Below, one piece after another: positions 1 to 64,000 of a stretch of 64,000 bases of DNA. The first letter of the stretch is position 1. The number at the start of each line of letters is the position of its first letter. Where the stretch lies: the IMG/VR virus record IMGVR_UViG_3300033066_001857, positions 5,002-69,001 of that record, one strand, 5' to 3'. The notes under the pieces were generated by a model. The model saw only the letters and a list, made by a program, of their open reading frames with translations. It was not told the origin of the DNA and searched no databases. Source of the stretch: a virus. Its lineage: Duplodnaviria; Caudoviricetes. The position numbers and the translations under genes are program-made.

Positions 1-181
1 CCCCTTCAATTCCTTTTAAAAGAGGGTTCTCAGACTTCATCATTTTTATACGGGAATACAAATCCCCGATATTCTGAACAGTCTGGTCAATGCCATAGTC
101 CGGAAGTTCCGGCTTTTGGTTATCAATGTTCAGTTGGGCTAAATCAATATTTAATCCGGGATAAAAGGGAGTATCGGGCAT
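1..181 (-). CDS. N-terminal fragment of the next large virion/ejection protein; runs off the window
   Basis: ATG at 181-179, 3 nt after the stop of 185..3163; open for 60 codons (MPDTPFYPGLNIDLAQLNIDNQKPELPDYG...) to the window edge. Confidence 0.7.
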   Translation of the reverse strand, partial: MPDTPFYPGLNIDLAQLNIDNQKPELPDYGIDQTVQNIGDLYSRIKMMKSENPLLKGIEG

Positions 182-184
182 TGT

Positions 185-3163
185 TTAGTTTTGAGAACTC
201 CGTGCTTCCTGCTGGAGCTGTTCAAGAGAATATATCATTGAAGGTTTAGGCTCAAGAGCTTTCTTTTGTTTTGAGTAGTTAAAATACGCATTCAAAAGTT
301 CGCTGTATAAGCCAGAAACAGCATCGTCAAGACGACTTGTCATAAACGGTGCGGACATTCCCTGAGGAGGAGCATTTTTAAAACTGATTTCTTTTCCATT
401 TGCATCATACATTTTATAGCTCATTTTGAGATCATACCCTTCTCCGTTAGGACGCTTTATAATCTTTCCGCCAAATCCTTTTTCGTTCAGTTCAGGAGCT
501 ATTTCATAAGGCTCTCCTTGATTTATGTCAATCAAGCGAGAAACAATACTGGGCTTTTGCCTTTCGATGTTGGTAACATTATCTGCGCTAAGTTCTACGC
601 CATATTGTTGAATTTTCTCCAGAACTCCTTGCGGAAAGGGATTTCCTTTTGCTTGGAATTGTTTAATGAAAGCCTCTGTCGGGAAGAAGGTGATAGAAGA
701 GCTTTTCCCATCAGAACCAATCTGATTAAAATAAACTTTTCCATCCTCTGGCTTCATGTCTGTAACCTCATTTCTAAATACATTCAGTATTTGTTTAACC
801 TTAGAGAAACTTCCAAGATTATCCAAATTCAATATTTTGGTAACATCTGTCAAGTTATCTTCACTAAAGGCTTGATGAAGAGCCAGATCAGCATTTTCTT
901 TCCCTACCTTATCATCATCTTTTCTCAGAAGAAGTTCATATGTCGGGAACGTAAATGCAGTCTTTCCGTCTTTACCCAGGGTAGCATTAATAAAAGAAGA
1001 CTGCCCTGTTGAAATAAAGCTCTTAAACTTCTCATCAAATTTGACTTTTGTCTTATCGTAATCAGATTCCAGTTTATCAAACATCCGTTGTGCCATCTCT
1101 TGATTTGAGGCAGCTACGGGTATGGGTATAACTGATCCAACTACATTCTGAACAACATTTTGCATCCATCTCGATACAGAGTTTGAAACCCTTATCGAAC
1201 CAGGAAAGTTGGAATGGTCCATGGCTGCATCTTCAGCAGATTGCATCTCAGCCAAATGTTGAAGTAGTTCATCTCTGGAGGCATAGCCGGTTTTACGCTT
1301 GAGGTATTCTGCTTTAGAAAGAACTTTGCTGTGCTCATCAGCAATATCATTGAATTCTCCACCCTGCAGGATTTGAGATTTGATTTTTGCATCATCGTCT
1401 TTGAAGACGTTGTACGCTTCCATGAGGCGGTTAAGAACTTTGTACTTCTGATAGAGCGGAGCAGAGGCAGATGCATTTGCATCATCTGAACCTGCATTAT
1501 CAATTATCTTCTTGATCGAATTCTTTCCTGCAAGCATCAATCCTTTGAAAACATCCCCAAAGCTCATGCTTCCATCAGGAGTTTCTATTTTTCCTTCGAT
1601 AATGGCTTGCTTGATCCTTTCTACATCTTTGGGGAATTTCTGAGCCAAAGAGTACTGGCTTGCTCCGCCAATAGCTTCAGTGGAAGCCCCATTCTTTAAT
1701 TGATCATTGAATGCAGTAAGAAAATCCGCACTCAAGCCAAGTTCAGGGAGAGCATCATGCACAAAGCTTGCACCTTGATCATACAATGCATCTCCTAATT
1801 GCTTTCTCTGAGACTGATAGTACTCATACTTATCAACTGTTTGTTGGCCATAAGGGTTCAGTCCAAGAGGAACAGGTGTATTGATATCGGAAGTGGCTGT
1901 CTTAGGAGCTTCTTCAGTAGTTCCTTTTGTGGCCTTCGTTCCGGCTGAAGCAGCTTCTGTTTGCAGTTTGGCTTCCTGTATTTTGAGATCAATACCTTTT
2001 GCCCAAACATCATCCATGGACAACTTATAAGAAGCAGTTGAGCTTGCAAGACCAGTAGCCCACAAACGGGTTATGTTTTTAGAGGCTGTTAGCATATAGG
2101 GAATCCAAAGATCACGACTATAGCTATTCAAAGTCCTTGCATAGTTTGCATTTTGAACGTAGTTATCTTGTACCTTATCATAACCCATATCACGAATTGC
2201 GCCTTCTACTTCTTTAGTTTTTGCTGTAATTAAATCAATACGCTTTTGATAATCAAGCATTTGATCATGGTTCACATCAGTAATAGGTTCTTTCTGAAGT
2301 AGGGCTTTTAAATCCTCTACAGCTTGATTATTCTCCTTTATCTGTGCAGTATATTCATCAAACTGGTCCCGCATCGCAGAACTTGCAAGAGAAGTTCTTG
2401 CAGTAGCTTCGTCTCCAAGACGATAAGTTTCATTTGCAATATCTTGGTCAGCTTGAACTCTTCCCATAACTTTTAAAACCTCTCTTTCTTGTTGACCAAG
2501 CTGGGATTGTGCAAATATGTAAAAGGGAAGCTTTGCATCCTGCCCATTTTCTTGTGTAATTTTAAATTCACCTTTTAAAGAGTCCTTAACAACTTTAAGG
2601 TGCATTTTTTCAGCAGCATTATTCAACTTTCCTATGATATCTACATAGGGAACATAGTTTCTAACCTCCGTATTATTAAGCTCTTCTGAAGTTTTAGCTT
2701 CACGAAGCTTCTTTATAGAGTTATAGACATCTGCTGCTCCTGTATCCCAATATTGAGATCTTTCTTTATCGTCCTTAGAATTCTTCAGCTTCTCAATAAA
2801 AGAAGCCTGAGAATTTGCCTGATTTGTTTTATATAGGTCTGTGAGGATATCTGGGTCAGTGGTCATTGGCTTATAGATCGAGTTTGCAGCAGAGACATTT
2901 TCACTCAGGGAAAAGTCTGCTCCTGCAATCTTCCTGAGCTGCTCAGAAGCCTGTTGCATATAGGTATCTCTCTTTGCAAGACCTATTTGGGAAGATACCC
3001 CCAGATTTCCCATTGCGTTATACTTCTGACCTACTTCTTGTAGACCCTTATTGAATTCGGCTTGTTTTTGCCGCTGTACTTGGAATAGGAATTCAGAGGG
3101 TGCTTCAAACTGAGGCACCTCAAAGGAGGCAGGGTTTGCTAATGAAGGTACATATGTAGCCAT
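185..3163 (-). CDS. Large helical internal virion (ejection/cargo) protein, crAss-like
   Basis: 992 aa; N-terminus MATYVPSLANPASFEVPQF resembles crAss-like cargo protein starts; lies downstream of the muzzle and cargo genes. Confidence 0.6.
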   Translation of the reverse strand: MATYVPSLANPASFEVPQFEAPSEFLFQVQRQKQAEFNKGLQEVGQKYNAMGNLGVSSQIGLAKRDTYMQQASEQLRKIAGADFSLSENVSAANSIYKPMTTDPDILTDLYKTNQANSQASFIEKLKNSKDDKERSQYWDTGAADVYNSIKKLREAKTSEELNNTEVRNYVPYVDIIGKLNNAAEKMHLKVVKDSLKGEFKITQENGQDAKLPFYIFAQSQLGQQEREVLKVMGRVQADQDIANETYRLGDEATARTSLASSAMRDQFDEYTAQIKENNQAVEDLKALLQKEPITDVNHDQMLDYQKRIDLITAKTKEVEGAIRDMGYDKVQDNYVQNANYARTLNSYSRDLWIPYMLTASKNITRLWATGLASSTASYKLSMDDVWAKGIDLKIQEAKLQTEAASAGTKATKGTTEEAPKTATSDINTPVPLGLNPYGQQTVDKYEYYQSQRKQLGDALYDQGASFVHDALPELGLSADFLTAFNDQLKNGASTEAIGGASQYSLAQKFPKDVERIKQAIIEGKIETPDGSMSFGDVFKGLMLAGKNSIKKIIDNAGSDDANASASAPLYQKYKVLNRLMEAYNVFKDDDAKIKSQILQGGEFNDIADEHSKVLSKAEYLKRKTGYASRDELLQHLAEMQSAEDAAMDHSNFPGSIRVSNSVSRWMQNVVQNVVGSVIPIPVAASNQEMAQRMFDKLESDYDKTKVKFDEKFKSFISTGQSSFINATLGKDGKTAFTFPTYELLLRKDDDKVGKENADLALHQAFSEDNLTDVTKILNLDNLGSFSKVKQILNVFRNEVTDMKPEDGKVYFNQIGSDGKSSSITFFPTEAFIKQFQAKGNPFPQGVLEKIQQYGVELSADNVTNIERQKPSIVSRLIDINQGEPYEIAPELNEKGFGGKIIKRPNGEGYDLKMSYKMYDANGKEISFKNAPPQGMSAPFMTSRLDDAVSGLYSELLNAYFNYSKQKKALEPKPSMIYSLEQLQQEARSSQN

Positions 3164-3183
3164 TTCTACGGTATTAAGATAGT

Positions 3184-3213
3184 AAAAAACTCCCGAAAAT
3201 TTGTATTTCGGAG
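3184..3213 (-). terminator. Intrinsic terminator after the 609-aa cargo gene
   Basis: Minus strand CTCCGAAA-TACAAAT-TTTCGGGAG followed by TTTTTT. Confidence 0.6.
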
Positions 3214-3238
3214 CAACTCAAAAATATTTAAAATTTAA

Positions 3239-5068
3239 CTACTGACCGTAGTTATAAGGAGAGGTAATGAGGCCTGGGTTGCGGGCAGTGACATCATTTC
3301 CGTACGCGTCTCTTCCTTTATAGGTTGCATAGATAGCGTTTTGCCACTTGTCATAGAGCCACTTGTCATCAGCATTCTGAAGAGCCTCAGGGAGGGTCCT
3401 CTTGAACTCTTCAAAGCTCATTCCAGGGGTTGCTTGAGAGCTTCCTCCCTGACTAGTCAACCTGGCAAATTGGCGGTTCGGATCTAAAGAAGAAGCTTTC
3501 CTGACAATTTGTCCGTTTGCAGTAACCATGAAATCTTGGTTGATTACATTTCCTGCATTGCGTACCTGACGGTTTCTTTCGGCATTGTTCAGGCCCTTCA
3601 GGAACTGATTGAGACGGAACCGTTTTTCATCGTCATAGCTCTGATTCGTAGCCGCTGTTTGGGCATTGTATTGTGCATCCATCTGAGCATTAATGCTTGC
3701 AGTTTGGTTTCTGAACTGAGCATTTTCCGAATTCACCTGCATTCTCGCAGCTTGGTTGGCATTAAATTCTGCCATAAAGCTTTGATTCAGAGGATCTAAG
3801 GATTGACCAAAGATCTCGGCATTTCTTGCAGAGGCTGCAGAACCAGATCCAGCCAGAACATTATTTGCTGTCTGAGCACTTGCTACCTGGCCTTTTATGG
3901 ACTGTCTTTGAGCCTCAAAGTCGACCGGGTTAAAGCCAACGCTCTGGTTTTGAATATGGCCCCTAATTGGAGAATACTTCTTTAAGGGGATCATATACGG
4001 AGCAGCCATATTGACAAAGTCAATATCTCCATAGCCCGTATCAGAGTTCCTGTCCTGAAAAGTATTTGGAGCATCCCCAAAAGGATTAAACTTTGGACTT
4101 TGATCTGCAGCAGCCCCTGCTGTCTTTGCAACCGGAGCATCCTGTGCATCCGGAGGAACATCCCCAGGATGAACGGTCAAATCCGGATTTGGGACATCGA
4201 TTCTATCCTGCTTGGGGTGGGAATAGACTGTTGCATTTATGATCCATTTCTTTGTTACAGGATCATAATACCAGTCCTGCTTTCTATATTTCTTGCTTCG
4301 TGTGGGCCATTCATGAAGACCTTGATAAGGAGGAATACCTATTCCTGCACGGGTGCTTTTTACTACACCTGCAGAACTCCGTTGTCCAGGAAGGCCTGTA
4401 CCCAGTCCGCCAACCAATTCTCCCAACTGAGCCCTTTTAAGCTTTACTGCACCACCCTTTTTCATTGTCTCTTGCTCAACTGGAGCATTTGGGTCTTCTC
4501 CTCCAATTTCAGGAACCCCTGTAGGAAATCCTTTCAGGGACTCTTGGACGAACGCTAAACGATTCAGCTTTGTTCTCATCGAAGCCAGGCTAAGGGCGGC
4601 AGTATCTTTTTCGAGATCCCCCGACTCTTTACTACGAGCAAGCTCTAAAAGCTTATTTGTGGGATAACGTTTCGCAATCTCAGCAGGAGTAAATCCTTTT
4701 TTTGCCAATTTAGAGTCAGGATTTATACCAAACTCATTCAGGATATCACCCTTGATCCTCAAGGACTTATCGTTAGAAAAGATGAATGATCCAGGCTCTG
4801 CCTCAATGGGAGTTCCTCCTTGGGAGTGTTTCTTTCCCCCAATAGAAAAATTCTCCATATCAGGAGTTAGAATTCGTTCACCCTTTTCAGCCTCAATAGT
4901 TGCATCTTCCTCATCGGCTTCTGGAAACTGGGAACGAACATTTCCCTCGGTATCCTTTTGGGTAATAAATGACCGTGTGGTATCCAGACCATAAGTTTTT
5001 GGGTTCTGTTGCCACAGAGGTTTTATCACATTGCCTTTCGGCATTCCTTTTATTTTAATTCGTGCCAT
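3239..5068 (-). CDS. crAss-like cargo/ejection protein
   Basis: 609 aa; IEAEKGE...GGKKHSQGGTP...GSFIFS motif typical of crAss-like cargo proteins; Gln/Ala/Asn-rich helical C-half. Confidence 0.65.
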   Translation of the reverse strand: MARIKIKGMPKGNVIKPLWQQNPKTYGLDTTRSFITQKDTEGNVRSQFPEADEEDATIEAEKGERILTPDMENFSIGGKKHSQGGTPIEAEPGSFIFSNDKSLRIKGDILNEFGINPDSKLAKKGFTPAEIAKRYPTNKLLELARSKESGDLEKDTAALSLASMRTKLNRLAFVQESLKGFPTGVPEIGGEDPNAPVEQETMKKGGAVKLKRAQLGELVGGLGTGLPGQRSSAGVVKSTRAGIGIPPYQGLHEWPTRSKKYRKQDWYYDPVTKKWIINATVYSHPKQDRIDVPNPDLTVHPGDVPPDAQDAPVAKTAGAAADQSPKFNPFGDAPNTFQDRNSDTGYGDIDFVNMAAPYMIPLKKYSPIRGHIQNQSVGFNPVDFEAQRQSIKGQVASAQTANNVLAGSGSAASARNAEIFGQSLDPLNQSFMAEFNANQAARMQVNSENAQFRNQTASINAQMDAQYNAQTAATNQSYDDEKRFRLNQFLKGLNNAERNRQVRNAGNVINQDFMVTANGQIVRKASSLDPNRQFARLTSQGGSSQATPGMSFEEFKRTLPEALQNADDKWLYDKWQNAIYATYKGRDAYGNDVTARNPGLITSPYNYGQ

Positions 5069-5071
5069 AGT

Positions 5072-6871
5072 TTAATCTAATTTTTCAAAATCGTATCCAG
5101 AAGCTTTTAAGTATTCGAGCTGCTCATCAGTAACGTCATACTCCCCACCCTTTTTGAAATGCATGTTTCCAATAACTTTCTTGAGTTCTTGTTCATAATT
5201 CTTGGCAGAAGCATAACGCTGACCTTTAGAATTGGTATAGTTCTCAAGAAGTTGCTCAGGGGTTTTCTTGTTAAGGTAGCTTCCTGCAACAAGATTATAG
5301 TAGACATTTATACCATCCTGAACAGTATTAAAGGTTTTGGTAGCACCATCATCTGTATTTCCTACGTTGAAGGCATTCTTAGTGCGCTGTGGCTTGTTTC
5401 CTTTGCCTTGCGCAAGATAGCCCTCAATCTGGAGCTGGGCGAGTGCTAACTCGACAGGAACCACCTTTCCGAACCTCTGATAGGCATGTGCTGCACCTTG
5501 AGCCAGCATTTCCCCAGAAATATCTGCTTTGGGGAACTTAGTTTTAAGGTACTTATTTGCCTTGTCTGCATATCCCTGAAGCTCAGGAGACATTGCTACA
5601 GAAGATCCCACCCCAGAAGCAACATTTGAAAGAGCTCTTTTGGAGGGACTATCGGGAAGAGGGACTGTTTTGGGAGAAGGTGCCGGTCTTGGCATTTCTG
5701 GAAGTGGCTCTGTTGTAGGAGCCATGTATGAGATATCTTCCGGAATAATACCCCCTATTTGATAAGCCATCGGATTTCCGTACTGTTCTTCTTTAGTAAG
5801 ATACTGAATATTTGGCTGGCTTTGAAGGACCTGCATTTGTTTTTGGTATTCCAGATCCTGTTTCTCACGCAGCATTTGAGCCCATTTAGAAAGGCCCATA
5901 TTCAATAGATTCAATTCAGGAAGAAAGTTATTATCATTATTCTTAGGAGGTTTAATGGTTTTATACAGTTTTTCTGGGTGAGGTTCCCCTGAAGAAATGG
6001 TATCTACCTTCTGATTCTTCATCATATCCCAGACATTGCTATGTAAACCACCCTCTTGATGCTTCCATTTCCTGGCATTCTTTGCAAACTGAGCCATCTT
6101 CCTTACATGAGGATCTTTAGAGTGCAAAGCTTCCTCTGTAGTTTTTCCTGTGCGTTTTTTATATTCGGTAAATTTACCACGGTTCTCAGGTTTAATATGA
6201 ATACCACCCTTCTTCATTTCAGGAGCTTTTCCCTTCCTGAGCTGAGTAGATCGAATAGCTCCAGGGTTAATAGGGACCAGGTCAGAAGAATGTGGATCAG
6301 TATACCAATAGTGAGTTCCATCGGTTTGTATATCATCAATAGAAACTCCCTGCGGAACAGTTAAAGGAAGGGGCTTAGCTGGGGGAGGTGGAATATACTG
6401 TTTTCCTGTAGTTGCATCTATATACTGAGGAATCTTATCTACATAAGCATTCTCACCTGTCATCATCCCTCTGGACAAGGCAAATCTTTTAGCTTCAGCA
6501 TTTGCTGCTTCCAGGGAATTTATCCCACCCCCTGCTTGATAATGCATAGTATTGCCCTTAGACTTAGCTCCAAAGAACCTACGCTGCTTATCTGTAAGAG
6601 GGTGACCGTGCACTGATTTGTCATGCAGGATCTCCCTTGCCTTATTTGGAGTAAGTCCTCCTTTCTTTTTAAGAGGTACCTCATGAACCATTTCTCCCGG
6701 GAACTGATATTCTGCCCCAGGAACCATGATAAGTTGGTTGCCAAAGTTATCTGTGGCAAGAACCTTGTGAGGAACACCCTTCATTGTCACCCGTCCAGAC
6801 GGAATGATCAAAGAGGATTCGTTTTTGTCAGGGGAGTTTTTCTTGTATCCCTGTGTAGAGACTTTTGCCAT
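5072..6871 (-). CDS. Cargo protein with C-terminal lysozyme-like (glucosaminidase/FlgJ-like) muralytic domain
   Basis: 599 aa; GGIHIKPENRGKFT...ARKWKH block; C-terminal ALAQLQIEG...NAFNVGN...YASAKNY resembles lysozyme-fold peptidoglycan hydrolases. Confidence 0.6.
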   Translation of the reverse strand: MAKVSTQGYKKNSPDKNESSLIIPSGRVTMKGVPHKVLATDNFGNQLIMVPGAEYQFPGEMVHEVPLKKKGGLTPNKAREILHDKSVHGHPLTDKQRRFFGAKSKGNTMHYQAGGGINSLEAANAEAKRFALSRGMMTGENAYVDKIPQYIDATTGKQYIPPPPAKPLPLTVPQGVSIDDIQTDGTHYWYTDPHSSDLVPINPGAIRSTQLRKGKAPEMKKGGIHIKPENRGKFTEYKKRTGKTTEEALHSKDPHVRKMAQFAKNARKWKHQEGGLHSNVWDMMKNQKVDTISSGEPHPEKLYKTIKPPKNNDNNFLPELNLLNMGLSKWAQMLREKQDLEYQKQMQVLQSQPNIQYLTKEEQYGNPMAYQIGGIIPEDISYMAPTTEPLPEMPRPAPSPKTVPLPDSPSKRALSNVASGVGSSVAMSPELQGYADKANKYLKTKFPKADISGEMLAQGAAHAYQRFGKVVPVELALAQLQIEGYLAQGKGNKPQRTKNAFNVGNTDDGATKTFNTVQDGINVYYNLVAGSYLNKKTPEQLLENYTNSKGQRYASAKNYEQELKKVIGNMHFKKGGEYDVTDEQLEYLKASGYDFEKLD

Positions 6872-7248
6872 TATTGGAGGAATTTGAGCTTATACAAAGT
6901 TTGGGCAGCAAGTTTAGAAAGGCTATCCATCTCATTTAAGATCCAGCTTTCTTTATACTGTGATCGACTAGCATCAATCATACTATAGAAGTTTTGCACA
7001 AAAGATACCGGCTCTTCATATGTACTTTGTGGGATTGTGATATCCTGAAGTCCATAAATACCCTGGATGGATTCTACAAGTCCGTCAGTAATATCCAAAA
7101 CTTCATCGTAGAATTCGTTCATGGCTTTGTGTGCAGCATAACTTCCAGTCCCCTTAAGTTTTAGGTGGATGATGTGTGCAGTGTCTCTTGCCTGAAATAG
7201 CTTCGACAAGAACTCATTTGACCGGTTGGGTCTGGGAATAGTTGCCAT
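6871..7248 (-). CDS. Ferritin/Dps-like four-helix protein (DUF5856-like)
   Basis: 125 aa; HIIHL...SYAAHKAMNEFYDEVLDITDGLVESIQG pattern; TAATG-coupled to both neighbours. Confidence 0.7.
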   Translation of the reverse strand: MATIPRPNRSNEFLSKLFQARDTAHIIHLKLKGTGSYAAHKAMNEFYDEVLDITDGLVESIQGIYGLQDITIPQSTYEEPVSFVQNFYSMIDASRSQYKESWILNEMDSLSKLAAQTLYKLKFLQ

Positions 7249-10200
7249 TATCTGAACGATTTAATTTGTTTTTGACGAGTTAAGAGTAAGAGCATCTTGA
7301 CATTTCCAGACACATTTTTCCGCAGTATTAAAGCGGTACTGTTGTGCCGGATCTTCTTCTTGTTAGAGGACGTCTTGGTATAATCTAAGTTATTAGAGTT
7401 CAATATCTTCTTATAACCATTTGTCTGAGTCTTAAAGATCGTTCTCCAGTTTGTAGTAAACTGACCACGATTCTTTGTCATATCCCAGAACTGATTAAAG
7501 CGATACTTCTGCTCTTGCTTGCTTACTTCTATCTCAACGCCATTGCTTGTAACTTTAGGATAGTTCAGGATTAAAAACGGGCGGTTATATTCTCTTGGAA
7601 TAAGCTTCAACAGGCCAGAACATTGTTCTGAGTTATAAATAACAGCCCTGTCAAAGTTTTCATCCAAGATGTGAAAACGGTCGTCGTCGAAATATTTAAA
7701 GCATTCTAATTGATACTCAATACTTTCCAAGGAAGTTACTTCGTTTGCGTCAGAGTATGAATACTCTACTTCCCATGGATACTCTACGTCGTAGAACACG
7801 CAATAGGAATCTTTGGTGTCGTTATGCTTCCAGATATAAGAATTCTTGAAGCTGTGGAAGTGAGTGTATCCCTGGATAACCCAGTCCGGATGCCAGTCGT
7901 GAAAGCTCACCCAAGATTTGATTTTGGGATCATAAGAGAGTGTCCAGCTAGCATCATTGAAAAATCTAGGGTCTCCCAAGATGAAGCGTGAACCTCTGGC
8001 AAGCTTAAATTCATCTCCACCAAGATATTCCACAAGTCCGACAAACTCTTCCTTGAGTTCATAGTCCTTTTTGGAAAAATACAATACCTCATTTGTATTG
8101 TCAAATACAGAGAGGCATCCCACTCCTGATACCGGGTTATCGTACAGTTCAAAAGTAGGGAACTGCTTCAATAGTTTTGAAGGCAGTTGCTCTGCCAGCC
8201 ACCACTTAAGTCCGACTGAGATATCCTCAATTTGACCAGTGTAATGCAGAATCTTCCCCTGACGTTGCGAAATATAGAAAACACCATACTGCGTACTCAC
8301 GACGGAGAACCCAGATTGACATTCGCTAAACTCAAAGTCAGAATTGGAAACAGACTGAGGCTGTCTTGCAAACAGTTCCCCATCCCCAATAGTAATCTTA
8401 ATGCCAGCACTTGTATGCATTTCATCTACACCCACATGGAGTTTTGTAGAAGAATTTTCAAAAAAGTACAAGGCTCCTGTACGATTAACTTCTTTGATTG
8501 TACTGATTTTACCATCAGCTTTCGGGAAAATAAAGTTATTATTTACCAGAAAATCTCTCCATGTATCTCTTTTGCTTTCAAGATTTGAGGGAAGAGAGTA
8601 AATCAGCTTATTTGGTTCATATGCAAAACACTTTGCATTTGCAATAGAAAAGTCCCGGAGCTGCACCTGTCCATAGGTAAGGTTCAGCTGCTTTATCGGA
8701 GAAAGAGATTTGTCTATCTTGAAGTAGTTATCCTCTCTTATGATATCGCTTCTGAACAGAATTGTGAGGTCTGTAGAGAACTCTTTGTCGTAGTGCCTGG
8801 TAGCATCTTCCGCAGTAGAGTTTTCCCGGAAAGGAAGATTGTAAGAGCTTTCTACAAAGAATCTTACAACTGCAGAATTGTAAAGATAGAAGTAACCGTT
8901 CTTTACAACAAATGAAAGCTTTGATTTACAGTCGCTATGTTTACGATCCAGATAATGTAAATCATTTGGGAGCTGGATATTTGTCAGTCTAAAGAACTGA
9001 GAAATATCGTACTCGTGCGAATCCATCCAATACCTCGGAAAGGTAATGTTTGGATACATTCTATAATCAAACTCGAAGCCATTTGGGACATCATAGGCAG
9101 TCTGATTAAAGAAGTGCATCTTACGTTTGAGAGTAAACTCATCAATAATAGTATCCCCACCAAAGATTATATCCGAAGCAGCCTTTGTTCCCTCTTCAAC
9201 AGGGAATACCTGGGCAGCAGTCGGAATAAGTCTTGCTGAATCTACCTGTCCATACTGAGATTTAAGTTTCTTCCGTATAGAGACGTAGTATGCAGAAGCG
9301 GTGGTTTCAAAAGGTTTTGTTGGATCTGCCCATAATTGCTTTGTTCCAATTGTCTGACGCGTATCATCTACGGTCGTAGGATCAGCAATTGTATCATTAA
9401 GCTTCATGATAACAGAAGATTCCCTAAGGTTATTGTTTACGCGATAGCCATCAAACTCTTGATGGCCGGAAAACAAATAACTGTAATCTTCAATTCTCCT
9501 AACCGTATTGTCTGACTTTGGACAAATCTGCTTTGAATATAACGCTTCAGCATTATATTGATAAGCATATTGTTGGAAAGGAATCAGTTGCTTTATGACC
9601 TCCAGGGTTTTTTGCGTTCCCTGAGAAAAGTAATAAGTAAATAAAACAGCACTGTTTGCAATTTTTAATACCGTAGGTATTTTATCAGCAGCGGTTTCCT
9701 CTACAGATCGTGAGGTAGCTCCCTTGCCTTTAAGAAGGCTGCTAAGGATACTTCCTATCGCACTGCTGCTAAATAAGTTGCTTACCAACGGTATTGGTTT
9801 ATAGGCCTTTGCACCTACCCCAAATATCTCAACGCTGCCCTCCACAATGGTTGGGTCAACATTGTAAGTTCGCTTCCCGGCAATGGCAAGGATTCCCTCA
9901 CCAATACCTACAACTGCAGAAGCGAAAAATGCAAAGTCCCTAATAAGTTTCTCCCTGGGGTGACGATATACCTGTTCAAAGGCACCTCGTACTTTCCCAG
10001 AATATTCTGCTTCGACCTTTAAAATAGGTCCCAATGTAGGATTAGCTAAGCTTGTTTCAGGAGAGTGAAACGTAAAGTGTTTTCTGCTAAAGGTTCCTAC
10101 CGACTTGTAGTCTTTCCCTTCACAGCCTCCCTTTACCTGCTTTGCAGATAAGAAGGGGTCTGTTCTCAGGTCGTTGAGAGGATAGTTTGGGTACAGGGTT

Positions 10201-11849
10201 TTCTTTTTCTCATTGAAGGAGGTAGGGCTTTCGTATTCGCCAGTATTATAAATAACTCCCTTAGCAACGATGTCACGATGGCCTTCTTTATCGGCCCTCA
10301 TAACTTCATACCCAACAATACCCGGAACAGGATCTCCATTCTCATCTTTTGGATACTCAATATTTTCCAGACGAAATCCCAGGATCAGAAGCTTCTTTTT
10401 AGTCTCATCATAGTTTGGAACCCTGCAGTTATCAGGGAATCTAAACAGACGCATCTTGTTACAGCTCAAAGACCCCCATACCTCACGGTTATCAGGATAA
10501 AGTTCTTCTGATTCATAGAAACCAAAGTCTCCTTCCATTACGGGATATTCAGACGCTGTAGAACCAGGATAGATCCTAGTTATAGAAGAGGTATCATGGA
10601 TCTCCCAGTTTTCTACTCTCTCCCCATTGCCATAAGCAATAGCATCCTTTCCAGATACAAGTTGTCTATCAGAACTGCTTGCTTCTCTGCCGACCAACGG
10701 AAATGCGGATGATCGGTGTCCTGTGTTGTATACAAATCTGATATACAAAGCTGTCGTTTCTCCCTTTGTATACCCGATTTTATTCCCATGTTTTCGATAA
10801 TAAGTTTCAGGAACTGCATAAGCTACCCATTTAGCCCTTATTTTATTTGCAAGGGGTTGATAATTAAATTCTTTTCTTGTTCTTACTGCGGTCTGTATCA
10901 AGTATTGATTTACCTGGTACATACCTTCTCCGCCTTCATAGTAGACGGATTGAAGAGGAAGAGTTTTTAGATCAATTGTGGGTTGATCTTGCTGTATATC
11001 GTCAATGAAAACTTTAGTCTGAGAGATGGGATAGTAGCCGAGGTTGCGAGCTGTGACCTGCTGGTTGATTGTAGAAATCAGAACCAGGGTATACTCACGG
11101 AAATCAATATCCAAGTTGGATAATTCTACTTCAATTGCCCCACCATTCCCTGTCCTTGTATAGACATACTGAGGATTGGAAATCATTAAATAGTCCGTTA
11201 TCCGGATCTCTTTGGAAGAGTAGGCAATAGCAACCCGATATGCACCATTAGGAAGGTTTCCTCCATCAGAATTTGCTAAGCTGAGCGAAGGAACCGTAAG
11301 CAATGGAGTGAGACGTAAGGCTTCACAATCCAGATCTGCTGTATTTTGAGGGATATCACACCCCCCAGCAGGATCTTTTACATACTTTTTTATATAAGGA
11401 ACATTGGAAATGTTCAGACTTCGTGCCGGATTTAAGCCGTCATTCCAGTAAATAGATTCTGTGCAATCATAGTTTTCTTTAGATACCCCTCCCCTTATAA
11501 GGTTGGATGTATTAAAGTTTAAGCACTTGTCATTTACAAGCTTTGTGTATGTGCACAGAACACTGTCAAATAACCCAATCTCAGAATCCGTATTATTGGT
11601 AGAAAAGATTGCATAAATCTTGTTCTTCAGCGGAATAGAGCCAATCAGTGTATAGGGAATATGCGAACATTTGAGAGTAGAGGGTTCGTTTCCAATTTTG
11701 AAAACATCACCTTGATGCGAATTCAGTGTTGCATTTATTGCACTCAGATATGTTCCTTCAGGAAGAAATCGAGGATCTAAGTCCTTGTTCATCCCCTTTG
11801 CAAAAAAGGAAGAATCAATTTTCTGATTATTTTGAAAGTTGTCAGCCAC
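7248..11849 (-). CDS. Tail muzzle / stabilization protein (crAss-like)
   Basis: 1533 aa; FAKGMNKDLDPRFLPEGTYLSAINA...GNEPS start and WVSFHDWHPD near the C-end; beta-rich; follows the ring genes. Confidence 0.75.
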   Translation of the reverse strand: MADNFQNNQKIDSSFFAKGMNKDLDPRFLPEGTYLSAINATLNSHQGDVFKIGNEPSTLKCSHIPYTLIGSIPLKNKIYAIFSTNNTDSEIGLFDSVLCTYTKLVNDKCLNFNTSNLIRGGVSKENYDCTESIYWNDGLNPARSLNISNVPYIKKYVKDPAGGCDIPQNTADLDCEALRLTPLLTVPSLSLANSDGGNLPNGAYRVAIAYSSKEIRITDYLMISNPQYVYTRTGNGGAIEVELSNLDIDFREYTLVLISTINQQVTARNLGYYPISQTKVFIDDIQQDQPTIDLKTLPLQSVYYEGGEGMYQVNQYLIQTAVRTRKEFNYQPLANKIRAKWVAYAVPETYYRKHGNKIGYTKGETTALYIRFVYNTGHRSSAFPLVGREASSSDRQLVSGKDAIAYGNGERVENWEIHDTSSITRIYPGSTASEYPVMEGDFGFYESEELYPDNREVWGSLSCNKMRLFRFPDNCRVPNYDETKKKLLILGFRLENIEYPKDENGDPVPGIVGYEVMRADKEGHRDIVAKGVIYNTGEYESPTSFNEKKKTLYPNYPLNDLRTDPFLSAKQVKGGCEGKDYKSVGTFSRKHFTFHSPETSLANPTLGPILKVEAEYSGKVRGAFEQVYRHPREKLIRDFAFFASAVVGIGEGILAIAGKRTYNVDPTIVEGSVEIFGVGAKAYKPIPLVSNLFSSSAIGSILSSLLKGKGATSRSVEETAADKIPTVLKIANSAVLFTYYFSQGTQKTLEVIKQLIPFQQYAYQYNAEALYSKQICPKSDNTVRRIEDYSYLFSGHQEFDGYRVNNNLRESSVIMKLNDTIADPTTVDDTRQTIGTKQLWADPTKPFETTASAYYVSIRKKLKSQYGQVDSARLIPTAAQVFPVEEGTKAASDIIFGGDTIIDEFTLKRKMHFFNQTAYDVPNGFEFDYRMYPNITFPRYWMDSHEYDISQFFRLTNIQLPNDLHYLDRKHSDCKSKLSFVVKNGYFYLYNSAVVRFFVESSYNLPFRENSTAEDATRHYDKEFSTDLTILFRSDIIREDNYFKIDKSLSPIKQLNLTYGQVQLRDFSIANAKCFAYEPNKLIYSLPSNLESKRDTWRDFLVNNNFIFPKADGKISTIKEVNRTGALYFFENSSTKLHVGVDEMHTSAGIKITIGDGELFARQPQSVSNSDFEFSECQSGFSVVSTQYGVFYISQRQGKILHYTGQIEDISVGLKWWLAEQLPSKLLKQFPTFELYDNPVSGVGCLSVFDNTNEVLYFSKKDYELKEEFVGLVEYLGGDEFKLARGSRFILGDPRFFNDASWTLSYDPKIKSWVSFHDWHPDWVIQGYTHFHSFKNSYIWKHNDTKDSYCVFYDVEYPWEVEYSYSDANEVTSLESIEYQLECFKYFDDDRFHILDENFDRAVIYNSEQCSGLLKLIPREYNRPFLILNYPKVTSNGVEIEVSKQEQKYRFNQFWDMTKNRGQFTTNWRTIFKTQTNGYKKILNSNNLDYTKTSSNKKKIRHNSTALILRKNVSGNVKMLLLLTRQKQIKSFR

Positions 11850-12042
11850 TGATATCGTATCGTTTTGTTTCGGAAATTTCTATCTCAAATACTTCGATCT
11901 CGCCATCTAAAGTTCCCAGTATGTAAATATGTCCAAGCGGTGTAATCTTTATACCAATAATAAGTCTTTCTAGCTGTTCGGGATCTGTACAGATATATAC
12001 AGTCTGCCCAATGTTGTACTTATTATTGATTTTTAATGGCAT
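11842..12042 (-). CDS. Small hypothetical protein
   Basis: 66 aa, KYNIGQTVYICTDPEQLER; overlap-coupled at both ends. Confidence 0.6.
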   Translation of the reverse strand: MPLKINNKYNIGQTVYICTDPEQLERLIIGIKITPLGHIYILGTLDGEIEVFEIEISETKRYDISG

Positions 12043-12857
12043 TAGATTATAATTGAAAAGTATCGTTTGTACATAGCTTCTCTGTTAATATCTAAGGTTT
12101 CCTGAATTTCTTTGAACTCTGGCATATTGGCAATGTTGTAAGCTTCACGTTTTGCGTATTGTAACTTCGGCATAATGTAAGCGAGTTTCCTCTCCGTATC
12201 CTCACCAGAGAAATACATATTTTCAAGAATTCTTTCTTTAATCGCGTACTCGTAGTATTCATTTATTAATGGGTGGTCGATAACCAACAGGTTACCTTCC
12301 TCATCTTCCAGGACCCCCTCGTAGTTTAGATATACCTTTCCAGAGCGAAGAGTAAGTCTTAAGAAGTTATCGTTTTGGATAACCCCAGCAACCTCACCAT
12401 GCTTAACTTGGTACATGGAGTGCTTTATATTAACTCTTTTTTCTATACGAAAGATCTTCTCGATGCTCGGAAGTACTTTCTGTACAATCACAAAGGTGTT
12501 GCCATCATCCCCGATATATACATCTCCGCAGCCATCCCCACAATCCACATTTATGTTCTCAGTAATATCCCCTTGTATTGCGGGTACTGAAGTCTTATAG
12601 TAAGTACAGACTACCGCAAAGTTTATACTTTCCAAATCATTGGGGAGCTTTAGGGAGTGGTTATTGAAGTCAATAAGCTTCTCCTTTGTTTTGGTAATAC
12701 GAAGGTTTAGCTGCTTGTTGATCTTCCTTACAATCTTAATAAGCTGTGAGGGATCAATCAGGCTTTCAGCATCATAGCCTGGCCAATCATCACTCACCGA
12801 ACTGAGAAGTTGATCGACCGTGCGATACTTAATTTTGTGGTCGAAGAATTTTGACAT
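12042..12857 (-). CDS. Tail ring / tubular protein (crAss-like)
   Basis: 271 aa; DEEGNLLVIDHPLINEYYEYAIKERILEN; position upstream of the muzzle gene. Confidence 0.55.
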   Translation of the reverse strand: MSKFFDHKIKYRTVDQLLSSVSDDWPGYDAESLIDPSQLIKIVRKINKQLNLRITKTKEKLIDFNNHSLKLPNDLESINFAVVCTYYKTSVPAIQGDITENINVDCGDGCGDVYIGDDGNTFVIVQKVLPSIEKIFRIEKRVNIKHSMYQVKHGEVAGVIQNDNFLRLTLRSGKVYLNYEGVLEDEEGNLLVIDHPLINEYYEYAIKERILENMYFSGEDTERKLAYIMPKLQYAKREAYNIANMPEFKEIQETLDINREAMYKRYFSIII

Positions 12858-13528
12858 TATTTACTGCTTTGCTTGTCAGGAATAGGATCTGTTGGAGTCT
12901 GAAGAGTGAAAGCAATATCCCTGAGAACCTCAGCCTGAACAGGACTTATGAGATAATCTGGAATACCCATTTCAATATTTTGAGCCGGGACACAGGGATC
13001 GATCTCCCCACAATCTGTCAAAGCTTCGCCATCCAGCACAGCCTCAAGACGAATTGCATCCCATTTTATATTGGGAAAATAAAGGTATCCGTTCAGATAC
13101 CAGAAGTACTTTGTCTTGTTGTATTTGAAATCTGTAGAGTTGGCCTTTTTCAGATACTGGAGGGGAGAGGTTTGTACGATTTGAATCTGGCCGTCAAGAG
13201 AGCTGACGAGACCGATGATTGGCATGTTGTAGCCTTTTAACAAAGGAGGGAGTTTGTTCTTCGTCCTCATAATCGTACAATCTGAGGAAATCCCTTCACA
13301 TTGAGCTTCTACCCGATCAACTTCTTTGAGTTCGATATAAGGTAGGGTGGTGAAGATAAACCGGATTTTATTTACCTTCATGTTCGCATCCTCACGATAG
13401 ATCATCAGAGCAAGGTGCTTTTTCAGGAGGGAGTAGATAAGCCTATCGCTTACATATCGAGTATCCTGAACAACCGCTTTACTCTGGTTGCGTATCTGAG
13501 AAATCAACTCTCCTATTGTTGTAGTCAT
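12857..13528 (-). CDS. Tail ring protein (crAss-like)
   Basis: 223 aa; MTTTIGELISQIRN...YVSDRLIYS...YFWYLNGYLYFPN pattern of crAss-like ring proteins. Confidence 0.55.
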   Translation of the reverse strand: MTTTIGELISQIRNQSKAVVQDTRYVSDRLIYSLLKKHLALMIYREDANMKVNKIRFIFTTLPYIELKEVDRVEAQCEGISSDCTIMRTKNKLPPLLKGYNMPIIGLVSSLDGQIQIVQTSPLQYLKKANSTDFKYNKTKYFWYLNGYLYFPNIKWDAIRLEAVLDGEALTDCGEIDPCVPAQNIEMGIPDYLISPVQAEVLRDIAFTLQTPTDPIPDKQSSK

Positions 13529-14084
13529 GCTTTTTAACTTTAATTCCCTTGTAGTCCTGAGATTTGAAAAAATTCGAAATCTTGGATATAGGGGAAACTT
13601 TTATATACCGGTTCCAATTTGAAGCAAACCCTGCAGAAACTTCTCGTTTGAACTTTCTACAGGGGACAAAGTACCACAGATCTCTACCTGCAAACTTGTA
13701 TTTTGTTCCGTAGTTGCTATAAAATATCTTGCATACATACTGGTTACTATCCCAGTTCTTGAAATTTATCTTCTTGTCGTGTTCGGAAGAGGTAATAGGA
13801 TCTACGATGACCTTCGCTCTAGGACAGGTCCCTATAAAAACATATCCGAGTTGTTCCGGAAATTCCACTCCATCACGGTGCTCTATTACCTTCTGTCTGA
13901 TCTTTTTGTTGAAAGCCAAAATAACCTTTTTAAAGGTTTGGAAATCAATATCGATTGAGGGATTCTTTTCCTTGAACCGTTTGAAAAGTTCTACGGAAAT
14001 TAGGTTTAGTCGAGCTCTCCGAAATCGAGGAGCAGTAACATCAGGCTTTTTATACCCCGGTTTCTTTGCAAAATATCCACACAC
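13479..14084 (-). CDS. IHF/HU-like protein of the crAss-like structural block
   Basis: 201 aa, basic; GVEFPEQLGYVFIG...WYFVPCRKFKREVS; GTG start uncertain. Confidence 0.5.
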   Translation of the reverse strand: MCGYFAKKPGYKKPDVTAPRFRRARLNLISVELFKRFKEKNPSIDIDFQTFKKVILAFNKKIRQKVIEHRDGVEFPEQLGYVFIGTCPRAKVIVDPITSSEHDKKINFKNWDSNQYVCKIFYSNYGTKYKFAGRDLWYFVPCRKFKREVSAGFASNWNRYIKVSPISKISNFFKSQDYKGIKVKKHDYNNRRVDFSDTQPE

Positions 14085-14123
14085 CTCAGTATAATTTATT
14101 GAAAAAAAGCAAATTAAAAATGT

Positions 14124-14873
14124 TTATTTTACAGCCTTGGGTAAAGGGACTGAATGGTATTTTCCACAGGAATTGCATTGGAACTGTAACTTCTTAACCC
14201 CTGCGGCAGATATCCTGGTTTTGTGCCGTACCACATCCTCTGAGCCGCATTCCGGGCAGGAGCTTTTTTCCAGACCATTTAATACCCCACAGTGAGTTTT
14301 TGCAGGGAGATGGTTCTTCATTCGGTGGAAAATCTTCTCCAGCAGGACAACATCTCCTTTGCAATAATGAACCATTTTCTGAAGGGCTTTGTTATCCCTT
14401 CTAAGAACGATTGATTTCCAAAGTCCGAAAGTAGTCTTGATTTTTTTACCGATCCCCAGGTAGGTTCCAATGTAATCGAGGCGATTGGAGTTGAAGCGGA
14501 ATTTAGCGCGGGCAAATTTGAGAGTGTCAATTGTGACGTAGGTAGGAAAGGCGGAGATTTTGTGGTATAGGCACCTCGTTCGAATCCAAGGTAGATCGAA
14601 CTTATCTCCGTTGTGCCCCACTAGTTCGTCTGCCTCATTAGCGATTTTTATAAACTTCTCTAGCATTTTCTTATCGTCCTGATCCTTATCCCAGGTCAAA
14701 GACTGTACTACTTTCTCTCCTTCCCACTTATAACAAATACAAATTATTGCCCTCTCTTTGATAATATTCTCATAATCTATATTCTGCTTATACCCCGCTG
14801 ACCAGAAAAGCCCTATATTTGGGCTTGTCTCCACATCGAAGTATAATCTTTTGATTTTTAAGCGTTTACTCAT
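14124..14873 (-). CDS. DEDD/RNase H-like 3'-5' exonuclease with C-terminal Zn ribbon
   Basis: YFDVETS (ExoI), VGHNGDKFDLP (ExoII), YCKGDV (ExoIII); CPECGS...CNSCG. Confidence 0.8.
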   Translation of the reverse strand: MSKRLKIKRLYFDVETSPNIGLFWSAGYKQNIDYENIIKERAIICICYKWEGEKVVQSLTWDKDQDDKKMLEKFIKIANEADELVGHNGDKFDLPWIRTRCLYHKISAFPTYVTIDTLKFARAKFRFNSNRLDYIGTYLGIGKKIKTTFGLWKSIVLRRDNKALQKMVHYCKGDVVLLEKIFHRMKNHLPAKTHCGVLNGLEKSSCPECGSEDVVRHKTRISAAGVKKLQFQCNSCGKYHSVPLPKAVK

Positions 14874-14875
14874 AT

Positions 14876-15382
14876 TTAGATTTGATTTTTTTTGAGTATT
14901 CTCTCCCTATTCTTAAGATACCATTCTCTTTTATACTTCTTTAAATCTTTACATCTGCCATCTTTATATTTGGGGAGTTTTTCTGGGCTAGTACAGACAT
15001 GTAATTTGTTTTCAATAGCATGTTTTAAATTTTCTGCTATTGATACATATTCTAAGTTGGAGGGATGATTGTTTAATTTATTACAATCTTTGTGGTTAAC
15101 AGTGAGTCCTGGAGGACGTTCTCCGAGAAATAATTTTGCCACAATTGAGTGAACTGTAGTTCCTTTATTTGAAAGTTTAACCTTTAAATATCCATCCTTA
15201 TTTAAAAATTGAGAAAGCTCTCTTCCTTTTGCATGTTTAGAGTCAGAAAAAATTCTTACCTTCCCTGAATCCAAAACCTCTACCCTATAGTATGGAGCAA
15301 TATGAAGCATCATTTCTTTACATAAAGTTAGGGTAAATTGGTAATTATCCAAAAAATTTATTTGGAAGTTCAAAACTTTCAT
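14876..15382 (-). CDS. HNH homing endonuclease
   Basis: GYLKVKL...VHSIVAKLF...VNHKDCNKLNNHPSNLEYVSIAENLKH; basic C-terminal DNA-binding tail. Confidence 0.85.
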   Translation of the reverse strand: MKVLNFQINFLDNYQFTLTLCKEMMLHIAPYYRVEVLDSGKVRIFSDSKHAKGRELSQFLNKDGYLKVKLSNKGTTVHSIVAKLFLGERPPGLTVNHKDCNKLNNHPSNLEYVSIAENLKHAIENKLHVCTSPEKLPKYKDGRCKDLKKYKREWYLKNRERILKKNQI

Positions 15383-15384
15383 AC

Positions 15385-15392
15385 TATATTTG
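15385..15392 (+). promoter_or_regulatory. Bacteroidota-type -7 promoter box (TAnnTTTG), antisense orientation
   Basis: TATATTTG exact match, immediately upstream of a hairpin-rich non-coding segment. Confidence 0.4.
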
Positions 15393-15397
15393 CTTTA

Positions 15398-15504
15398 TAA
15401 GTACAGATGCTAAGAGGTGAGTAACTGTATCAACTTGTTGGCGAAAGCCAAATCCAGCCGCCTCTCTGGATGGAGCCTGTACGAAAGTATGGGCTCCTTT
15501 TTTT
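15398..15504 (+). ncRNA. Candidate ~105-nt structured small RNA
   Basis: TTGGC-GAAA-GCCAA and TCCAG..CTGGA hairpins, then a GAAA-capped terminator and T7; no ORF; tetraloops read as GNRA only on the + strand. Confidence 0.4.
15472..15504 (+). terminator. Intrinsic terminator on the + strand
   Basis: GGAGCCTGTAC-GAAA-GTATGGGCTCC followed by TTTTTTT. Confidence 0.7.
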
Positions 15505-15778
15505 GTACACCGCCACCTTCGGGTGATCAGAGCAGTAAGTACCGGCGGGTTAACGCTGCTTTCAGACGTAGGATAGTAAGTTCCACCTTAACATAGGAAC
15601 TGAGGTTTCTCCTACAGCGGGAAAAATGTTCAAGGCTTAGGACACAGTTTGTAACCGAGGGCTATAGCAGATACAGGCTAGTTTGGAGGTTACTGGGTAG
15701 CTCAGAAATGAGAGGCACTGGCTGTGAACAAGGCTTTTGAATTAATTTTATGGGTAAGGGCTAGGTGTTTAAAGTTTA

Positions 15779-15786
15779 CAAAGATA
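15779..15786 (-). promoter_or_regulatory. TAnnTTTG box inside a 9-bp inverted repeat (15763-15793)
   Basis: Minus strand TATCTTTG; flanked by AGGTGTTTA/TAAACACCT. Confidence 0.35.
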
Positions 15787-15831
15787 AACACCTGATTTTC
15801 AATAAAATAGGTCTAGGAGCAAGGAGAGGTT

Positions 15832-16743
15832 TTAATAGGTCAGCATCGGGCCTACAGAAGTTGAGCCATCTTCAAAGAAGCCAATTGTTCTAAATCCTGC
15901 AGGACAATGTTTCTCCTCATAAGAAGTGTCATTCCACCAGTTAGCACAGACAGCTCCACTGTTTACGTATTTAACCCCCAGGTAAGTTTCTTCACTGTAG
16001 ACGTGTTCATGACCACTTAAGCAGATCTTGATTTTGGGATTCTGACGGAAGATTTCAGTCATTGGGTATAAATCCTTCATGATATCTACTGTAGGATTCC
16101 ATACGCCGGATGTGGCTGGATTTACAGCGTTGTAATATGTCCACCACATTAAGGCTGAGACAGTTACGAGAGGAACATGGGTTATTACACAAATGAACAT
16201 ATCGGCCGGAGTAGTTGCTACTAGGTCAGAAAACCATGCAATCTGTGTAGCTCCATATCTCCAGTCGGCATTAATAGAATAGGCATTGCCATTATCCTCA
16301 TAAGCTCCTTGTTGGGAGAATAGAGTGATAAATCTCCAATTGTTTATATCTACGTAGTAGTAATTAGAAGGCATACTGAGCTGACCATTTGTCAGGGCAC
16401 AGTCATGATTACCTCGGGCAACGTATGTAGGAGCTATCGCATTGAGGTCAGTAAGCAAAGTACCAAGCATTGTAGTTTGGTCCGAATTTCCTCCCTGAGC
16501 ATCAATCATATCACCCGTAGCAAAAATATAGTCTGGGGTCTGCGCAGCAATGGCCGTCTTAAGTAGGGGGAGTCTCGTATTGCAAGTGGAATTATTCTTC
16601 AGGTGAAAGTCTGTGGCATGCACAATCTTAAAATCAGGAGAACTAGACTGCAGTGCAGAAAGTACTGATCCACTGTTAATTAGCCGTATGTTCGGAGAAG
16701 GGTGGCTAATAGTATCCCCAATGTTGACGTATTCTTTGTTCAT
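15832..16743 (-). CDS. Calcineurin-like metallophosphoesterase (Icc/CpdA-like)
   Basis: TDFH, TGDMID, RGNHD, ITHVP and SGHEH motifs all intact; SGAVCANWW. Confidence 0.85.
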   Translation of the reverse strand: MNKEYVNIGDTISHPSPNIRLINSGSVLSALQSSSPDFKIVHATDFHLKNNSTCNTRLPLLKTAIAAQTPDYIFATGDMIDAQGGNSDQTTMLGTLLTDLNAIAPTYVARGNHDCALTNGQLSMPSNYYYVDINNWRFITLFSQQGAYEDNGNAYSINADWRYGATQIAWFSDLVATTPADMFICVITHVPLVTVSALMWWTYYNAVNPATSGVWNPTVDIMKDLYPMTEIFRQNPKIKICLSGHEHVYSEETYLGVKYVNSGAVCANWWNDTSYEEKHCPAGFRTIGFFEDGSTSVGPMLTY

Positions 16744-16744
16744 A

Positions 16745-17926
16745 TTAGGTTATTGTAATAGTCCATCCGGCACCAGTCAAATTATTGTAAGCTGTATCAG
16801 AAGTAGCAGTCCTGGCTGTACAAGCATTCATCCTAATAGTTTTCTGTCCGATAGGAGTTACTCCGGTAAGAAGTGTATCCAGGGCTATTAAGAAGGCATC
16901 GACATCAGCTGCAGAAGCAGTGGCTGTTGAGGCATGTCGTATGGTAAGGAGTTCTGTAAATACAGGGAGAGATGTTACCGTAGCAGCATTAGAGACAAGG
17001 TTTGTACCACCATTAGAGTAGTATTCGACTTGTCTGATGCCAGTTGCAGGGGCAATGTAAGTATCCATCCAGGTAAGATATCCAGACACTGAGGTGTATT
17101 CACCCGTACAAACACCCTTCAGGGATGTAGTATTTATAGCTGTCGGCAGGTTCGCAGCCTCGACCCTCCATGCCCCACCACCCGCATGATCCAGGAAGAA
17201 CCATTCGAGTTGGTCGAGATCTGCCCAGTTTGTAATCTGGTTGAAGTCTGTAATATTCTGACCCACATAGAAGAAGTTCTTAAGTCCGCGAGGAAGGATG
17301 CCAGAGATGTCGTAAGCACCATTTGAAAATTCAGCTCCGAAAGTTTCGCAATCTCTGCTATGGAAGATTTTTACAGTAGAGTTGTTTGTCAGACCGGTAA
17401 GAGTTACCTTCTTGAAAGTGAAAACTGGTGCATGCCGATATCTTCCGGAAGTCCCATTTCCATACCATTCGAACTCTGTATCCGAACTAGTCGGCGTTCC
17501 TGACGTGCTGAAATCAATAATTGTAGGAGTAGATCCGTATACAGCAATCATCCCATCACTACCGTGAATTTTCAAATTGGCGGTTCCGGTAACTGAGAAA
17601 TATTCCAGGCCGTATAAGGTAACGATAGAATTGATATAAATTGGAGCAAAAACGAAATCAGTCCCTGATCCAGATTCGATCTGTCCAAGTTGTTGATTAT
17701 CAGTATCTGCATTCCATAGAGCAATATATTCATCTGCAGTAGTAGCTATACCAAGATAGGTACCAGTTGTAGAGAATACTCCTAAGGGATAGTCTAAATC
17801 TGTGTCGTTGTTGTAGTTTTGAACGGACAGGAACATCTTGCCCCCACTTCCGCTGGAGAAATCTGTGCAGCAAATCCACTTTTTGATTCGCCGGACATCC
17901 CTTTCAAGTTGCTCAATTGTTGTCAT
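16745..17926 (-). CDS. Putative virion/tail-associated beta-rich protein
   Basis: 393 aa, Thr/Gly/Ser-rich; C-terminal VDAFLIALD...YNNLTGAGWTIT. Confidence 0.5.
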   Translation of the reverse strand: MTTIEQLERDVRRIKKWICCTDFSSGSGGKMFLSVQNYNNDTDLDYPLGVFSTTGTYLGIATTADEYIALWNADTDNQQLGQIESGSGTDFVFAPIYINSIVTLYGLEYFSVTGTANLKIHGSDGMIAVYGSTPTIIDFSTSGTPTSSDTEFEWYGNGTSGRYRHAPVFTFKKVTLTGLTNNSTVKIFHSRDCETFGAEFSNGAYDISGILPRGLKNFFYVGQNITDFNQITNWADLDQLEWFFLDHAGGGAWRVEAANLPTAINTTSLKGVCTGEYTSVSGYLTWMDTYIAPATGIRQVEYYSNGGTNLVSNAATVTSLPVFTELLTIRHASTATASAADVDAFLIALDTLLTGVTPIGQKTIRMNACTARTATSDTAYNNLTGAGWTITIT

Positions 17927-17945
17927 AAGCTGTCTTTTAAAAATT

Positions 17946-17981
17946 AAAAAACAGTCCCCGTTGTAGAAACAACAGGGAGTG
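17946..17981 (-). terminator. Intrinsic terminator
   Basis: Minus strand CACTCCCTGTTGT-TTCT-ACAACGGGGACTG followed by TTTTTT; two more hairpins lie at ~17998-18020 and ~18050-18067. Confidence 0.6.
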
Positions 17982-18083
17982 TAATAGAGAATAATCTTCC
18001 TGGGGTAGACACCCCTGGAATTTTTATAAAACCAACCAAATTAGTTGGACAGAAGGGGTTACTTCTGTTTTCTTTCATAGGGC

Positions 18084-18437
18084 TTAACTTACAACCTCAA
18101 TCTTGAGGTCGGTGCATAAAGTTGATTGTAGATAAAAATACTCACCGTCCTGTGTAAAAGTTCCAATCCCCGGATAGGCTGCAGTAATGTCTGATACTGA
18201 AGCAGTTGCAGAAGCAGAAAGGGCATACTTGCCAACAATCTCGCCACCACAGGAGATTCTTAAAAACTTTGCAGAAAGGTCGCCAGCAGGAATAGCTACG
18301 CTTGCAGCGCAGCAGGGGGTACCTGCAATTTCCATCCACTCACCCTGAGTAGGTCTTGCAGCCCGTACTTCAAGTACGCCTGCAATAGGTCGCCTGTTAG
18401 AATCAAGCTTGACCCAGTAACGGAGTCTTTTTCCCAT
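18084..18437 (-). CDS. Small putative structural protein
   Basis: 117 aa; LRYWVKLDSNRRPIAG...GEWMEI...CC. Confidence 0.55.
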   Translation of the reverse strand: MGKRLRYWVKLDSNRRPIAGVLEVRAARPTQGEWMEIAGTPCCAASVAIPAGDLSAKFLRISCGGEIVGKYALSASATASVSDITAAYPGIGTFTQDGEYFYLQSTLCTDLKIEVVS

Positions 18438-18486
18438 TTTTATGTGTTTGTTTGATTAAAAAATGCCAGAATGGCTAAGGTAGGTC

Positions 18487-18876
18487 TCATATACAATTTA
18501 CATAAATAAACCCAGAAATCAAAATTAGGCTGATCTTTAAGGCCCATCTTTCCCCCACACTCATTTCAGAGAGGATCTTGTCCAGAGAAGAAGTTGAGCC
18601 TACGTGATTCCAGGGATGTCCAGTAAGAAGGTTTAGGAGACCGTCAAAGAGTAACCACCATAGGCTAAATAGTAATAAGTCACTGAGAATCAACCCAGTG
18701 ACTATCCAAATAGTAATATTGTTAGCCAGAAGAATGGTAGAGGGCAGGAGGCCTAAAGCACGAAAAACTGTACCTCTAAAATGATTCACAGTAAGGCCTT
18801 TTCGAATTCTGTAAGAATCCGTCCATAAATCAATTGCTAAAACAATTGTAAATAGAATAAAGGCAATCCCGATCAT
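18487..18876 (-). CDS. Membrane protein
   Basis: 129 aa with about 4 hydrophobic segments. Confidence 0.6.
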   Translation of the reverse strand: MIGIAFILFTIVLAIDLWTDSYRIRKGLTVNHFRGTVFRALGLLPSTILLANNITIWIVTGLILSDLLLFSLWWLLFDGLLNLLTGHPWNHVGSTSSLDKILSEMSVGERWALKISLILISGFIYVNCI

Positions 18877-19199
18877 TAAATATCACTTACTATCCCTGTC
18901 AGCATGCCAAGCGCCAAGAACAGCAGAGCAAATATGCCAGGATGAACCCTTTCGCTTACCCCATCAAATTTGTCGGCATTCCATAACCACCAGACAGAGG
19001 TTGCATAAAATAAAACACCCAGGATATTAAGTACTAATCCAGACTGAGAATTACTAACAGAGAGATCTGTTTTGAAGATAAATTGGCAGCAGAATACTAC
19101 TGCAATAATAATTGTTCCTATCAGGTCGAAGCGGAAGATTTCTTTAGCACGAGCCGCAGCTTCAGTACCCGGTTTAGGTTTAACTTTTTTAGTAGCCAT
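18876..19199 (-). CDS. Membrane protein
   Basis: 107 aa with 3 hydrophobic segments; TAATG-coupled to the next gene. Confidence 0.6.
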   Translation of the reverse strand: MATKKVKPKPGTEAAARAKEIFRFDLIGTIIIAVVFCCQFIFKTDLSVSNSQSGLVLNILGVLFYATSVWWLWNADKFDGVSERVHPGIFALLFLALGMLTGIVSDI

Positions 19200-19243
19200 T
19201 TCGTAGGATTTTGGTTCATCCTTAATATACGAAATTTAAACAA

Positions 19244-21532
19244 CTATGCCAAACCTTCTTCTTGGAGGATCTCCTGAAGCTTCTGTCGGTCAATTTGAAC
19301 CTTATTCCAGCCTTTTTGATAGGTATCATCATACCTTCCAGTTTTTGACCAGTGGTAATGATGGACAATTGCATTCTCTGCCCGCATTGCCTGATCCAGC
19401 CTTTTAGCACGTGCCCAAAGCAAATTGTCGACTCCGCAGTGATGTAAACGAGGATCGAAGATCTGGCCGTTTAGGAGATGGACCAGGTCCCTGTGTATAA
19501 TGAAATGCTCGCAGATATTTCCCTCATCCTCCAGGAGGGGGCCGGTATTGAAGGATACCAGTTTCTTAGAGTTCTCTACAGATACCCGGATAGCTTCTTT
19601 TAAAGCCGAAGGAGTAAACTCTGTGTCATTGGCCATGTAACAGATATATTCCCCGGTAGCTGTCTCCAGGGATGCCTGGACCTTATTAGGGACCGATTCC
19701 GGGCCTTTGGAGACAATCACCTCTATAGCCCTGGAAGGATAGTCAAGGGCGTAAATGCTCTCTAATAGCTTCTGGAGGCCAAAGGTCCTATCCATATGTG
19801 GCACAAGGATGCTTACTTTAGGGTATTTGGTAAGAACTGTGCCAAAACTCCAGTTTTCCATCACTACACCCTGGCTTTCAATCTGAAGCTCTGGGAACAG
19901 CTCCAGGAAGTTTCTAAAGCTTTCCTGGGTATATGCATGCATGTGCTGATTATGACTATAGTATGGGTCCATGGTATTGATACCCCCCTGGTCAGGAAGG
20001 ACAATGATCATCTTCCCGAGCGGTTTGAGTATTCTAATCCATTCGCGGAGAGTTTTGACCGGATCGAGCATATGCTCAAAAGAGTGTCTGGAGATAATTG
20101 TATCGGCATTGTTGTCCCCAAAAGGAAGCTTATCTATGCTGCAGGTTATATCGGACACAGGTCGCACATCAACTCCTACAGCATTTTCTGTTGTTTTGTG
20201 GCTACCACAGCCCAGATCCAAAATAAGTCCTTCCTTGAGTGCAGCAAGAGCATACAGTCTTTCAGGATGCTCTGCCTGTGGAATAGTAAAGTTGTTTTGA
20301 GCAGGTTTCATTTCAGGATAGAGCTCTTCAAAAGATTCTTTCGTAATCTGAAAGGTTCGAGTGTTTCCAATATAAGGATCAAAAGCTGATCCAGCATCAA
20401 TGCAAGTAAGATTTCTATTCTTAGATAACAGATTTGAAATCAATACTTTAGATAGCATTCCTGCACAAAAGACGTAGATCGCGTTATCTTGCGGAACAAG
20501 CTTACTGTCAATATCTGAAATACTCGAATAAGCATTCAGTAAAGGTACTTCTACAAAGACAGTTGCTTTTAAAAGCTTTGTGATAGGTTCCAGTCTCTGA
20601 GGGGCGACAAAAACTACGGTTCTGCCACTCTCGGCTATTGCTCGATAGAAGTTTCTGACCTTAGTCAGTTCTGAATCGGTTCTGTGTAAGAGGATATTGT
20701 ATTCTTTCTGCTTGTCAAAATCGACAATTGTTACTTCTGGCATCAAAGCCATGGAAGAATACGCTTTGATCAGTCCGTCTGCAAGCTCTGCGGAGTACGG
20801 GTGTCCATCACAATTAGCACCAGGGTTTCCTGTCATACAGGCAAGTTCCCCGTCTCCCCTTTTTACAAAAGAGAAATTAATGCCATTCTTGATATTAAAA
20901 ATGAATTTGTCAAGTCTTCCTTCTGTCCAACTCTTTGCAAAGTGGTGGATACAAATTGTATTTTCAGTAAAGTTGGATTCCCCTGTCAGATTGTTGTAGG
21001 GATAGAAAACATCAGGTTCAGCAATTCTCATCTTGTCCTGATACCTAACTCCGATCTTGTTTAAAAGATCCATGGAGGATTCATAACAAAGCTCATCATC
21101 CCCCCTGAATCCTTCCTCAACAGTTTTTATCCATTCTTGGACAAGCGGGTGGCCTGACTCTGAACCGACCACCGCTGTCCCGAGAACCGTGAACGTTTCC
21201 GTACTCAGTTCTTTTCCTACAAAAAATGGGCTTCCCATCCAACTATCAAAATTCTTCCCTGCAAGGATTTCTACGTCTGCATCCAAATATATTCCACCCT
21301 CTGTGAGGAGATAGTGCATGCGGAGATAATCAGAAGCCTTACACCACTTCTTTGAAAGATGGGGGCTGTTCAGGCACTCCTGCATGTACTTCGAATCTTT
21401 AAAACAATTTTCCAGGGTTATAAGACGATGCTCATATCCAGGAAGTTTATGCGTTTCGATACAGCGCTGAATGAACTCAGGAATAATTCCGTCCTTATTC
21501 AGCCATACTGTAAATATCCTCTTTGGTATCAT
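19244..21532 (-). CDS. Four-domain fusion: DXD sugar transferase (GT32-like) + GT-D-like + class I SAM methyltransferase + GT2
   Basis: MIPKRIFTVW...GGIYLDADVE; FSFVKRGDGE...IDAGSAFDPY; ILDLGCGS...SRHSFEHM; PKVSILVPHMDR...YICYMANDTE. Confidence 0.75.
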   Translation of the reverse strand: MIPKRIFTVWLNKDGIIPEFIQRCIETHKLPGYEHRLITLENCFKDSKYMQECLNSPHLSKKWCKASDYLRMHYLLTEGGIYLDADVEILAGKNFDSWMGSPFFVGKELSTETFTVLGTAVVGSESGHPLVQEWIKTVEEGFRGDDELCYESSMDLLNKIGVRYQDKMRIAEPDVFYPYNNLTGESNFTENTICIHHFAKSWTEGRLDKFIFNIKNGINFSFVKRGDGELACMTGNPGANCDGHPYSAELADGLIKAYSSMALMPEVTIVDFDKQKEYNILLHRTDSELTKVRNFYRAIAESGRTVVFVAPQRLEPITKLLKATVFVEVPLLNAYSSISDIDSKLVPQDNAIYVFCAGMLSKVLISNLLSKNRNLTCIDAGSAFDPYIGNTRTFQITKESFEELYPEMKPAQNNFTIPQAEHPERLYALAALKEGLILDLGCGSHKTTENAVGVDVRPVSDITCSIDKLPFGDNNADTIISRHSFEHMLDPVKTLREWIRILKPLGKMIIVLPDQGGINTMDPYYSHNQHMHAYTQESFRNFLELFPELQIESQGVVMENWSFGTVLTKYPKVSILVPHMDRTFGLQKLLESIYALDYPSRAIEVIVSKGPESVPNKVQASLETATGEYICYMANDTEFTPSALKEAIRVSVENSKKLVSFNTGPLLEDEGNICEHFIIHRDLVHLLNGQIFDPRLHHCGVDNLLWARAKRLDQAMRAENAIVHHYHWSKTGRYDDTYQKGWNKVQIDRQKLQEILQEEGLA

Positions 21533-23270
21533 TTTTAACAGTTTCGCGTTTTGAAAGATCTACCCACCAGATTGTACGTTCAATTCCATCAGGATGACCA
21601 AAAACCTCATCTACGGCTTGGATAACCCCCATCCAGGAGAGCTGATAGTCATGCCCGCAGATCATCCCTGTTTTCTTAACTTTTGGTAGCCATGCTGCAA
21701 TGTCATCACGAATGCTTTCATAGTCATGCCCTGCATCAATAAAGACCATATCCAGAGATTCATCTTCGAACTGTTTTGCAGCTTCCAACGAAGTCATCTT
21801 CATGATTGAAGGAGCAACTGTTGTCTTTGCTGTACTGATGTTCCTTTGGAATTGTGAGAATACATCTTCTTGTTTTGCTACATAGAACGTGGTATCTCTT
21901 ACGTCTGTAGATCCTTCCCAGGTATCCACGCAGGTAATACTACCATTTTCTCCAAAAGCTTTAGCACTTCCGCTTATAAGAGCATGGGTAGAGCGACCTT
22001 TCCAACTTCCGATTTCAACAATAGTTTTATACTTCTTGGCACTGTTATACAAAAACTGCAGCTCTGCAAACTGCATCCATCCCTCAATTCCATTATCAGG
22101 ATACTCGAAATAGTACTGGGTATCCCTGAGATATATAGGATTAAGTTCCTGATACTCAAGGCATTTCAAGAGGTGTTTCTGAGCTTCTTGAATGTTGCCT
22201 AACCATCCTTTGGCCCAGTACAGAATTTCATGAGGGACATGGGTATAGTCACTCATGTTATTTGCATAAAAGCCATTGTATGGTATTTCCAGAGCTGCAG
22301 CTGCATAACAGGCTGCGGATTGGTAATTGTTATTGCTTTTGAAAAAGAGTGCTAATCTCAAAAGAGGTTCTCTCCTGGAACCCTCTATATAAAATGCTTT
22401 ATTATAATACTCGACTTGCTTGTCTGGTTGGTTTATCATGCCATAACAATCACCAATATACACAGCCGATTGAGAGCGTTCTGTTTGCCAGCGATTCATG
22501 TTAATGTGTCTCTCAAACTCTTTGATTGCTGATTTAGGACGTCCGTTCCACATCAGTTCCCTGGCAAAATAATGGCTTTGTCTGTCAGCATCAGGGTGAT
22601 TAAAACAGTCTAAAGCCAATCCTTTTAAATAAGAATGTCTTTCTGTATCTCCATTTTGGTAATGCTCAAGCTTATACTTCTCTTCCGGGAGGAACATTCT
22701 TTTTGGAATCATTCCAGGAAGAGGCTGGAGAACCTCATGTATAATACCTGTCCAGTGCATTACCCTTCTGTCGTAAGCCTTGCTTTGAATAAACTTTACT
22801 GCTTCTTTCCCAAAGTGATCTTTTGCAAATACAAAGTTGTATTCAAATTGAGTTACTCCATCTGCAATCAACTTATTTACATACTCAATATTAAGCATGG
22901 CATTCACTTCATCTGCGTCATAGCAGAAGATCAGGTCATTGCTTGCCATATGAGCAGCATAGTTTCTTGCAGAGGAGTAATCAAAAAATGTATCCCCGCC
23001 TTTGACTGCATCTCTTTCTTCATCGACAATAAACCGTTCGTTGATAGCCTTTGCAGTATCCATGTCGATTGTGAAAATAAACTTCTTTCCTACTTCTTCT
23101 ACTTTGCAGCCAAGACTTCGCGCAATATCTGCGGTACCATCGTCTGAGCCCGTATCTAAAATACAAATCTCCCCACCAGACTCTTGAAAATCCTTAAGGG
23201 ATGCAACAAGTCTAGGGAGAGTTTCCCGTTCATTTTTTGCAATGACTACGATACTAAAGGTTGGTTTCAT
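21495..23270 (-). CDS. GT2 glycosyltransferase + TPR repeats + SAM methyltransferase (Methyltransf_24-like)
   Basis: FSIVVIAKNE...CILDTGSDD...FCYDADE; helical TPR-like middle; IVEIGSWKGRST...LDMVFIDAGHDYE...GHDY. Confidence 0.8.
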   Translation of the reverse strand: MKPTFSIVVIAKNERETLPRLVASLKDFQESGGEICILDTGSDDGTADIARSLGCKVEEVGKKFIFTIDMDTAKAINERFIVDEERDAVKGGDTFFDYSSARNYAAHMASNDLIFCYDADEVNAMLNIEYVNKLIADGVTQFEYNFVFAKDHFGKEAVKFIQSKAYDRRVMHWTGIIHEVLQPLPGMIPKRMFLPEEKYKLEHYQNGDTERHSYLKGLALDCFNHPDADRQSHYFARELMWNGRPKSAIKEFERHINMNRWQTERSQSAVYIGDCYGMINQPDKQVEYYNKAFYIEGSRREPLLRLALFFKSNNNYQSAACYAAAALEIPYNGFYANNMSDYTHVPHEILYWAKGWLGNIQEAQKHLLKCLEYQELNPIYLRDTQYYFEYPDNGIEGWMQFAELQFLYNSAKKYKTIVEIGSWKGRSTHALISGSAKAFGENGSITCVDTWEGSTDVRDTTFYVAKQEDVFSQFQRNISTAKTTVAPSIMKMTSLEAAKQFEDESLDMVFIDAGHDYESIRDDIAAWLPKVKKTGMICGHDYQLSWMGVIQAVDEVFGHPDGIERTIWWVDLSKRETVKNDTKEDIYSMAE

Positions 23271-23497
23271 TATCGATTATTTAAAGCTGAAGATAAAGAA
23301 TAACTATTTGCTGTTTTCTTACTTGACGACTGGTAAGCAAAAGCAGATGCTGCTCCAGCGGGACCAGTATATCCTGTATATCCCATAAAACTACCAGCTC
23401 CTGTGTAGCCAGTATATCCCCTAGGCCCAGTAAATCCCCTAGATCGACGCTCCTGTCCAGAGCCTCCTGAACTGCGACTAGGAGAACTTAAAAAGGG
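23270..23497 (-). CDS. -1 frame extension (73 aa, with GYT repeats) of the 71-aa ORF via a putative programmed frameshift
   Basis: Open from CCC TTT TTA: [53 protein letters not shown]...NNR*; its TAA (23272-23270) overlaps the ATG of the GT2-TPR gene. Confidence 0.6.
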   Translation of the reverse strand, partial: PFLSSPSRSSGGSGQERRSRGFTGPRGYTGYTGAGSFMGYTGYTGPAGAASAFAYQSSSKKTANSYSLSSALNNR

Positions 23498-23703
23498 CTG
23501 ATAACAATTTCTACGTTATCCGGTTTTTCTGCAAACTGGGAAGGAATTTCCCGTGTAATGTGAAACAGAAGTTCGCTTTCTGTTTTAGCGAGAGCTGTTT
23601 TGGGGTCCATGATGACTTTGGTGTCTTTGTACTCTTCTTTACCGTTGAGGTATTCGTACTCATGGAGCAGTACATAGTACTGGAATAGTTGTTTCTTCTT
23701 CAT
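23488..23703 (-). CDS. 71-aa protein ending ...VEIVISPF at a slippery sequence
   Basis: MKKKQLFQYYVLLHE...; last codons AGC CCT TTT TAA. Confidence 0.7.
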   Translation of the reverse strand: MKKKQLFQYYVLLHEYEYLNGKEEYKDTKVIMDPKTALAKTESELLFHITREIPSQFAEKPDNVEIVISPF

Positions 23704-23783
23704 TTTTGGTAGGTTTTTAGTTAAAAATATTACCTCATAAAGATAAGAAACAAGCGTAATCTGTATGTGTTTACCAACAATTG

Positions 23784-24449
23784 TTAGTATGTTCCTGGCG
23801 TCGAGACTTGGTAGGATACTCCTCCGGGAGTAGATCTCCGGAATTGAACTGTGTAAGTAAGAATGATTTGACCATCAAATCCTGAATAACCTGGCGCACC
23901 AGAGTCAATCTCTGATCCACCACCGCCCCCGCCTGTAGATAGGGCATCTGATCCACCAAATCCTGGATAGGTATCTCCTGCACCACCTCCTGTTGATCCT
24001 CCTGACGTACCGCTTCCATTAGTACCATTCCCAGAACTGGAAGCCGCACCTCCACCACCCCCACCACTTTGAGCGGCACCTATAGCACCGTCTCCACCAG
24101 AGAATTTTGTATCACCTGTACCAGAAGCTGCTGCTCCACCAGAACCTTGGGTTTGACCAGAAGCACCTCCTCCACCTTTGGCAACACAGGTTGTGGTATT
24201 GAAGGTTGTATCTTCGCCAGCAACCTCTGGTCCTCCACCTGTACCAACATAGTAACTATATGATACTCCGGGAGTTACAGAGAAAGTTTTTAGAGAATAA
24301 GCTCCACCCCCGCCACCACCAGTTCCAGTGAGGCCAGTAGGAGCACCCCCACCACCACCTGCTCCATAGCATTCAATTGCTACTGAATGCACGCCAGCGG
24401 GGCAGAGCCAAGACCCTGCCCCTGGAGTATTAAAAGTTTCGGTAGCCAT
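23784..24449 (-). CDS. Glycine-rich virion/tail protein
   Basis: TFNTPGAGSWLCPAGVHSVAIECYGAGGGGG...GGGGGGAY...GQIILTY, a phage glycine-rich domain pattern. Confidence 0.7.
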   Translation of the reverse strand: MATETFNTPGAGSWLCPAGVHSVAIECYGAGGGGGAPTGLTGTGGGGGGAYSLKTFSVTPGVSYSYYVGTGGGPEVAGEDTTFNTTTCVAKGGGGASGQTQGSGGAAASGTGDTKFSGGDGAIGAAQSGGGGGGAASSSGNGTNGSGTSGGSTGGGAGDTYPGFGGSDALSTGGGGGGSEIDSGAPGYSGFDGQIILTYTVQFRRSTPGGVSYQVSTPGTY

Positions 24450-27400
24450 TAAGTACAGTTTCCATTAGTGACGTAGAGATAAACACCTATCAGTTTGGCT
24501 GTTGCTGCCAAAGTGTCATTTGCATTTCCACCAGTTGCATCCCTACTAACCCTGAATTGAACCACATTTGCCGATCCTCCAAGATATCCAGCCGGAGTAA
24601 AGGGACTTGTGATATTTGATATGTGGATTTGGTAAGCAGTTGTTGTATTAGCTTCTGTCCGTTTTTGAATGGTTGACCATGTCCTATCTATAGTACTAGC
24701 CCCTTGCCATGCACAGGCTTCGATACCCCACTCTACGATATTTGTAGAAGTAGAGTTTGCAGTCCATACAAAGGATGCAGTCATATTTGTCATGTCAATA
24801 CTACAAGGAATCAGCGTTGTCCATTCTGTATACAGAAGCGATCCATCTGCATAGTCAAAGAACTGCATGTTCTGCTTGTTTGTTGAAGTCTCGTATTGTG
24901 ATGCGTATGCAGTTCCGCTTGTCGTAGACGGCCAACCACCTGCTCCCAGAATAATAACAGGAGAAGCTATAGGGCCAGTATAACCGGTATAACCAGTTCT
25001 TCCTGTATACCCTGTGTAACCGGTATAGCCAGTTGCACCTGCTCCAGAAGGGCCAGTATATCCAGTAGCACCAATAGGTCCAGTATAGCCGGTGTACCCA
25101 GTGTAACCCGTAAAGTTACCGGCTCCAGTGTACCCTGTAAATCCTGTATAGCCAGTATAGCCAGTCCTACCGGTGTATCCTGTATATCCCGTGTATCCAG
25201 TGTAACCAGTAAAATTGCCAGCTCCGGTATAACCCGTATACCCTGTATATCCAGTAGCACCCTGGGTTCCGTTAGGACCGGTGTATCCCGTGTAACCAGT
25301 ATAACCCGTGAAGTTGCCCGCTCCTGTATACCCTGTGTATCCAGTATAGCCTGTTCTTCCTGTATATCCAGTATAGCCGGTATAGCCAGTACTTCCCACA
25401 CCTGCAGGGCCAGTGTACCCTGTATAACCAGTATATCCAGTCGCTCCGGCTCCGGTATATCCGGTATATCCCGTATATCCGGTAAAGTTACCTGCACCTG
25501 TATACCCCGTATACCCGGTGTAGCCAGTAGCTCCCTGTGCACCATTTGGTCCAGTGTATCCGGTATAGCCCGTGTACCCTGTGAAATTACCTGCGCCAGT
25601 ATATCCGGTATAGCCTGTATAACCCGTAGGTCCTTGTGATCCGTTGGGACCGGTATATCCGGTATAACCTGTGTATCCAGTAAAGTTTCCAGCTCCTGTA
25701 TATCCAGTGTAACCCGTATATCCTGTTCTACCAGTATATCCAGTATATCCTGTATAGCCGGTATAACCAGTAAAGTTACCAGCCCCGGTATAGCCTGTGT
25801 ATCCAGTTGTTCCTTGCGGGCCCGTGTATCCAGTGTACCCAGTATACCCAGTAAAGTTTCCTGCACCAGTGTATCCTGTGTAACCAGTCGATCCAACAGG
25901 TCCAACTGGTCCTGTATAGCCTGTATAACCCGTATAACCAGTATAACCGGTAAATGCTCCTGCTCCAGTATACCCCGTGTATCCAGTCGGGCCAGTATAA
26001 CCAGTGTATCCAGTAAATGCTCCTGCACCTGTATATCCAGTGTAACCTGTATAGCCGGTATATCCAGTATAGCCAGTAGATCCAGCACCTGCGGGTCCCG
26101 TATATCCAGTGTAACCAGTTGTACCAACCCCTGTATATCCCGTATATCCGGTGTATCCAGTCGCACCAGTTGCTGAGGCTATACCTTGTGGGCCCGTATA
26201 GCCCGTGTAACCTGTGTATCCAGTGCTACCTGCATTTCCCTGAGGTCCTGTATAACCTGTCGGACCAGTATAACCAGTAGATCCTTGTGCACCTTGTGTA
26301 CCGGTATAACCTGTGTATCCCGTATATCCTGTTGCTCCCTGAGAACCAGGTGTACCGGTATAACCTGTATACCCAGTGTAGCCAGTAAAGTTGCCAGGGC
26401 CTGTATAACCAGTATATCCAGTTGGTCCCTGCGGACCTGTGTATCCGGTATAACCAGTAGTTCCCTGAGATCCTGCAGGTCCAGTGTAGCCAGTATAGCC
26501 AGTAGTTCCTGCAGGTCCGGTATAACCTGTATAACCTGTAGTTCCAGCCCCTGTGTAACCCGTGTAACCAGTATATCCCGTAAAGTTACCAGCACCAGTA
26601 TAACCAGTATATCCCGTGGTTCCGGCAGTTCCCGTGTAACCAGTAAAACCTGTATAACCGGTGTATCCCGTTCTACCAGTATAACCTGTGTAACCGGTTA
26701 TTGAAGGTCCTGTATAACCCGTATAGCCTGTAAAGTTTCCTGCCCCCGTATAACCGGTATACCCAGTAGCCCCTGTTCCTCCGGCACCCGTATAACCGGT
26801 ATAACCAGTATGCCCAGTATAACCAGTTGGGCCATAGTTTCCAGTTGTGACAAGCCATGTGTTTGTGGCAGTTTTAACCAGTGCCACAACAGCATATTGG
26901 CCACTTAAGGTTGTAGATGTAGCTTCGACAGTTACACCTCCTGCACCTGCTATGGATGTTGTTCCTGTACCACCTTGTTCAACGACAATCTGAGAGCCGA
27001 TAGGGAATGCTACGGAGGCATTTGTTGGGATTGTAACAGTATTGGGGGAAGCCGATACCATTTTTACACCCTGCCCTTTATCAGAAAGAGCCAGTGTGTA
27101 ATCAGTAACCTGTGTTGTAAACACAAGTGTATCGGGACCTGTATACCCTGTATAACCAGTTGCACCGGCTAAACCAGTGTAACCTGTATAACCAGTTGTA
27201 CCCGTTGTACCAGCACCTGTGTAACCTGTATAACCTGTGTAACCAGTAGGTCCATGTGCACCGCTTCCATTTACTACAAATCGTCCTGCAAACCGCTGAT
27301 CGGGATCAGACGGAACGCACATTGTAACGTTGTTTGTATCAGCCTCTACGATGGACCCAACTAACGTTTGAGCAGGAGTACCTGTTTCATCCCATACCTC

Positions 27401-28315
27401 AACTACCAGATTAAGAGTACTGAGATTGTGGTTGAATGTGATACAGTAATTAGATCCAGAAAGTGTCCAGTCACTGGTTGCATTGAACTGTTGTGAAAAG
27501 GCAAGAGCTCCTGCTCCAGTATATCCGGTGTAACCAGTGGCTCCATATCCTGTATAACCAGTGTACCCAGTATACCCAGTGAAGTTCCCTGCCCCTGTAT
27601 AACCCGTATAACCTGTTACCCCTTGAGTACCTGCAGGACCCGTGTAGCCTGTATAACCTGTATAGCCAGTTTGACCTTGTGGGCCAGTATAACCGGTATA
27701 GCCTGTATATCCAGTTCTTCCGGTATATCCAGTGTAGCCAGTGTAACCTGTCGTACCGGCATTACCTACAGGTCCAGTATAACCAGTGTATCCAGTATAT
27801 CCAGTTTGTCCTTGTGGTCCTGTATAACCAGTATATCCGGTATAACCCGTAGCACCAGTAGCTGCTGCTGCACCTTGGGGTCCGGTGTAACCTGTGGCTC
27901 CTGTATATCCAGTATAGCCTGTTGCACCAGTTGCTGCGGCAGCCCCTTGTGGTCCAGTATAACCTGTAGCTCCAGTATATCCGGTGTAACCAGTAAAATT
28001 GCCTCCTGAAGAACCTATTAGCTGGAAGTTAGTTCCGTCATATGAAACATAGACGATTTGACCAGTGAGGATCTCTCCCCCTGTCAAATCGGTAGAAACC
28101 AGTTTCTTAATGGATTTTGCTGCCATTCCGTTTACAGAAAGGGTAGAAGCTCCACTATTGGAGTTTGCAGCTTTGAACTTAAAATTCAAACCCGAGGTGT
28201 AACTGGTGATTGCAGGAACTAATGTTACAGCATAAGCATTAGAGGACCCGGTATCTACTAAGACACCGTATAACTCTTCAGCCATACTGGTTTGGATATT
28301 ACCTTTAAATTTCAT
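24449..28315 (-). CDS. Collagen-like tail fibre with Gly-Tyr-Thr repeats (fibre A)
   Basis: 1288 aa; N-terminal tail-fibre anchor ([19 protein letters not shown]...YDGTNFQL); very long (GYT)n tracts with two inserted globular modules; C-terminal beta head. Confidence 0.8.
24965..28010 (-). repeat. (GGN TAY ACN)n Gly-Tyr-Thr coding repeats, fibre A
   Basis: 9-nt periodicity with heavily varied third codon positions. Confidence 0.9.
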
Positions 28316-28316
28316 C

Positions 28317-28685
28317 TTATGTAGTTAAGTTGCCTACGACATACCACTCATTTGTGGCAATTTTTATGAGAGTAACAACTGAATACCTTTCGGCAATTTT
28401 CAGAGCTCCTCCAGTGCTTCGAAGCGTAACCCCGCTTCCAGCAACAATTGTTGGCTGCCCTATACCGTACCAAGAAACCATAACCTGGGTTCCAATAGGG
28501 AATGCAACTGTGGAGTTTGGGGGAACAGTTAAATTGTTAGAAGAGGCAACATTCATTTCCACAATTTTTGTAGAATCGTCTATTGCCAAAGTGTAACTTG
28601 CAGTTCTCCGGTTTGTGAGAACTCCGACATCAAGAATTCCTTTTACATTCATAATATACGTTTTAGTCAGTGAATTAACCAGCAT
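28317..28685 (-). CDS. Stand-alone copy of the 'SYTLA..D...FPIGTQ' fibre module
   Basis: 122 aa; aligns by eye with modules inside both GYT fibres; start may be the second Met at 28652. Confidence 0.65.
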
Positions 28686-30376
28686 TTCCTCCTGTTCCCA
28701 GACGGAGCCGCTGTTGTAGTTGTTGTTGTTGTTGAAGTACTTGTAGTAGTACTAGTGGTTGTTGTTGTACTAGTACTGGTTGTTGTCGTAGTTGTACCAC
28801 TCAGGTTAACTGTGAGTGTTACAGTATCAGTAGCTATTTCTCCAAGATTGTCTTCTACCCACAGTCTTATTTGGTATGTACCAGTTGCTAATCCTGTAAG
28901 CGACAAGGTTGTAGTATTGATACCTGACATGTAAGGATAGTTAGGACCACTGACAAACTCCCAACGGTATACAGAAATTACTCTTCCTGAGAAAGGTGTA
29001 GCTGAACCCGACAAAGTTGTTATACTGGCAGAAAGAGATTGATCCAAACCTGCATTACACGATGGTGGATGAGTTGCAGGAATAGTATAGTTTGTACAAG
29101 CTCCAGTAGTAGGGTGAAGGATACAGTAAGGAGAAGGTTTTAATACTTTTTGAACAACAGTAAATGGATTTACAGCAATTGCTGTAGGTTGGTCCCAGCT
29201 ATTTGGGAAAGAAGCATCAATGCCTCCTGCTAACCAGTCTCCACTTACTTCACCATTACCGCATATACCAGACTTATTTCTACCGCAGAAATATAACTGG
29301 CCATCAGAAGCTTCGAAATATGCATAATATGTATAAGGCATTGCCCCATAGATATCCACAAAGTCACTTCTTTCAGGCACAACCCTTTTCCAGGTTGTGA
29401 TTACGTTATTTGTTGCGGTATCCCAGCCCCAGTTAAACGAGGCCATGTTTAACGTACTACCATCCCCAAGCTCTCCTTGAGGAGAGTTACCTGTTCCCCA
29501 AAGAGCACCATTGGCATCAATTGCATGGGAAAGGTTACTGTTGGTAACAATTGTGACTAGGGGAAGAGCTAAGGGAAAAGAAGCTGTAATATCAGTAAAT
29601 GACTCATAGGGAGATCCGGACAGTCCAGAGCCAGCATTGTCAGGATATCCGCAGAACCAGACCTTTGTTGTACTCCATGCCCAGTTCCAGTTTCTACCAC
29701 CTGCAATACCGACAGCACCTGTTACATTACTAACCTGATGAGGGCTCTTATAAGAGGTTCCAGAACAAGGATAACCCAGGGAATTACCATAAGGGTTACA
29801 TCCACCACCCCAACTCCAAACTGTACCATCAGAACATCTGATAAATACAGAGTATCCTGCAACCACCTGCACAGCTTGCCTACCTCCTGGGATGGTGACT
29901 TGGGTAGGTGCTAATTTAATAGAACCGTCTGTACCATCCCCAAGGAAACCCTGAACACAGTTACCCCAAATCCATACTGTACCATCTCCTTTGACAGCTA
30001 CCCAACCACCTGCTGTACCATTAAAGAAGGAAGCCATCTCGATAACATTGCCGAAAGGGTTTCCGTTTATATCTACAGTGATCTTCGTTGCATAAGGTTG
30101 AGCAGTAGTATTACCTAATCCTGCCATACCGGCAGAACCGTTCTCACCCATGTGCCAAGCATTACCACTACTATCAATTGCAGTACCGTCATGGAGACCC
30201 CCATAACATGCTACAAATGTTGGCATTACACCAAACTGTTGAACACATGCTACAGGTTTACCTGGAGCATCTGCACCATTTGTACCTAATAAGGCATTAT
30301 TATTACCTTGACCATACAGTATACCTGCATTGTCTATAAAAAATATCTGATATTCTCCTGCTCCTACTTTTTTCAT
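28667..30376 (-). CDS. RCC1-like beta-propeller + PKD/Ig-like domain + poly-Thr tail
   Basis: Repeated DGTVWIWG/DGTVWSWG/NGALWGTGN.QGELGDG; NAGLDQS..LSGS..W...GLATGTYQIRL.V.D..G...TDTVTLTV; Thr/Ser run. Confidence 0.7.
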   Translation of the reverse strand: MKKVGAGEYQIFFIDNAGILYGQGNNNALLGTNGADAPGKPVACVQQFGVMPTFVACYGGLHDGTAIDSSGNAWHMGENGSAGMAGLGNTTAQPYATKITVDINGNPFGNVIEMASFFNGTAGGWVAVKGDGTVWIWGNCVQGFLGDGTDGSIKLAPTQVTIPGGRQAVQVVAGYSVFIRCSDGTVWSWGGGCNPYGNSLGYPCSGTSYKSPHQVSNVTGAVGIAGGRNWNWAWSTTKVWFCGYPDNAGSGLSGSPYESFTDITASFPLALPLVTIVTNSNLSHAIDANGALWGTGNSPQGELGDGSTLNMASFNWGWDTATNNVITTWKRVVPERSDFVDIYGAMPYTYYAYFEASDGQLYFCGRNKSGICGNGEVSGDWLAGGIDASFPNSWDQPTAIAVNPFTVVQKVLKPSPYCILHPTTGACTNYTIPATHPPSCNAGLDQSLSASITTLSGSATPFSGRVISVYRWEFVSGPNYPYMSGINTTTLSLTGLATGTYQIRLWVEDNLGEIATDTVTLTVNLSGTTTTTTSTSTTTTTSTTTSTSTTTTTTTAAPSGNRRKCWLIH

Positions 30377-30377
30377 A

Positions 30378-30749
30378 TTATTCCTTTTCTTGAATTGCTG
30401 ATTTACGTTTTCCTAACCAATATTTATATACAGCCCATTGTCCTACTAATCCGACAAAGAACATAACAATGTTTGGAGCAGATAGTATCTTCTCAAAGAT
30501 TCCATCTCCGGGAACATTATCTGAACCTAATCCACCCCATTCATTATGAGTTATAGCAGCAACCAGTACTATAATTAAAGACACAGAAAACGAGGGCCAG
30601 TCAGTCTTAATAAATTTTGACCAGACGCTTTTAAATGTACACTCTGTACAACCATCATTAATATCTTTTACCTTTAAAAGTACAGATACCAGAACACCTA
30701 GTAGTCCGAAGATAAATAGTGGAGAAGAATAGTTTATTGCTTGTATCAT
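30378..30749 (-). CDS. Membrane protein (holin-like topology)
   Basis: 123 aa, 3 hydrophobic segments, basic C-terminus. Confidence 0.5.
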   Translation of the reverse strand: MIQAINYSSPLFIFGLLGVLVSVLLKVKDINDGCTECTFKSVWSKFIKTDWPSFSVSLIIVLVAAITHNEWGGLGSDNVPGDGIFEKILSAPNIVMFFVGLVGQWAVYKYWLGKRKSAIQEKE

Positions 30750-30759
30750 ATTTAAAGTT

Positions 30760-31794
30760 TTAAGTTATTGAGTAGAATGTTGATGGTGAGTTTTGATTAT
30801 TATATACGGTAGCAAACCAGTCATTACTTCTAGCTGCAGAGGATATCCAGAAAATACCCATCTTACCAGCATACCACTCGGTACCAACTCCTGAGTTAGT
30901 ACCTATAGTCATATTGTTTCCTGCATTATTGCTTCTGGACTGCGCATTTGTACCTGTACCATCGGTAGCTCCATTAAAGAAAAAGGTATATGTGGTACCA
31001 GACATTCTAAACCCAAGATGTGTCCAAGTTGAAGCTGATTGAAGAGTATTAGAAGAAGATACAGTTTCATTTGTACCGTCTCCTAAAAACATACCCATTT
31101 TATTTGTACCTGCGGTATAACCAAGTTTTAATGGATTTGCCTTACCTGTACCCACTGGCACTTTTGCCATAATAGATACCACATTGGTAGCATATGACCA
31201 TAAACAAATACTAAAGTCTCCTGTAAACGCAAAGTTGTTACCTGCATTCAGATATTGGGATGAGCCATTAAAGTTAGCTGCACCACCAAAGTTTCCAGAA
31301 GTAGCTGTTACTCCATTGTTTGTCAGATTTACTAATCCCTTAGCATCTGTAACATCCAAGGTAGTTCCATCTCCCCAGTTGTAGACTGCTGCAAAGTTAG
31401 AGTCCCAAGTATTTACTGAGTCTCCTTGGAAGGAAGATACTGATGAGTTTCCTATCCACATGTAAATCACTGTGTTAGCAGTATGCGAGAGGGTAGGAAT
31501 CTTAACGAAGTAGAGTACGTTTCCATTAGTACCGTTCCAGTAAACCTGAGTCCACTTAAGTTTTGTTGTACCTGCAGCATCTGATGTAAATATTACATCG
31601 TAACCGCTTGCATGCTGTACTGAACCACCATTTCCTACTGTTTTCAGATAGGAGTAAGTACCAGATATACCGAAAGGGAAATCAGTCTGGTCAGTATTTG
31701 GAACCTTAGTATAATCAATAGTTATGACCTTCCCAAGGGAATAGCCATTACCCTGACTTCTAGAAGATGTTGCTATTGCAAATGTACTAAACAT
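30760..31794 (-). CDS. DUF2341-like + LamG/concanavalin-A lectin-fold virion protein
   Basis: ITIDYTKVPNTDQTDFP...GYDVIFT...YFVKIPTLS...IYMWIGN; AANFNGSSQYL...WTHLG...FFFNG...ISSAARS. Confidence 0.75.
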   Translation of the reverse strand: MFSTFAIATSSRSQGNGYSLGKVITIDYTKVPNTDQTDFPFGISGTYSYLKTVGNGGSVQHASGYDVIFTSDAAGTTKLKWTQVYWNGTNGNVLYFVKIPTLSHTANTVIYMWIGNSSVSSFQGDSVNTWDSNFAAVYNWGDGTTLDVTDAKGLVNLTNNGVTATSGNFGGAANFNGSSQYLNAGNNFAFTGDFSICLWSYATNVVSIMAKVPVGTGKANPLKLGYTAGTNKMGMFLGDGTNETVSSSNTLQSASTWTHLGFRMSGTTYTFFFNGATDGTGTNAQSRSNNAGNNMTIGTNSGVGTEWYAGKMGIFWISSAARSNDWFATVYNNQNSPSTFYSIT

Positions 31795-31795
31795 A

Positions 31796-32806
31796 TTACC
31801 AAGAAATTATTACTACTAAACCATTACCACCATCACCACCTCTACCGCCTGTAGTACCAGCACCACCGCCTCCACCACCACAACCAATTCCACCGTTTCC
31901 CCCTGCTCCACCTGCTTGTCCATCAGCAGAACCACCTCCTGTGCCCCCTGTCATTATAAAAGGTCTCCAAGATTGGATTCCAGAGTTACCATTACCACCA
32001 ACAAGTACGTTAGAACCGGCAGTACCACCAGCTAAGAAAGAAGAAGCGGGAGCAAAAGTTCCTCCTGCGTAGTCCATTACAGCTTGTAGAGATAACGCAC
32101 CTCCAGTAAAACCAGTTGAGGCTGTATTTACACCCCCACCTCCAGAACCGCCACTAAGGGGAATGGTATTCCAGACAGCAGTTATAGCAGCTCCGTTAGC
32201 ACCTGTCTGAGCACCTCCTATGGCACCTACAAGACCAACTGTGTAGTTTGCACCTACAGCAAATGCACCTGCCCATCCACTACGAGCTTTTGTACCAATA
32301 GTAGGTACAGTACCCGCAGCACCCGCAGCAGCACCTGAACCTGCGCCGCCACCACCTGGAACTGTAGCACCACTTTCTAATATAATATTAGGGATTACGT
32401 TAAAGTTCGTAAGTCCTTTACCTGTTGATATATAGGAGTTTGCACCCGCACCACCCGCAGTACCAGATGTAAGACCTCCCTTACCTCCCATAGGAACTAC
32501 AACATGTAATATGTCAGGAAGCATAAGAGCTGGATACAGGGCCGTAGCTATGCCACCACTTGCTCCACCACCTCCTCCACCGCCTGCAGCTCCAGAAACG
32601 CGAGTAAACCCTGCACCTCCTCCTGAGCCACTGCCTATACAAATCATATAGGTCATTGTAGCACCTCTTGGTTTATACCAGGTTTGAGTAGAGACGTTTA
32701 TAGCAGTACCAAAGAAAACCTGTACATCTGCCTGGGTATTAGGAGGTAACCCAGCAAAATCCGTAAATACGTTTGTTGATGGATACATATTAATAATCTC
32801 CGGCAA
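31796..32806 (-). CDS. Glycine-rich virion protein
   Basis: TWYKPRGATMTYMICIGSGSGGGAG...GGDGGNGLVVIISW. Confidence 0.7.
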   Translation of the reverse strand: MPEIINMYPSTNVFTDFAGLPPNTQADVQVFFGTAINVSTQTWYKPRGATMTYMICIGSGSGGGAGFTRVSGAAGGGGGGGASGGIATALYPALMLPDILHVVVPMGGKGGLTSGTAGGAGANSYISTGKGLTNFNVIPNIILESGATVPGGGGAGSGAAAGAAGTVPTIGTKARSGWAGAFAVGANYTVGLVGAIGGAQTGANGAAITAVWNTIPLSGGSGGGGVNTASTGFTGGALSLQAVMDYAGGTFAPASSFLAGGTAGSNVLVGGNGNSGIQSWRPFIMTGGTGGGSADGQAGGAGGNGGIGCGGGGGGAGTTGGRGGDGGNGLVVIISW

Positions 32807-33266
32807 ACACTTGAGCCTGCCATTGTTGGTTAGTTGTTTGAGCTGTGTGTTGAGAAACTGTTATATACACTCCAGTGGGAAAGGCCATATTAATAGGCAC
32901 TTCAAAGAAGCTAGTTGCGTTAGTAGCGTTAGATGCAGCAATAGCTGGAACTGAGAACTCTGCTAATAAGAAAGTATTAGAAGAAGTAGTAGCTCCCATT
33001 GCAGATCCAGGTGTACCAGAAACAGTTGTCCAATATACACGGAGTACTGTAGCTACAGAGGTTACGTTAGCTGCAGATGCTACTACGCTAAAACGTACTC
33101 TTGAAACGAAGCTACCATTAGCTCCTGAAGAAAAGGCACAATACATTAAATCTGTACCAGTACCTGCACAGGTGCCATCTGATTTTACCTGAGCGGAGGT
33201 AGTTCCTATCTTAGTGGCTTCAATAGTAGGAGTTAAAGTAAAAATTGGCGAAGTGTTAGCGGGCAT
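32790..33266 (-). CDS. Putative tail-fibre-associated structural protein
   Basis: 158 aa; MPANTSPIFTLTP...AFAGDY. Confidence 0.55.
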   Translation of the reverse strand: MPANTSPIFTLTPTIEATKIGTTSAQVKSDGTCAGTGTDLMYCAFSSGANGSFVSRVRFSVVASAANVTSVATVLRVYWTTVSGTPGSAMGATTSSNTFLLAEFSVPAIAASNATNATSFFEVPINMAFPTGVYITVSQHTAQTTNQQWQAQVFAGDY

Positions 33267-33277
33267 ATATTATATTT

Positions 33278-36070
33278 TTAAATTGAATAAGCTCCTATAT
33301 TAAACATTATATCAAGACCTAAATTACTAGCAGCAGCAGGACCAGTATATCCGGTATATCCGGTATACCCTGTGTAGCCTGTATATCCTGTAGGACCATA
33401 GTTACCTGTTGTCACAAGCCAAGTATCTGTTGCTGTCTTGATAAGACATACTACCGAGTACTGACCACTCATAGTTAAAGTTGTTGCTTCTAATGTGACA
33501 CCAACTCCTGCAACTATTGTAGTTGTACCTGCACCTGCTTGTTCAATAATAATCTGCGTTCCTATTGGGAAGTTTACTGTTCCACTTGGAGGCACAGTTA
33601 AGTTGTTAGCTGTTGCCACATCCATTTTTACTCCTGTTCCTGCATCAGATAGAGCTAATGTATATGAAGCAGTCTGAGTAGTAAACCCTAATGTATTTGG
33701 TCCGGTATATCCCGTATACCCAGTAGCTCCAGCCCCAGCAGGACCTGTATATCCCGTATATCCAGTGTAACCGGTAGATCCTGCACCAGCAGGTCCTGTA
33801 TATCCAGTTGCACCAGTATAACCAGTATAACCTGTTGATCCGGCTCCTGCAGCACCTGTGTAACCAGTGTACCCTGTATATCCAGTAGGACCTGTATAAC
33901 CAGTATACCCAGTAAAGTTCCCTGCTCCTGTGTAGCCAGTATAGCCCGTATAACCAGTAGTTCCGGTTGTGCCAGCTCCGGTATAACCAGTATAACCAGT
34001 GTATCCGGTGAAATTTCCGGCTCCGGTATACCCTGTATATCCTGTGGGACCTTGGGGACCAGTATAGCCAGTGTAGCCGGTATAGCCGGTGTAACCTGTA
34101 TATCCAGTAAAATTGCCCGCCCCGGTGTATCCAGTATAACCTGTTGCACCTTGAGGACCGGTATATCCGGTTGGACCGGTATAACCTGTATATCCTGTAT
34201 ATCCTGTGAAATTACCCGCACCCGTGTATCCAGTGTATCCAGTATAGCCGGTCGCTCCAATTGGGCCAGTATAGCCTGTATATCCGGTATAACCCGTGAA
34301 GTTTCCAGCACCTGTATAGCCAGTGTATCCAGTAGGGCCTTGAGGTCCAGTATATCCTGTGTACCCCGTATAACCAGTATAGCCAGTGAAGTTACCTGCC
34401 CCAGTGTAGCCGGTATAACCAGTGTAACCAGTTCTACCAGTATAGCCTGTATAGCCAGTGTAACCGGTGTAACCAGTAAAGTTACCTGCGCCGGTGTACC
34501 CAGTATATCCAGTAGTACCAGTTGGACCAGTGTAACCGGTGTACCCCGTATAGCCGGTGTACCCTGTAAAGTTCCCTGCTCCAGTATAACCTGTATAACC
34601 AGTCGGGCCCTGCGGTCCAGTATAACCGGTATAACCTGTATATCCAGTGTAGCCAGTAAAGTTTCCAGCTCCGGTATATCCGGTATATCCAGTATAGCCC
34701 GTGGTTCCAGCTCCAGTATATCCAGTATAGCCGGTATATCCTGTTGCACCCAGACCTGTATATCCTGTGTATCCTGTGTATCCGGTGAAGTTTCCAGGTC
34801 CGGTGTAACCAGTATATCCGGTTTGGCCCTGGGGACCGGTGTAACCCGTATATCCAGTATATCCGGTGTAGCCAGTAAAATTACCAGGTCCAGTGTAACC
34901 CGTATAACCAGTCTGTCCCTGTGTACCGGTATACCCTGTATAACCAGTTGTACCAATTGATCCCTGTGCACCGGTATATCCAGTAGGTCCAGTATATCCG
35001 GTATAACCGGTGTAGCCAGTCTGTCCTATTGAACCTGTATATCCAGTATATCCGGTATATCCAGTGTAGCCAGTGTATCCAGTGTAACCGGTAAAATTAC
35101 CCGCACCTGTATAACCGGTGTAACCCGTAGCTCCGTATCCGGTGTAACCTGTATAGCCCGTAGCTCCATCAGCACCACCACCATTGATGACTATTCGTCC
35201 TGCAAATCTGCCATCCGGAGTATCTGGTACATAGAAGGTATAGTTGTTATTGTCTGTTTGCTCTACCTTTTCAACCATGATCTGAGAGGAGACAGAGGTC
35301 TCGTCCCAGATTTGGAATACCAGATTTTTGGTATTCAAGTTATGGTTCACTACAATGGAGTAGTAGCCACCTGATGGACCACTCCAGTCTGTTGTAGCAT
35401 TGAATACCTGAGTAAATGCTGGAAGACCAGGACCTGTATAACCTGTAGCACCAGTATAACCGGTGTAACCGGTATAACCGGTGAATGCGCCTGGACCCGT
35501 ATAACCAGTGTATCCGGTTTGTCCGGTATAACCAGTGTTTCCAATTGGTCCGGTATATCCAGTGTATCCTGTGTAGCCTGTAGTACCTATTGATCCCGTA
35601 AATCCTGTATAACCAGTCTGTCCGGTATATCCAGTGTATCCCGTGAAGGCACCTGCTCCGGTATAACCAGTGTAGCCTGTTTGTCCAGTGTATCCAGTAT
35701 AACCAGTATATCCAGTTCTACCGGTAGGACCTTGCGGACCAACCGCACCAGTATAACCCGTATATCCTGTAAATCCGGTATATCCAGTAAATGCTCCAGC
35801 TCCCGTGTACCCAGTATAACCTGTTGTACCAAGAGGCCCCGTGTAACCTGTATATCCAGTATAACCGGTTGAACCAATTGTTCCGGTATAACCAGTATAA
35901 CCCGTATAACCAGTAAAACCCTTAAAGCAAAGCTTCTTGAGAATTACATTTAGGCTATCTGTACAAGTAAAGCATTCGGTATCCCCACCATCGTATCGGA
36001 TCTCAGAGGATTTAGAAGGCTTTCCAACAGTGTTACATGAAGCCTTGTTATATTTTGGCAATTCGTTCAT
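33278..36070 (-). CDS. Collagen-like fibre with Gly-Tyr-Thr repeats (fibre B)
   Basis: 930 aa; short Cys-containing N-domain, long (GYT)n tracts, and the same two inserted modules as fibre A. Confidence 0.8.
33340..35920 (-). repeat. (GGN TAY ACN)n Gly-Tyr-Thr coding repeats, fibre B
   Basis: 9-nt periodicity with varied third positions. Confidence 0.9.
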
Positions 36071-37014
36071 TACTTAACTTTTGCTATTGCTTCTACATAT
36101 TTAGAAGATGCAAAGAGTTTACTCACCCCCACAATCTTTGCCCCAATGGGAGATCTGTTTATCCAGGCACCTTTGAAAAAGAGAACCTTGTTTTGAGGAG
36201 TTGCTCCTGCATTGTGAAAGATTGGCTTTTTTTGGTATGTCTCTAATGAATCGGTTGCCCAGCTAAAGTCCAGAAAGGGTGTCACTTGGGTCTTTTTGCC
36301 CCTTTTCCAGAGGCTAAAGTTTACAGCCCACATATCAGCACACCAGCTTTGGAACCCTTGGCTTTCTGAGGCAAATGTTTTTTGGTTTATATCTACCATC
36401 AAGTATTTTCGTATTTCTAAACACATCCTTTCAACATCCTCCCAAAATGATGCATCTATGTCTTTGAGGATGTACTGAGCGCCACCAGTATTTCGATCAT
36501 AGGATTTGATCACCTCTGGATCGATCTCTCCTATTTCAGCAAGCTTATTTACAACAGTTCCTTCTGGAATAGCCCCTTGTTTTTCTTTCTGGGTCAAATA
36601 TGTATAATCAAGATAGCTGCTAGTATCAGACTGCCAGTTAATATCTCCTTGACACAGATAATCAAAGTCGGGGAGATAGTTAAACAGAATATCAGAATCA
36701 TGGTAGAAGATCACTTTTCCTTTCAATTCTTCTGCCCGTCCTTTAAAGTGCATTTTTAGGATATGAGGCCGAAGTTGAGGGATATAAAGATTGAAATCAA
36801 CACCCTCATCCTTATAAAAGAAAAACTTCACTTCACGATATTTTCCTACAAGTTTTTTCCAACCCGGATCAAGTCCTGTCTGAGGATACCATACAAGGAT
36901 GTGCATCTTATCAGAAAGGTTATGTTCTCTAAAGTTGGTAATAAGAACTTCGCATTGCCATTGAAAATACAGATCGTGTGGTTGGGCACATATAAACAAC
37001 ATATTATTTCTCAT
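36070..37014 (-). CDS. GT-A glycosyltransferase resembling plant peptidyl O-glycosyltransferases (HPAT/SERGT, GT95/96-like)
   Basis: YFQWQ, YHDSDIL (DXD), GGAQY and WCADMW motifs; stop overlaps the fibre B start. Confidence 0.55.
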
Positions 37015-37032
37015 ATTACAATTTTTGAAATG

Positions 37033-37063
37033 AAAAGAGCTGGGCTACATTTGTATCCAGCTC
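37033..37063 (-). terminator. Intrinsic terminator
   Basis: Minus strand GAGCTGG...CCAGCTC followed by TTTTC. Confidence 0.5.
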
Positions 37064-37085
37064 CTGTACCAAAATATAGAAGAAC

Positions 37086-37808
37086 TTATTGAAAAAAGTT
37101 GCTATCGTATATCTTAAGTTGGTTTTTCGGTACAGGAGTTATGACCCTATCTCCATGGTCTACGGAGTGCCTTTTATAGTTTCCAAAGTTTTCCGAGTTG
37201 TAAGGATCTCCAGATGTTTTAAAGGTCGGTATCTCCTGAGACCAGTCATAGATCAGTGTTGGTGCACCTTCCGGATCAACATATAGATTTCCTTCGTTTA
37301 CCAAAGGTTGAAACCATTGGTGATGCTGCTCAGTTGTAGCATCAGAAAATCCATACTTCAAAAGATGCTCTTTTTGTACGAATATGGAAGGCTCTAGCAC
37401 ATTTTCAACCAGGCTCAGTTTTCCTGCTGCATAGTAGTAAGATCTCTGAGGTTTATATGCCAGCTTCCCCCCTTTCAAATAACCCTTTACCCCTTCAGAC
37501 AGATGAGTCGGTAAAAACATATCATCGTCATCTGCAAAATTTACAATCTCTACATCCTCCGGGATGAACGTCACTGCATCGTTATAGATCTGACCGAGGT
37601 TCTCGTAAGATCTACCCGTCTTTAAATTTGTGTAGTTGTTTACCAGCAGTATGTTACTTGGAAGACCTGCTGCCAGAGTTTGTTGTACCTCTGAGTTGTT
37701 ATAGATAAGATGGACAAAATCTTGATGATCCTGTTCCATAAAAAATCTCACTAATCTCTCTATGCATTTATGTCTTCCACAAGTTGCTGTTATTACACAA
37801 ACTTTCAT
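37086..37808 (-). CDS. GT2-family glycosyltransferase
   Basis: MKVCVITATCGR...LIYNN...VNFADDDDMFLPTHL. Confidence 0.75.
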   Translation of the reverse strand: MKVCVITATCGRHKCIERLVRFFMEQDHQDFVHLIYNNSEVQQTLAAGLPSNILLVNNYTNLKTGRSYENLGQIYNDAVTFIPEDVEIVNFADDDDMFLPTHLSEGVKGYLKGGKLAYKPQRSYYYAAGKLSLVENVLEPSIFVQKEHLLKYGFSDATTEQHHQWFQPLVNEGNLYVDPEGAPTLIYDWSQEIPTFKTSGDPYNSENFGNYKRHSVDHGDRVITPVPKNQLKIYDSNFFQ

Positions 37809-39010
37809 TATGGGGTGGTTGTAGTGGTCGTTGTTGAAGTTGTACCCGCAGTGGTTTCTGAGAAGGTAACTACAACATCGGATTGGCTGGTTATTCCTGA
37901 AACGGTTAAGATTAAAGAAGACAGTGTAAATAACGCATTGTGCACAACACTTCCGTTCACTTTAACCTCAACCCATGGATTGGGAGGAGAAGGCTGGATA
38001 GTAGTCGGAGCAATAATGGTTATCTTAGAACTGTTGCTTGTCCCAGAATATGAGTAGGAAGCAGTTTGGCCAGGGCCAGTGGTGCTATCTACGACATAGT
38101 CGATAAGAGACACGCTATCAGTAAAATATATTGGAAAAGGAGCAGTATTTGCTGAGTTATTTACAATTGTGAAATCATTCGGTGCTACAGTGGTAGTAGT
38201 CGTAGTGGTTGTAGTCGGTGCCGCTGTTGTTGTAGTGGTCGTTGACGGGGGACAAACATAGTCTGCAGCAACCAGTATTGCGAGAGAGGTTGAAACAGAG
38301 TTTTCCAGGGCACAGAAGATATTGGAGGTTTCACCAGAATTCAGGGTGATAGGACCTACAGGATTACCATCACAATCCACATAACTATACGTCGAAGAAG
38401 AACCAGTGGTATTCATGACGGAATACCCGGTACATGTACCAATCGTGTGAATACAGTCTTGAACCAGAGAGCAAAGCAGCTCTTTGTAGTGCAGCTTGAT
38501 ATAGTTCAACAGAGCCTCTATGTCAATAGAGGGTACCATATAAACAACTCCTGCAATTGTGGTTGGGGTAATTGTAATTATCCCATCCGTTCCAGGAGCC
38601 ACCTGATCCTCAAGATAATCTTTAGGGTCTGAGCTATCCACTTTCACTTTGCCATCCCCAACATTGTTCAGATCAACCATCAAACCCATGGATGTAACAG
38701 CTGCGATATTGTCCGGATCAGGGTCCAGGATAAGATCATAGCTAGGAGAGTGACCATTTGTACCCCCACTTGTTCCAGCAATGGCATCAGTACTGTTGGC
38801 AGTAAAGGCGGTTTCTGAAAACGTAAAGCTGTCCAGGAGCGCAAGGATATCATCCAGGAACATCCCAGACGTGGCACCAATATTATCCAGATCTTCTCCG
38901 GTATATTGAACACATGCCGCATCCACTGTGCCATGAGGGCATTCACAGGACGTTTCGCTGTTCTGTGAGCAAGGGTAACAGGTTGTTGTAGTGGTTAAGC
39001 AGCTACTCAT
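37808..39010 (-). CDS. Cys-rich virion protein with Thr-run stalks (paralog 1)
   Basis: ACVQYTGEDL...GDGKVKVDSSDPKDYLEDQV; TTTTTTTAAPTTTTTTTTT linker; Ig-like C-domain. Confidence 0.6.
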   Translation of the reverse strand: MSSCLTTTTTCYPCSQNSETSCECPHGTVDAACVQYTGEDLDNIGATSGMFLDDILALLDSFTFSETAFTANSTDAIAGTSGGTNGHSPSYDLILDPDPDNIAAVTSMGLMVDLNNVGDGKVKVDSSDPKDYLEDQVAPGTDGIITITPTTIAGVVYMVPSIDIEALLNYIKLHYKELLCSLVQDCIHTIGTCTGYSVMNTTGSSSTYSYVDCDGNPVGPITLNSGETSNIFCALENSVSTSLAILVAADYVCPPSTTTTTTAAPTTTTTTTTTVAPNDFTIVNNSANTAPFPIYFTDSVSLIDYVVDSTTGPGQTASYSYSGTSNSSKITIIAPTTIQPSPPNPWVEVKVNGSVVHNALFTLSSLILTVSGITSQSDVVVTFSETTAGTTSTTTTTTTP

Positions 39011-39012
39011 AT

Positions 39013-39246
39013 TTAGTGTTTTTCTTCGATGTGTACCAAAAATGTCTTGACTGAGTCAGTATAATTATCAATCCTCACTGTCACTCTGCCTCTATCCGGA
39101 TTATAAACTTCATGTTTCCAACCAAGGAAATGCGGCGGAAGAACCACCGTTTCCTCCTTTATGACGAGGGGATCAGGATTTACTTCTTTTACGGGCCTAG
39201 TACAGGAGAAGAAGGATAACAATAATATCAGATACAAGTATTTCAT
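39013..39246 (-). CDS. Small lipoprotein
   Basis: MKYLYLILLLSFFS-C lipobox-like signal; start taken at the second Met. Confidence 0.55.
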   Translation of the reverse strand: MKYLYLILLLSFFSCTRPVKEVNPDPLVIKEETVVLPPHFLGWKHEVYNPDRGRVTVRIDNYTDSVKTFLVHIEEKH

Positions 39247-39256
39247 AATCAATATT

Positions 39257-40261
39257 TTAGCACGGTCCATTATCAGTTATAGATGCAGATCCGCTTGTAA
39301 TGTTCAGAGAACCTTCGATACAACAGATATTCTGACTTGCTCCACCATTAAGGGTTGTCGACAACGGTGTAGAATCCGGGCAATCCAGCCATTCAATACT
39401 TACGTTAGGTGTTGCCTGTACTAAGTATGTATGACAGCTAACCGGGGCTCCAGTCGTTGTAGTTGTAGTACTAGAGCTTGTGGTAGTTGTTGTTGTGCCA
39501 GGAGCTGCTGTAGTGGTCGTAGTTGTCGTTGCTGGAGCAGCAGTGGTTGTTGTTGTCGTTGTTGTCGGAGCTGCAGTTGTTGTAGTTGTAGTCGTTGTCG
39601 GAGCACCGGTTGTTGTTGTCGTCGTACTAGAACTTGTTGTAGTTGTAGTAGTAGGAGCAGCAGTCGTTGTAGTGGTCGTAGTACTGGATGTACTTGTTGT
39701 AGTGGTAGTACTGGTTGTCGTAGTAGTACCGCTATGAGGAATACAATCTGAAATTATACTGCAGAACAATTCCTTGTATACAGCAAACTGTTCGAGAAGG
39801 GTTTCGTAATTAATAGACGGAACAAACTGAATTTTCCCAGAGGCTTTTGTCGGAGTTACTGTTAGCAACACAAGGCCATCATCTGCAATACCAACTTGAT
39901 TTTCTAAATAGTCCCGAGTATCTGCAGCATTTACTTTTACCTTGCCATCCCCACCAGTATCAGCTGGAACAAATAAACCATTGCTGGTAATTGATGCAGC
40001 ATTATTGGCAGATGGGTTTAACCTAAGATAGTATTTTGGGGAATGTCCAAGAATGCCTCCTCCTACTGCATATATGCTATTGGTGGAGTTTGCAGAAAAG
40101 GGAGTTTCCCCAAAGTCCAAAAGGTTGAGTTTCTGGAGTATTTCTGTAAGATAATCCCCAGTTTCCGTATCAATATTTGGGAGTTCAATTCCTGTGTACT
40201 GAACACAGTCAGTATCAAATATGATAGGACATCCGTCAAAGCATATAGAGGTTTTGGCCAT
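39257..40261 (-). CDS. Cys-rich virion protein with a ~90-aa mucin-like Thr stalk (paralog 2)
   Basis: DCVQYTG...GDGKVKVNAADTRDYLENQV; (TTTTTTT[AG]AP)n; small Cys-rich head. Confidence 0.65.
   Translation of the reverse strand: MAKTSICFDGCPIIFDTDCVQYTGIELPNIDTETGDYLTEILQKLNLLDFGETPFSANSTNSIYAVGGGILGHSPKYYLRLNPSANNAASITSNGLFVPADTGGDGKVKVNAADTRDYLENQVGIADDGLVLLTVTPTKASGKIQFVPSINYETLLEQFAVYKELFCSIISDCIPHSGTTTTTSTTTTTSTSSTTTTTTTAAPTTTTTTSSSTTTTTTGAPTTTTTTTTAAPTTTTTTTTAAPATTTTTTTAAPGTTTTTTSSSTTTTTTGAPVSCHTYLVQATPNVSIEWLDCPDSTPLSTTLNGGASQNICCIEGSLNITSGSASITDNGPC
39452..39728 (-). repeat. (ACN)n poly-Thr mucin-like coding tract
   Basis: Thr runs punctuated by AAP/GAP; synonymously mixed codons. 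Confidence 0.85.
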
Positions 40262-40264
40262 TTA

Positions 40265-40774
40265 TTACGGTGCTGGATATGATCCACATTCGGTTTCGTT
40301 AGGAGGGAAGTACATCGTAGATCCTTGACCCATTACATTCAGATATACTGAAGAGAATAGATCCTCCGGAACACGGAAGTAGAGATATATCCTTGTTTTT
40401 TTACTATCATTTGTTTGAGCTACACCCATAAACTTGAAGAGTGCCTGGTCTGTAATGTACAGATTGAGCGTTGCTACGGGGGTTGCTGTTCCAGGATTTG
40501 TACCAGTAACAACAAGTGTATCCATAGTGAATGTAACATCCCCAACAGTTACTCCCTTATAAGAGGTATTGCTTTCATCCATGGGTGAGCCAGAGTTGGC
40601 ATCATTATCCACGATAATGTAGAAATAGCCACACTTATACGAAGTAGGGGTTGGAAGATTCCCGCAAGTAGATGTAACCTCAATACTGCCATCAGTAATC
40701 ATTGATGTGATTACTGTTCCAGCAGGTAGGATCACAGTTTCTCCGGGGTGTAGTGTTACTGATTTAGATGCCAT
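40265..40774 (-). CDS. Putative structural protein
   Basis: 169 aa, beta-rich; in the structural cluster. Confidence 0.5.
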   Translation of the reverse strand: MASKSVTLHPGETVILPAGTVITSMITDGSIEVTSTCGNLPTPTSYKCGYFYIIVDNDANSGSPMDESNTSYKGVTVGDVTFTMDTLVVTGTNPGTATPVATLNLYITDQALFKFMGVAQTNDSKKTRIYLYFRVPEDLFSSVYLNVMGQGSTMYFPPNETECGSYPAP

Positions 40775-40784
40775 AGTTTATAGT

Positions 40785-42086
40785 TTATGCAGGTGCTCCT
40801 GTAGTTGTTGTAGTTGTAGAAGATGAGCTGGTTGTAGTGGTTGTGCTTGAAGCCTCAACTACAACTGAGCTGGTTGTACTTTCGTAGATCAGGACTGCAG
40901 TAGATCCATCAGAACCAGTTGCAGTGATTTCACAGAAGGCACATTGTGCAGCAGTCATTTTCTTGCTCAGGCACTTCTCACAAGTAACACTGCCATCACC
41001 CATTATTGCAGTGATTTCGATTGTCAGCGGACCACTTGTATCCAGGCCAGAGATTGCAATTTCATCAGTCAGGTTATTGGAAATCGTAATAGTAAAGTCT
41101 TCTACGTTTCCGTTCTGGTCTGTGATGGTACCAGTGCTTCCCTGATCGGTAAATCCGACAGGAATAGAAGTTCCTGCGCCAGAAGTGAACTTGAGAATAA
41201 TTCCACTTGCATCATCATTGTATGCAGCAGAGAATCCAAGTTTAACATCAGAGCAATCAGTTTTACAACAAGTATCTTCAATTGTGACAACCCTATCACG
41301 AATATCACAGAATGCAATCCAGAGATTGGCAAAGGATTGTGCAAGGTTTTGAGGAGATACTGTCCATCCTGGAGTAGATCCAAGGTCAGTATTCAAGCCG
41401 GAACACTGTCTTGCGATTGCAAGATTTATTTCAGTGGTAAGTCCCACAGCTGTCCTTAACTGGCAAAAAGCCTGGTCAAGTACATCCCATGCATCATCTA
41501 TTGATTTTGTTCCTACAAACAAGCAGTCTGAAGTAACATCTGGAATATTTGTGCTGAGGTTATTGATTTGTACCTGGAGATCGTCAGCTTGCACCTGTAA
41601 GTTAGAAATGTCATCCTGCATAGACGATACGTCTAGGAGGATCTGACAAACCTGATTAGCAATGCGTTTCGTGTAAGAACTGTGCGGGAGCTCAGTGATA
41701 AGGTCTCCATCGGCATCAGTGTATTGAAAGCAGCTAGCCAGAAGAATAATCGGATCAGACCCGCTTCCCGACGCTAATTCAAGGTTATCCAAAACATCCT
41801 GGATAGTACATACCTTATTGATAATAAGCTGCAGAACGGTCTTTAATGTCTTTTCTGGTTCAGGGCAGCTTATACATAAGTCAAATATGCACTTCAGGTC
41901 AAGGTCTGTGAGATCCAAAGAGTCTTTGATAGCGCACACCTCATCCGCTACTAACTTGATGGTCGTAGATATAGTCTGACCCTTCTCGATTCCGAGACAG
42001 GTCAGATCTTCCCCTTGCCAGATAACGCAGTTAGAGGTAGACTCGTTTCCGCACGGAGATTGTGAAGATGAATTAGATTTTATCAC
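40785..42086 (-). CDS. Cys-rich coiled-coil virion protein with Thr/Ser tail (paralog 3)
   Basis: SNCVIWQGEDLTCLGIEKG N-domain; heptad segment; many Cys; STTTTTSSSSTTTTTT. Confidence 0.6.
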   Translation of the reverse strand: MIKSNSSSQSPCGNESTSNCVIWQGEDLTCLGIEKGQTISTTIKLVADEVCAIKDSLDLTDLDLKCIFDLCISCPEPEKTLKTVLQLIINKVCTIQDVLDNLELASGSGSDPIILLASCFQYTDADGDLITELPHSSYTKRIANQVCQILLDVSSMQDDISNLQVQADDLQVQINNLSTNIPDVTSDCLFVGTKSIDDAWDVLDQAFCQLRTAVGLTTEINLAIARQCSGLNTDLGSTPGWTVSPQNLAQSFANLWIAFCDIRDRVVTIEDTCCKTDCSDVKLGFSAAYNDDASGIILKFTSGAGTSIPVGFTDQGSTGTITDQNGNVEDFTITISNNLTDEIAISGLDTSGPLTIEITAIMGDGSVTCEKCLSKKMTAAQCAFCEITATGSDGSTAVLIYESTTSSVVVEASSTTTTTSSSSTTTTTTGAPA

Positions 42087-42430
42087 AGGGTGTTAATTTT
42101 TTCAACAAGGTTAGAAATATTACAAACCTTTTGAGTTTCTACGGCAAACTCCGGGATACAGCCAGACTTACTCATTTCAAGAAGGGCTGGGTCTACCAAA
42201 AGATTGTTTCTGTAAGTATTTGAAGTGTAGAGACTCAGGTCCAAACTTTCGTTGTACTCCATAAGTTCCTTTAAATCAGACAGTTCTGTGACTGTATAAA
42301 GGTTCTTACAGGAGCTTATTCCGAATCTTATCTTGTTATACTCAGAAAATACCTTATCAGCAAACAGACATTTTATCTTCTGAAGCTGGCAGACAAAATT
42401 GTTATCTAAGCTATCGTAGCAGTTTTTCAA
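42083..42430 (-). CDS. Conserved crAss-like structural-block protein
   Basis: 115 aa; FADKVFSEYNKIRFGISSC. Confidence 0.5.
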   Translation of the reverse strand: MKNCYDSLDNNFVCQLQKIKCLFADKVFSEYNKIRFGISSCKNLYTVTELSDLKELMEYNESLDLSLYTSNTYRNNLLVDPALLEMSKSGCIPEFAVETQKVCNISNLVEKINTL

Positions 42431-42615
42431 GGATGGAAGTGTCTGATTTTCAAGTAAGTAGGTTTCTCCTGAACCTTTTTAGCCTGTTGAGGCTTTTTGG
42501 GTCCTTTTTCGTATTGCTCTAAGCACTTAGTGCAGCACTGGTTCCCATCGCTTGCAGTTCTTAATTTGCAGCTACAGCTTAAAGATGTTCCACAGTTAGG
42601 GCATATTGCGCTCAT
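42427..42615 (-). CDS. Small Cys-rich (Zn-binding) protein
   Basis: MSAICPNCGTSLSCSCKLRTASDGNQCCTKC; start taken at Met41 of the track ORF, directly after the upstream stop. Confidence 0.65.
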   Translation of the reverse strand: MSAICPNCGTSLSCSCKLRTASDGNQCCTKCLEQYEKGPKKPQQAKKVQEKPTYLKIRHFHP

Positions 42616-42616
42616 A

Positions 42617-43171
42617 TTAACAAACTTTACATTTTTCCAAAGAGAATCGATCCAGTTGCTTCCTGGCAAAATTATGAAGGGCAATTCCCTCATTTGGGGC
42701 CTTGCACCACTCAACTTTTGCCTTAGCAGCATCAATATAGCTTTTAATGATGCTCAGCTCCTTTCTTTTGGCATCTGTGTCTACATCCAGGGTATCACAA
42801 GGGTAAAATTTGAGCGTACACAGAGCCTTGTAATAGTCTCTGAGAAGGCATACCTGTCTGAGGTGATTATACTCCACCCAATCCTGGGTAGATCCCTGTA
42901 TCGCAGTAAGGCGAATTATGTAGATCCCATCTGGCAGATTTCCCATTTCCAGAGGGTCAGTTGCGGAAGTTACCCCAAGATTTGAGGCATTGTAGATATT
43001 ATCAAATCCTGCAGTTACAGGAAGGGTCACTGATTCGGTATATCCAGGTACCAAAATATCCAGATTTCGGCTCGCAACTGTCAGGGTAGAATCCCAAATA
43101 GAGGTATCAAATACCCGTATGACTTTGCCGTTGGATATGCTTGGGACCTCCAAAGAGATATCATGAGCCAT
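42617..43171 (-). CDS. Putative tail hub/structural protein
   Basis: 184 aa; IRVFDTSIW...LDILVPGY...LPDGIYIIR. Confidence 0.5.
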   Translation of the reverse strand: MAHDISLEVPSISNGKVIRVFDTSIWDSTLTVASRNLDILVPGYTESVTLPVTAGFDNIYNASNLGVTSATDPLEMGNLPDGIYIIRLTAIQGSTQDWVEYNHLRQVCLLRDYYKALCTLKFYPCDTLDVDTDAKRKELSIIKSYIDAAKAKVEWCKAPNEGIALHNFARKQLDRFSLEKCKVC

Positions 43172-43217
43172 AGATAGAGATTTTCAATATAATATACGGC
43201 TTAAAAAGGATTTCTCC

Positions 43218-43255
43218 AAAAAAAGAAGTCGTCTCCCAATGCGGGGGACGACTTC
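43218..43255 (-). terminator. Strong intrinsic terminator after the auxiliary capsid gene
   Basis: GAAGTCGTCCCCC-GCATT-GGGAGACGACTTC followed by TTTTTTT. Confidence 0.8.
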
Positions 43256-43279
43256 TTATTATGCCAATGAAAGATTAGA

Positions 43280-45010
43280 TTAGAGAGTCTCCAGAGCTAC
43301 ACCTGTTCCAGCAGTTGTCAGATAAGCATTCATCCAGCTTTCAAAGGTAGAAGCATTGACCCCTTGCTCAACAAACACCTTGTACAGGAAGCGGTCTTGT
43401 CCGATTGTACCGGAAGGACCAATACCAGTTGGGATTGTGTGAGTGATCACGTAGATGACATACTTCGATTTGCGGTTGATAGCATCCAGGTACGGATAGC
43501 TAAGAACTTCACGAAGCCTTGTGTCACCATTGAACCAATCTTGGGAGTAGCTTGCGCTAACCAGGAGTTCGCGGAGAGCGAATTCGCCAAGACCTTCGGG
43601 GATTACCGGCTGTTGAACCTCGGTTACAGGGAGGGACTGGAATGTGCAAGATTCACCGAACATGTTAACAAAGCTAACGATGATCTTAATCGGCTCAGTC
43701 TCAACGTGATCCATCGGATCGAAGCTAGCGTTGGAGAACTGATCAGTGATTTCGGTGGATTTCTTAGCAACGATACGCAGACCTACACACTGATCGGTAT
43801 CTTCTGCAGGAGCGCAGCAGGGGCACTCATCCCAAGCAACACCGTTATAGGATTGAGGGAAAGTGAACACTGCGGAATCCAGACCTTCACAAACCAGGTC
43901 GACTTCATTGTCGGACAGGATTGTAGCTTGGATTGTTTCAGTGCAACCTACATAGCTTGTACCAGCTTCAGTAGTAGTGGTAGTAGTTGTGTGGCTAGTA
44001 GTAGTGGTTGTGGTCGAAGTGGTAGTAGTGGTTGTTGTGCAATCACCATCGCCGACAACGATAGAACCAGATACAAATTTGTCATCACCAGAGTAAGCGG
44101 TGCGAACATCGCTCAGGTTAGAGCTACCATCTGATTTCAGAGGCAGGGTAAGACAAATTACTTTTTCAGCCTTATAAGAAACGTTGTACAGTGTCCATGC
44201 CAGTGTACCGCAGCTCAGAGAGATGCTGGACGGAGCAACAGCACTGTTTACAACTTTTACTTCATAGGTGCTTGTACCGCCGCTACGCTCGATCAGTTTC
44301 ACGTCAGCGTTGTGTGACAGAACTTCGGAGATAGCACGGATATTGCCTTCGTCGCAAACACTACCGCGATAGGTGTAAACTTTCAGGCCGTTTACACTGG
44401 TTTGACCTTGTGTAACAACCTTTACTTCTTTCAGGAATTTTGCAATCTCAGGATCGGCTACGATCTGTTCTGCAAATTTCTCAAATACAACTTTCGGATC
44501 AGCTGTTTCAGCACAAGCTACATCCGGACAATCTGTAGAAGGACAGCCAGTATAAACACCGAATGTACGGTACAGGTTACGAGTGTAGGTACGGAGAACA
44601 GGAGAACCTTTAACTTCTACACGCAGGTAGTAAGTTTTGTCTTTGTCGAAAGAAGGACAGGCACAATCAGCACTTCCGTTATAACCAATTTGCATAACGT
44701 GCGGTTTTTCATCGCGCGGTACAAATTTGGTGAAGCGTGTAATGAAACGACCGTTGATAGGACGAGACTTTACAGACTCTTGATAACCTCCGTGGAATTT
44801 GCCAAGTTTGTCATTCTGGTACAGGGAACCCTGTGTCAGAACAACTAAGGGGTGTGTTGCCACATCTGCGCTTGCGACGGAGATGAGATCCCATGTTTTT
44901 GCATCAGCAAAGCCAATCTGACCAGGGATAAGGTCAGAAGTCGTACCGCTCTGGAGGATAGCACCTGCCAGGTTTACGAACGCTTTGTGAAAGTGATTAG
45001 AAAAATACAT
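43280..45010 (-). CDS. Auxiliary capsid protein (crAss gene 75-like) with an inserted poly-Thr loop
   Basis: 576 aa; MYFSNHFHKAF...KFHGGYQESVKSRPIN...YYLRVEVKGSPVLR; position in the capsid block. Confidence 0.6.
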   Translation of the reverse strand: MYFSNHFHKAFVNLAGAILQSGTTSDLIPGQIGFADAKTWDLISVASADVATHPLVVLTQGSLYQNDKLGKFHGGYQESVKSRPINGRFITRFTKFVPRDEKPHVMQIGYNGSADCACPSFDKDKTYYLRVEVKGSPVLRTYTRNLYRTFGVYTGCPSTDCPDVACAETADPKVVFEKFAEQIVADPEIAKFLKEVKVVTQGQTSVNGLKVYTYRGSVCDEGNIRAISEVLSHNADVKLIERSGGTSTYEVKVVNSAVAPSSISLSCGTLAWTLYNVSYKAEKVICLTLPLKSDGSSNLSDVRTAYSGDDKFVSGSIVVGDGDCTTTTTTTSTTTTTTSHTTTTTTTEAGTSYVGCTETIQATILSDNEVDLVCEGLDSAVFTFPQSYNGVAWDECPCCAPAEDTDQCVGLRIVAKKSTEITDQFSNASFDPMDHVETEPIKIIVSFVNMFGESCTFQSLPVTEVQQPVIPEGLGEFALRELLVSASYSQDWFNGDTRLREVLSYPYLDAINRKSKYVIYVITHTIPTGIGPSGTIGQDRFLYKVFVEQGVNASTFESWMNAYLTTAGTGVALETL

Positions 45011-45050
45011 AGTGTTTATGTGTTTGGGTTAAAAAAACTCTTCTTTGCTA

Positions 45051-45063
45051 TACTATAATATAC
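45051..45063 (-). promoter_or_regulatory. Putative phage late promoter CGTATATTATAGTA; other copies at 19224, 43185, 49845, 57916, 58398, 60331 and 63764
   Basis: Same motif, always on the minus strand, 0-45 nt upstream of gene starts, often just after terminators. Confidence 0.55.
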
Positions 45064-45069
45064 GAAATT

Positions 45070-45768
45070 TTAATTGTTTTCTTCAATTCCTTGCTTTTCT
45101 CTTGAAAAATTATTATAGTCGTTGATATCTGCAGCTGCTATTTTTACAGCTTCGTCTATGATAAGCTCAACGATATCATCTTTGAACTCCAGTGTTTGCT
45201 CTGATCCCACTTTATCGTTCCAGTCTCGACAACCTTCGAAAACAATTTGTCTTGGAGCACGATAGTAAGTCAGGTGGCAATCAACAATATTGAACTCTCC
45301 ATTGGTGTAGATCCTGGCCTTATTTCCAATAAGTGTGGCAAAGGTTTCTGCCCACTTAAAGGAAGGTTTCAGAAGGTAGTCGATCAACAGATCATCTACG
45401 TTCGCCTCTTCGACCAAGGCTACATTAATCTTCCGTCTTTCATCACAGTCTTTTGTCTTTGCCCAGACAGTTATTCGCTTGAATTTCAAGTAGTTATCTG
45501 GCAAAGATTCTGTTTCAAAGTAGGTATCATTCCGAGAACCTTTCAGCTCTTTCTGAGTAAGAAGGATCTGCAGGTCATCAATTCTTGTTATGGATTGTTC
45601 ATCTCCTTCCTTGTAGATATTTCCACCATGAAGGTTCCTTCTTACCCAAGCGTTCTGTCCTTTATTGACAAGTTCAGCTTCTTGCCAGCACTCTAGGTTA
45701 GTAAAGTCATTGCTGGCAAGCTTATTTAGTCGCTGCTTAAACTTGAGTCGTACGAGATTATTATCCAT
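45070..45768 (-). CDS. Head-tail ring protein (crAss gene 74-like)
   Basis: KQRLNKLASND...FKWAETFATL...LTYYRAP...ELIIDEAVKIAAADI. Confidence 0.6.
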   Translation of the reverse strand: MDNNLVRLKFKQRLNKLASNDFTNLECWQEAELVNKGQNAWVRRNLHGGNIYKEGDEQSITRIDDLQILLTQKELKGSRNDTYFETESLPDNYLKFKRITVWAKTKDCDERRKINVALVEEANVDDLLIDYLLKPSFKWAETFATLIGNKARIYTNGEFNIVDCHLTYYRAPRQIVFEGCRDWNDKVGSEQTLEFKDDIVELIIDEAVKIAAADINDYNNFSREKQGIEENN

Positions 45769-45769
45769 G

Positions 45770-46819
45770 TTACCTACTCCAAATAGGATCGATCTGATTT
45801 TGAATATCTTCCAGTTCCATCTGGTTCACCGGCTGCCTGAGGAATTCAACTACCTCTTCGAGGTTTCCACCAAGCATGCTGTTGGTTGTCCTGTTGTAGA
45901 TCTTGTTATCACCTTTTGTGATGATCTTCTTCAAAAATGCTGCTTCCAGAACATATGCCCGTATAATAAGAGCATCGTTGTCTTTCTGAAGCATTGTCAG
46001 GAACTTTTGAGGAGCTTTCTTCTTATCCTGCTCAATCCCAACACCTTCAATGAAGGAGCTAAGATCGCTGTACCAGATATCTATCGGATCAGTCTTTTTA
46101 TACTGATTTGCGATAGGCAGAAGATTCTTTGCTAACCAGAACAGTTTCTGGGGTTCTTCCAGTTTTATTTTAAAGAGCTCGAAAATTGCGTTGTCTCTGA
46201 GCTGTTTCACTTTAGATTCCTGAACACGAGTGTCTTTACGACGTTCGATATAGAATTTGGGGTGATTTGCGGAATTCTTTGCGTTGTCATAAGATGTTGC
46301 AACATCATCGAATCCGCCAGCTTCGGCAGCAATGATAATCAGGAGCTGATGGGGATCTGAGGGATCAAGTACTTTACCATCATTCCCAATAACAAAGTTC
46401 ACATTAGCCCAGTAATCAGTACGGTGTGGGGAAAGTACCGTCTTAGACCAGAAGGAAGGATCGTCTACGTCAAGGTCATTTCCGTAGAGTTCTTTTTCCA
46501 AAGCAGAAACCGTTTCACGAATTACTTTGATTTTTGCTTTCCTTTCCTTTTCAGGAAGACGTTTTACTTCTTCTGCGAACTCATCCAGACCAGTGATATA
46601 GCGAGTGACACCATTGATAATGGTACATCGCAATTGCTGTTCATGCATGGTTCCTTCAAAGAGCACTTGTCCGTACTTTTCAAGACCCATATTTTGAACC
46701 GGGTTTTCCGGGTTAATGTAGGGCTTGATAACAATGTCCGTGGACTTGTATTGCCGAAATTCATCTACCAGATTTGAATAAGCTGGCACTTCGGTCTTTG
46801 TTTTAGTTGATACTGCCAT
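45770..46819 (-). CDS. Conserved crAss-like capsid-block protein
   Basis: 349 aa directly downstream of the MCP gene; NMGLEKYGQVLFEG...RYITGLDEFA. Confidence 0.55.
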   Translation of the reverse strand: MAVSTKTKTEVPAYSNLVDEFRQYKSTDIVIKPYINPENPVQNMGLEKYGQVLFEGTMHEQQLRCTIINGVTRYITGLDEFAEEVKRLPEKERKAKIKVIRETVSALEKELYGNDLDVDDPSFWSKTVLSPHRTDYWANVNFVIGNDGKVLDPSDPHQLLIIIAAEAGGFDDVATSYDNAKNSANHPKFYIERRKDTRVQESKVKQLRDNAIFELFKIKLEEPQKLFWLAKNLLPIANQYKKTDPIDIWYSDLSSFIEGVGIEQDKKKAPQKFLTMLQKDNDALIIRAYVLEAAFLKKIITKGDNKIYNRTTNSMLGGNLEEVVEFLRQPVNQMELEDIQNQIDPIWSR

Positions 46820-46846
46820 ATGATTGGTTTAGTTATTCTCTCTAAG

Positions 46847-46879
46847 AAGGTGGAGGGGGTCATGAACCCCCTGCCATCC
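46847..46879 (-). terminator. GC-rich hairpin after the MCP gene (attenuator or weak terminator)
   Basis: GGCAGGGGGTT-CATG-ACCCCCTCC; poor U-tract. Confidence 0.4.
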
Positions 46880-46901
46880 AATATGGTTCCACCTTGGGTG
46901 A

Positions 46902-48545
46902 TTACTTCGCTGTACCGAAGGCCAGACCAGTAATCGGGTTTCTCATTACGATCTTCAGCACCTTAGTGGGGTCTTTTACCCAGATGCTAGGCATGGTTTG
47001 ACGCATGTAAACAGCGTAACCAGATACCTTGGGATTACCTTTGAAGCCTTGCAGCTGACGAGCCATGTAGGACATATCACCTTCTTCAACAAACCAGATA
47101 AGACCTTTGTCGTAAGTGGAGTGTTTCAGCAGGTAAATGTTATCGTTCATGTTCTCAGTCACATCAAAGATGATGAAGCTGTAAGAGCTCAGGCGATAAC
47201 CGTCGATGATGGGGTTGTCGATATCGTTATCGTGTACCGGATCAAGCGCAGGGTTAAGAACGAACTTAACGTTTGCGATGAACGGAATCACGAAGGAAGT
47301 GAACGCGAAGCCGAAGCCCAGATCCATTCCTTTGCTTGTAATAGCACCGATATCGGATGCGTTAACCACAAAGCCGTGTGCGAATGCATATTTTGCTATT
47401 GCTTCAGTGGCCAGTTTCATACCTCCCAGACCTGTCTGAACAACGATGTTACGTTGCGGATCAGGACCTACGAAGTTCTCTTTACCATTGAAGAAGTTGA
47501 ACAGCTCACTGCGGAACAGATCCAGGTTGAACTGGGATTTGTTATAAACCCGACGGTAAGAGCTATCCAGTTGTTGCCACAGACCTACAGAGAGACGAAT
47601 ATCGTCTGCACCTTCGCGAATGCGACCACCAGTACCCCACATCAAATAAGTTTCGATGTCACGGGTAATTTTGCTGATGTGAGCAGCTTCCATTGCAGGC
47701 AGCCAACCACGCAGCAGGGTACCATTACTCATAGAGCGTTTGACATAGTCTTCACCCATCTTGTTTACCATACCGTCCAGTGTGGTAATTGTCGGGTCCA
47801 GACCTGGGTCAAAACTACGCCAGATTTCAGTGATCTTCAGACCACCATTAGCCTGTACACCATTCTTTTCGATCAGTGCAGCGCGGCTAGAAACGGAGTA
47901 GTGAGAGTGTGCTTCAGCACCACCTACATAGTTGTAGTACTCACGATACCCTGAACTGATTACACCCAGGTCATCGTAGCTACGACCGTGCTCACCCCTT
48001 GCGGAAGTTTTACGGAAGATCTTTGTAGATGTTTTGAGGTACTTTTTGTCCAGGAAGCGGAAGTTGTCATTGTTCACCAGCTGAACGGTATAAGCCCAAC
48101 CGTCGCCATGGGGTTCAATTTTAGCAACTTCTTCAGGGACAACATACAGCTCTGGTCCGGAATACTTTGAGAAACCAAGTACCGAACCGTAGCCATAAGC
48201 ACGACGATTCAACTTGATTCGGAAAGTGGTACCATCCAGACCGGGTTTGTCGTTATCAGAAATATCCTCTACAATAAAGGGGATATCCTGAGCGGTGGGA
48301 ATCTGCCATTTGTACTGACCTTTGGGGTCGGTAACAGAAATAACGTTCCTACCTTTGAAAGAAGCCATCTGATACAGAGGGGCTTCTACTTTCTGGGTCA
48401 TTGCCCAGAGGTCAACCACACCGAGGTCGGTAGGTTGCTCTTGCTTAACAAGGTTAAGCAGGTGGTAGCTATCGACGTGACTGTCCACTTTGAAGGACGT
48501 GTCGCGTACAAATAGGCCATTGTTTAGTACGGGGGTGTTAGCCAT
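46902..48545 (-). CDS. Major capsid protein (crAss-like)
   Basis: 547 aa; LNNGLFVRDT...DSYHL...DLGVVDLWAM...GLWQQLD...MPSIWVKDPTKVLKIVMRNP; strong codon bias. Confidence 0.85.
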   Translation of the reverse strand: MANTPVLNNGLFVRDTSFKVDSHVDSYHLLNLVKQEQPTDLGVVDLWAMTQKVEAPLYQMASFKGRNVISVTDPKGQYKWQIPTAQDIPFIVEDISDNDKPGLDGTTFRIKLNRRAYGYGSVLGFSKYSGPELYVVPEEVAKIEPHGDGWAYTVQLVNNDNFRFLDKKYLKTSTKIFRKTSARGEHGRSYDDLGVISSGYREYYNYVGGAEAHSHYSVSSRAALIEKNGVQANGGLKITEIWRSFDPGLDPTITTLDGMVNKMGEDYVKRSMSNGTLLRGWLPAMEAAHISKITRDIETYLMWGTGGRIREGADDIRLSVGLWQQLDSSYRRVYNKSQFNLDLFRSELFNFFNGKENFVGPDPQRNIVVQTGLGGMKLATEAIAKYAFAHGFVVNASDIGAITSKGMDLGFGFAFTSFVIPFIANVKFVLNPALDPVHDNDIDNPIIDGYRLSSYSFIIFDVTENMNDNIYLLKHSTYDKGLIWFVEEGDMSYMARQLQGFKGNPKVSGYAVYMRQTMPSIWVKDPTKVLKIVMRNPITGLAFGTAK

Positions 48546-48567
48546 TGTTTATGATTGTTTTGTTTTA

Positions 48568-49821
48568 CTACTTTTTTAAACCTGATAAGAAACCAGGTGT
48601 GGGTTTAGGAATACTCTTTCTTTTCCTTTCTCCATCCGCATTCGGTTCAGGTACGGTAGAGGTTGCCGTCTTCTTTCCTTGTTCTGTCTTGAGAACTCGA
48701 ACGGTCTCAGAGACAACAGCATTCTTCAGATTTTTGGCAACGGCTTCTTTAAATCCTTTCGGATCTCTGAGAAGCCAAAGTGCTTCGTACATCAATTCAA
48801 AATTCGGTTCGATGTACTGATATTTTTCCAACAGGTGTCCTAGCTCATTTGTTGTAGCGCCTCTTCGGGTCTGGTAGCTTGCCTGAGTGAGACCGGCCCA
48901 TAACGCGCTTTGAGTTTTCTTATCCAGTTGAAGGTCTCCGAGTTTTCCCGAAATGATCGCCTCTTGAGCATTCTCAAGATAGGTTTGCATTTCCTGTTCC
49001 TGGATGGCGCGGGTTCTTTCCTGGCGGGTCAGCTGTTGTTTTATGACCTCTTCGTGCATCTTTTCCAGCTTGGGTTTATACTTGTTGGCAAGTTTCTCAA
49101 CTTCGCTATCCCCAAGCTCTTTAATTCGATCCACTTCTTCCGAGATCTCATCTTCTGAACCCCAATCAATAGCTCGATAGTATTCACGAATAATAGATTC
49201 CCGGTCCTTTAATTGTTTGGTATCCAGTGACCTTATCTCCTCAGTGGCAGCAAGAGCCTTGAACAAACCTTTAAGGTCTGTTCCCCCATCGGCTACATAT
49301 TTTGCAGCGTATTGGATTTCCTGTGGAAGTGATTCAAAGAACTCGTTTATTTCTGTATTCAGAGCTTCCTTCTTGTGATGTTCGATATTAGCTTTCAGGA
49401 GCTCCTTCAGATCTTCGTTGCTATAATTTGACAGAGGCTTGTCCTCATCAAATGGGAATAAAATATCTTCTTTTGTCAGCTCTTCCAAGACAGACACGAA
49501 GTTTGCAGGCTGAACTCCCTTTTTACTGGGATCTTCGTCATCATCGTTTTCATCAGGTCGATCAAGAACTGAATCGATGTCTGTGATGGGAACATCTTTC
49601 TTTTTTGGGTCAATTACGGTTTCGTCTTTTTTAGGAGGCTCAACTTTTGCAGGTTCGACCTTTGGAGGATCAGTTGAAATTGGGCCGTCTAAAACAGGAT
49701 TCGACTTGTCGATATCCTTCATAAGCCCAACTGATTCAGTCTTTTCGACCGGTTTTTCAAACTCGCTAATAATTGAATCAAATGTTACATCTTTGATAGA
49801 TGTTGAGATGTTTTCAGCCAT
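48568..49821 (-). CDS. Capsid scaffolding protein (crAss gene 77-like)
   Basis: 417 aa, acidic helical; lies between portal and MCP. Confidence 0.65.
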   Translation of the reverse strand: MAENISTSIKDVTFDSIISEFEKPVEKTESVGLMKDIDKSNPVLDGPISTDPPKVEPAKVEPPKKDETVIDPKKKDVPITDIDSVLDRPDENDDDEDPSKKGVQPANFVSVLEELTKEDILFPFDEDKPLSNYSNEDLKELLKANIEHHKKEALNTEINEFFESLPQEIQYAAKYVADGGTDLKGLFKALAATEEIRSLDTKQLKDRESIIREYYRAIDWGSEDEISEEVDRIKELGDSEVEKLANKYKPKLEKMHEEVIKQQLTRQERTRAIQEQEMQTYLENAQEAIISGKLGDLQLDKKTQSALWAGLTQASYQTRRGATTNELGHLLEKYQYIEPNFELMYEALWLLRDPKGFKEAVAKNLKNAVVSETVRVLKTEQGKKTATSTVPEPNADGERKRKSIPKPTPGFLSGLKK

Positions 49822-49918
49822 GGTGGTTTTATTTTATTCCTCATTTATAATATATGATTAACTAACTGAAAAACAACATTTTCAAGTTGCTTCAGTAGTG
49901 AAAATATTCAGTATATGG

Positions 49919-52708
49919 CTATTTCTTCTTCTTCTTTGCTGCTTCTCTTGCTTTTTTGATCTTTTCCAACTCAGCGTTGGTCTTGTTTTCACGAGCAATA
50001 GCCAGCTGCTTATCTGCAACATCCCGTTGGGTTTGCATTTTTTCACGATCCATTTGCATCTTATCCATGGCCATGGACATCTTATTGCTTTCCTGTTCGC
50101 GCTTGAAACCCATGGTGTCAGCATATTCCTGCTGGCCACGGATAGCATCAAGCCTATCCAGGTATTCATCTTGGCCATTATCGGTAGAATCGGGGAACCC
50201 TGCAGCACGAATCTCGGCTTCAGCCAGACGGGCTTGCCTATCTTTCTCATTTTCAGAGGCTTCGAAGGCCTGAGTTGCCTGGAGCCTACGGTCTTCCGCT
50301 TCAGACATTTGTTTTTCCAGATCAGCCTTGTACTGTTCAGCCTGTTGCTGAGATCTCTGGAACTTGACTTCGCTCTCTTTGAGGGCATCCAGAATCTCGG
50401 AGGGTGTATCCAAGGCGAAGATTCGACCCAGGTCGTAGATAGAAGCTCCAGTGGTGTTGTTCTCAATAGCCAGTTGCTCAAGTTTCTTTTTGAGCTCCTT
50501 CCTTTCGAAACTGGTTGTACAGTATACGTCTATGTCGCGAGGAAGAAGGTCCATGCTGTCCGGAAGTTCAAAGATGATATCTTCATCCTTATCGTTCCTG
50601 TACGACAGGGTTACGGATTTCTTATTCTGAGATTGATAGAACTGAGCTGCACTCAGCATAAGTTCCCATACACGCGGCATCAGGAAATCAGAGTGTTGAG
50701 TAAAGTACTTTTCTGTCTGAGCATAAGAATTGCTAACGGCAGTCTGTGTACCAGTAGCTGTCTGCTGGGAGTTTACAGTTCCCATACGTTCAGCAGTAAT
50801 TCCGATAGAAGCAAGTGCCTGATTACGGAAATAGTCTGCCAGCTGAACTTTACCAAGTAATCTCTCGGTCTGGGAGGCATCGAGTTTCTGGAAGTTGTTA
50901 AAGTGTGTAGAAGTTTCTGTGTTTGCAAGGCTTGTATCCAACGGTAAGATCTGGAAGTTCTTCATTGCAACATAAGCCTTGGCCAGGTTGTTCTTGCCCC
51001 AACTCTCTCCAAGAGAGTGCTGCGGAAGCATATTCTGGTCAATTACGATTACCGTACCAAGCTCGTCAATCAGGATATCCGATATCTGGTTGTTCACCAT
51101 GTTGAAAGATATCTGGAACGGTTTCATCCTGTCTACGAGGGACATTGAAACAGACGATCTGTCTGAGAAGATAATACCTTCAATGGGGAGAGGGGCTCCG
51201 TAAAGAGAGCTGTTGCTCTTGAATTGAAAGGTCAGTCTATCAGGTTTTTTCTTGTCGCCAATGCCGAGATAAATAGGATCTGGTCCGGTAACACTATTTT
51301 GAATAAGGGTTGTGGGAGAGTTTCTACCAATCTTGATTCCACCCCATACCTCATTGATCCAAATCCAGTCGAGGTGTTCACCAAATACAAGGTTGTCCTT
51401 GGTCTTTTCTGTGTAGAAAGTGGTGTCGTAAAGAGGTTTGTCAACTACAATGTAGTCTTCAGATACTATAGCCTGAGTTAATTGCCCAAACTCATCAATC
51501 TTTGTAAGGTGGGCAACTTTCTTTTGACTTTTCCAGTAACCAGTAGTAACCCTAAGCAGATGCCTATCGGCTAACGTACTGTTCTTTTCGTCCATGAGGA
51601 GATCGAAAAGACTATGGGAAGTTGTTCGTGGACCAAAGGCATCCTGGAAAGCCATCATCTTTTTGTACTGGAGAGAACCATTCCGAACATTTTCCTCATA
51701 GGATTTGGTTCTATCGTAGTAAGATCCATCATTTGGCATATCCAGAAGATGCGTAGCATTCCTGGCAGGGAAGATTGTTTCAAGAGATTTGATTTCATCT
51801 GCGGTCATCTTGTGTCCGTACAGATCAATGACATCCGCAACTGTGAGCAGCTCAATGTACCCCGCAAAGTTTCCTTCAGAGACGTAACGTTTTTGAGGAG
51901 ACTTGTGGAAGAATACAGTACGAGGATCAAGAAGCCTGGGGATATAGTCATCTTCTAACATTACAATCTCCCAGAATTCCTCGTCTGTAATGAGAGAATC
52001 CCTAAATCCACGAGATTCCTGTTCGTCCATTCTGAATCTTTGCCTATCAGCATTGATTTGATGGGAAGCCCACTGTTCAATTACGCTTTTGTAGCTTTTC
52101 CGCATGAAGTTCTCTACCTCAGGAAGAGATTGAATAGCTTCCGGGGAAAATTGCTTTTGAACTTCTTCATCTTCCAGATCTGCCCCCATGGAAATTAGCT
52201 TTTGGACAATCTCTGTTTGGGCTTGCTGCACTAAGATCTGGTCTACAAGTTCTTTCTTTTTATCGAGCTTTTCGTTTCTGCTGATGTCATCCACTGCATA
52301 AGCTATTACTTTGTTGTTTCGCTTAAGGAATTCTCCAACAAGCAGGTCTACCACGTTGGGAATGATGGGGAAAAACTGTAATTCAGTCATTCCAATACCA
52401 TCTCCTTCATGGGTAAGAGAGTCTATGAGATCTTTATTCTCATTTGTCTCATCGACAGCATAGTCGCTTTTGTCAATAATACCATTAGCCAATTGATAAT
52501 TCTTAGTCAACCGCTTGTGTTTGAGCTGGATTTGCTGCATGCCCTGGAGTTCAAGCCAGTTCATGTTCCAAACTCTCCACTCATCCGTCTTTTCGCTGTA
52601 CGGAATCATCTGGATTGGCTGTATCAATGCTGTGGCGGGAGAGGAGATAGAATAAGCACTATCTGCCTTATACCCTTGCAGTAATTGAAAACCTGATATT
52701 AGTTGCAT
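49919..52708 (-). CDS. Portal protein
   Basis: 929 aa; FFPIIPNVVDLLVGEF, WINEVWGG, SLVDRMKPFQ, DELGTVI; follows TerL. Confidence 0.85.
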   Translation of the reverse strand: MQLISGFQLLQGYKADSAYSISSPATALIQPIQMIPYSEKTDEWRVWNMNWLELQGMQQIQLKHKRLTKNYQLANGIIDKSDYAVDETNENKDLIDSLTHEGDGIGMTELQFFPIIPNVVDLLVGEFLKRNNKVIAYAVDDISRNEKLDKKKELVDQILVQQAQTEIVQKLISMGADLEDEEVQKQFSPEAIQSLPEVENFMRKSYKSVIEQWASHQINADRQRFRMDEQESRGFRDSLITDEEFWEIVMLEDDYIPRLLDPRTVFFHKSPQKRYVSEGNFAGYIELLTVADVIDLYGHKMTADEIKSLETIFPARNATHLLDMPNDGSYYDRTKSYEENVRNGSLQYKKMMAFQDAFGPRTTSHSLFDLLMDEKNSTLADRHLLRVTTGYWKSQKKVAHLTKIDEFGQLTQAIVSEDYIVVDKPLYDTTFYTEKTKDNLVFGEHLDWIWINEVWGGIKIGRNSPTTLIQNSVTGPDPIYLGIGDKKKPDRLTFQFKSNSSLYGAPLPIEGIIFSDRSSVSMSLVDRMKPFQISFNMVNNQISDILIDELGTVIVIDQNMLPQHSLGESWGKNNLAKAYVAMKNFQILPLDTSLANTETSTHFNNFQKLDASQTERLLGKVQLADYFRNQALASIGITAERMGTVNSQQTATGTQTAVSNSYAQTEKYFTQHSDFLMPRVWELMLSAAQFYQSQNKKSVTLSYRNDKDEDIIFELPDSMDLLPRDIDVYCTTSFERKELKKKLEQLAIENNTTGASIYDLGRIFALDTPSEILDALKESEVKFQRSQQQAEQYKADLEKQMSEAEDRRLQATQAFEASENEKDRQARLAEAEIRAAGFPDSTDNGQDEYLDRLDAIRGQQEYADTMGFKREQESNKMSMAMDKMQMDREKMQTQRDVADKQLAIARENKTNAELEKIKKAREAAKKKKK

Positions 52709-52971
52709 GTAGTTGTAATTGTAAAGGCGTTATAGGTATTTGTCCCCCCTGTATTAGGGCTATACAAATAAGTCGGAGTGATGTATGTTGGGGGATAAGA
52801 AGGGGTCCAGGTTACGTCATAAGCTACTTCTTTCCTGAGAAGCGCAAATGCTTCCTGGAGAGTGATAGCCCCGGATTTGATCAGACGTTCTACAAGCTCA
52901 AGCTTTTGGGGGTCTGAAGACATTGCGTTAGGAACATGCCATGAGTAATAACCAGTAGAAGTTTGTACCAT
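52699..52971 (-). CDS. Small hypothetical protein between TerL and portal
   Basis: 90 aa; LVERLIKSGAITLQEAFALL plus a Pro/Thr/Tyr-rich tail. Confidence 0.55.
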   Translation of the reverse strand: MVQTSTGYYSWHVPNAMSSDPQKLELVERLIKSGAITLQEAFALLRKEVAYDVTWTPSYPPTYITPTYLYSPNTGGTNTYNAFTITTTCN

Positions 52972-55175
52972 TATCGTATGTTTTTAAATGCTGAACGTTT
53001 GATGTTATACCCTTCAGCTGCAGGAGCTTGAGCCTGTCCAATATTGTGGAAGGCCCTCGGTATTAACTTATATAAATTTTTGGACTTTGTGAAATTTTCC
53101 TTATATTCTACGATCTTCTTATAGCCACGATTGGCCAATTGCAGGCTACGAAACGCTGCCATGGCTGCGAAAGCAACAAGACGGTCAACGTTGAGTCCGT
53201 CTCGATAAAGGAGCATTTCTTTCAGTAATACCACGTCAATGATCCTATCTATACCATAGTGGGTCTTTATTGCTGTCCCGTCAGCGAGGAATTCCTGGTC
53301 TCGGACCTCTTTACAGAATTCAATTGCGTATGACAGAAGGTGCCCGGAGAAGATGGTTCCTGTATTCTTCCAGCCAAACGATGTGTATACTGTCGTATTA
53401 GACTTGATCTCCTGAAGGAATACGATCTGATCCTTTGGTACCAGGTACTTCTGGCGATTCTTGAGGATCATATATTGGATGAACAGAGATACGTTGTTCT
53501 CCACCAAAGCCCATGCATTGTAGGCTTCAATCAGCAACGAAGCTATCTCGTGGGTATCGTTGATATCATCATACCTACCCGTCCAAGAAGCAACCATCTT
53601 ATCTCCTTCTATGATGGATCGAGTTCCCTCCAAGGAGTGTTCAACTCTTTCCAATGGAGCCTTGTATATTTGAATACAAAACAGTGATTCTGAGGTAGTT
53701 GACTTACCTTCACCCACAGGGTCAATTGAAGCATAATAGGTTCCCCACTCTGGAGAATCCATGGGACGTTCATGCATAATTACACACCCTCGCTTATCTT
53801 CCGCTTTCTTATCTGTGGGAAAGTCCAGCGGAAACCTCCGGCTATCCTTGAATTTAGGCTTACCGTTCTCATCGCGGTAGATATCCAGGTATTCCAGAAA
53901 GACTTCTTTATTCTCCAGCTCAGCAATCCTTTTCTGTACGAGGTGCACAGGGAAGATAGCTTCTGTACGAAAATCAAAGGCTTCTTTGATATTGATTGGG
54001 TGTTGGGATACCTCATACTGATATTTCTCAGGAGTGTATTCCTTCTTCCAGATCTTGCGTTGTTCAAAGATCTTTTCCAGGGCAAGCTCTACGAGAGAGT
54101 TGCCATACTCATCAATACAGGGTGGCATGGACCACTGTTCAGGGATAAACATTCCTGTCTCGCCCTCGCTCCAGTTCTCATCCATGAGGTTATGCTTCAC
54201 AGACAGGAAGTCTGATCCAGGACGCATAATCATTTCCTTAAGCGGATCACACTTGTCAAGCTCACCCACGGAACCAGCTATAATAAAAACTCCGGTAGTT
54301 ATCATACCGGATTTCATGGCAGGCTTCATGTAGAAGAATGTCTTATCTGCCTTTGGAGCAATACCACCTTCCTCGTGGAAGAAGTAAGTACAGGGACCAC
54401 CTACGCCAGCTGAGGCATCCTTTTCAAAGGACGTACCTGAGAAAAGAGATTTATTACCCTGAAAGCTCTTACGGCCATCTGCAGTAGTAACTTCCACACG
54501 CTGCTGCCAGTTAAGTACCTTGTCAGGAGTACATGCGCGGTACCACGCAGTATGTTTATTCAGGAAGTCACGGTATTCAGTAAGGAATCTCCACGAACCT
54601 TTAAGGTTAATGTAATCCTCACGAGAAGCACCCACTTTCAAGACTGCCCCTCTTTCAAACCAGAAAGCATTTAAAAGCTTTGCCATATGGAAGTACGACG
54701 AAGCTATCTGACGTTTCTTTAGGATGGGGCAGTGCTTGTAGTGGAGTTCTGCACGGAGTTCGTATAATGCTAAGTGATACTGAGCATCCCGAACCTTTGC
54801 AAATCCAAATGTACCTTCCTCCTTGTCGTAGATGGGCAGGAAGTTAAGCCACATATAATAATCCCTGGTTATATACCAGGTCTTATCTCCATTTTTGAAA
54901 ATTGCACCTCTGGTACACTTTATCTTTTCTCCATCCCAGTACTTTACAAAGTCTTTGCTTTTGAACGGAGCGTTACAATAAATTTTGTATTTGGCAAACA
55001 GTGTTCCCTGTTCATTGAATTTGTAAGAAGTCTCATCAAACTCATACTTTCCAGGCTCTTTGAATAAAGAATCTGAGAAATCCCGGAACTCTTCAAGATT
55101 TTGGAAAGTAGTTTCTCCCCAAGAATCATCTTGGGAATCATAGGTGGGAACAGCTAATGGGAACTTGTAGAGCAT
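52971..55175 (-). CDS. terL: Terminase large subunit
   Basis: LKKRQIASSY (Walker A variant), FFHEEGG (Walker B), ASIDPVG nuclease, LVENN, NVDRLVAF; no intein apparent. Confidence 0.9.
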   Translation of the reverse strand: MLYKFPLAVPTYDSQDDSWGETTFQNLEEFRDFSDSLFKEPGKYEFDETSYKFNEQGTLFAKYKIYCNAPFKSKDFVKYWDGEKIKCTRGAIFKNGDKTWYITRDYYMWLNFLPIYDKEEGTFGFAKVRDAQYHLALYELRAELHYKHCPILKKRQIASSYFHMAKLLNAFWFERGAVLKVGASREDYINLKGSWRFLTEYRDFLNKHTAWYRACTPDKVLNWQQRVEVTTADGRKSFQGNKSLFSGTSFEKDASAGVGGPCTYFFHEEGGIAPKADKTFFYMKPAMKSGMITTGVFIIAGSVGELDKCDPLKEMIMRPGSDFLSVKHNLMDENWSEGETGMFIPEQWSMPPCIDEYGNSLVELALEKIFEQRKIWKKEYTPEKYQYEVSQHPINIKEAFDFRTEAIFPVHLVQKRIAELENKEVFLEYLDIYRDENGKPKFKDSRRFPLDFPTDKKAEDKRGCVIMHERPMDSPEWGTYYASIDPVGEGKSTTSESLFCIQIYKAPLERVEHSLEGTRSIIEGDKMVASWTGRYDDINDTHEIASLLIEAYNAWALVENNVSLFIQYMILKNRQKYLVPKDQIVFLQEIKSNTTVYTSFGWKNTGTIFSGHLLSYAIEFCKEVRDQEFLADGTAIKTHYGIDRIIDVVLLKEMLLYRDGLNVDRLVAFAAMAAFRSLQLANRGYKKIVEYKENFTKSKNLYKLIPRAFHNIGQAQAPAAEGYNIKRSAFKNIR

Positions 55176-55693
55176 TAATCTTCATTTTCTTGGTCGTAAC
55201 TTTGGAAGGCCCCACCTCTAACTCTAGATTTCTGCAGATCTTCTTCTGCCATTTTTTCAAGCAGTCTGAATTGGGAATAGGATTTACCTACGTTGTTCAT
55301 CTGGGCCTGGAGCTGGGCATAGTTTCCGTCCCTACCAGTTTCTACCTGGGCAGTACGTGCAAACTTACCGAGGGTCTCCATCAGGACTTTATTGTCAAGA
55401 TAGTAACGATATCCAGGTGTCATATAGAAACTCTCAAGCTTCTTTCTGGCATTCAGCATTACTTCATCCTCGGGAGAATATTCTCCAGGAAAGTCCGAAA
55501 AGATTACTTCTTCTTTGATACTCTCCTCAATCTGGTTGTATGGACCAAATGGATCGCAGAGATGCCTCAGAAAAAGAAGTGCTGGCTTCGGGTCCTCATA
55601 CGCCTCGTAGACAGCCTTTAACTCAGGTATGGATAGGATATGCTCATTTATGATTAACACACCCTCTTGAATATCAAATATTTGTGGTAACAT
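55175..55693 (-). CDS. Conserved gene upstream of TerL (possible small terminase subunit)
   Basis: 172 aa; ends VRGGAFQSYDQ; TAATG-coupled to TerL. Confidence 0.45.
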   Translation of the reverse strand: MLPQIFDIQEGVLIINEHILSIPELKAVYEAYEDPKPALLFLRHLCDPFGPYNQIEESIKEEVIFSDFPGEYSPEDEVMLNARKKLESFYMTPGYRYYLDNKVLMETLGKFARTAQVETGRDGNYAQLQAQMNNVGKSYSQFRLLEKMAEEDLQKSRVRGGAFQSYDQENED

Positions 55694-55916
55694 CCTTTCC
55701 CTGTTTAATCAGTTCAGTTAAGTCCATGGTCAGCTTTTTGACAAGGACATTTATCAAATATGCCTGGGTAGAAGTATCGATTTCAATTATTGCGCTACCC
55801 TGCTCCAGATAAATTTTCTTCCCCTCTTTGTCTCCATATATTCGTAAGTTCTTGTCTGAATCTGAAACGTCACGTATGTCGCACCAAAAGATGCGATCAA
55901 ATAGTAATGAACTCAT
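55674..55916 (-). CDS. Hypothetical protein
   Basis: 80 aa, overlap-coupled. Confidence 0.45.
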   Translation of the reverse strand: MSSLLFDRIFWCDIRDVSDSDKNLRIYGDKEGKKIYLEQGSAIIEIDTSTQAYLINVLVKKLTMDLTELIKQGKDVTTNI

Positions 55917-56665
55917 CTATATCGATTTTTAAAATGCGTTATGAGGCGATGCACATCATCTTGCAGATCGGGGAGCTCGTAAGGTGTAATATTAGAAACC
56001 TCTTCGGTTTCGTCAAACTGGATATGCAATAGCTCCAGCTTTCCTACTTTCAGAAGAGGGTTGTTCTTACGGATGATATACGCATAGATATTGAGCTGCA
56101 GGGCATAGTGCCAATAGTTGGAATTGGGAATCCCTGTAATAGGATCAAGCATTCTTTCTTCAATGCCTTCCCAGTTTACAAAGCCATGCTCTTTGATCTC
56201 TTTGTTGGTCTTGTAGTCCTTGATATGGATCAGCCCATTGGAGATCATGACATAGTCTGCTTGGCCACAGATGTGTGCGGAGTTCAGGAGTACCAGGAGT
56301 TCTGGATATACACCATCCTGAAGCTTTTGAGGAGGGGAGATTTTGTTTCCGGCTTCGTCTATGACGGGATGACAAATAGGGAGGGCATTTCCGTCCAGAC
56401 CGATTGTTTCACAGGACAAGAGATCCTGCTCGCGCTGCTTGTGGAATTTTACGCCGCGATTTACAGCCTTTTCATTTTCAGCTTTCCATTTCAGCTTTAC
56501 ATCTTCAACAGAAAGATTATGCTTCTTTGCATACCTTTTCGCAATCATATCCCAGTTTTTCTTAGGTTGATACTGGTGAATGAGCTGCGTTACAGATGTC
56601 CAAGGAAGCGTATCGTTCTCCTGAAGAGAAAGGTACTGATGTTTATCTTCAATGAATTTGATCAC
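55913..56665 (-). CDS. PD-(D/E)xK nuclease (Cas4/RecB-like)
   Basis: ICGQADYV...IHIKDYKTN...HYALQLNIYAYI. Confidence 0.85.
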   Translation of the reverse strand: MIKFIEDKHQYLSLQENDTLPWTSVTQLIHQYQPKKNWDMIAKRYAKKHNLSVEDVKLKWKAENEKAVNRGVKFHKQREQDLLSCETIGLDGNALPICHPVIDEAGNKISPPQKLQDGVYPELLVLLNSAHICGQADYVMISNGLIHIKDYKTNKEIKEHGFVNWEGIEERMLDPITGIPNSNYWHYALQLNIYAYIIRKNNPLLKVGKLELLHIQFDETEEVSNITPYELPDLQDDVHRLITHFKNRYR

Positions 56666-56996
56666 GGATGTTTATTTTTTCCTCTATGACCTCTTCTTGT
56701 TTAAGTTTCAAAGCCCTCCATCTCGGGGTCGCATCATCAGAACAGTCACAAGACAGACATGCAGTAAGCTCTACAATGACACACCCGCAAATCCCACAGC
56801 TGGGTTGTCCATCAACTACTACGTTGGGACCGGTACCATCCTTATCAAAATAAGGACAGCTCAAACATGCTTCACGACGTTTCTTAACCTCGTGATATGC
56901 CCAGTGCGTCTTATTAAAGAAAAAAACAATATGGTTATACCAGATTCCCTCCAGTATCTTCCATTTTGAATGCCAGATCTTACTTAGTTTCGTCAT
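56649..56996 (-). CDS. Cys-rich Zn-binding protein
   Basis: RREACLSCP...CGICGC...CLSCDC...RW. Confidence 0.65.
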   Translation of the reverse strand: MTKLSKIWHSKWKILEGIWYNHIVFFFNKTHWAYHEVKKRREACLSCPYFDKDGTGPNVVVDGQPSCGICGCVIVELTACLSCDCSDDATPRWRALKLKQEEVIEEKINIRDQIH

Positions 56997-57345
56997 GTTT
57001 CTTCCTCCGGTTTGAAACGTCGGAACGCTTGTCGTATTCCATTTGACGCAGCTCTTTCAAAGAAGCCAGGCGTTCCAGCTTTCTTGTAAGGTTTGCATGC
57101 CTCAAACTTTCAGGATCGAGTTCCGGCAATAACTTCTTAATATTGTTTTCTGACTTTTCGATCTTGCTTCTGGCAACGCGCATCTCCCCTATCTCCGGGA
57201 TATTTACATTCAAATGCTTTAAGCTCCTCACAGAGCTTATTACTTCCTCCCAGAAAGAGTCAACGACTGCACGAACCGTTTTCTCAGAAAGACCCATCTC
57301 TTCGGAGACCATTGGGATGATATCTGATTTCTTTAATGCCCTCAT
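56980..57345 (-). CDS. HU/IHF-like DNA-binding protein
   Basis: KKSDIIPMVSEEMGLSEKTVRAVVDSFW...VNIPEIGEM. Confidence 0.65.
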   Translation of the reverse strand: MRALKKSDIIPMVSEEMGLSEKTVRAVVDSFWEEVISSVRSLKHLNVNIPEIGEMRVARSKIEKSENNIKKLLPELDPESLRHANLTRKLERLASLKELRQMEYDKRSDVSNRRKKHDETK

Positions 57346-57743
57346 CGGTTGATTGCTTTAAAGTCGATCATGATATCCCCGCTGCTTTCAATCTGAAGAG
57401 AGGGATTGATTTGATACTCATAACGCTTTGGCTCAACCAGAAAATTGAGCTTGAGCAGTTTGTTACGAGTGTTTCTCACAGACTGTTTGTGTGAGAACTT
57501 CTTTTTAGTTACGAGTTCAGAAGGAGTGTTCCTTCTGTCGTACCCATAGATTGCAACATGGGTCAGGAGATTGTAATCTCCGGGGGTGAGATGAATCCTC
57601 TGAGTAAAACAGTAGAGCATAAGCTGAAGCTTAACCACTTCCTCCAAACTCAGATTTCTCACCCGTTTTTCAACGAGCTTGACTGTCTGCATTTTTAAGA
57701 GGATTAGATTTAGGTGCTTCCTTCGGAGGTTCCTTAAGCTCAT
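57342..57743 (-). CDS. Putative winged-helix DNA-binding protein
   Basis: HKQSVRNTRNKLLKLNFLVE...YQINP; true start probably the internal Met (MQTVKLVEK). Confidence 0.5.
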   Translation of the reverse strand: MSLRNLRRKHLNLILLKMQTVKLVEKRVRNLSLEEVVKLQLMLYCFTQRIHLTPGDYNLLTHVAIYGYDRRNTPSELVTKKKFSHKQSVRNTRNKLLKLNFLVEPKRYEYQINPSLQIESSGDIMIDFKAINR

Positions 57744-57915
57744 TCATTTTGATGGTATAAAGAACTTCTTCCAGGTTTGCTTTTTGAATACGCGCTCTTG
57801 CTTCAGCAATCTCTGCCTGAAGGGTCATGAGAGCCAGGTTTTTTTGGAGCTTAGTGATGATCTGTTCACGATCACGATCACTTAACTCTTTGGGGTTGGT
57901 TTTATTTTCTTCCAT
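57670..57915 (-). CDS. Small coiled-coil protein
   Basis: 81 aa; preceded directly by the GTATATTATAGT motif. Confidence 0.55.
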   Translation of the reverse strand: MEENKTNPKELSDRDREQIITKLQKNLALMTLQAEIAEARARIQKANLEEVLYTIKMNELKEPPKEAPKSNPLKNADSQAR

Positions 57916-57962
57916 ACTATAATATACTATAAACTTTTAAGATTTCCAAAAATCTTAAAGAT

Positions 57963-58397
57963 TTATTTTTTTCCGAAGAGTCGCTGGAAGAAGTTCGGCT
58001 TTTTGGTATTAACCCGGGACACCATTTCATTCAAGGTTTCCTGGGCTTGCTTTACCCTTTCGTCCTGGAGTTTTTCGTAGAAGTTATTCAGCTTTTCCTC
58101 AAACTTCTTGGGAGGCCAGGAGCAGCCAATCTCTTTCCCGTATTTCATGTACACAAGCGTGCAGTCAAACCCCTCTTCCCGTACTTGCTCTAAAGTTTTG
58201 TTCCGGGAGAAGATGGTCCCGAATCCGCAGATATCTTCGATATCCACTGATTCCCAACCAACTACGTATTCGAGATCCTCTTTAGACTCAGCTTTGAGCT
58301 CTATGCCCAACCTAGTCTCAAGTTCATCCCTTTCTTCTACGTCTTTGGTGAGGTACAGTTTGACTGGGAACTTGAAGAATTTTTCAGAGTATTTCAT
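57963..58397 (-). CDS. Hypothetical protein (start revised to MKYSEKFF)
   Basis: The first 29 codons of the track ORF overlap a terminator palindrome; ATG at 58397 follows GTATATTGTAGT. Confidence 0.6.
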   Translation of the reverse strand: MKYSEKFFKFPVKLYLTKDVEERDELETRLGIELKAESKEDLEYVVGWESVDIEDICGFGTIFSRNKTLEQVREEGFDCTLVYMKYGKEIGCSWPPKKFEEKLNNFYEKLQDERVKQAQETLNEMVSRVNTKKPNFFQRLFGKK

Positions 58398-58409
58398 ACT
58401 ACAATATAC

Positions 58410-58438
58410 AAAAACTCCCTGGGAATTCCCAGGGAGTT
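58410..58438 (-). terminator. Terminator of the lysis cassette; perfect 26-bp palindrome
   Basis: AACTCCCTGGGAATTCCCAGGGAGTT (58413-58438), ending in a T5 run on the minus strand. Confidence 0.65.
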
Positions 58439-58465
58439 GTAAACAGCAGTCTAATTCCGCTGACG

Positions 58466-58510
58466 TTACATGCCGCAACGGCATCCTTTCTTTTTACCTT
58501 TCTTTTTCAT
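58466..58510 (-). CDS. Putative 14-aa micro-peptide MKKKGKKKGCRCGM
   Basis: ATG overlaps the endolysin TGA (ATGA); ends with TAA just before the terminator. Confidence 0.35.
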   Translation of the reverse strand: MKKKGKKKGCRCGM

Positions 58511-58995
58511 AGATTTACGTATTGAGTGTTAGGAATGAAGTCCTTGTTAAGGAACTTTTTATAAAGTTGCTGGATAGTGTATCCATAAGTAATCTGGAAA
58601 TGTGGTTCGTCATGGATGGTAGTGAAGCTGCCGCCCCACTCCAAACCGTGCTTCTTTGCAATCGGAACCAACTTAGAATATTTGAAATTCCAGTTTGGAA
58701 CACCTGCAACCATCTCTACTAGATCGACCGCGATACCGTAGTTGTGGAAAGACTTACCTGCCGGAGCATTTGTCACCCTCTCATCCGCTTCGTCGACGCG
58801 TCCGTCACCATCGTTATCCTTCCCATCATGTGGCTGATCATAGATCGCTTGCTGCTCTGCAAACGTCCTGAAGCCCTGGACAACTCTGAAAATGGTATTG
58901 AACTCTGTTTCAATATCATTAATGAAGTTTTCGAAGGTTTTTCGTGCCTTTGGGTGCAGTTTCCCAACTCGCTCTACGGTTTTTGCATCTCTCAT
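58507..58995 (-). CDS. Endolysin, M15 family (L-Ala-D-Glu peptidase-like)
   Basis: GFRTFAEQ...SFHNYGIAVD...WGG...DEPHFQ, with Zn ligands H, D, H. Confidence 0.9.
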   Translation of the reverse strand: MRDAKTVERVGKLHPKARKTFENFINDIETEFNTIFRVVQGFRTFAEQQAIYDQPHDGKDNDGDGRVDEADERVTNAPAGKSFHNYGIAVDLVEMVAGVPNWNFKYSKLVPIAKKHGLEWGGSFTTIHDEPHFQITYGYTIQQLYKKFLNKDFIPNTQYVNL

Positions 58996-59729
58996 TGTGA
59001 TCGTATTAAGTATATCCCGACCTGAATGCCAGGATGTATGGTTCTAGTAAAGGGATCTAGGTTCAATCCTATCCCAATTCCGGTTTTCAATTTCAACTTT
59101 GGTTGATCTTTCAGCTTGAAAGACTCAGCATTTGTCAATTTAATATACGGATTATCCGTGGAAATGTCCGTAACATGCTCTTTCTTACCGATTTTTAACC
59201 CCAAAACCCTCTTTCTCTTCCAATAATCGGTCATTACTATGTTTGCATTGACTCCAACCTCTAATTTCTGGGGGGTTGACGGTACTCTTCCTTTAATGTG
59301 GATGAAAGTTGAGTCTGTGTAGTCCAAATCGTAGGCGATATAGTCAGTATTCGTGACGGTATCGTGGACAGTGACCTTAACTACGTTTGGAACCAGGAGC
59401 GTATCAATTGTAGCTTTGCCTTTTACGTAAGCAATGACTTGCTTAGGCTTGATTTTCAACACATTAGAGATACTATCTACTCTTTTCTGTAAGTCTTCCT
59501 TATCTAAATTCGTTTGGAGGAGTGTCGCGTGCTCATTTCCGTACTTATCTTTCCAGTACTTGGCACTATCAACCCCTGTTACCTGTGGCGGCGTCCCTTT
59601 GTGATTACATGTAGTAAACCACAAGAGCACAAAAACAACAAAAACCCCCACGGCCCAAACCCCATTTCTATTTATAAAATTTAAACCCTGTTTAAAGTAA
59701 CCATATAGTTTTTGTAACATGCATATCAT
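58992..59729 (-). CDS. Spanin-like protein
   Basis: N-terminal TM/lipobox (VLLWFTT-C), coiled coil, and C-terminal amphipathic beta-hairpin (GIGIGL...GIQVGIYL); adjacent to endolysin. Confidence 0.55.
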   Translation of the reverse strand: MICMLQKLYGYFKQGLNFINRNGVWAVGVFVVFVLLWFTTCNHKGTPPQVTGVDSAKYWKDKYGNEHATLLQTNLDKEDLQKRVDSISNVLKIKPKQVIAYVKGKATIDTLLVPNVVKVTVHDTVTNTDYIAYDLDYTDSTFIHIKGRVPSTPQKLEVGVNANIVMTDYWKRKRVLGLKIGKKEHVTDISTDNPYIKLTNAESFKLKDQPKLKLKTGIGIGLNLDPFTRTIHPGIQVGIYLIRSQ

Positions 59730-60313
59730 TTTAAAGCACCGATACGCGAGGCTTGGGCTTTAACATATGCTATCTCCTGATCAGAGATCTCTCGTGGAGA
59801 GTCGAAGGATATTGTTATCATCCCAACCCAGCGGTCGATTTGATCCCTAACTACTACACTGAGTGTGTAGTTGAGGTTGAACAATTTCTTCAAGTCGGAG
59901 AGGTCATCAGAGAGCTTAGTCTCGTCAGAGATGCAGTAGTCTTCTGCATTGTCGTATAGTTGGGACAGGAGTCTGTCAAACTTCTTTGTGGGAATGAACT
60001 GGAAGTGGTGCCCTATATCCTCAATGCCTTCTCTGTGGCATTCCAGGATAACAGAAAGCTTTTTCATGTGGTGACCATTAAAAGTAGTATCGCCATTAGA
60101 AAAAACCGACTCAAAGCACCTATCTGCATCTAGCTGCCTCCGTATATCCTCTAAGATGGGAAGCAACGTTTTCTTTCTCTGAAACTCGTTGTCCATATTA
60201 CTTTCCTTGGCTAACTTCCTCTTATCCAAGTACTTACTAAACCATACGCTACCATATCCAACCGAAGCGATTTCAAAGACCTTTATGGCCTGATCCCAGA
60301 ATGTAGAGCTCAT
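59726..60313 (-). CDS. Holin-like protein with a GAF-like soluble domain
   Basis: Short N-terminal hydrophobic helix; LEDIRRQLDADRCF...FSNG...KKLSVILE...VGMITISF; first gene of the lysis cassette. Confidence 0.45.
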   Translation of the reverse strand: MSSTFWDQAIKVFEIASVGYGSVWFSKYLDKRKLAKESNMDNEFQRKKTLLPILEDIRRQLDADRCFESVFSNGDTTFNGHHMKKLSVILECHREGIEDIGHHFQFIPTKKFDRLLSQLYDNAEDYCISDETKLSDDLSDLKKLFNLNYTLSVVVRDQIDRWVGMITISFDSPREISDQEIAYVKAQASRIGALK

Positions 60314-60375
60314 TTTACAGTACAGATTTATACTATAAAATATGCAAAATTTACGGGAAGACCAAACATTTACAA

Positions 60376-60630
60376 TTAACCCTTACCGGGTTCGTTCGTC
60401 AGCCAGTCATTCGGAATGGGTGGAATGAGAGGTTCTCCTGCTGACGGATTCCCATAGACGATCAAATCATTTTGATCGACAGTTCTAATTAATCCGGAGT
60501 GGTAAATCCTTACAATGAATTGAGGGTTGGACGTAGGGCTGCCCATTATTAAAAACAGGACCAATACCGGCCCAAGCTTCCTTGCAAAAGCATCAAAAGG
60601 ATTAGACAGTTCTAGAATTGTCTGTTGCAT
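60376..60630 (-). CDS. Hypothetical protein
   Basis: 84 aa; IRTVDQNDLIVYGNP. Confidence 0.55.
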   Translation of the reverse strand: MQQTILELSNPFDAFARKLGPVLVLFLIMGSPTSNPQFIVRIYHSGLIRTVDQNDLIVYGNPSAGEPLIPPIPNDWLTNEPGKG

Positions 60631-60778
60631 CTCCCCAGAAAATTTTAATTGCGACTTCGTGGACTATTTGCTTTATGGCTTCGGCTTGCCGTATATACTC
60701 TGCCATTGAACAGTATGCAAAAGAGCCATCCCCCCAAGGAAGGGCGATGATATCTTCGGGATAAGCTATTACATCCAT
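60602..60778 (-). CDS. 58-aa hypothetical protein absent from the track
   Basis: MDVIAYPEDIIALPWGDGSFAYCSMAEY...; TAATG-coupled to the upstream ORF and fills the gap. Confidence 0.5.
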   Translation of the reverse strand: MDVIAYPEDIIALPWGDGSFAYCSMAEYIRQAEAIKQIVHEVAIKIFWGDATDNSRTV

Positions 60779-60993
60779 TATTTGTCGGTGGGTTTATCAG
60801 AAAAAATAGTTTTGATTGCTGATGTCAAATCTTCAAGGCTAAAGTTTGAGATATTATAAGATTGCTTATAACTCCAAGCACTGTCTAAAGATTTCCAAAG
60901 CCCTTCTGCAACAAGCTCTTTTTTAGGAGGTTCAGGGTTGTCCTGAGGAATAAATGTCAGGAGTTCTTCTGTTTTACGTGGATTGTGGAACAT
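60778..60993 (-). CDS. Hypothetical protein
   Basis: 71 aa in a co-oriented run. Confidence 0.45.
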   Translation of the reverse strand: MFHNPRKTEELLTFIPQDNPEPPKKELVAEGLWKSLDSAWSYKQSYNISNFSLEDLTSAIKTIFSDKPTDK

Positions 60994-61027
60994 ATTATAA
61001 GATTAAAGGAGGCCGAAGCCTCCTGGT

Positions 61028-61291
61028 TTAGGAATAAATTTTTCTTACCATGGCTTGACGACCTGAAGAAGTTAAGCGGGTTTCGCCTGTGTTGTAGATC
61101 ATTCCCATATCGACCATCTCAGAGAGGCGCTTCCACACCTGGGCAGGCTCCAAGCGTGATGCACGGGCAATCTCTTCGAACGTACCACCTTTTTTAAGGC
61201 GTTTCATACCAGACATAATCTTTTTGTAGACACTCGCCTTATGGGCTTTTACGCTGTTGTGAGCGATCCTGGAGGTTGTTTGTTTTTTCAT
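61028..61291 (-). CDS. Winged-helix DNA-binding protein
   Basis: GGTFEEIARASRLEPAQVWKRLSEMVDMGMIYNTGETR...SGR. Confidence 0.75.
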   Translation of the reverse strand: MKKQTTSRIAHNSVKAHKASVYKKIMSGMKRLKKGGTFEEIARASRLEPAQVWKRLSEMVDMGMIYNTGETRLTSSGRQAMVRKIYS

Positions 61292-62208
61292 ATGTTGTTT
61301 AAAGTTTTACTGAATAGGTTGCGGTAGGTTTCCAGAACCTTCTCATGCGAGTTATCCTCATACACCTTAGGGGGAACCCCTTCGCGCACAAGGGTCTCTA
61401 TGGACTTATGGGTTACGCGCATTTCGTCGGGGAGGTGTCGGAACATGTACGAGTCCGAGAGGCCGATAGGCTTCCGCGCGGAGAGCGCGTAGTCAATTGC
61501 TGATGAATATCCTCTTCCTACCATGGGTGAATACAAAAATAGGTTAATATCATTCTGGTTCAAAGACATGATAAGATCTTGTGGAGAAAGGAAGCTGTGG
61601 TCTATAATCAGTTGTATATCAGTACCTTTCAGTACATCCTGGACTTTCTTTGCTTCCGTCCGTGCGGATGCGCCATTGTCATCCCCGAACTCGGCAAAGG
61701 GTATGTTCAGCTTTATAATAGCCTTGCTGTACTGGGATTTCACCAGCTCAGCGATCCCCTGGAAGTTTTTATCAGCAAACCCAAAGCCAAACGACCCCAC
61801 CGTCATCACGTCGTTACTCCTGGACGGGGGAAGTTCTATCTCATACACTGGTCTGGGAAGGGTTCCTATCGTAGCATCCGGAGTAAAGTCTATGGATGCT
61901 TCGTGGTAGATCACAATATGCTTAGCCCCTCTTCGGGTTTTAAGGAGTTCGTCTGTAATAAACGGAAGGATGGAGCAGTAGTAGTTGTACAGGACGATAT
62001 CCGGACGGATTTCATCAAAGGCCTGGATAAAATCCCTGGCACTCAGAACCTCGCGGTAGTGAATATCAAACTCCTTTTGGAGGATGGAGAAAAGCCTTTT
62101 GCCATAGTCAACTACCCCACACCTAAGTGCGGCCCGCGAGATAAACAGAATGCGCATACCAGTCCTCATAAGGGAGATTATAATAATTTGGGTCCAGGCA
62201 AAGGACAT
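61288..62208 (-). CDS. GT-B fold glycosyltransferase (GT4-like)
   Basis: MRILFIS...CGVVDYG...PDIVLYNY; VGSFGFG...KNF; SSAIDYALSARKPI; true start probably MRILF at ~62157. Confidence 0.65.
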   Translation of the reverse strand: MSFAWTQIIIISLMRTGMRILFISRAALRCGVVDYGKRLFSILQKEFDIHYREVLSARDFIQAFDEIRPDIVLYNYYCSILPFITDELLKTRRGAKHIVIYHEASIDFTPDATIGTLPRPVYEIELPPSRSNDVMTVGSFGFGFADKNFQGIAELVKSQYSKAIIKLNIPFAEFGDDNGASARTEAKKVQDVLKGTDIQLIIDHSFLSPQDLIMSLNQNDINLFLYSPMVGRGYSSAIDYALSARKPIGLSDSYMFRHLPDEMRVTHKSIETLVREGVPPKVYEDNSHEKVLETYRNLFSKTLNNI

Positions 62209-62713
62209 CCTCCTTTACCCTAACGAACCCCTGCTTTGTAAGATACGTAAATATTTCCTGTTTTCGCGAGGGTCCTTCCATGTACAGGTTATGCTCTATG
62301 GTAATAAGGTTCACCTGATACCGGGAAAAGTCCATCCCAACCAGGACATTCAGCTCGTGCCCCTCAACATCCACAGACAAATAGTCAATTACTGAGGGAG
62401 CTGCTATCTCATCCAGGATATCCACCAGCCTACTGCAGTGGATTTGGATACCACCATGGGCTACCTTATCCACATAAAAGCCAAGAGTCCCCTCTTTATC
62501 AGAGACAACCCTATTGCAACAGTTCTGTCTATTGAAAGTCAATGTTTTATATACACTGGGATTGGCCTCTATGCATAGACCGGTCCAACCGGCCCTTTCC
62601 AACGCATAGGTATTTGACGAAACGATACCGTCATGGGCACCTACGTCCACAAAATATCCAGATGGGATCTGGTCTAGGACCCACTTGTCTTGTCCAGCTT
62701 GGCTGTAGTACAT
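62123..62713 (-). CDS. FkbM-family methyltransferase
   Basis: YYSQAGQD...FVDVGAHDG...SNT...GLCIEAN...IDYLSVDVEGHE...ITIEHN. Confidence 0.85.
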   Translation of the reverse strand: MYYSQAGQDKWVLDQIPSGYFVDVGAHDGIVSSNTYALERAGWTGLCIEANPSVYKTLTFNRQNCCNRVVSDKEGTLGFYVDKVAHGGIQIHCSRLVDILDEIAAPSVIDYLSVDVEGHELNVLVGMDFSRYQVNLITIEHNLYMEGPSRKQEIFTYLTKQGFVRVKEDVLCLDPNYYNLPYEDWYAHSVYLAGRT

Positions 62714-63162
62714 TGTATTTTGAGTAGTTTACAGATAGTTCGGAAGGTATTTATGTCTTTGCACTCTGCCTGGAAATGAAACTTCTCAGGGAAGCTCCTA
62801 TCATCCTCCTTAGAGGGATCTCTGTAGATGAACATGACTTTATTATGGGTACTATCCCAAGCCATTAGATAATTCTCTAACTCGAAAGAGTTCCAAACAC
62901 CTGATGGATAGGTAGTTGTATAGTTCCACTTCCACCCCTCTGCCTCAATCTTCTCCTTGGTAAGATGGGGTACCCTGACATTCCCTGCTTTCATATAGTA
63001 TTCAACCTGAGGTAGGAGTTCTGCCCTCTTTATAACTGCAGGAACCCAGGTGTCAAATGGTGCAGGGGTTTCCCAGGATAGCATCAGGGCATTCTTGTTA
63101 TGCAGAATCTCAAGCTCGTACCCAACGTGAAGATCCTCAATAGCGGGAGTAAAATATGTCAT
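62674..63162 (-). CDS. Hypothetical protein
   Basis: 162 aa, YFTPAIEDLHVGYE...; overlap-coupled. Confidence 0.6.
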   Translation of the reverse strand: MTYFTPAIEDLHVGYELEILHNKNALMLSWETPAPFDTWVPAVIKRAELLPQVEYYMKAGNVRVPHLTKEKIEAEGWKWNYTTTYPSGVWNSFELENYLMAWDSTHNKVMFIYRDPSKEDDRSFPEKFHFQAECKDINTFRTICKLLKIQCTTAKLDKTSGS

Positions 63163-63293
63163 TTGATTATAATTAAAACGATAAGGCTTGCCAGGATTAT
63201 AGCGTCGATCATCACTATAAGCCAGCTATCGGCCTCGAGCTGCTTCACCCTAGCCTCTAGTTCCACCATCTTCAACTTCTCTTCGATGGTCAT
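63159..63293 (-). CDS. 44-aa single-TM protein absent from the track
   Basis: MTIEEKLKMVELEARVKQLEADSWLIVMIDAIILASLIVLIIIK; ATGA-coupled to the downstream gene. Confidence 0.5.
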   Translation of the reverse strand: MTIEEKLKMVELEARVKQLEADSWLIVMIDAIILASLIVLIIIK

Positions 63294-63471
63294 TCTTTAA
63301 CGATTTAATCCTGAATCCATATACTGCACCACACCTAAACCAGTCCCAAGAACCAAGTTTAGCCTTAAAATATAACATATTATACACCTCGTTGATAACT
63401 ACGGTATCCCCGACTGCAGCATCTTCGTTAAACATTCTCCACCTCCTCCAATTAGGTTCAATTATCATCAT
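63250..63471 (-). CDS. Hypothetical protein
   Basis: 73 aa, overlap-coupled. Confidence 0.45.
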   Translation of the reverse strand: MMIIEPNWRRWRMFNEDAAVGDTVVINEVYNMLYFKAKLGSWDWFRCGAVYGFRIKSLKNDHRREVEDGGTRG

Positions 63472-63566
63472 CTTGTACCAAAATAGATTATAATCAGAGC
63501 CAAGGCTATCAAGAACAGTACATCCGCTAGGTTCTCAGGCTTAATATTAGAAGGGCTTACTTTCAT
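63468..63566 (-). CDS. 32-aa single-TM peptide absent from the track
   Basis: MKVSPSNIKPENLADVLFLIALALIIIYFGTR; ATGA overlaps at both ends. Confidence 0.5.
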   Translation of the reverse strand: MKVSPSNIKPENLADVLFLIALALIIIYFGTR

Positions 63567-63763
63567 TTCTCCATTTCCTTTAAAATTTCAGAATTAATTT
63601 TATCAACCTTCTCCCTATACCGAGCTATCTGATCCCTTTTCCGAGCATTCTCTTCCGGGGTGTTAAAATGGAGTCTACTGAGTATAGAGAGCTTACTCTC
63701 TAACAGGTGCTTTTCCCGCATGAGGACACTAAGTACTTTCTGCTGTTTACGTTGGATTGGCAT
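63563..63763 (-). CDS. Small basic coiled-coil protein (start revised to MPIQRK)
   Basis: A GTATATT motif lies in the first five codons of the track ORF. Confidence 0.45.
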   Translation of the reverse strand: MPIQRKQQKVLSVLMREKHLLESKLSILSRLHFNTPEENARKRDQIARYREKVDKINSEILKEMEK

Positions 63764-64000
63764 AACACGAATATACAACTCCCCCAGGCCAAATCCAATA
63801 ACTGTGTACAGAGCGTGAACAAAGTCGGGTAATGCCTTTTTGTGTAACCCTATATGTCATATACGGTATGGAAAAAATGTGTATATGCCGTGGGATAGAG
63901 GGGACCCCATCCAACAACCCCGGGTTCATTTCGAGTCGAGGGGTACCCCCCCGGGTTCGAAATTTCCCTTTTTTCCCACAATTTCCCCATCAAAACCCGG

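Follow-up and report, generated by a model that had tools for sequence, protein, structure and literature searches.

Among the closest described systems is the -1 frameshift of the gpG/gpGT tail assembly chaperone of phage lambda (Xu, Hendrix and Duda 2004, via PMC10885494). It resembles the locus described here in having a conserved -1 X XXY YYZ slip close to the 3' end of a small phage ORF, which yields one short protein and one with a C-terminal extension, and in the retention of this slip across very divergent phages despite sequence drift. Unlike gpG/gpGT, the short product of the present locus is a 71-aa protein from a family with no Pfam or PHROG chaperone match and no convincing match in fold searches. 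Its gene does not lie between tail tube and tape-measure genes, but follows fibre genes. The heptamer of the family abuts the stop codon (40/42 loci), and the extension is a low-complexity tether rather than a folded T domain. The identical heptamer, C CCU UUU, is used in the NS1' frameshift of flaviviruses such as West Nile and Japanese encephalitis viruses (bioRxiv 10.1101/2024.10.16.618579). There too a structure follows after a short spacer; the NS1' site, however, is that of a eukaryotic RNA virus with a pseudoknot stimulator and no adjacent stop, and it is unrelated by descent.

Three further systems share single elements with the locus. T7 gene 10A/10B also slips at the very end of the ORF, and its long form is the whole short form with a modest C-terminal addition, but T7 gene 10 encodes the major capsid protein, whereas the present family consists of a domain of approximately 70 aa. 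The E. coli dnaX gene (tau/gamma, slip site A AAA AAG) has a -1 shift of the bacterial type, a hairpin a few nucleotides downstream and isoforms with a common N-terminal part. The dnaX shift truncates the protein, while the shift of the family extends it, and the upstream SD-like element of dnaX has a counterpart in only 13 of the 42 family loci. As an upstream stimulator it is therefore not a conserved element. In potato virus M, the sequence A AAA UGA is a 'shifty stop' site, in which a slippery run likewise stands directly before the stop; the conserved full heptamer and the hairpin of the family suggest a canonical cassette.

The locus is located on the minus strand of the window, i.e. the whole stretch of 64,000 nucleotides that was analysed. 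The zero-frame ORF of the 71-aa short isoform (23488..23703), taken from the ORF list, ends AGC CCT TTT TAA. Its final two sense codons lie in the slippery heptamer C CCU UUU (23491..23497), and the UAA immediately 3' of it (23488..23490) sets the -PF C-terminus of the short form. The -1 frame is already open six codons 5' of the Pro-Phe codons, which are read as Pro-Phe in both frames. Beyond the slip it continues for 73 codons (L-S-S-P ... N-N-R, 23273..23491) and closes at the TAA 23272-23270. According to the translation, the 71 aa and the 73-codon extension make up a predicted long isoform of 144 aa. The extension contains a collagen-like Gly-X-Y stretch from G19 to G46 (23354..23437) and, close to its end, the motif N-S-Y-S-L-S-S-A-L-N-N (23276..23308), which is conserved among the -1 products; no second copy of NSYSLSSALN was found in the window. 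The sole ATG, GTG or TTG of this frame is the ATG at 23386, extension codon 36, and the Gly-X-Y stretch begins 5' of it. The final A of the TAA is the first base of the ATG (23270-23268) of a 591-aa GT2/TPR/methyltransferase gene (21495..23270), resulting in a TAATG overlap (23268..23272). The leader ahead of this ATG is AU-rich; independent initiation of the glycosyltransferase gene is therefore possible. The 71-aa gene is flanked by a Gly-rich fibre-associated gene on one side and by glycosyltransferases on the other, the latter including a 762-aa multi-GT gene (19244-21532). An in-frame heptamer directly ahead of UAA, a -1 frame open for 73 further codons, a fibre-like GYT repeat lying partly 5' of the only ATG, and a -1 stop overlapping the glycosyltransferase ATG had all been described in an earlier sequence-only reading of this DNA, and all four were recovered at these positions.

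The 20,440 codons of the window contain 77 in-frame heptamers, and in 4 of 64 ORFs the final two sense codons form part of one. By itself the heptamer is not significant and could be due to chance, such sites being common in the AT-rich genome of the window. Because heptamers are this frequent and the fold z-score of the site is modest (see below), its significance derives only from the comparison with homologues. Contig X1 covers the full length of the locus, and an independent contig from a second study (X3) is identical and gapless over 23373-23668; no indels were found in four runs. The identical sequence in a contig of a second study means that the arrangement is not an assembly error, a possibility which the sequence-only reading had raised against itself.

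A phmmer search with the 71-aa protein returned 60 representatives at E<=1e-3, of which 14 reached E<=1e-10, with a best E-value of about 6e-21. The homologues are approximately 65-75 aa long and their C-termini coincide with that of the query. Most of them end in ...VEIxIRPF (family pattern ...VEIxI[RS][PN]F), encoded as CGC CCT TTY followed by a stop; these are evidently the small phage proteins ending in RPF to which the earlier reading had pointed. A profile search gave 78 clusters, and all of those named by their source are called 'hypothetical protein'; in total the family counts more than 140 clusters. Judged by these similarities, the 71-aa protein is a member of an unnamed and unannotated family of approximately 70-aa phage proteins. 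The domain has a predicted beta-beta-alpha-beta fold (AF2 mean pLDDT 93). No match to the protein was found in Pfam and PHROG. With the N-domain, Foldseek found nothing in the PDB at E<=0.001 (best hits phi29 p6 at E 0.28 and an archaeal ribosomal protein at E 0.5), VIA-align scored no higher than Z 5.9 against generic beta-alpha folds, BFVD contained no match, and the ESM Atlas returned unnamed viral clusters only. A likeness to TRAP (MtrB), a weak 9-bit repeat match in a profile search of PDB sequences, was judged to be due to chance. The predicted complex of three copies of the 71-aa domain scored 0.19 against a mark of 0.42, a result that speaks neither for trimerisation nor against it. 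DNA and tblastn searches of cultured and deposited phages gave no match to the region of the window or to the 71-aa protein; in such searches, other family members matched only the uncultured, unannotated megaphage LR756501/LR756503. A related-locus search seeded with the 71-aa protein alone found nothing.

The comparison drew on viral and metagenome contigs and covered 42 distinct loci with a G+C content of 26-64%. A perfect in-frame heptamer is present in 38 of them, and in 40 the stop follows immediately; the 42 loci are mutually related and these counts are not fully independent. The heptamer takes the forms CCCTTTT, CCCTTTC, CCCTTTG, AAATTTT or AAATTTC. In three loci the first triplet is imperfect (TCCTTTT, GTCTTTT and ACCTTTT), and in locus L052, which differs by one T, a 1-nt deletion has shifted the tail to the +1 frame. 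Two additional loci conform to the pattern, one in the 735-kb megaphage LR756501 and one in an Ignavibacteriales MAG contig. The sequence-only reading had proposed homologues as the place to look for the heptamer and an open -1 frame, and both were found there. The preceding codon covaries with the heptamer, CGC or AGC being found with CCU, and AGA or CGA with AAU. In AT-rich loci, 14 of 16 sites have CGC ahead of CCT, although CGC makes up 9.5% of the Arg codons; all nine codons ahead of AAT have A as their third base. All 15 sites in GC-rich loci use CCT, although it accounts for 15.5% of the Pro codons. The pattern indicates that the constraint on the slip site is exerted at the nucleotide level, beyond the needs of the protein sequence.

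In every complete homologous locus the -1 frame offers 45-154 open codons, and it ends at or overlaps the following gene, a tight abutment that is general in the family. The +1 frame shuts within 1-16 codons in AT-rich loci. The start of the -1 product, F-L-x-x-P, is conserved, including between loci whose N-domains are 40-50% identical, and the same is true of the C-terminal Tyr motif. In nearly all -1 products the latter lies 7-16 residues before the C-terminus, in forms such as NSYSLTSALN, NSYTLSSALNN and SYTASQV. About eight database relatives are in-frame fusions with the same kind of tail, among them P0120, which has exactly the predicted junction RPF-L, and P0063, which is present on 17 contigs. 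For the extension as a whole, dN/dS is uninformative: it is high between close relatives (pairwise 0.45-1.16) and saturated between distant ones. Only the two ends of the extension are under clear purifying selection.

A nested stem-loop (23435..23485), a putative stimulator of frameshifting, follows the heptamer after a 5-nt spacer, as had been noted in the sequence-only reading. In the outer stem, UCUCCUAG(UC) at 23485-23476 is paired with (GA)U-CUAGGGGA at 23447-23435. For the 57-nt segment this stem is the minimum-free-energy structure (-20.1 kcal/mol, with a modest z of -1.71), and a helix scan recovered UCUCCUAG/CUAGGGGA as a perfect 8-bp helix. When a 91-nt segment is folded, the 5' arm alternatively pairs with a second CUAGGGG copy. 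The loop could also pair with GGGCCU (23428-23423) to form a candidate pseudoknot. Across the family, a hairpin approximately 5 nt 3' of the heptamer is strongly enriched. In 18 of 40 loci, a perfectly paired helix of 8 bp or longer begins 3-9 nt past the heptamer, as compared to 11.8% of 7,555 control positions (Mann-Whitney p ~4e-11 for family loci versus controls). The mean fold z is -1.49 at family sites versus -0.41 and -0.35 in controls, and within one sub-clade, 4 of the 27 pairs have changed in a compensatory way.

The comparative evidence strongly supports the earlier claim of a -1 frameshift giving 71-aa and 144-aa products, and a conserved programmed frameshift of this known mechanism, in an unannotated family of small phage proteins, is very probably the explanation of the locus. 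Several alternatives were weighed against it. Readthrough of the UAA would lengthen the protein in the zero frame, which in the window is indeed open for 68 codons past the stop; in the relatives, however, this frame is closed 2-8 codons past the stop, all three stop codons are in use, and the zero-frame peptide contains no conserved motif, which leaves readthrough vanishingly improbable. It is exceedingly improbable that a sequencing or assembly error in the T5 run conceals a single in-frame ORF of 144 codons. The homopolymer within CCCTTTTT, the existence of in-frame fusions among the database relatives and the one-T difference of L052 would be in keeping with such an error, but besides the identical second-study contig and the four runs free of indels, the frame break recurs in 40+ assemblies from many projects, and 13 of these have CCCTTTC, where the T run is only 3. 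The locus might also be a decayed remnant, namely a fibre-like gene that was split when a 1-nt indel arose or the glycosyltransferase cassette inserted, with a silent downstream frame. Its Gly-X-Y stretch has 78-82% nucleotide identity to the GYT repeats of two fibre genes and is without a start of its own, and collagen repeats tend to leave several frames open, as is the zero frame here. Against this stands the occurrence of the two-frame layout, the heptamer and the C-terminal motif in 40+ loci, most of them without collagen repeats or fibre genes nearby. The conserved parts of the extension are its non-collagen ends (LSSP... and ...NSYSLSSALNN), and the N-domain is unrelated to the N-termini of the fibres. 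A decayed remnant is thus highly improbable.

A very unlikely arrangement is that of two genes, with the tail made separately, either from the ATG at 23386 (38 aa), from a non-canonical start or by reinitiation after the UAA, and with the heptamer as mere Pro-Phe codons. That ATG exists, Pro-Phe is conserved as protein sequence, and in TGA-ending loci a TTG overlaps the stop. The first possible start in the -1 frame, however, wanders between codon 0 and codon 53 from locus to locus and is absent in L036, L039 and L076, whose -1 ORFs are entirely free of ATG, GTG and TTG, while the conserved F-L-x-x-P lies upstream of any start. Protein constraint also leaves unexplained the preference for CGC (14/16, AT-rich) and CCT (15/15, GC-rich) as well as the switch to AGA-AAT-TTT, and the in-frame fusions join both parts. 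The remaining alternative would produce the same long form by another mechanism, either by a single slip of the P-site tRNA-Phe on U UUY at a waiting stop (a 'shifty stop') or by transcriptional slippage. Shifty stops are reportedly an established phenomenon (Weiss et al. 1987), the stop adjoins the heptamer in nearly all loci, and the three imperfect sites all retain UUUU then U. The first triplet nevertheless covaries, CGC or AGC going with C CCU and AGA or CGA with A AAU, which argues that the upstream tRNA re-pairs as well, and the conservation of the hairpin is in keeping with ribosomal frameshifting. Against the transcriptional variant, efficient slippage of RNA polymerase requires longer U runs than the 3-5 U present here. 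Such another mechanism is considered unlikely.

In the programmed -1 frameshift, most ribosomes would probably terminate at the UAA and release a 71-aa beta-beta-alpha-beta domain ending in -Pro-Phe. Some ribosomes would slip by -1 on C CCU UUU, with tRNA-Pro moving from CCU to CCC and tRNA-Phe from UUU to UUU. The slip is probably assisted by the hairpin 5 nt downstream, and the slowly decoded adjacent stop may also aid it, in the manner of a 'shifty stop' pause. Slipped ribosomes would then translate 73 more codons to give the 144-aa protein, and the two products may be made at a fixed ratio. The added part would be a polar, probably disordered tether that ends in the Tyr motif NSYSLSSALN, which might serve as a docking peptide or strand for some partner. 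In the window phage the tether would have gained a short Gly-Tyr-Thr stretch of the kind that fills the nearby fibre genes. While the sequences show the signals and their conservation, the slippage itself, its efficiency, the role of the stop and any function of either isoform are inferred.

The GYT stretch consists of eight triplets in two short runs, of five and then three, with a break between them. Bacillus BclA is a glycosylated collagen-like surface protein whose GXT repeats are O-glycosylated on Thr. Similarly, the Gly-X-Thr triplets of the window adjoin a glycosyltransferase gene cluster. Unlike in BclA, they number only eight and score below the cut-off of the Pfam Collagen model (PF01391; 14.8 bits for the window extension against 27.2). 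The extension of the megaphage locus L078 contains a true Collagen domain (35.6 bits, above the cut-off), and a Pfam search of six long extensions detected no domain other than this one. Among the loci studied, the Gly-X-Y stretch is specific to the window phage, save for the megaphage copy. Frameshifting might also meter translation of the coupled glycosyltransferase, as the sequence-only reading had proposed; the gene following the extension, however, varies among the relatives and includes a helicase, a UDP-glucose dehydrogenase and small ORFs. Glycosyltransferase or sugar-nucleotide genes lie within approximately 2 kb downstream in at least five related loci, which hints at a glycosyltransferase link. 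It may be speculated that the long form acts as a mini glycosyltransferase substrate. RecA/UvsX is located approximately 1.9 kb upstream in 11 of 41 loci and other neighbours vary; relatives adjoin RecA, MazG, SbcC, SNF2 or helicase genes.

A more far-reaching reading, in which the frameshift doses a filament-forming isoform, is doubtful. In that case the long form would trimerise through its collagen-like segment, be glycosylated by the neighbouring glycosyltransferases and dock via its Tyr motif onto a structure of the virion or the host, while the short form would cap it or compete with it. If true, uncultured phages would share a widespread adaptor or fibre system that is dosed by frameshifting and described in no database, and the tail added by the frameshift in the window phage would contain a copy of the phage's own fibre repeat.

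Few phage programmed frameshifts are known outside the tail-chaperone genes, and they are missed by gene callers; the extension described here is absent from every database record. The programmed frameshift would represent a testable recoding cassette (heptamer, adjacent stop and hairpin) that has been retained in phages of 26-64% GC, the largest known phage genome included, and for which in-frame fusions, imperfect heptamers and a variant with a 1-nt deletion provide natural controls. In the window phage it would tie a frameshifted protein to a Gly-Tyr-Thr fibre and glycosyltransferase module, and the long form may offer a small, tractable substrate for asking whether glycosyltransferases modify GYT repeats. 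Annotation of the family would correct dozens to hundreds of phage genomes.

The 71-codon ORF at 23703..23488 on the minus strand ends AGC CCT TTT TAA, and the slippery heptamer C CCU UUU (23497-23491, minus strand) lies in X XXY YYZ register over its final two sense codons, with the stop codon adjoining. By translation, the -1 frame is open from 6 codons 5' of the Pro-Phe codons to 73 codons past the slip, where it ends in a TAA (23272-23270, minus strand). The final A of this TAA doubles as the A of the start codon (ATG) of a 591-aa gene with GT2 (glycosyltransferase), TPR and methyltransferase domains. A stem with arms at 23485-23476 and 23447-23435, separated from the heptamer by a 5-nt spacer, is the minimum-energy fold of a 57-nt segment (-20.1 kcal/mol); in a longer segment its 5' arm is able to pair alternatively with a second CUAGGGG copy. 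The heptamer, stem, open frame and TAATG overlap described in the sequence-only reading were thus all recovered by sequence inspection, translation and folding. That reading had also named an indel or misassembly as evidence against it. Logan contigs from four runs carry the site without an indel, and X3, a 296-nt contig of another study, is identical across the frameshift site, which makes an assembly error very unlikely.

Taken alone, the window holds no frameshift signal above chance. It contains 77 in-frame heptamers in 20,440 codons, a heptamer lies on the last two sense codons in 4 of its 64 minus-strand ORFs, and z-scores for the fold come to only about -1.7. The argument for frameshifting therefore depends on comparing relatives.

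Some other heptamers and overlaps were recorded in the window. A 195-aa ORF (59726..60313, minus strand) ends T TTA AAA TGA (59726-59735), with the heptamer on its last two sense codons; past it the -1 frame runs for 247 codons, since the following gene (58992..59729, ATGA overlap) is read in it. In a similar case, AAAAAAT at 14891, four codons short of the stop of ORF 14876..15382, runs into the next gene. Both heptamers probably arose by chance, the gene junctions being rich in A and T. A 201-aa and a 223-aa ORF (12857-14084, minus strand) share 50 nt immediately 5' of a 271-aa ORF (12042..12857) and a 1,533-aa ORF (7248..11849), the latter a possible tape measure gene; the overlapping pair is a candidate for the tail-chaperone frameshift of this phage.

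The 71-aa protein has no match in Pfam or PHROGs, and searches for close relatives returned one homologue (89%). An exhaustive phmmer search over 1.84 billion representatives gave 60 homologues at E<=1e-3, 14 of them at E<=1e-10. Nearly all are 62-81 aa long, their C-termini coincide with that of the query, and the majority end ...VEIxIRPF, in agreement with the small phage proteins ending in RPF named in the sequence-only reading. A profile search yielded 78 clusters, all source-named ones being 'hypothetical protein'. Among about 50,700 phage records searched by tblastn, the sole source of family members was an uncultured megaphage of 735 kb, LR756501/LR756503, which is unannotated. The N-domain is confidently predicted as beta-beta-alpha-beta (pLDDT 93), and fold searches with it returned no convincing structural relative. 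The frameshift mechanism is textbook knowledge; neither the gene family nor its recoding appears in Pfam, PHROGs, cultured-phage records or the literature searched.

Contigs from viruses, metagenomes and genomes, scanned with sub-alignments, gave 42 distinct loci, the window included; two further loci, in the megaphage and in an Ignavibacteriales MAG contig, lie beyond this set. A perfect in-frame heptamer (CCCTTTT, CCCTTTC, CCCTTTG, AAATTTT or AAATTTC) is present in 38 of the 42, and the stop follows directly in 40, loci L061 and L052 having an extra codon in between. Homologues lacking the heptamer or an open -1 frame had been named as evidence against frameshifting; instead, every complete locus has a -1 frame that stays open for 45-154 codons and ends no more than a few bases from the next gene or overlaps it. 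R-P-F ends are coded CGC CCT TTY, R-N-F ends AGA (or CGA) AAT TTY, and the window has AGC CCT TTT, so the codon before Pro or Asn has in its third position the base that matches the heptamer, despite the amino-acid change. This covariation argues against taking the site for mere Pro-Phe codons in this family. CGC makes up 9.5% of Arg codons in AT-rich loci, yet stands at 14 of 16 sites before CCT; CCT makes up 15.5% of Pro codons in GC-rich loci, yet is used at 15 of 15 sites. In L032, L071 and L072 the first triplet is imperfect and the U run is kept. L052 reads CGC CCT TTT AAA TAG, one T short of the consensus, so its tail falls in the +1 frame, where it ends ...SISYNMADAM and retains the family end motif. 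This locus is either a natural frameshift knockout or a homopolymer error.

The -1 frame appears from these comparisons to be coding, yet not as a separate gene. In AT-rich loci the +1 frame runs into a stop after 1-16 codons. The earliest possible start in the -1 frame varies by locus from codon 0 to codon 53, and L036, L039 and L076 have no possible start codon anywhere in it. In the window the sole ATG, GTG or TTG is the ATG at 23386 (extension codon 36), whereas the Gly-X-Y stretch begins at codon 19. The -1 products have in common a conserved start, F-L-x-x-P, and, 7-16 residues before the C-terminus, a motif centred on Tyr, which is [ST]-N-S-Y-[ST]-L-[ST]-[ST]-A-[LM]-N in the AT-rich clade and S-Y-[TNS]-A-[SA]-x-[LV] in GC-rich phages. 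The extension end ...ANSYSLSSALNNR of the window aligns with ...SNSYTLSSALNNKL of L041, a locus whose N-domain is only 46% identical. About eight database members consist of the domain and such a tail fused in frame; in P0120 the junction is RPF-L, exactly as predicted, and the fusion P0063 occurs on 17 contigs.

The frameshift is very probably real, and the best-supported reading is the canonical one, in which the ribosome would slip -1 in tandem on the heptamer, stimulated by a downstream hairpin. The best perfect helix with its 5' arm beginning 3-9 nt past the heptamer reaches at least 8 bp in 18 of 40 loci; of 7,555 control positions taken from those loci, 11.8% have such a helix (Mann-Whitney p ~4e-11). 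Spacers are mostly 4-7 nt, and helix sequences are unrelated among clades. The mean MFE z-score of the 70 nt past the stop is -1.49, versus -0.41 and -0.35 in two control segments. In the R-N-F sub-clade the hairpin is extended, to about 70 nt, and 4 of its 27 pairs show compensatory changes. An SD-like element upstream occurs in just 13 of 42 loci and so is not a conserved feature. Transcriptional slippage could also yield a long form, but is unlikely because the U runs comprise just 3-5 residues. Readthrough of the stop codon would suit the window, where the zero frame is, by chance, open over 68 codons, but in relatives that frame closes 2-8 codons past the stop, which makes this source unlikely too. 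The near-invariably adjoining stop may set the -Pro-Phe terminus of the short form, and it may give a 'shifty stop' pause; the two roles are compatible.

The central part of the extension varies in both length and sequence and is rich in S, T, N, G and A; its dN/dS is high in close pairs, and structure prediction for a natural in-frame fusion gives coil for this part (pLDDT 54-66). This fits a flexible tether presenting the terminal motif. In the window the frameshifted gene closes a fibre module, 3' of a 1,288-aa Gly-Tyr-Thr fibre gene and, directly upstream, a Gly-rich 221-aa protein (23784-24449; Gly_rich_2, PF21722, 3e-10; PHROG match annotated as tail fibre assembly); two multi-domain GT genes follow directly downstream. 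The window's tether has eight GXY triplets in two short runs, under the Pfam Collagen cut-off. The DNA of these triplets is 78-82% identical to repeats in both giant fibre genes, and the GYT stretch (23354-23437) shows 71-82% nucleotide identity to many of the repeats there (33334-35937, 25188-26615), which suggests that it was probably copied from them into the frameshifted tail. The megaphage member (L078; LR756501.1, 258365-263565, at 2701-3264) ends ...VIVRPF, coded CGC CCT TTT TAA, and its 188-codon -1 extension holds a true collagen triple-helix domain (Pfam, 35.6 bits; mainly G-T-S and G-S-S), so at least the megaphage long form should trimerise.

Neighbours of the family gene differ by locus: 11 of 41 loci have RecA/UvsX some 1.9 kb upstream, and further neighbours include MazG, HNH, SbcC, SNF2 helicase, AAA ATPase, sigma factor and terminase genes. 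Unrelated loci repeatedly have GT or sugar-nucleotide genes at a distance of one to three genes (0.2-2 kb) downstream, as the window does: GT6 in L026, GT11 and GT2 in L039, GT11 in L045, GT2 and a TOD1/MUCI70-like gene in L046, and UDP-glucose dehydrogenase in L053. On the proposal that frameshifting meters GT translation, the TAATG overlap decides neither way, because abutment with the next gene is general across the family and the leader 5' of the window's GT ATG is AU-rich. The recurring downstream genes hint at a link of the family to glycosylation, and it is a reasonable speculation that the long form may serve as a mini GT substrate.
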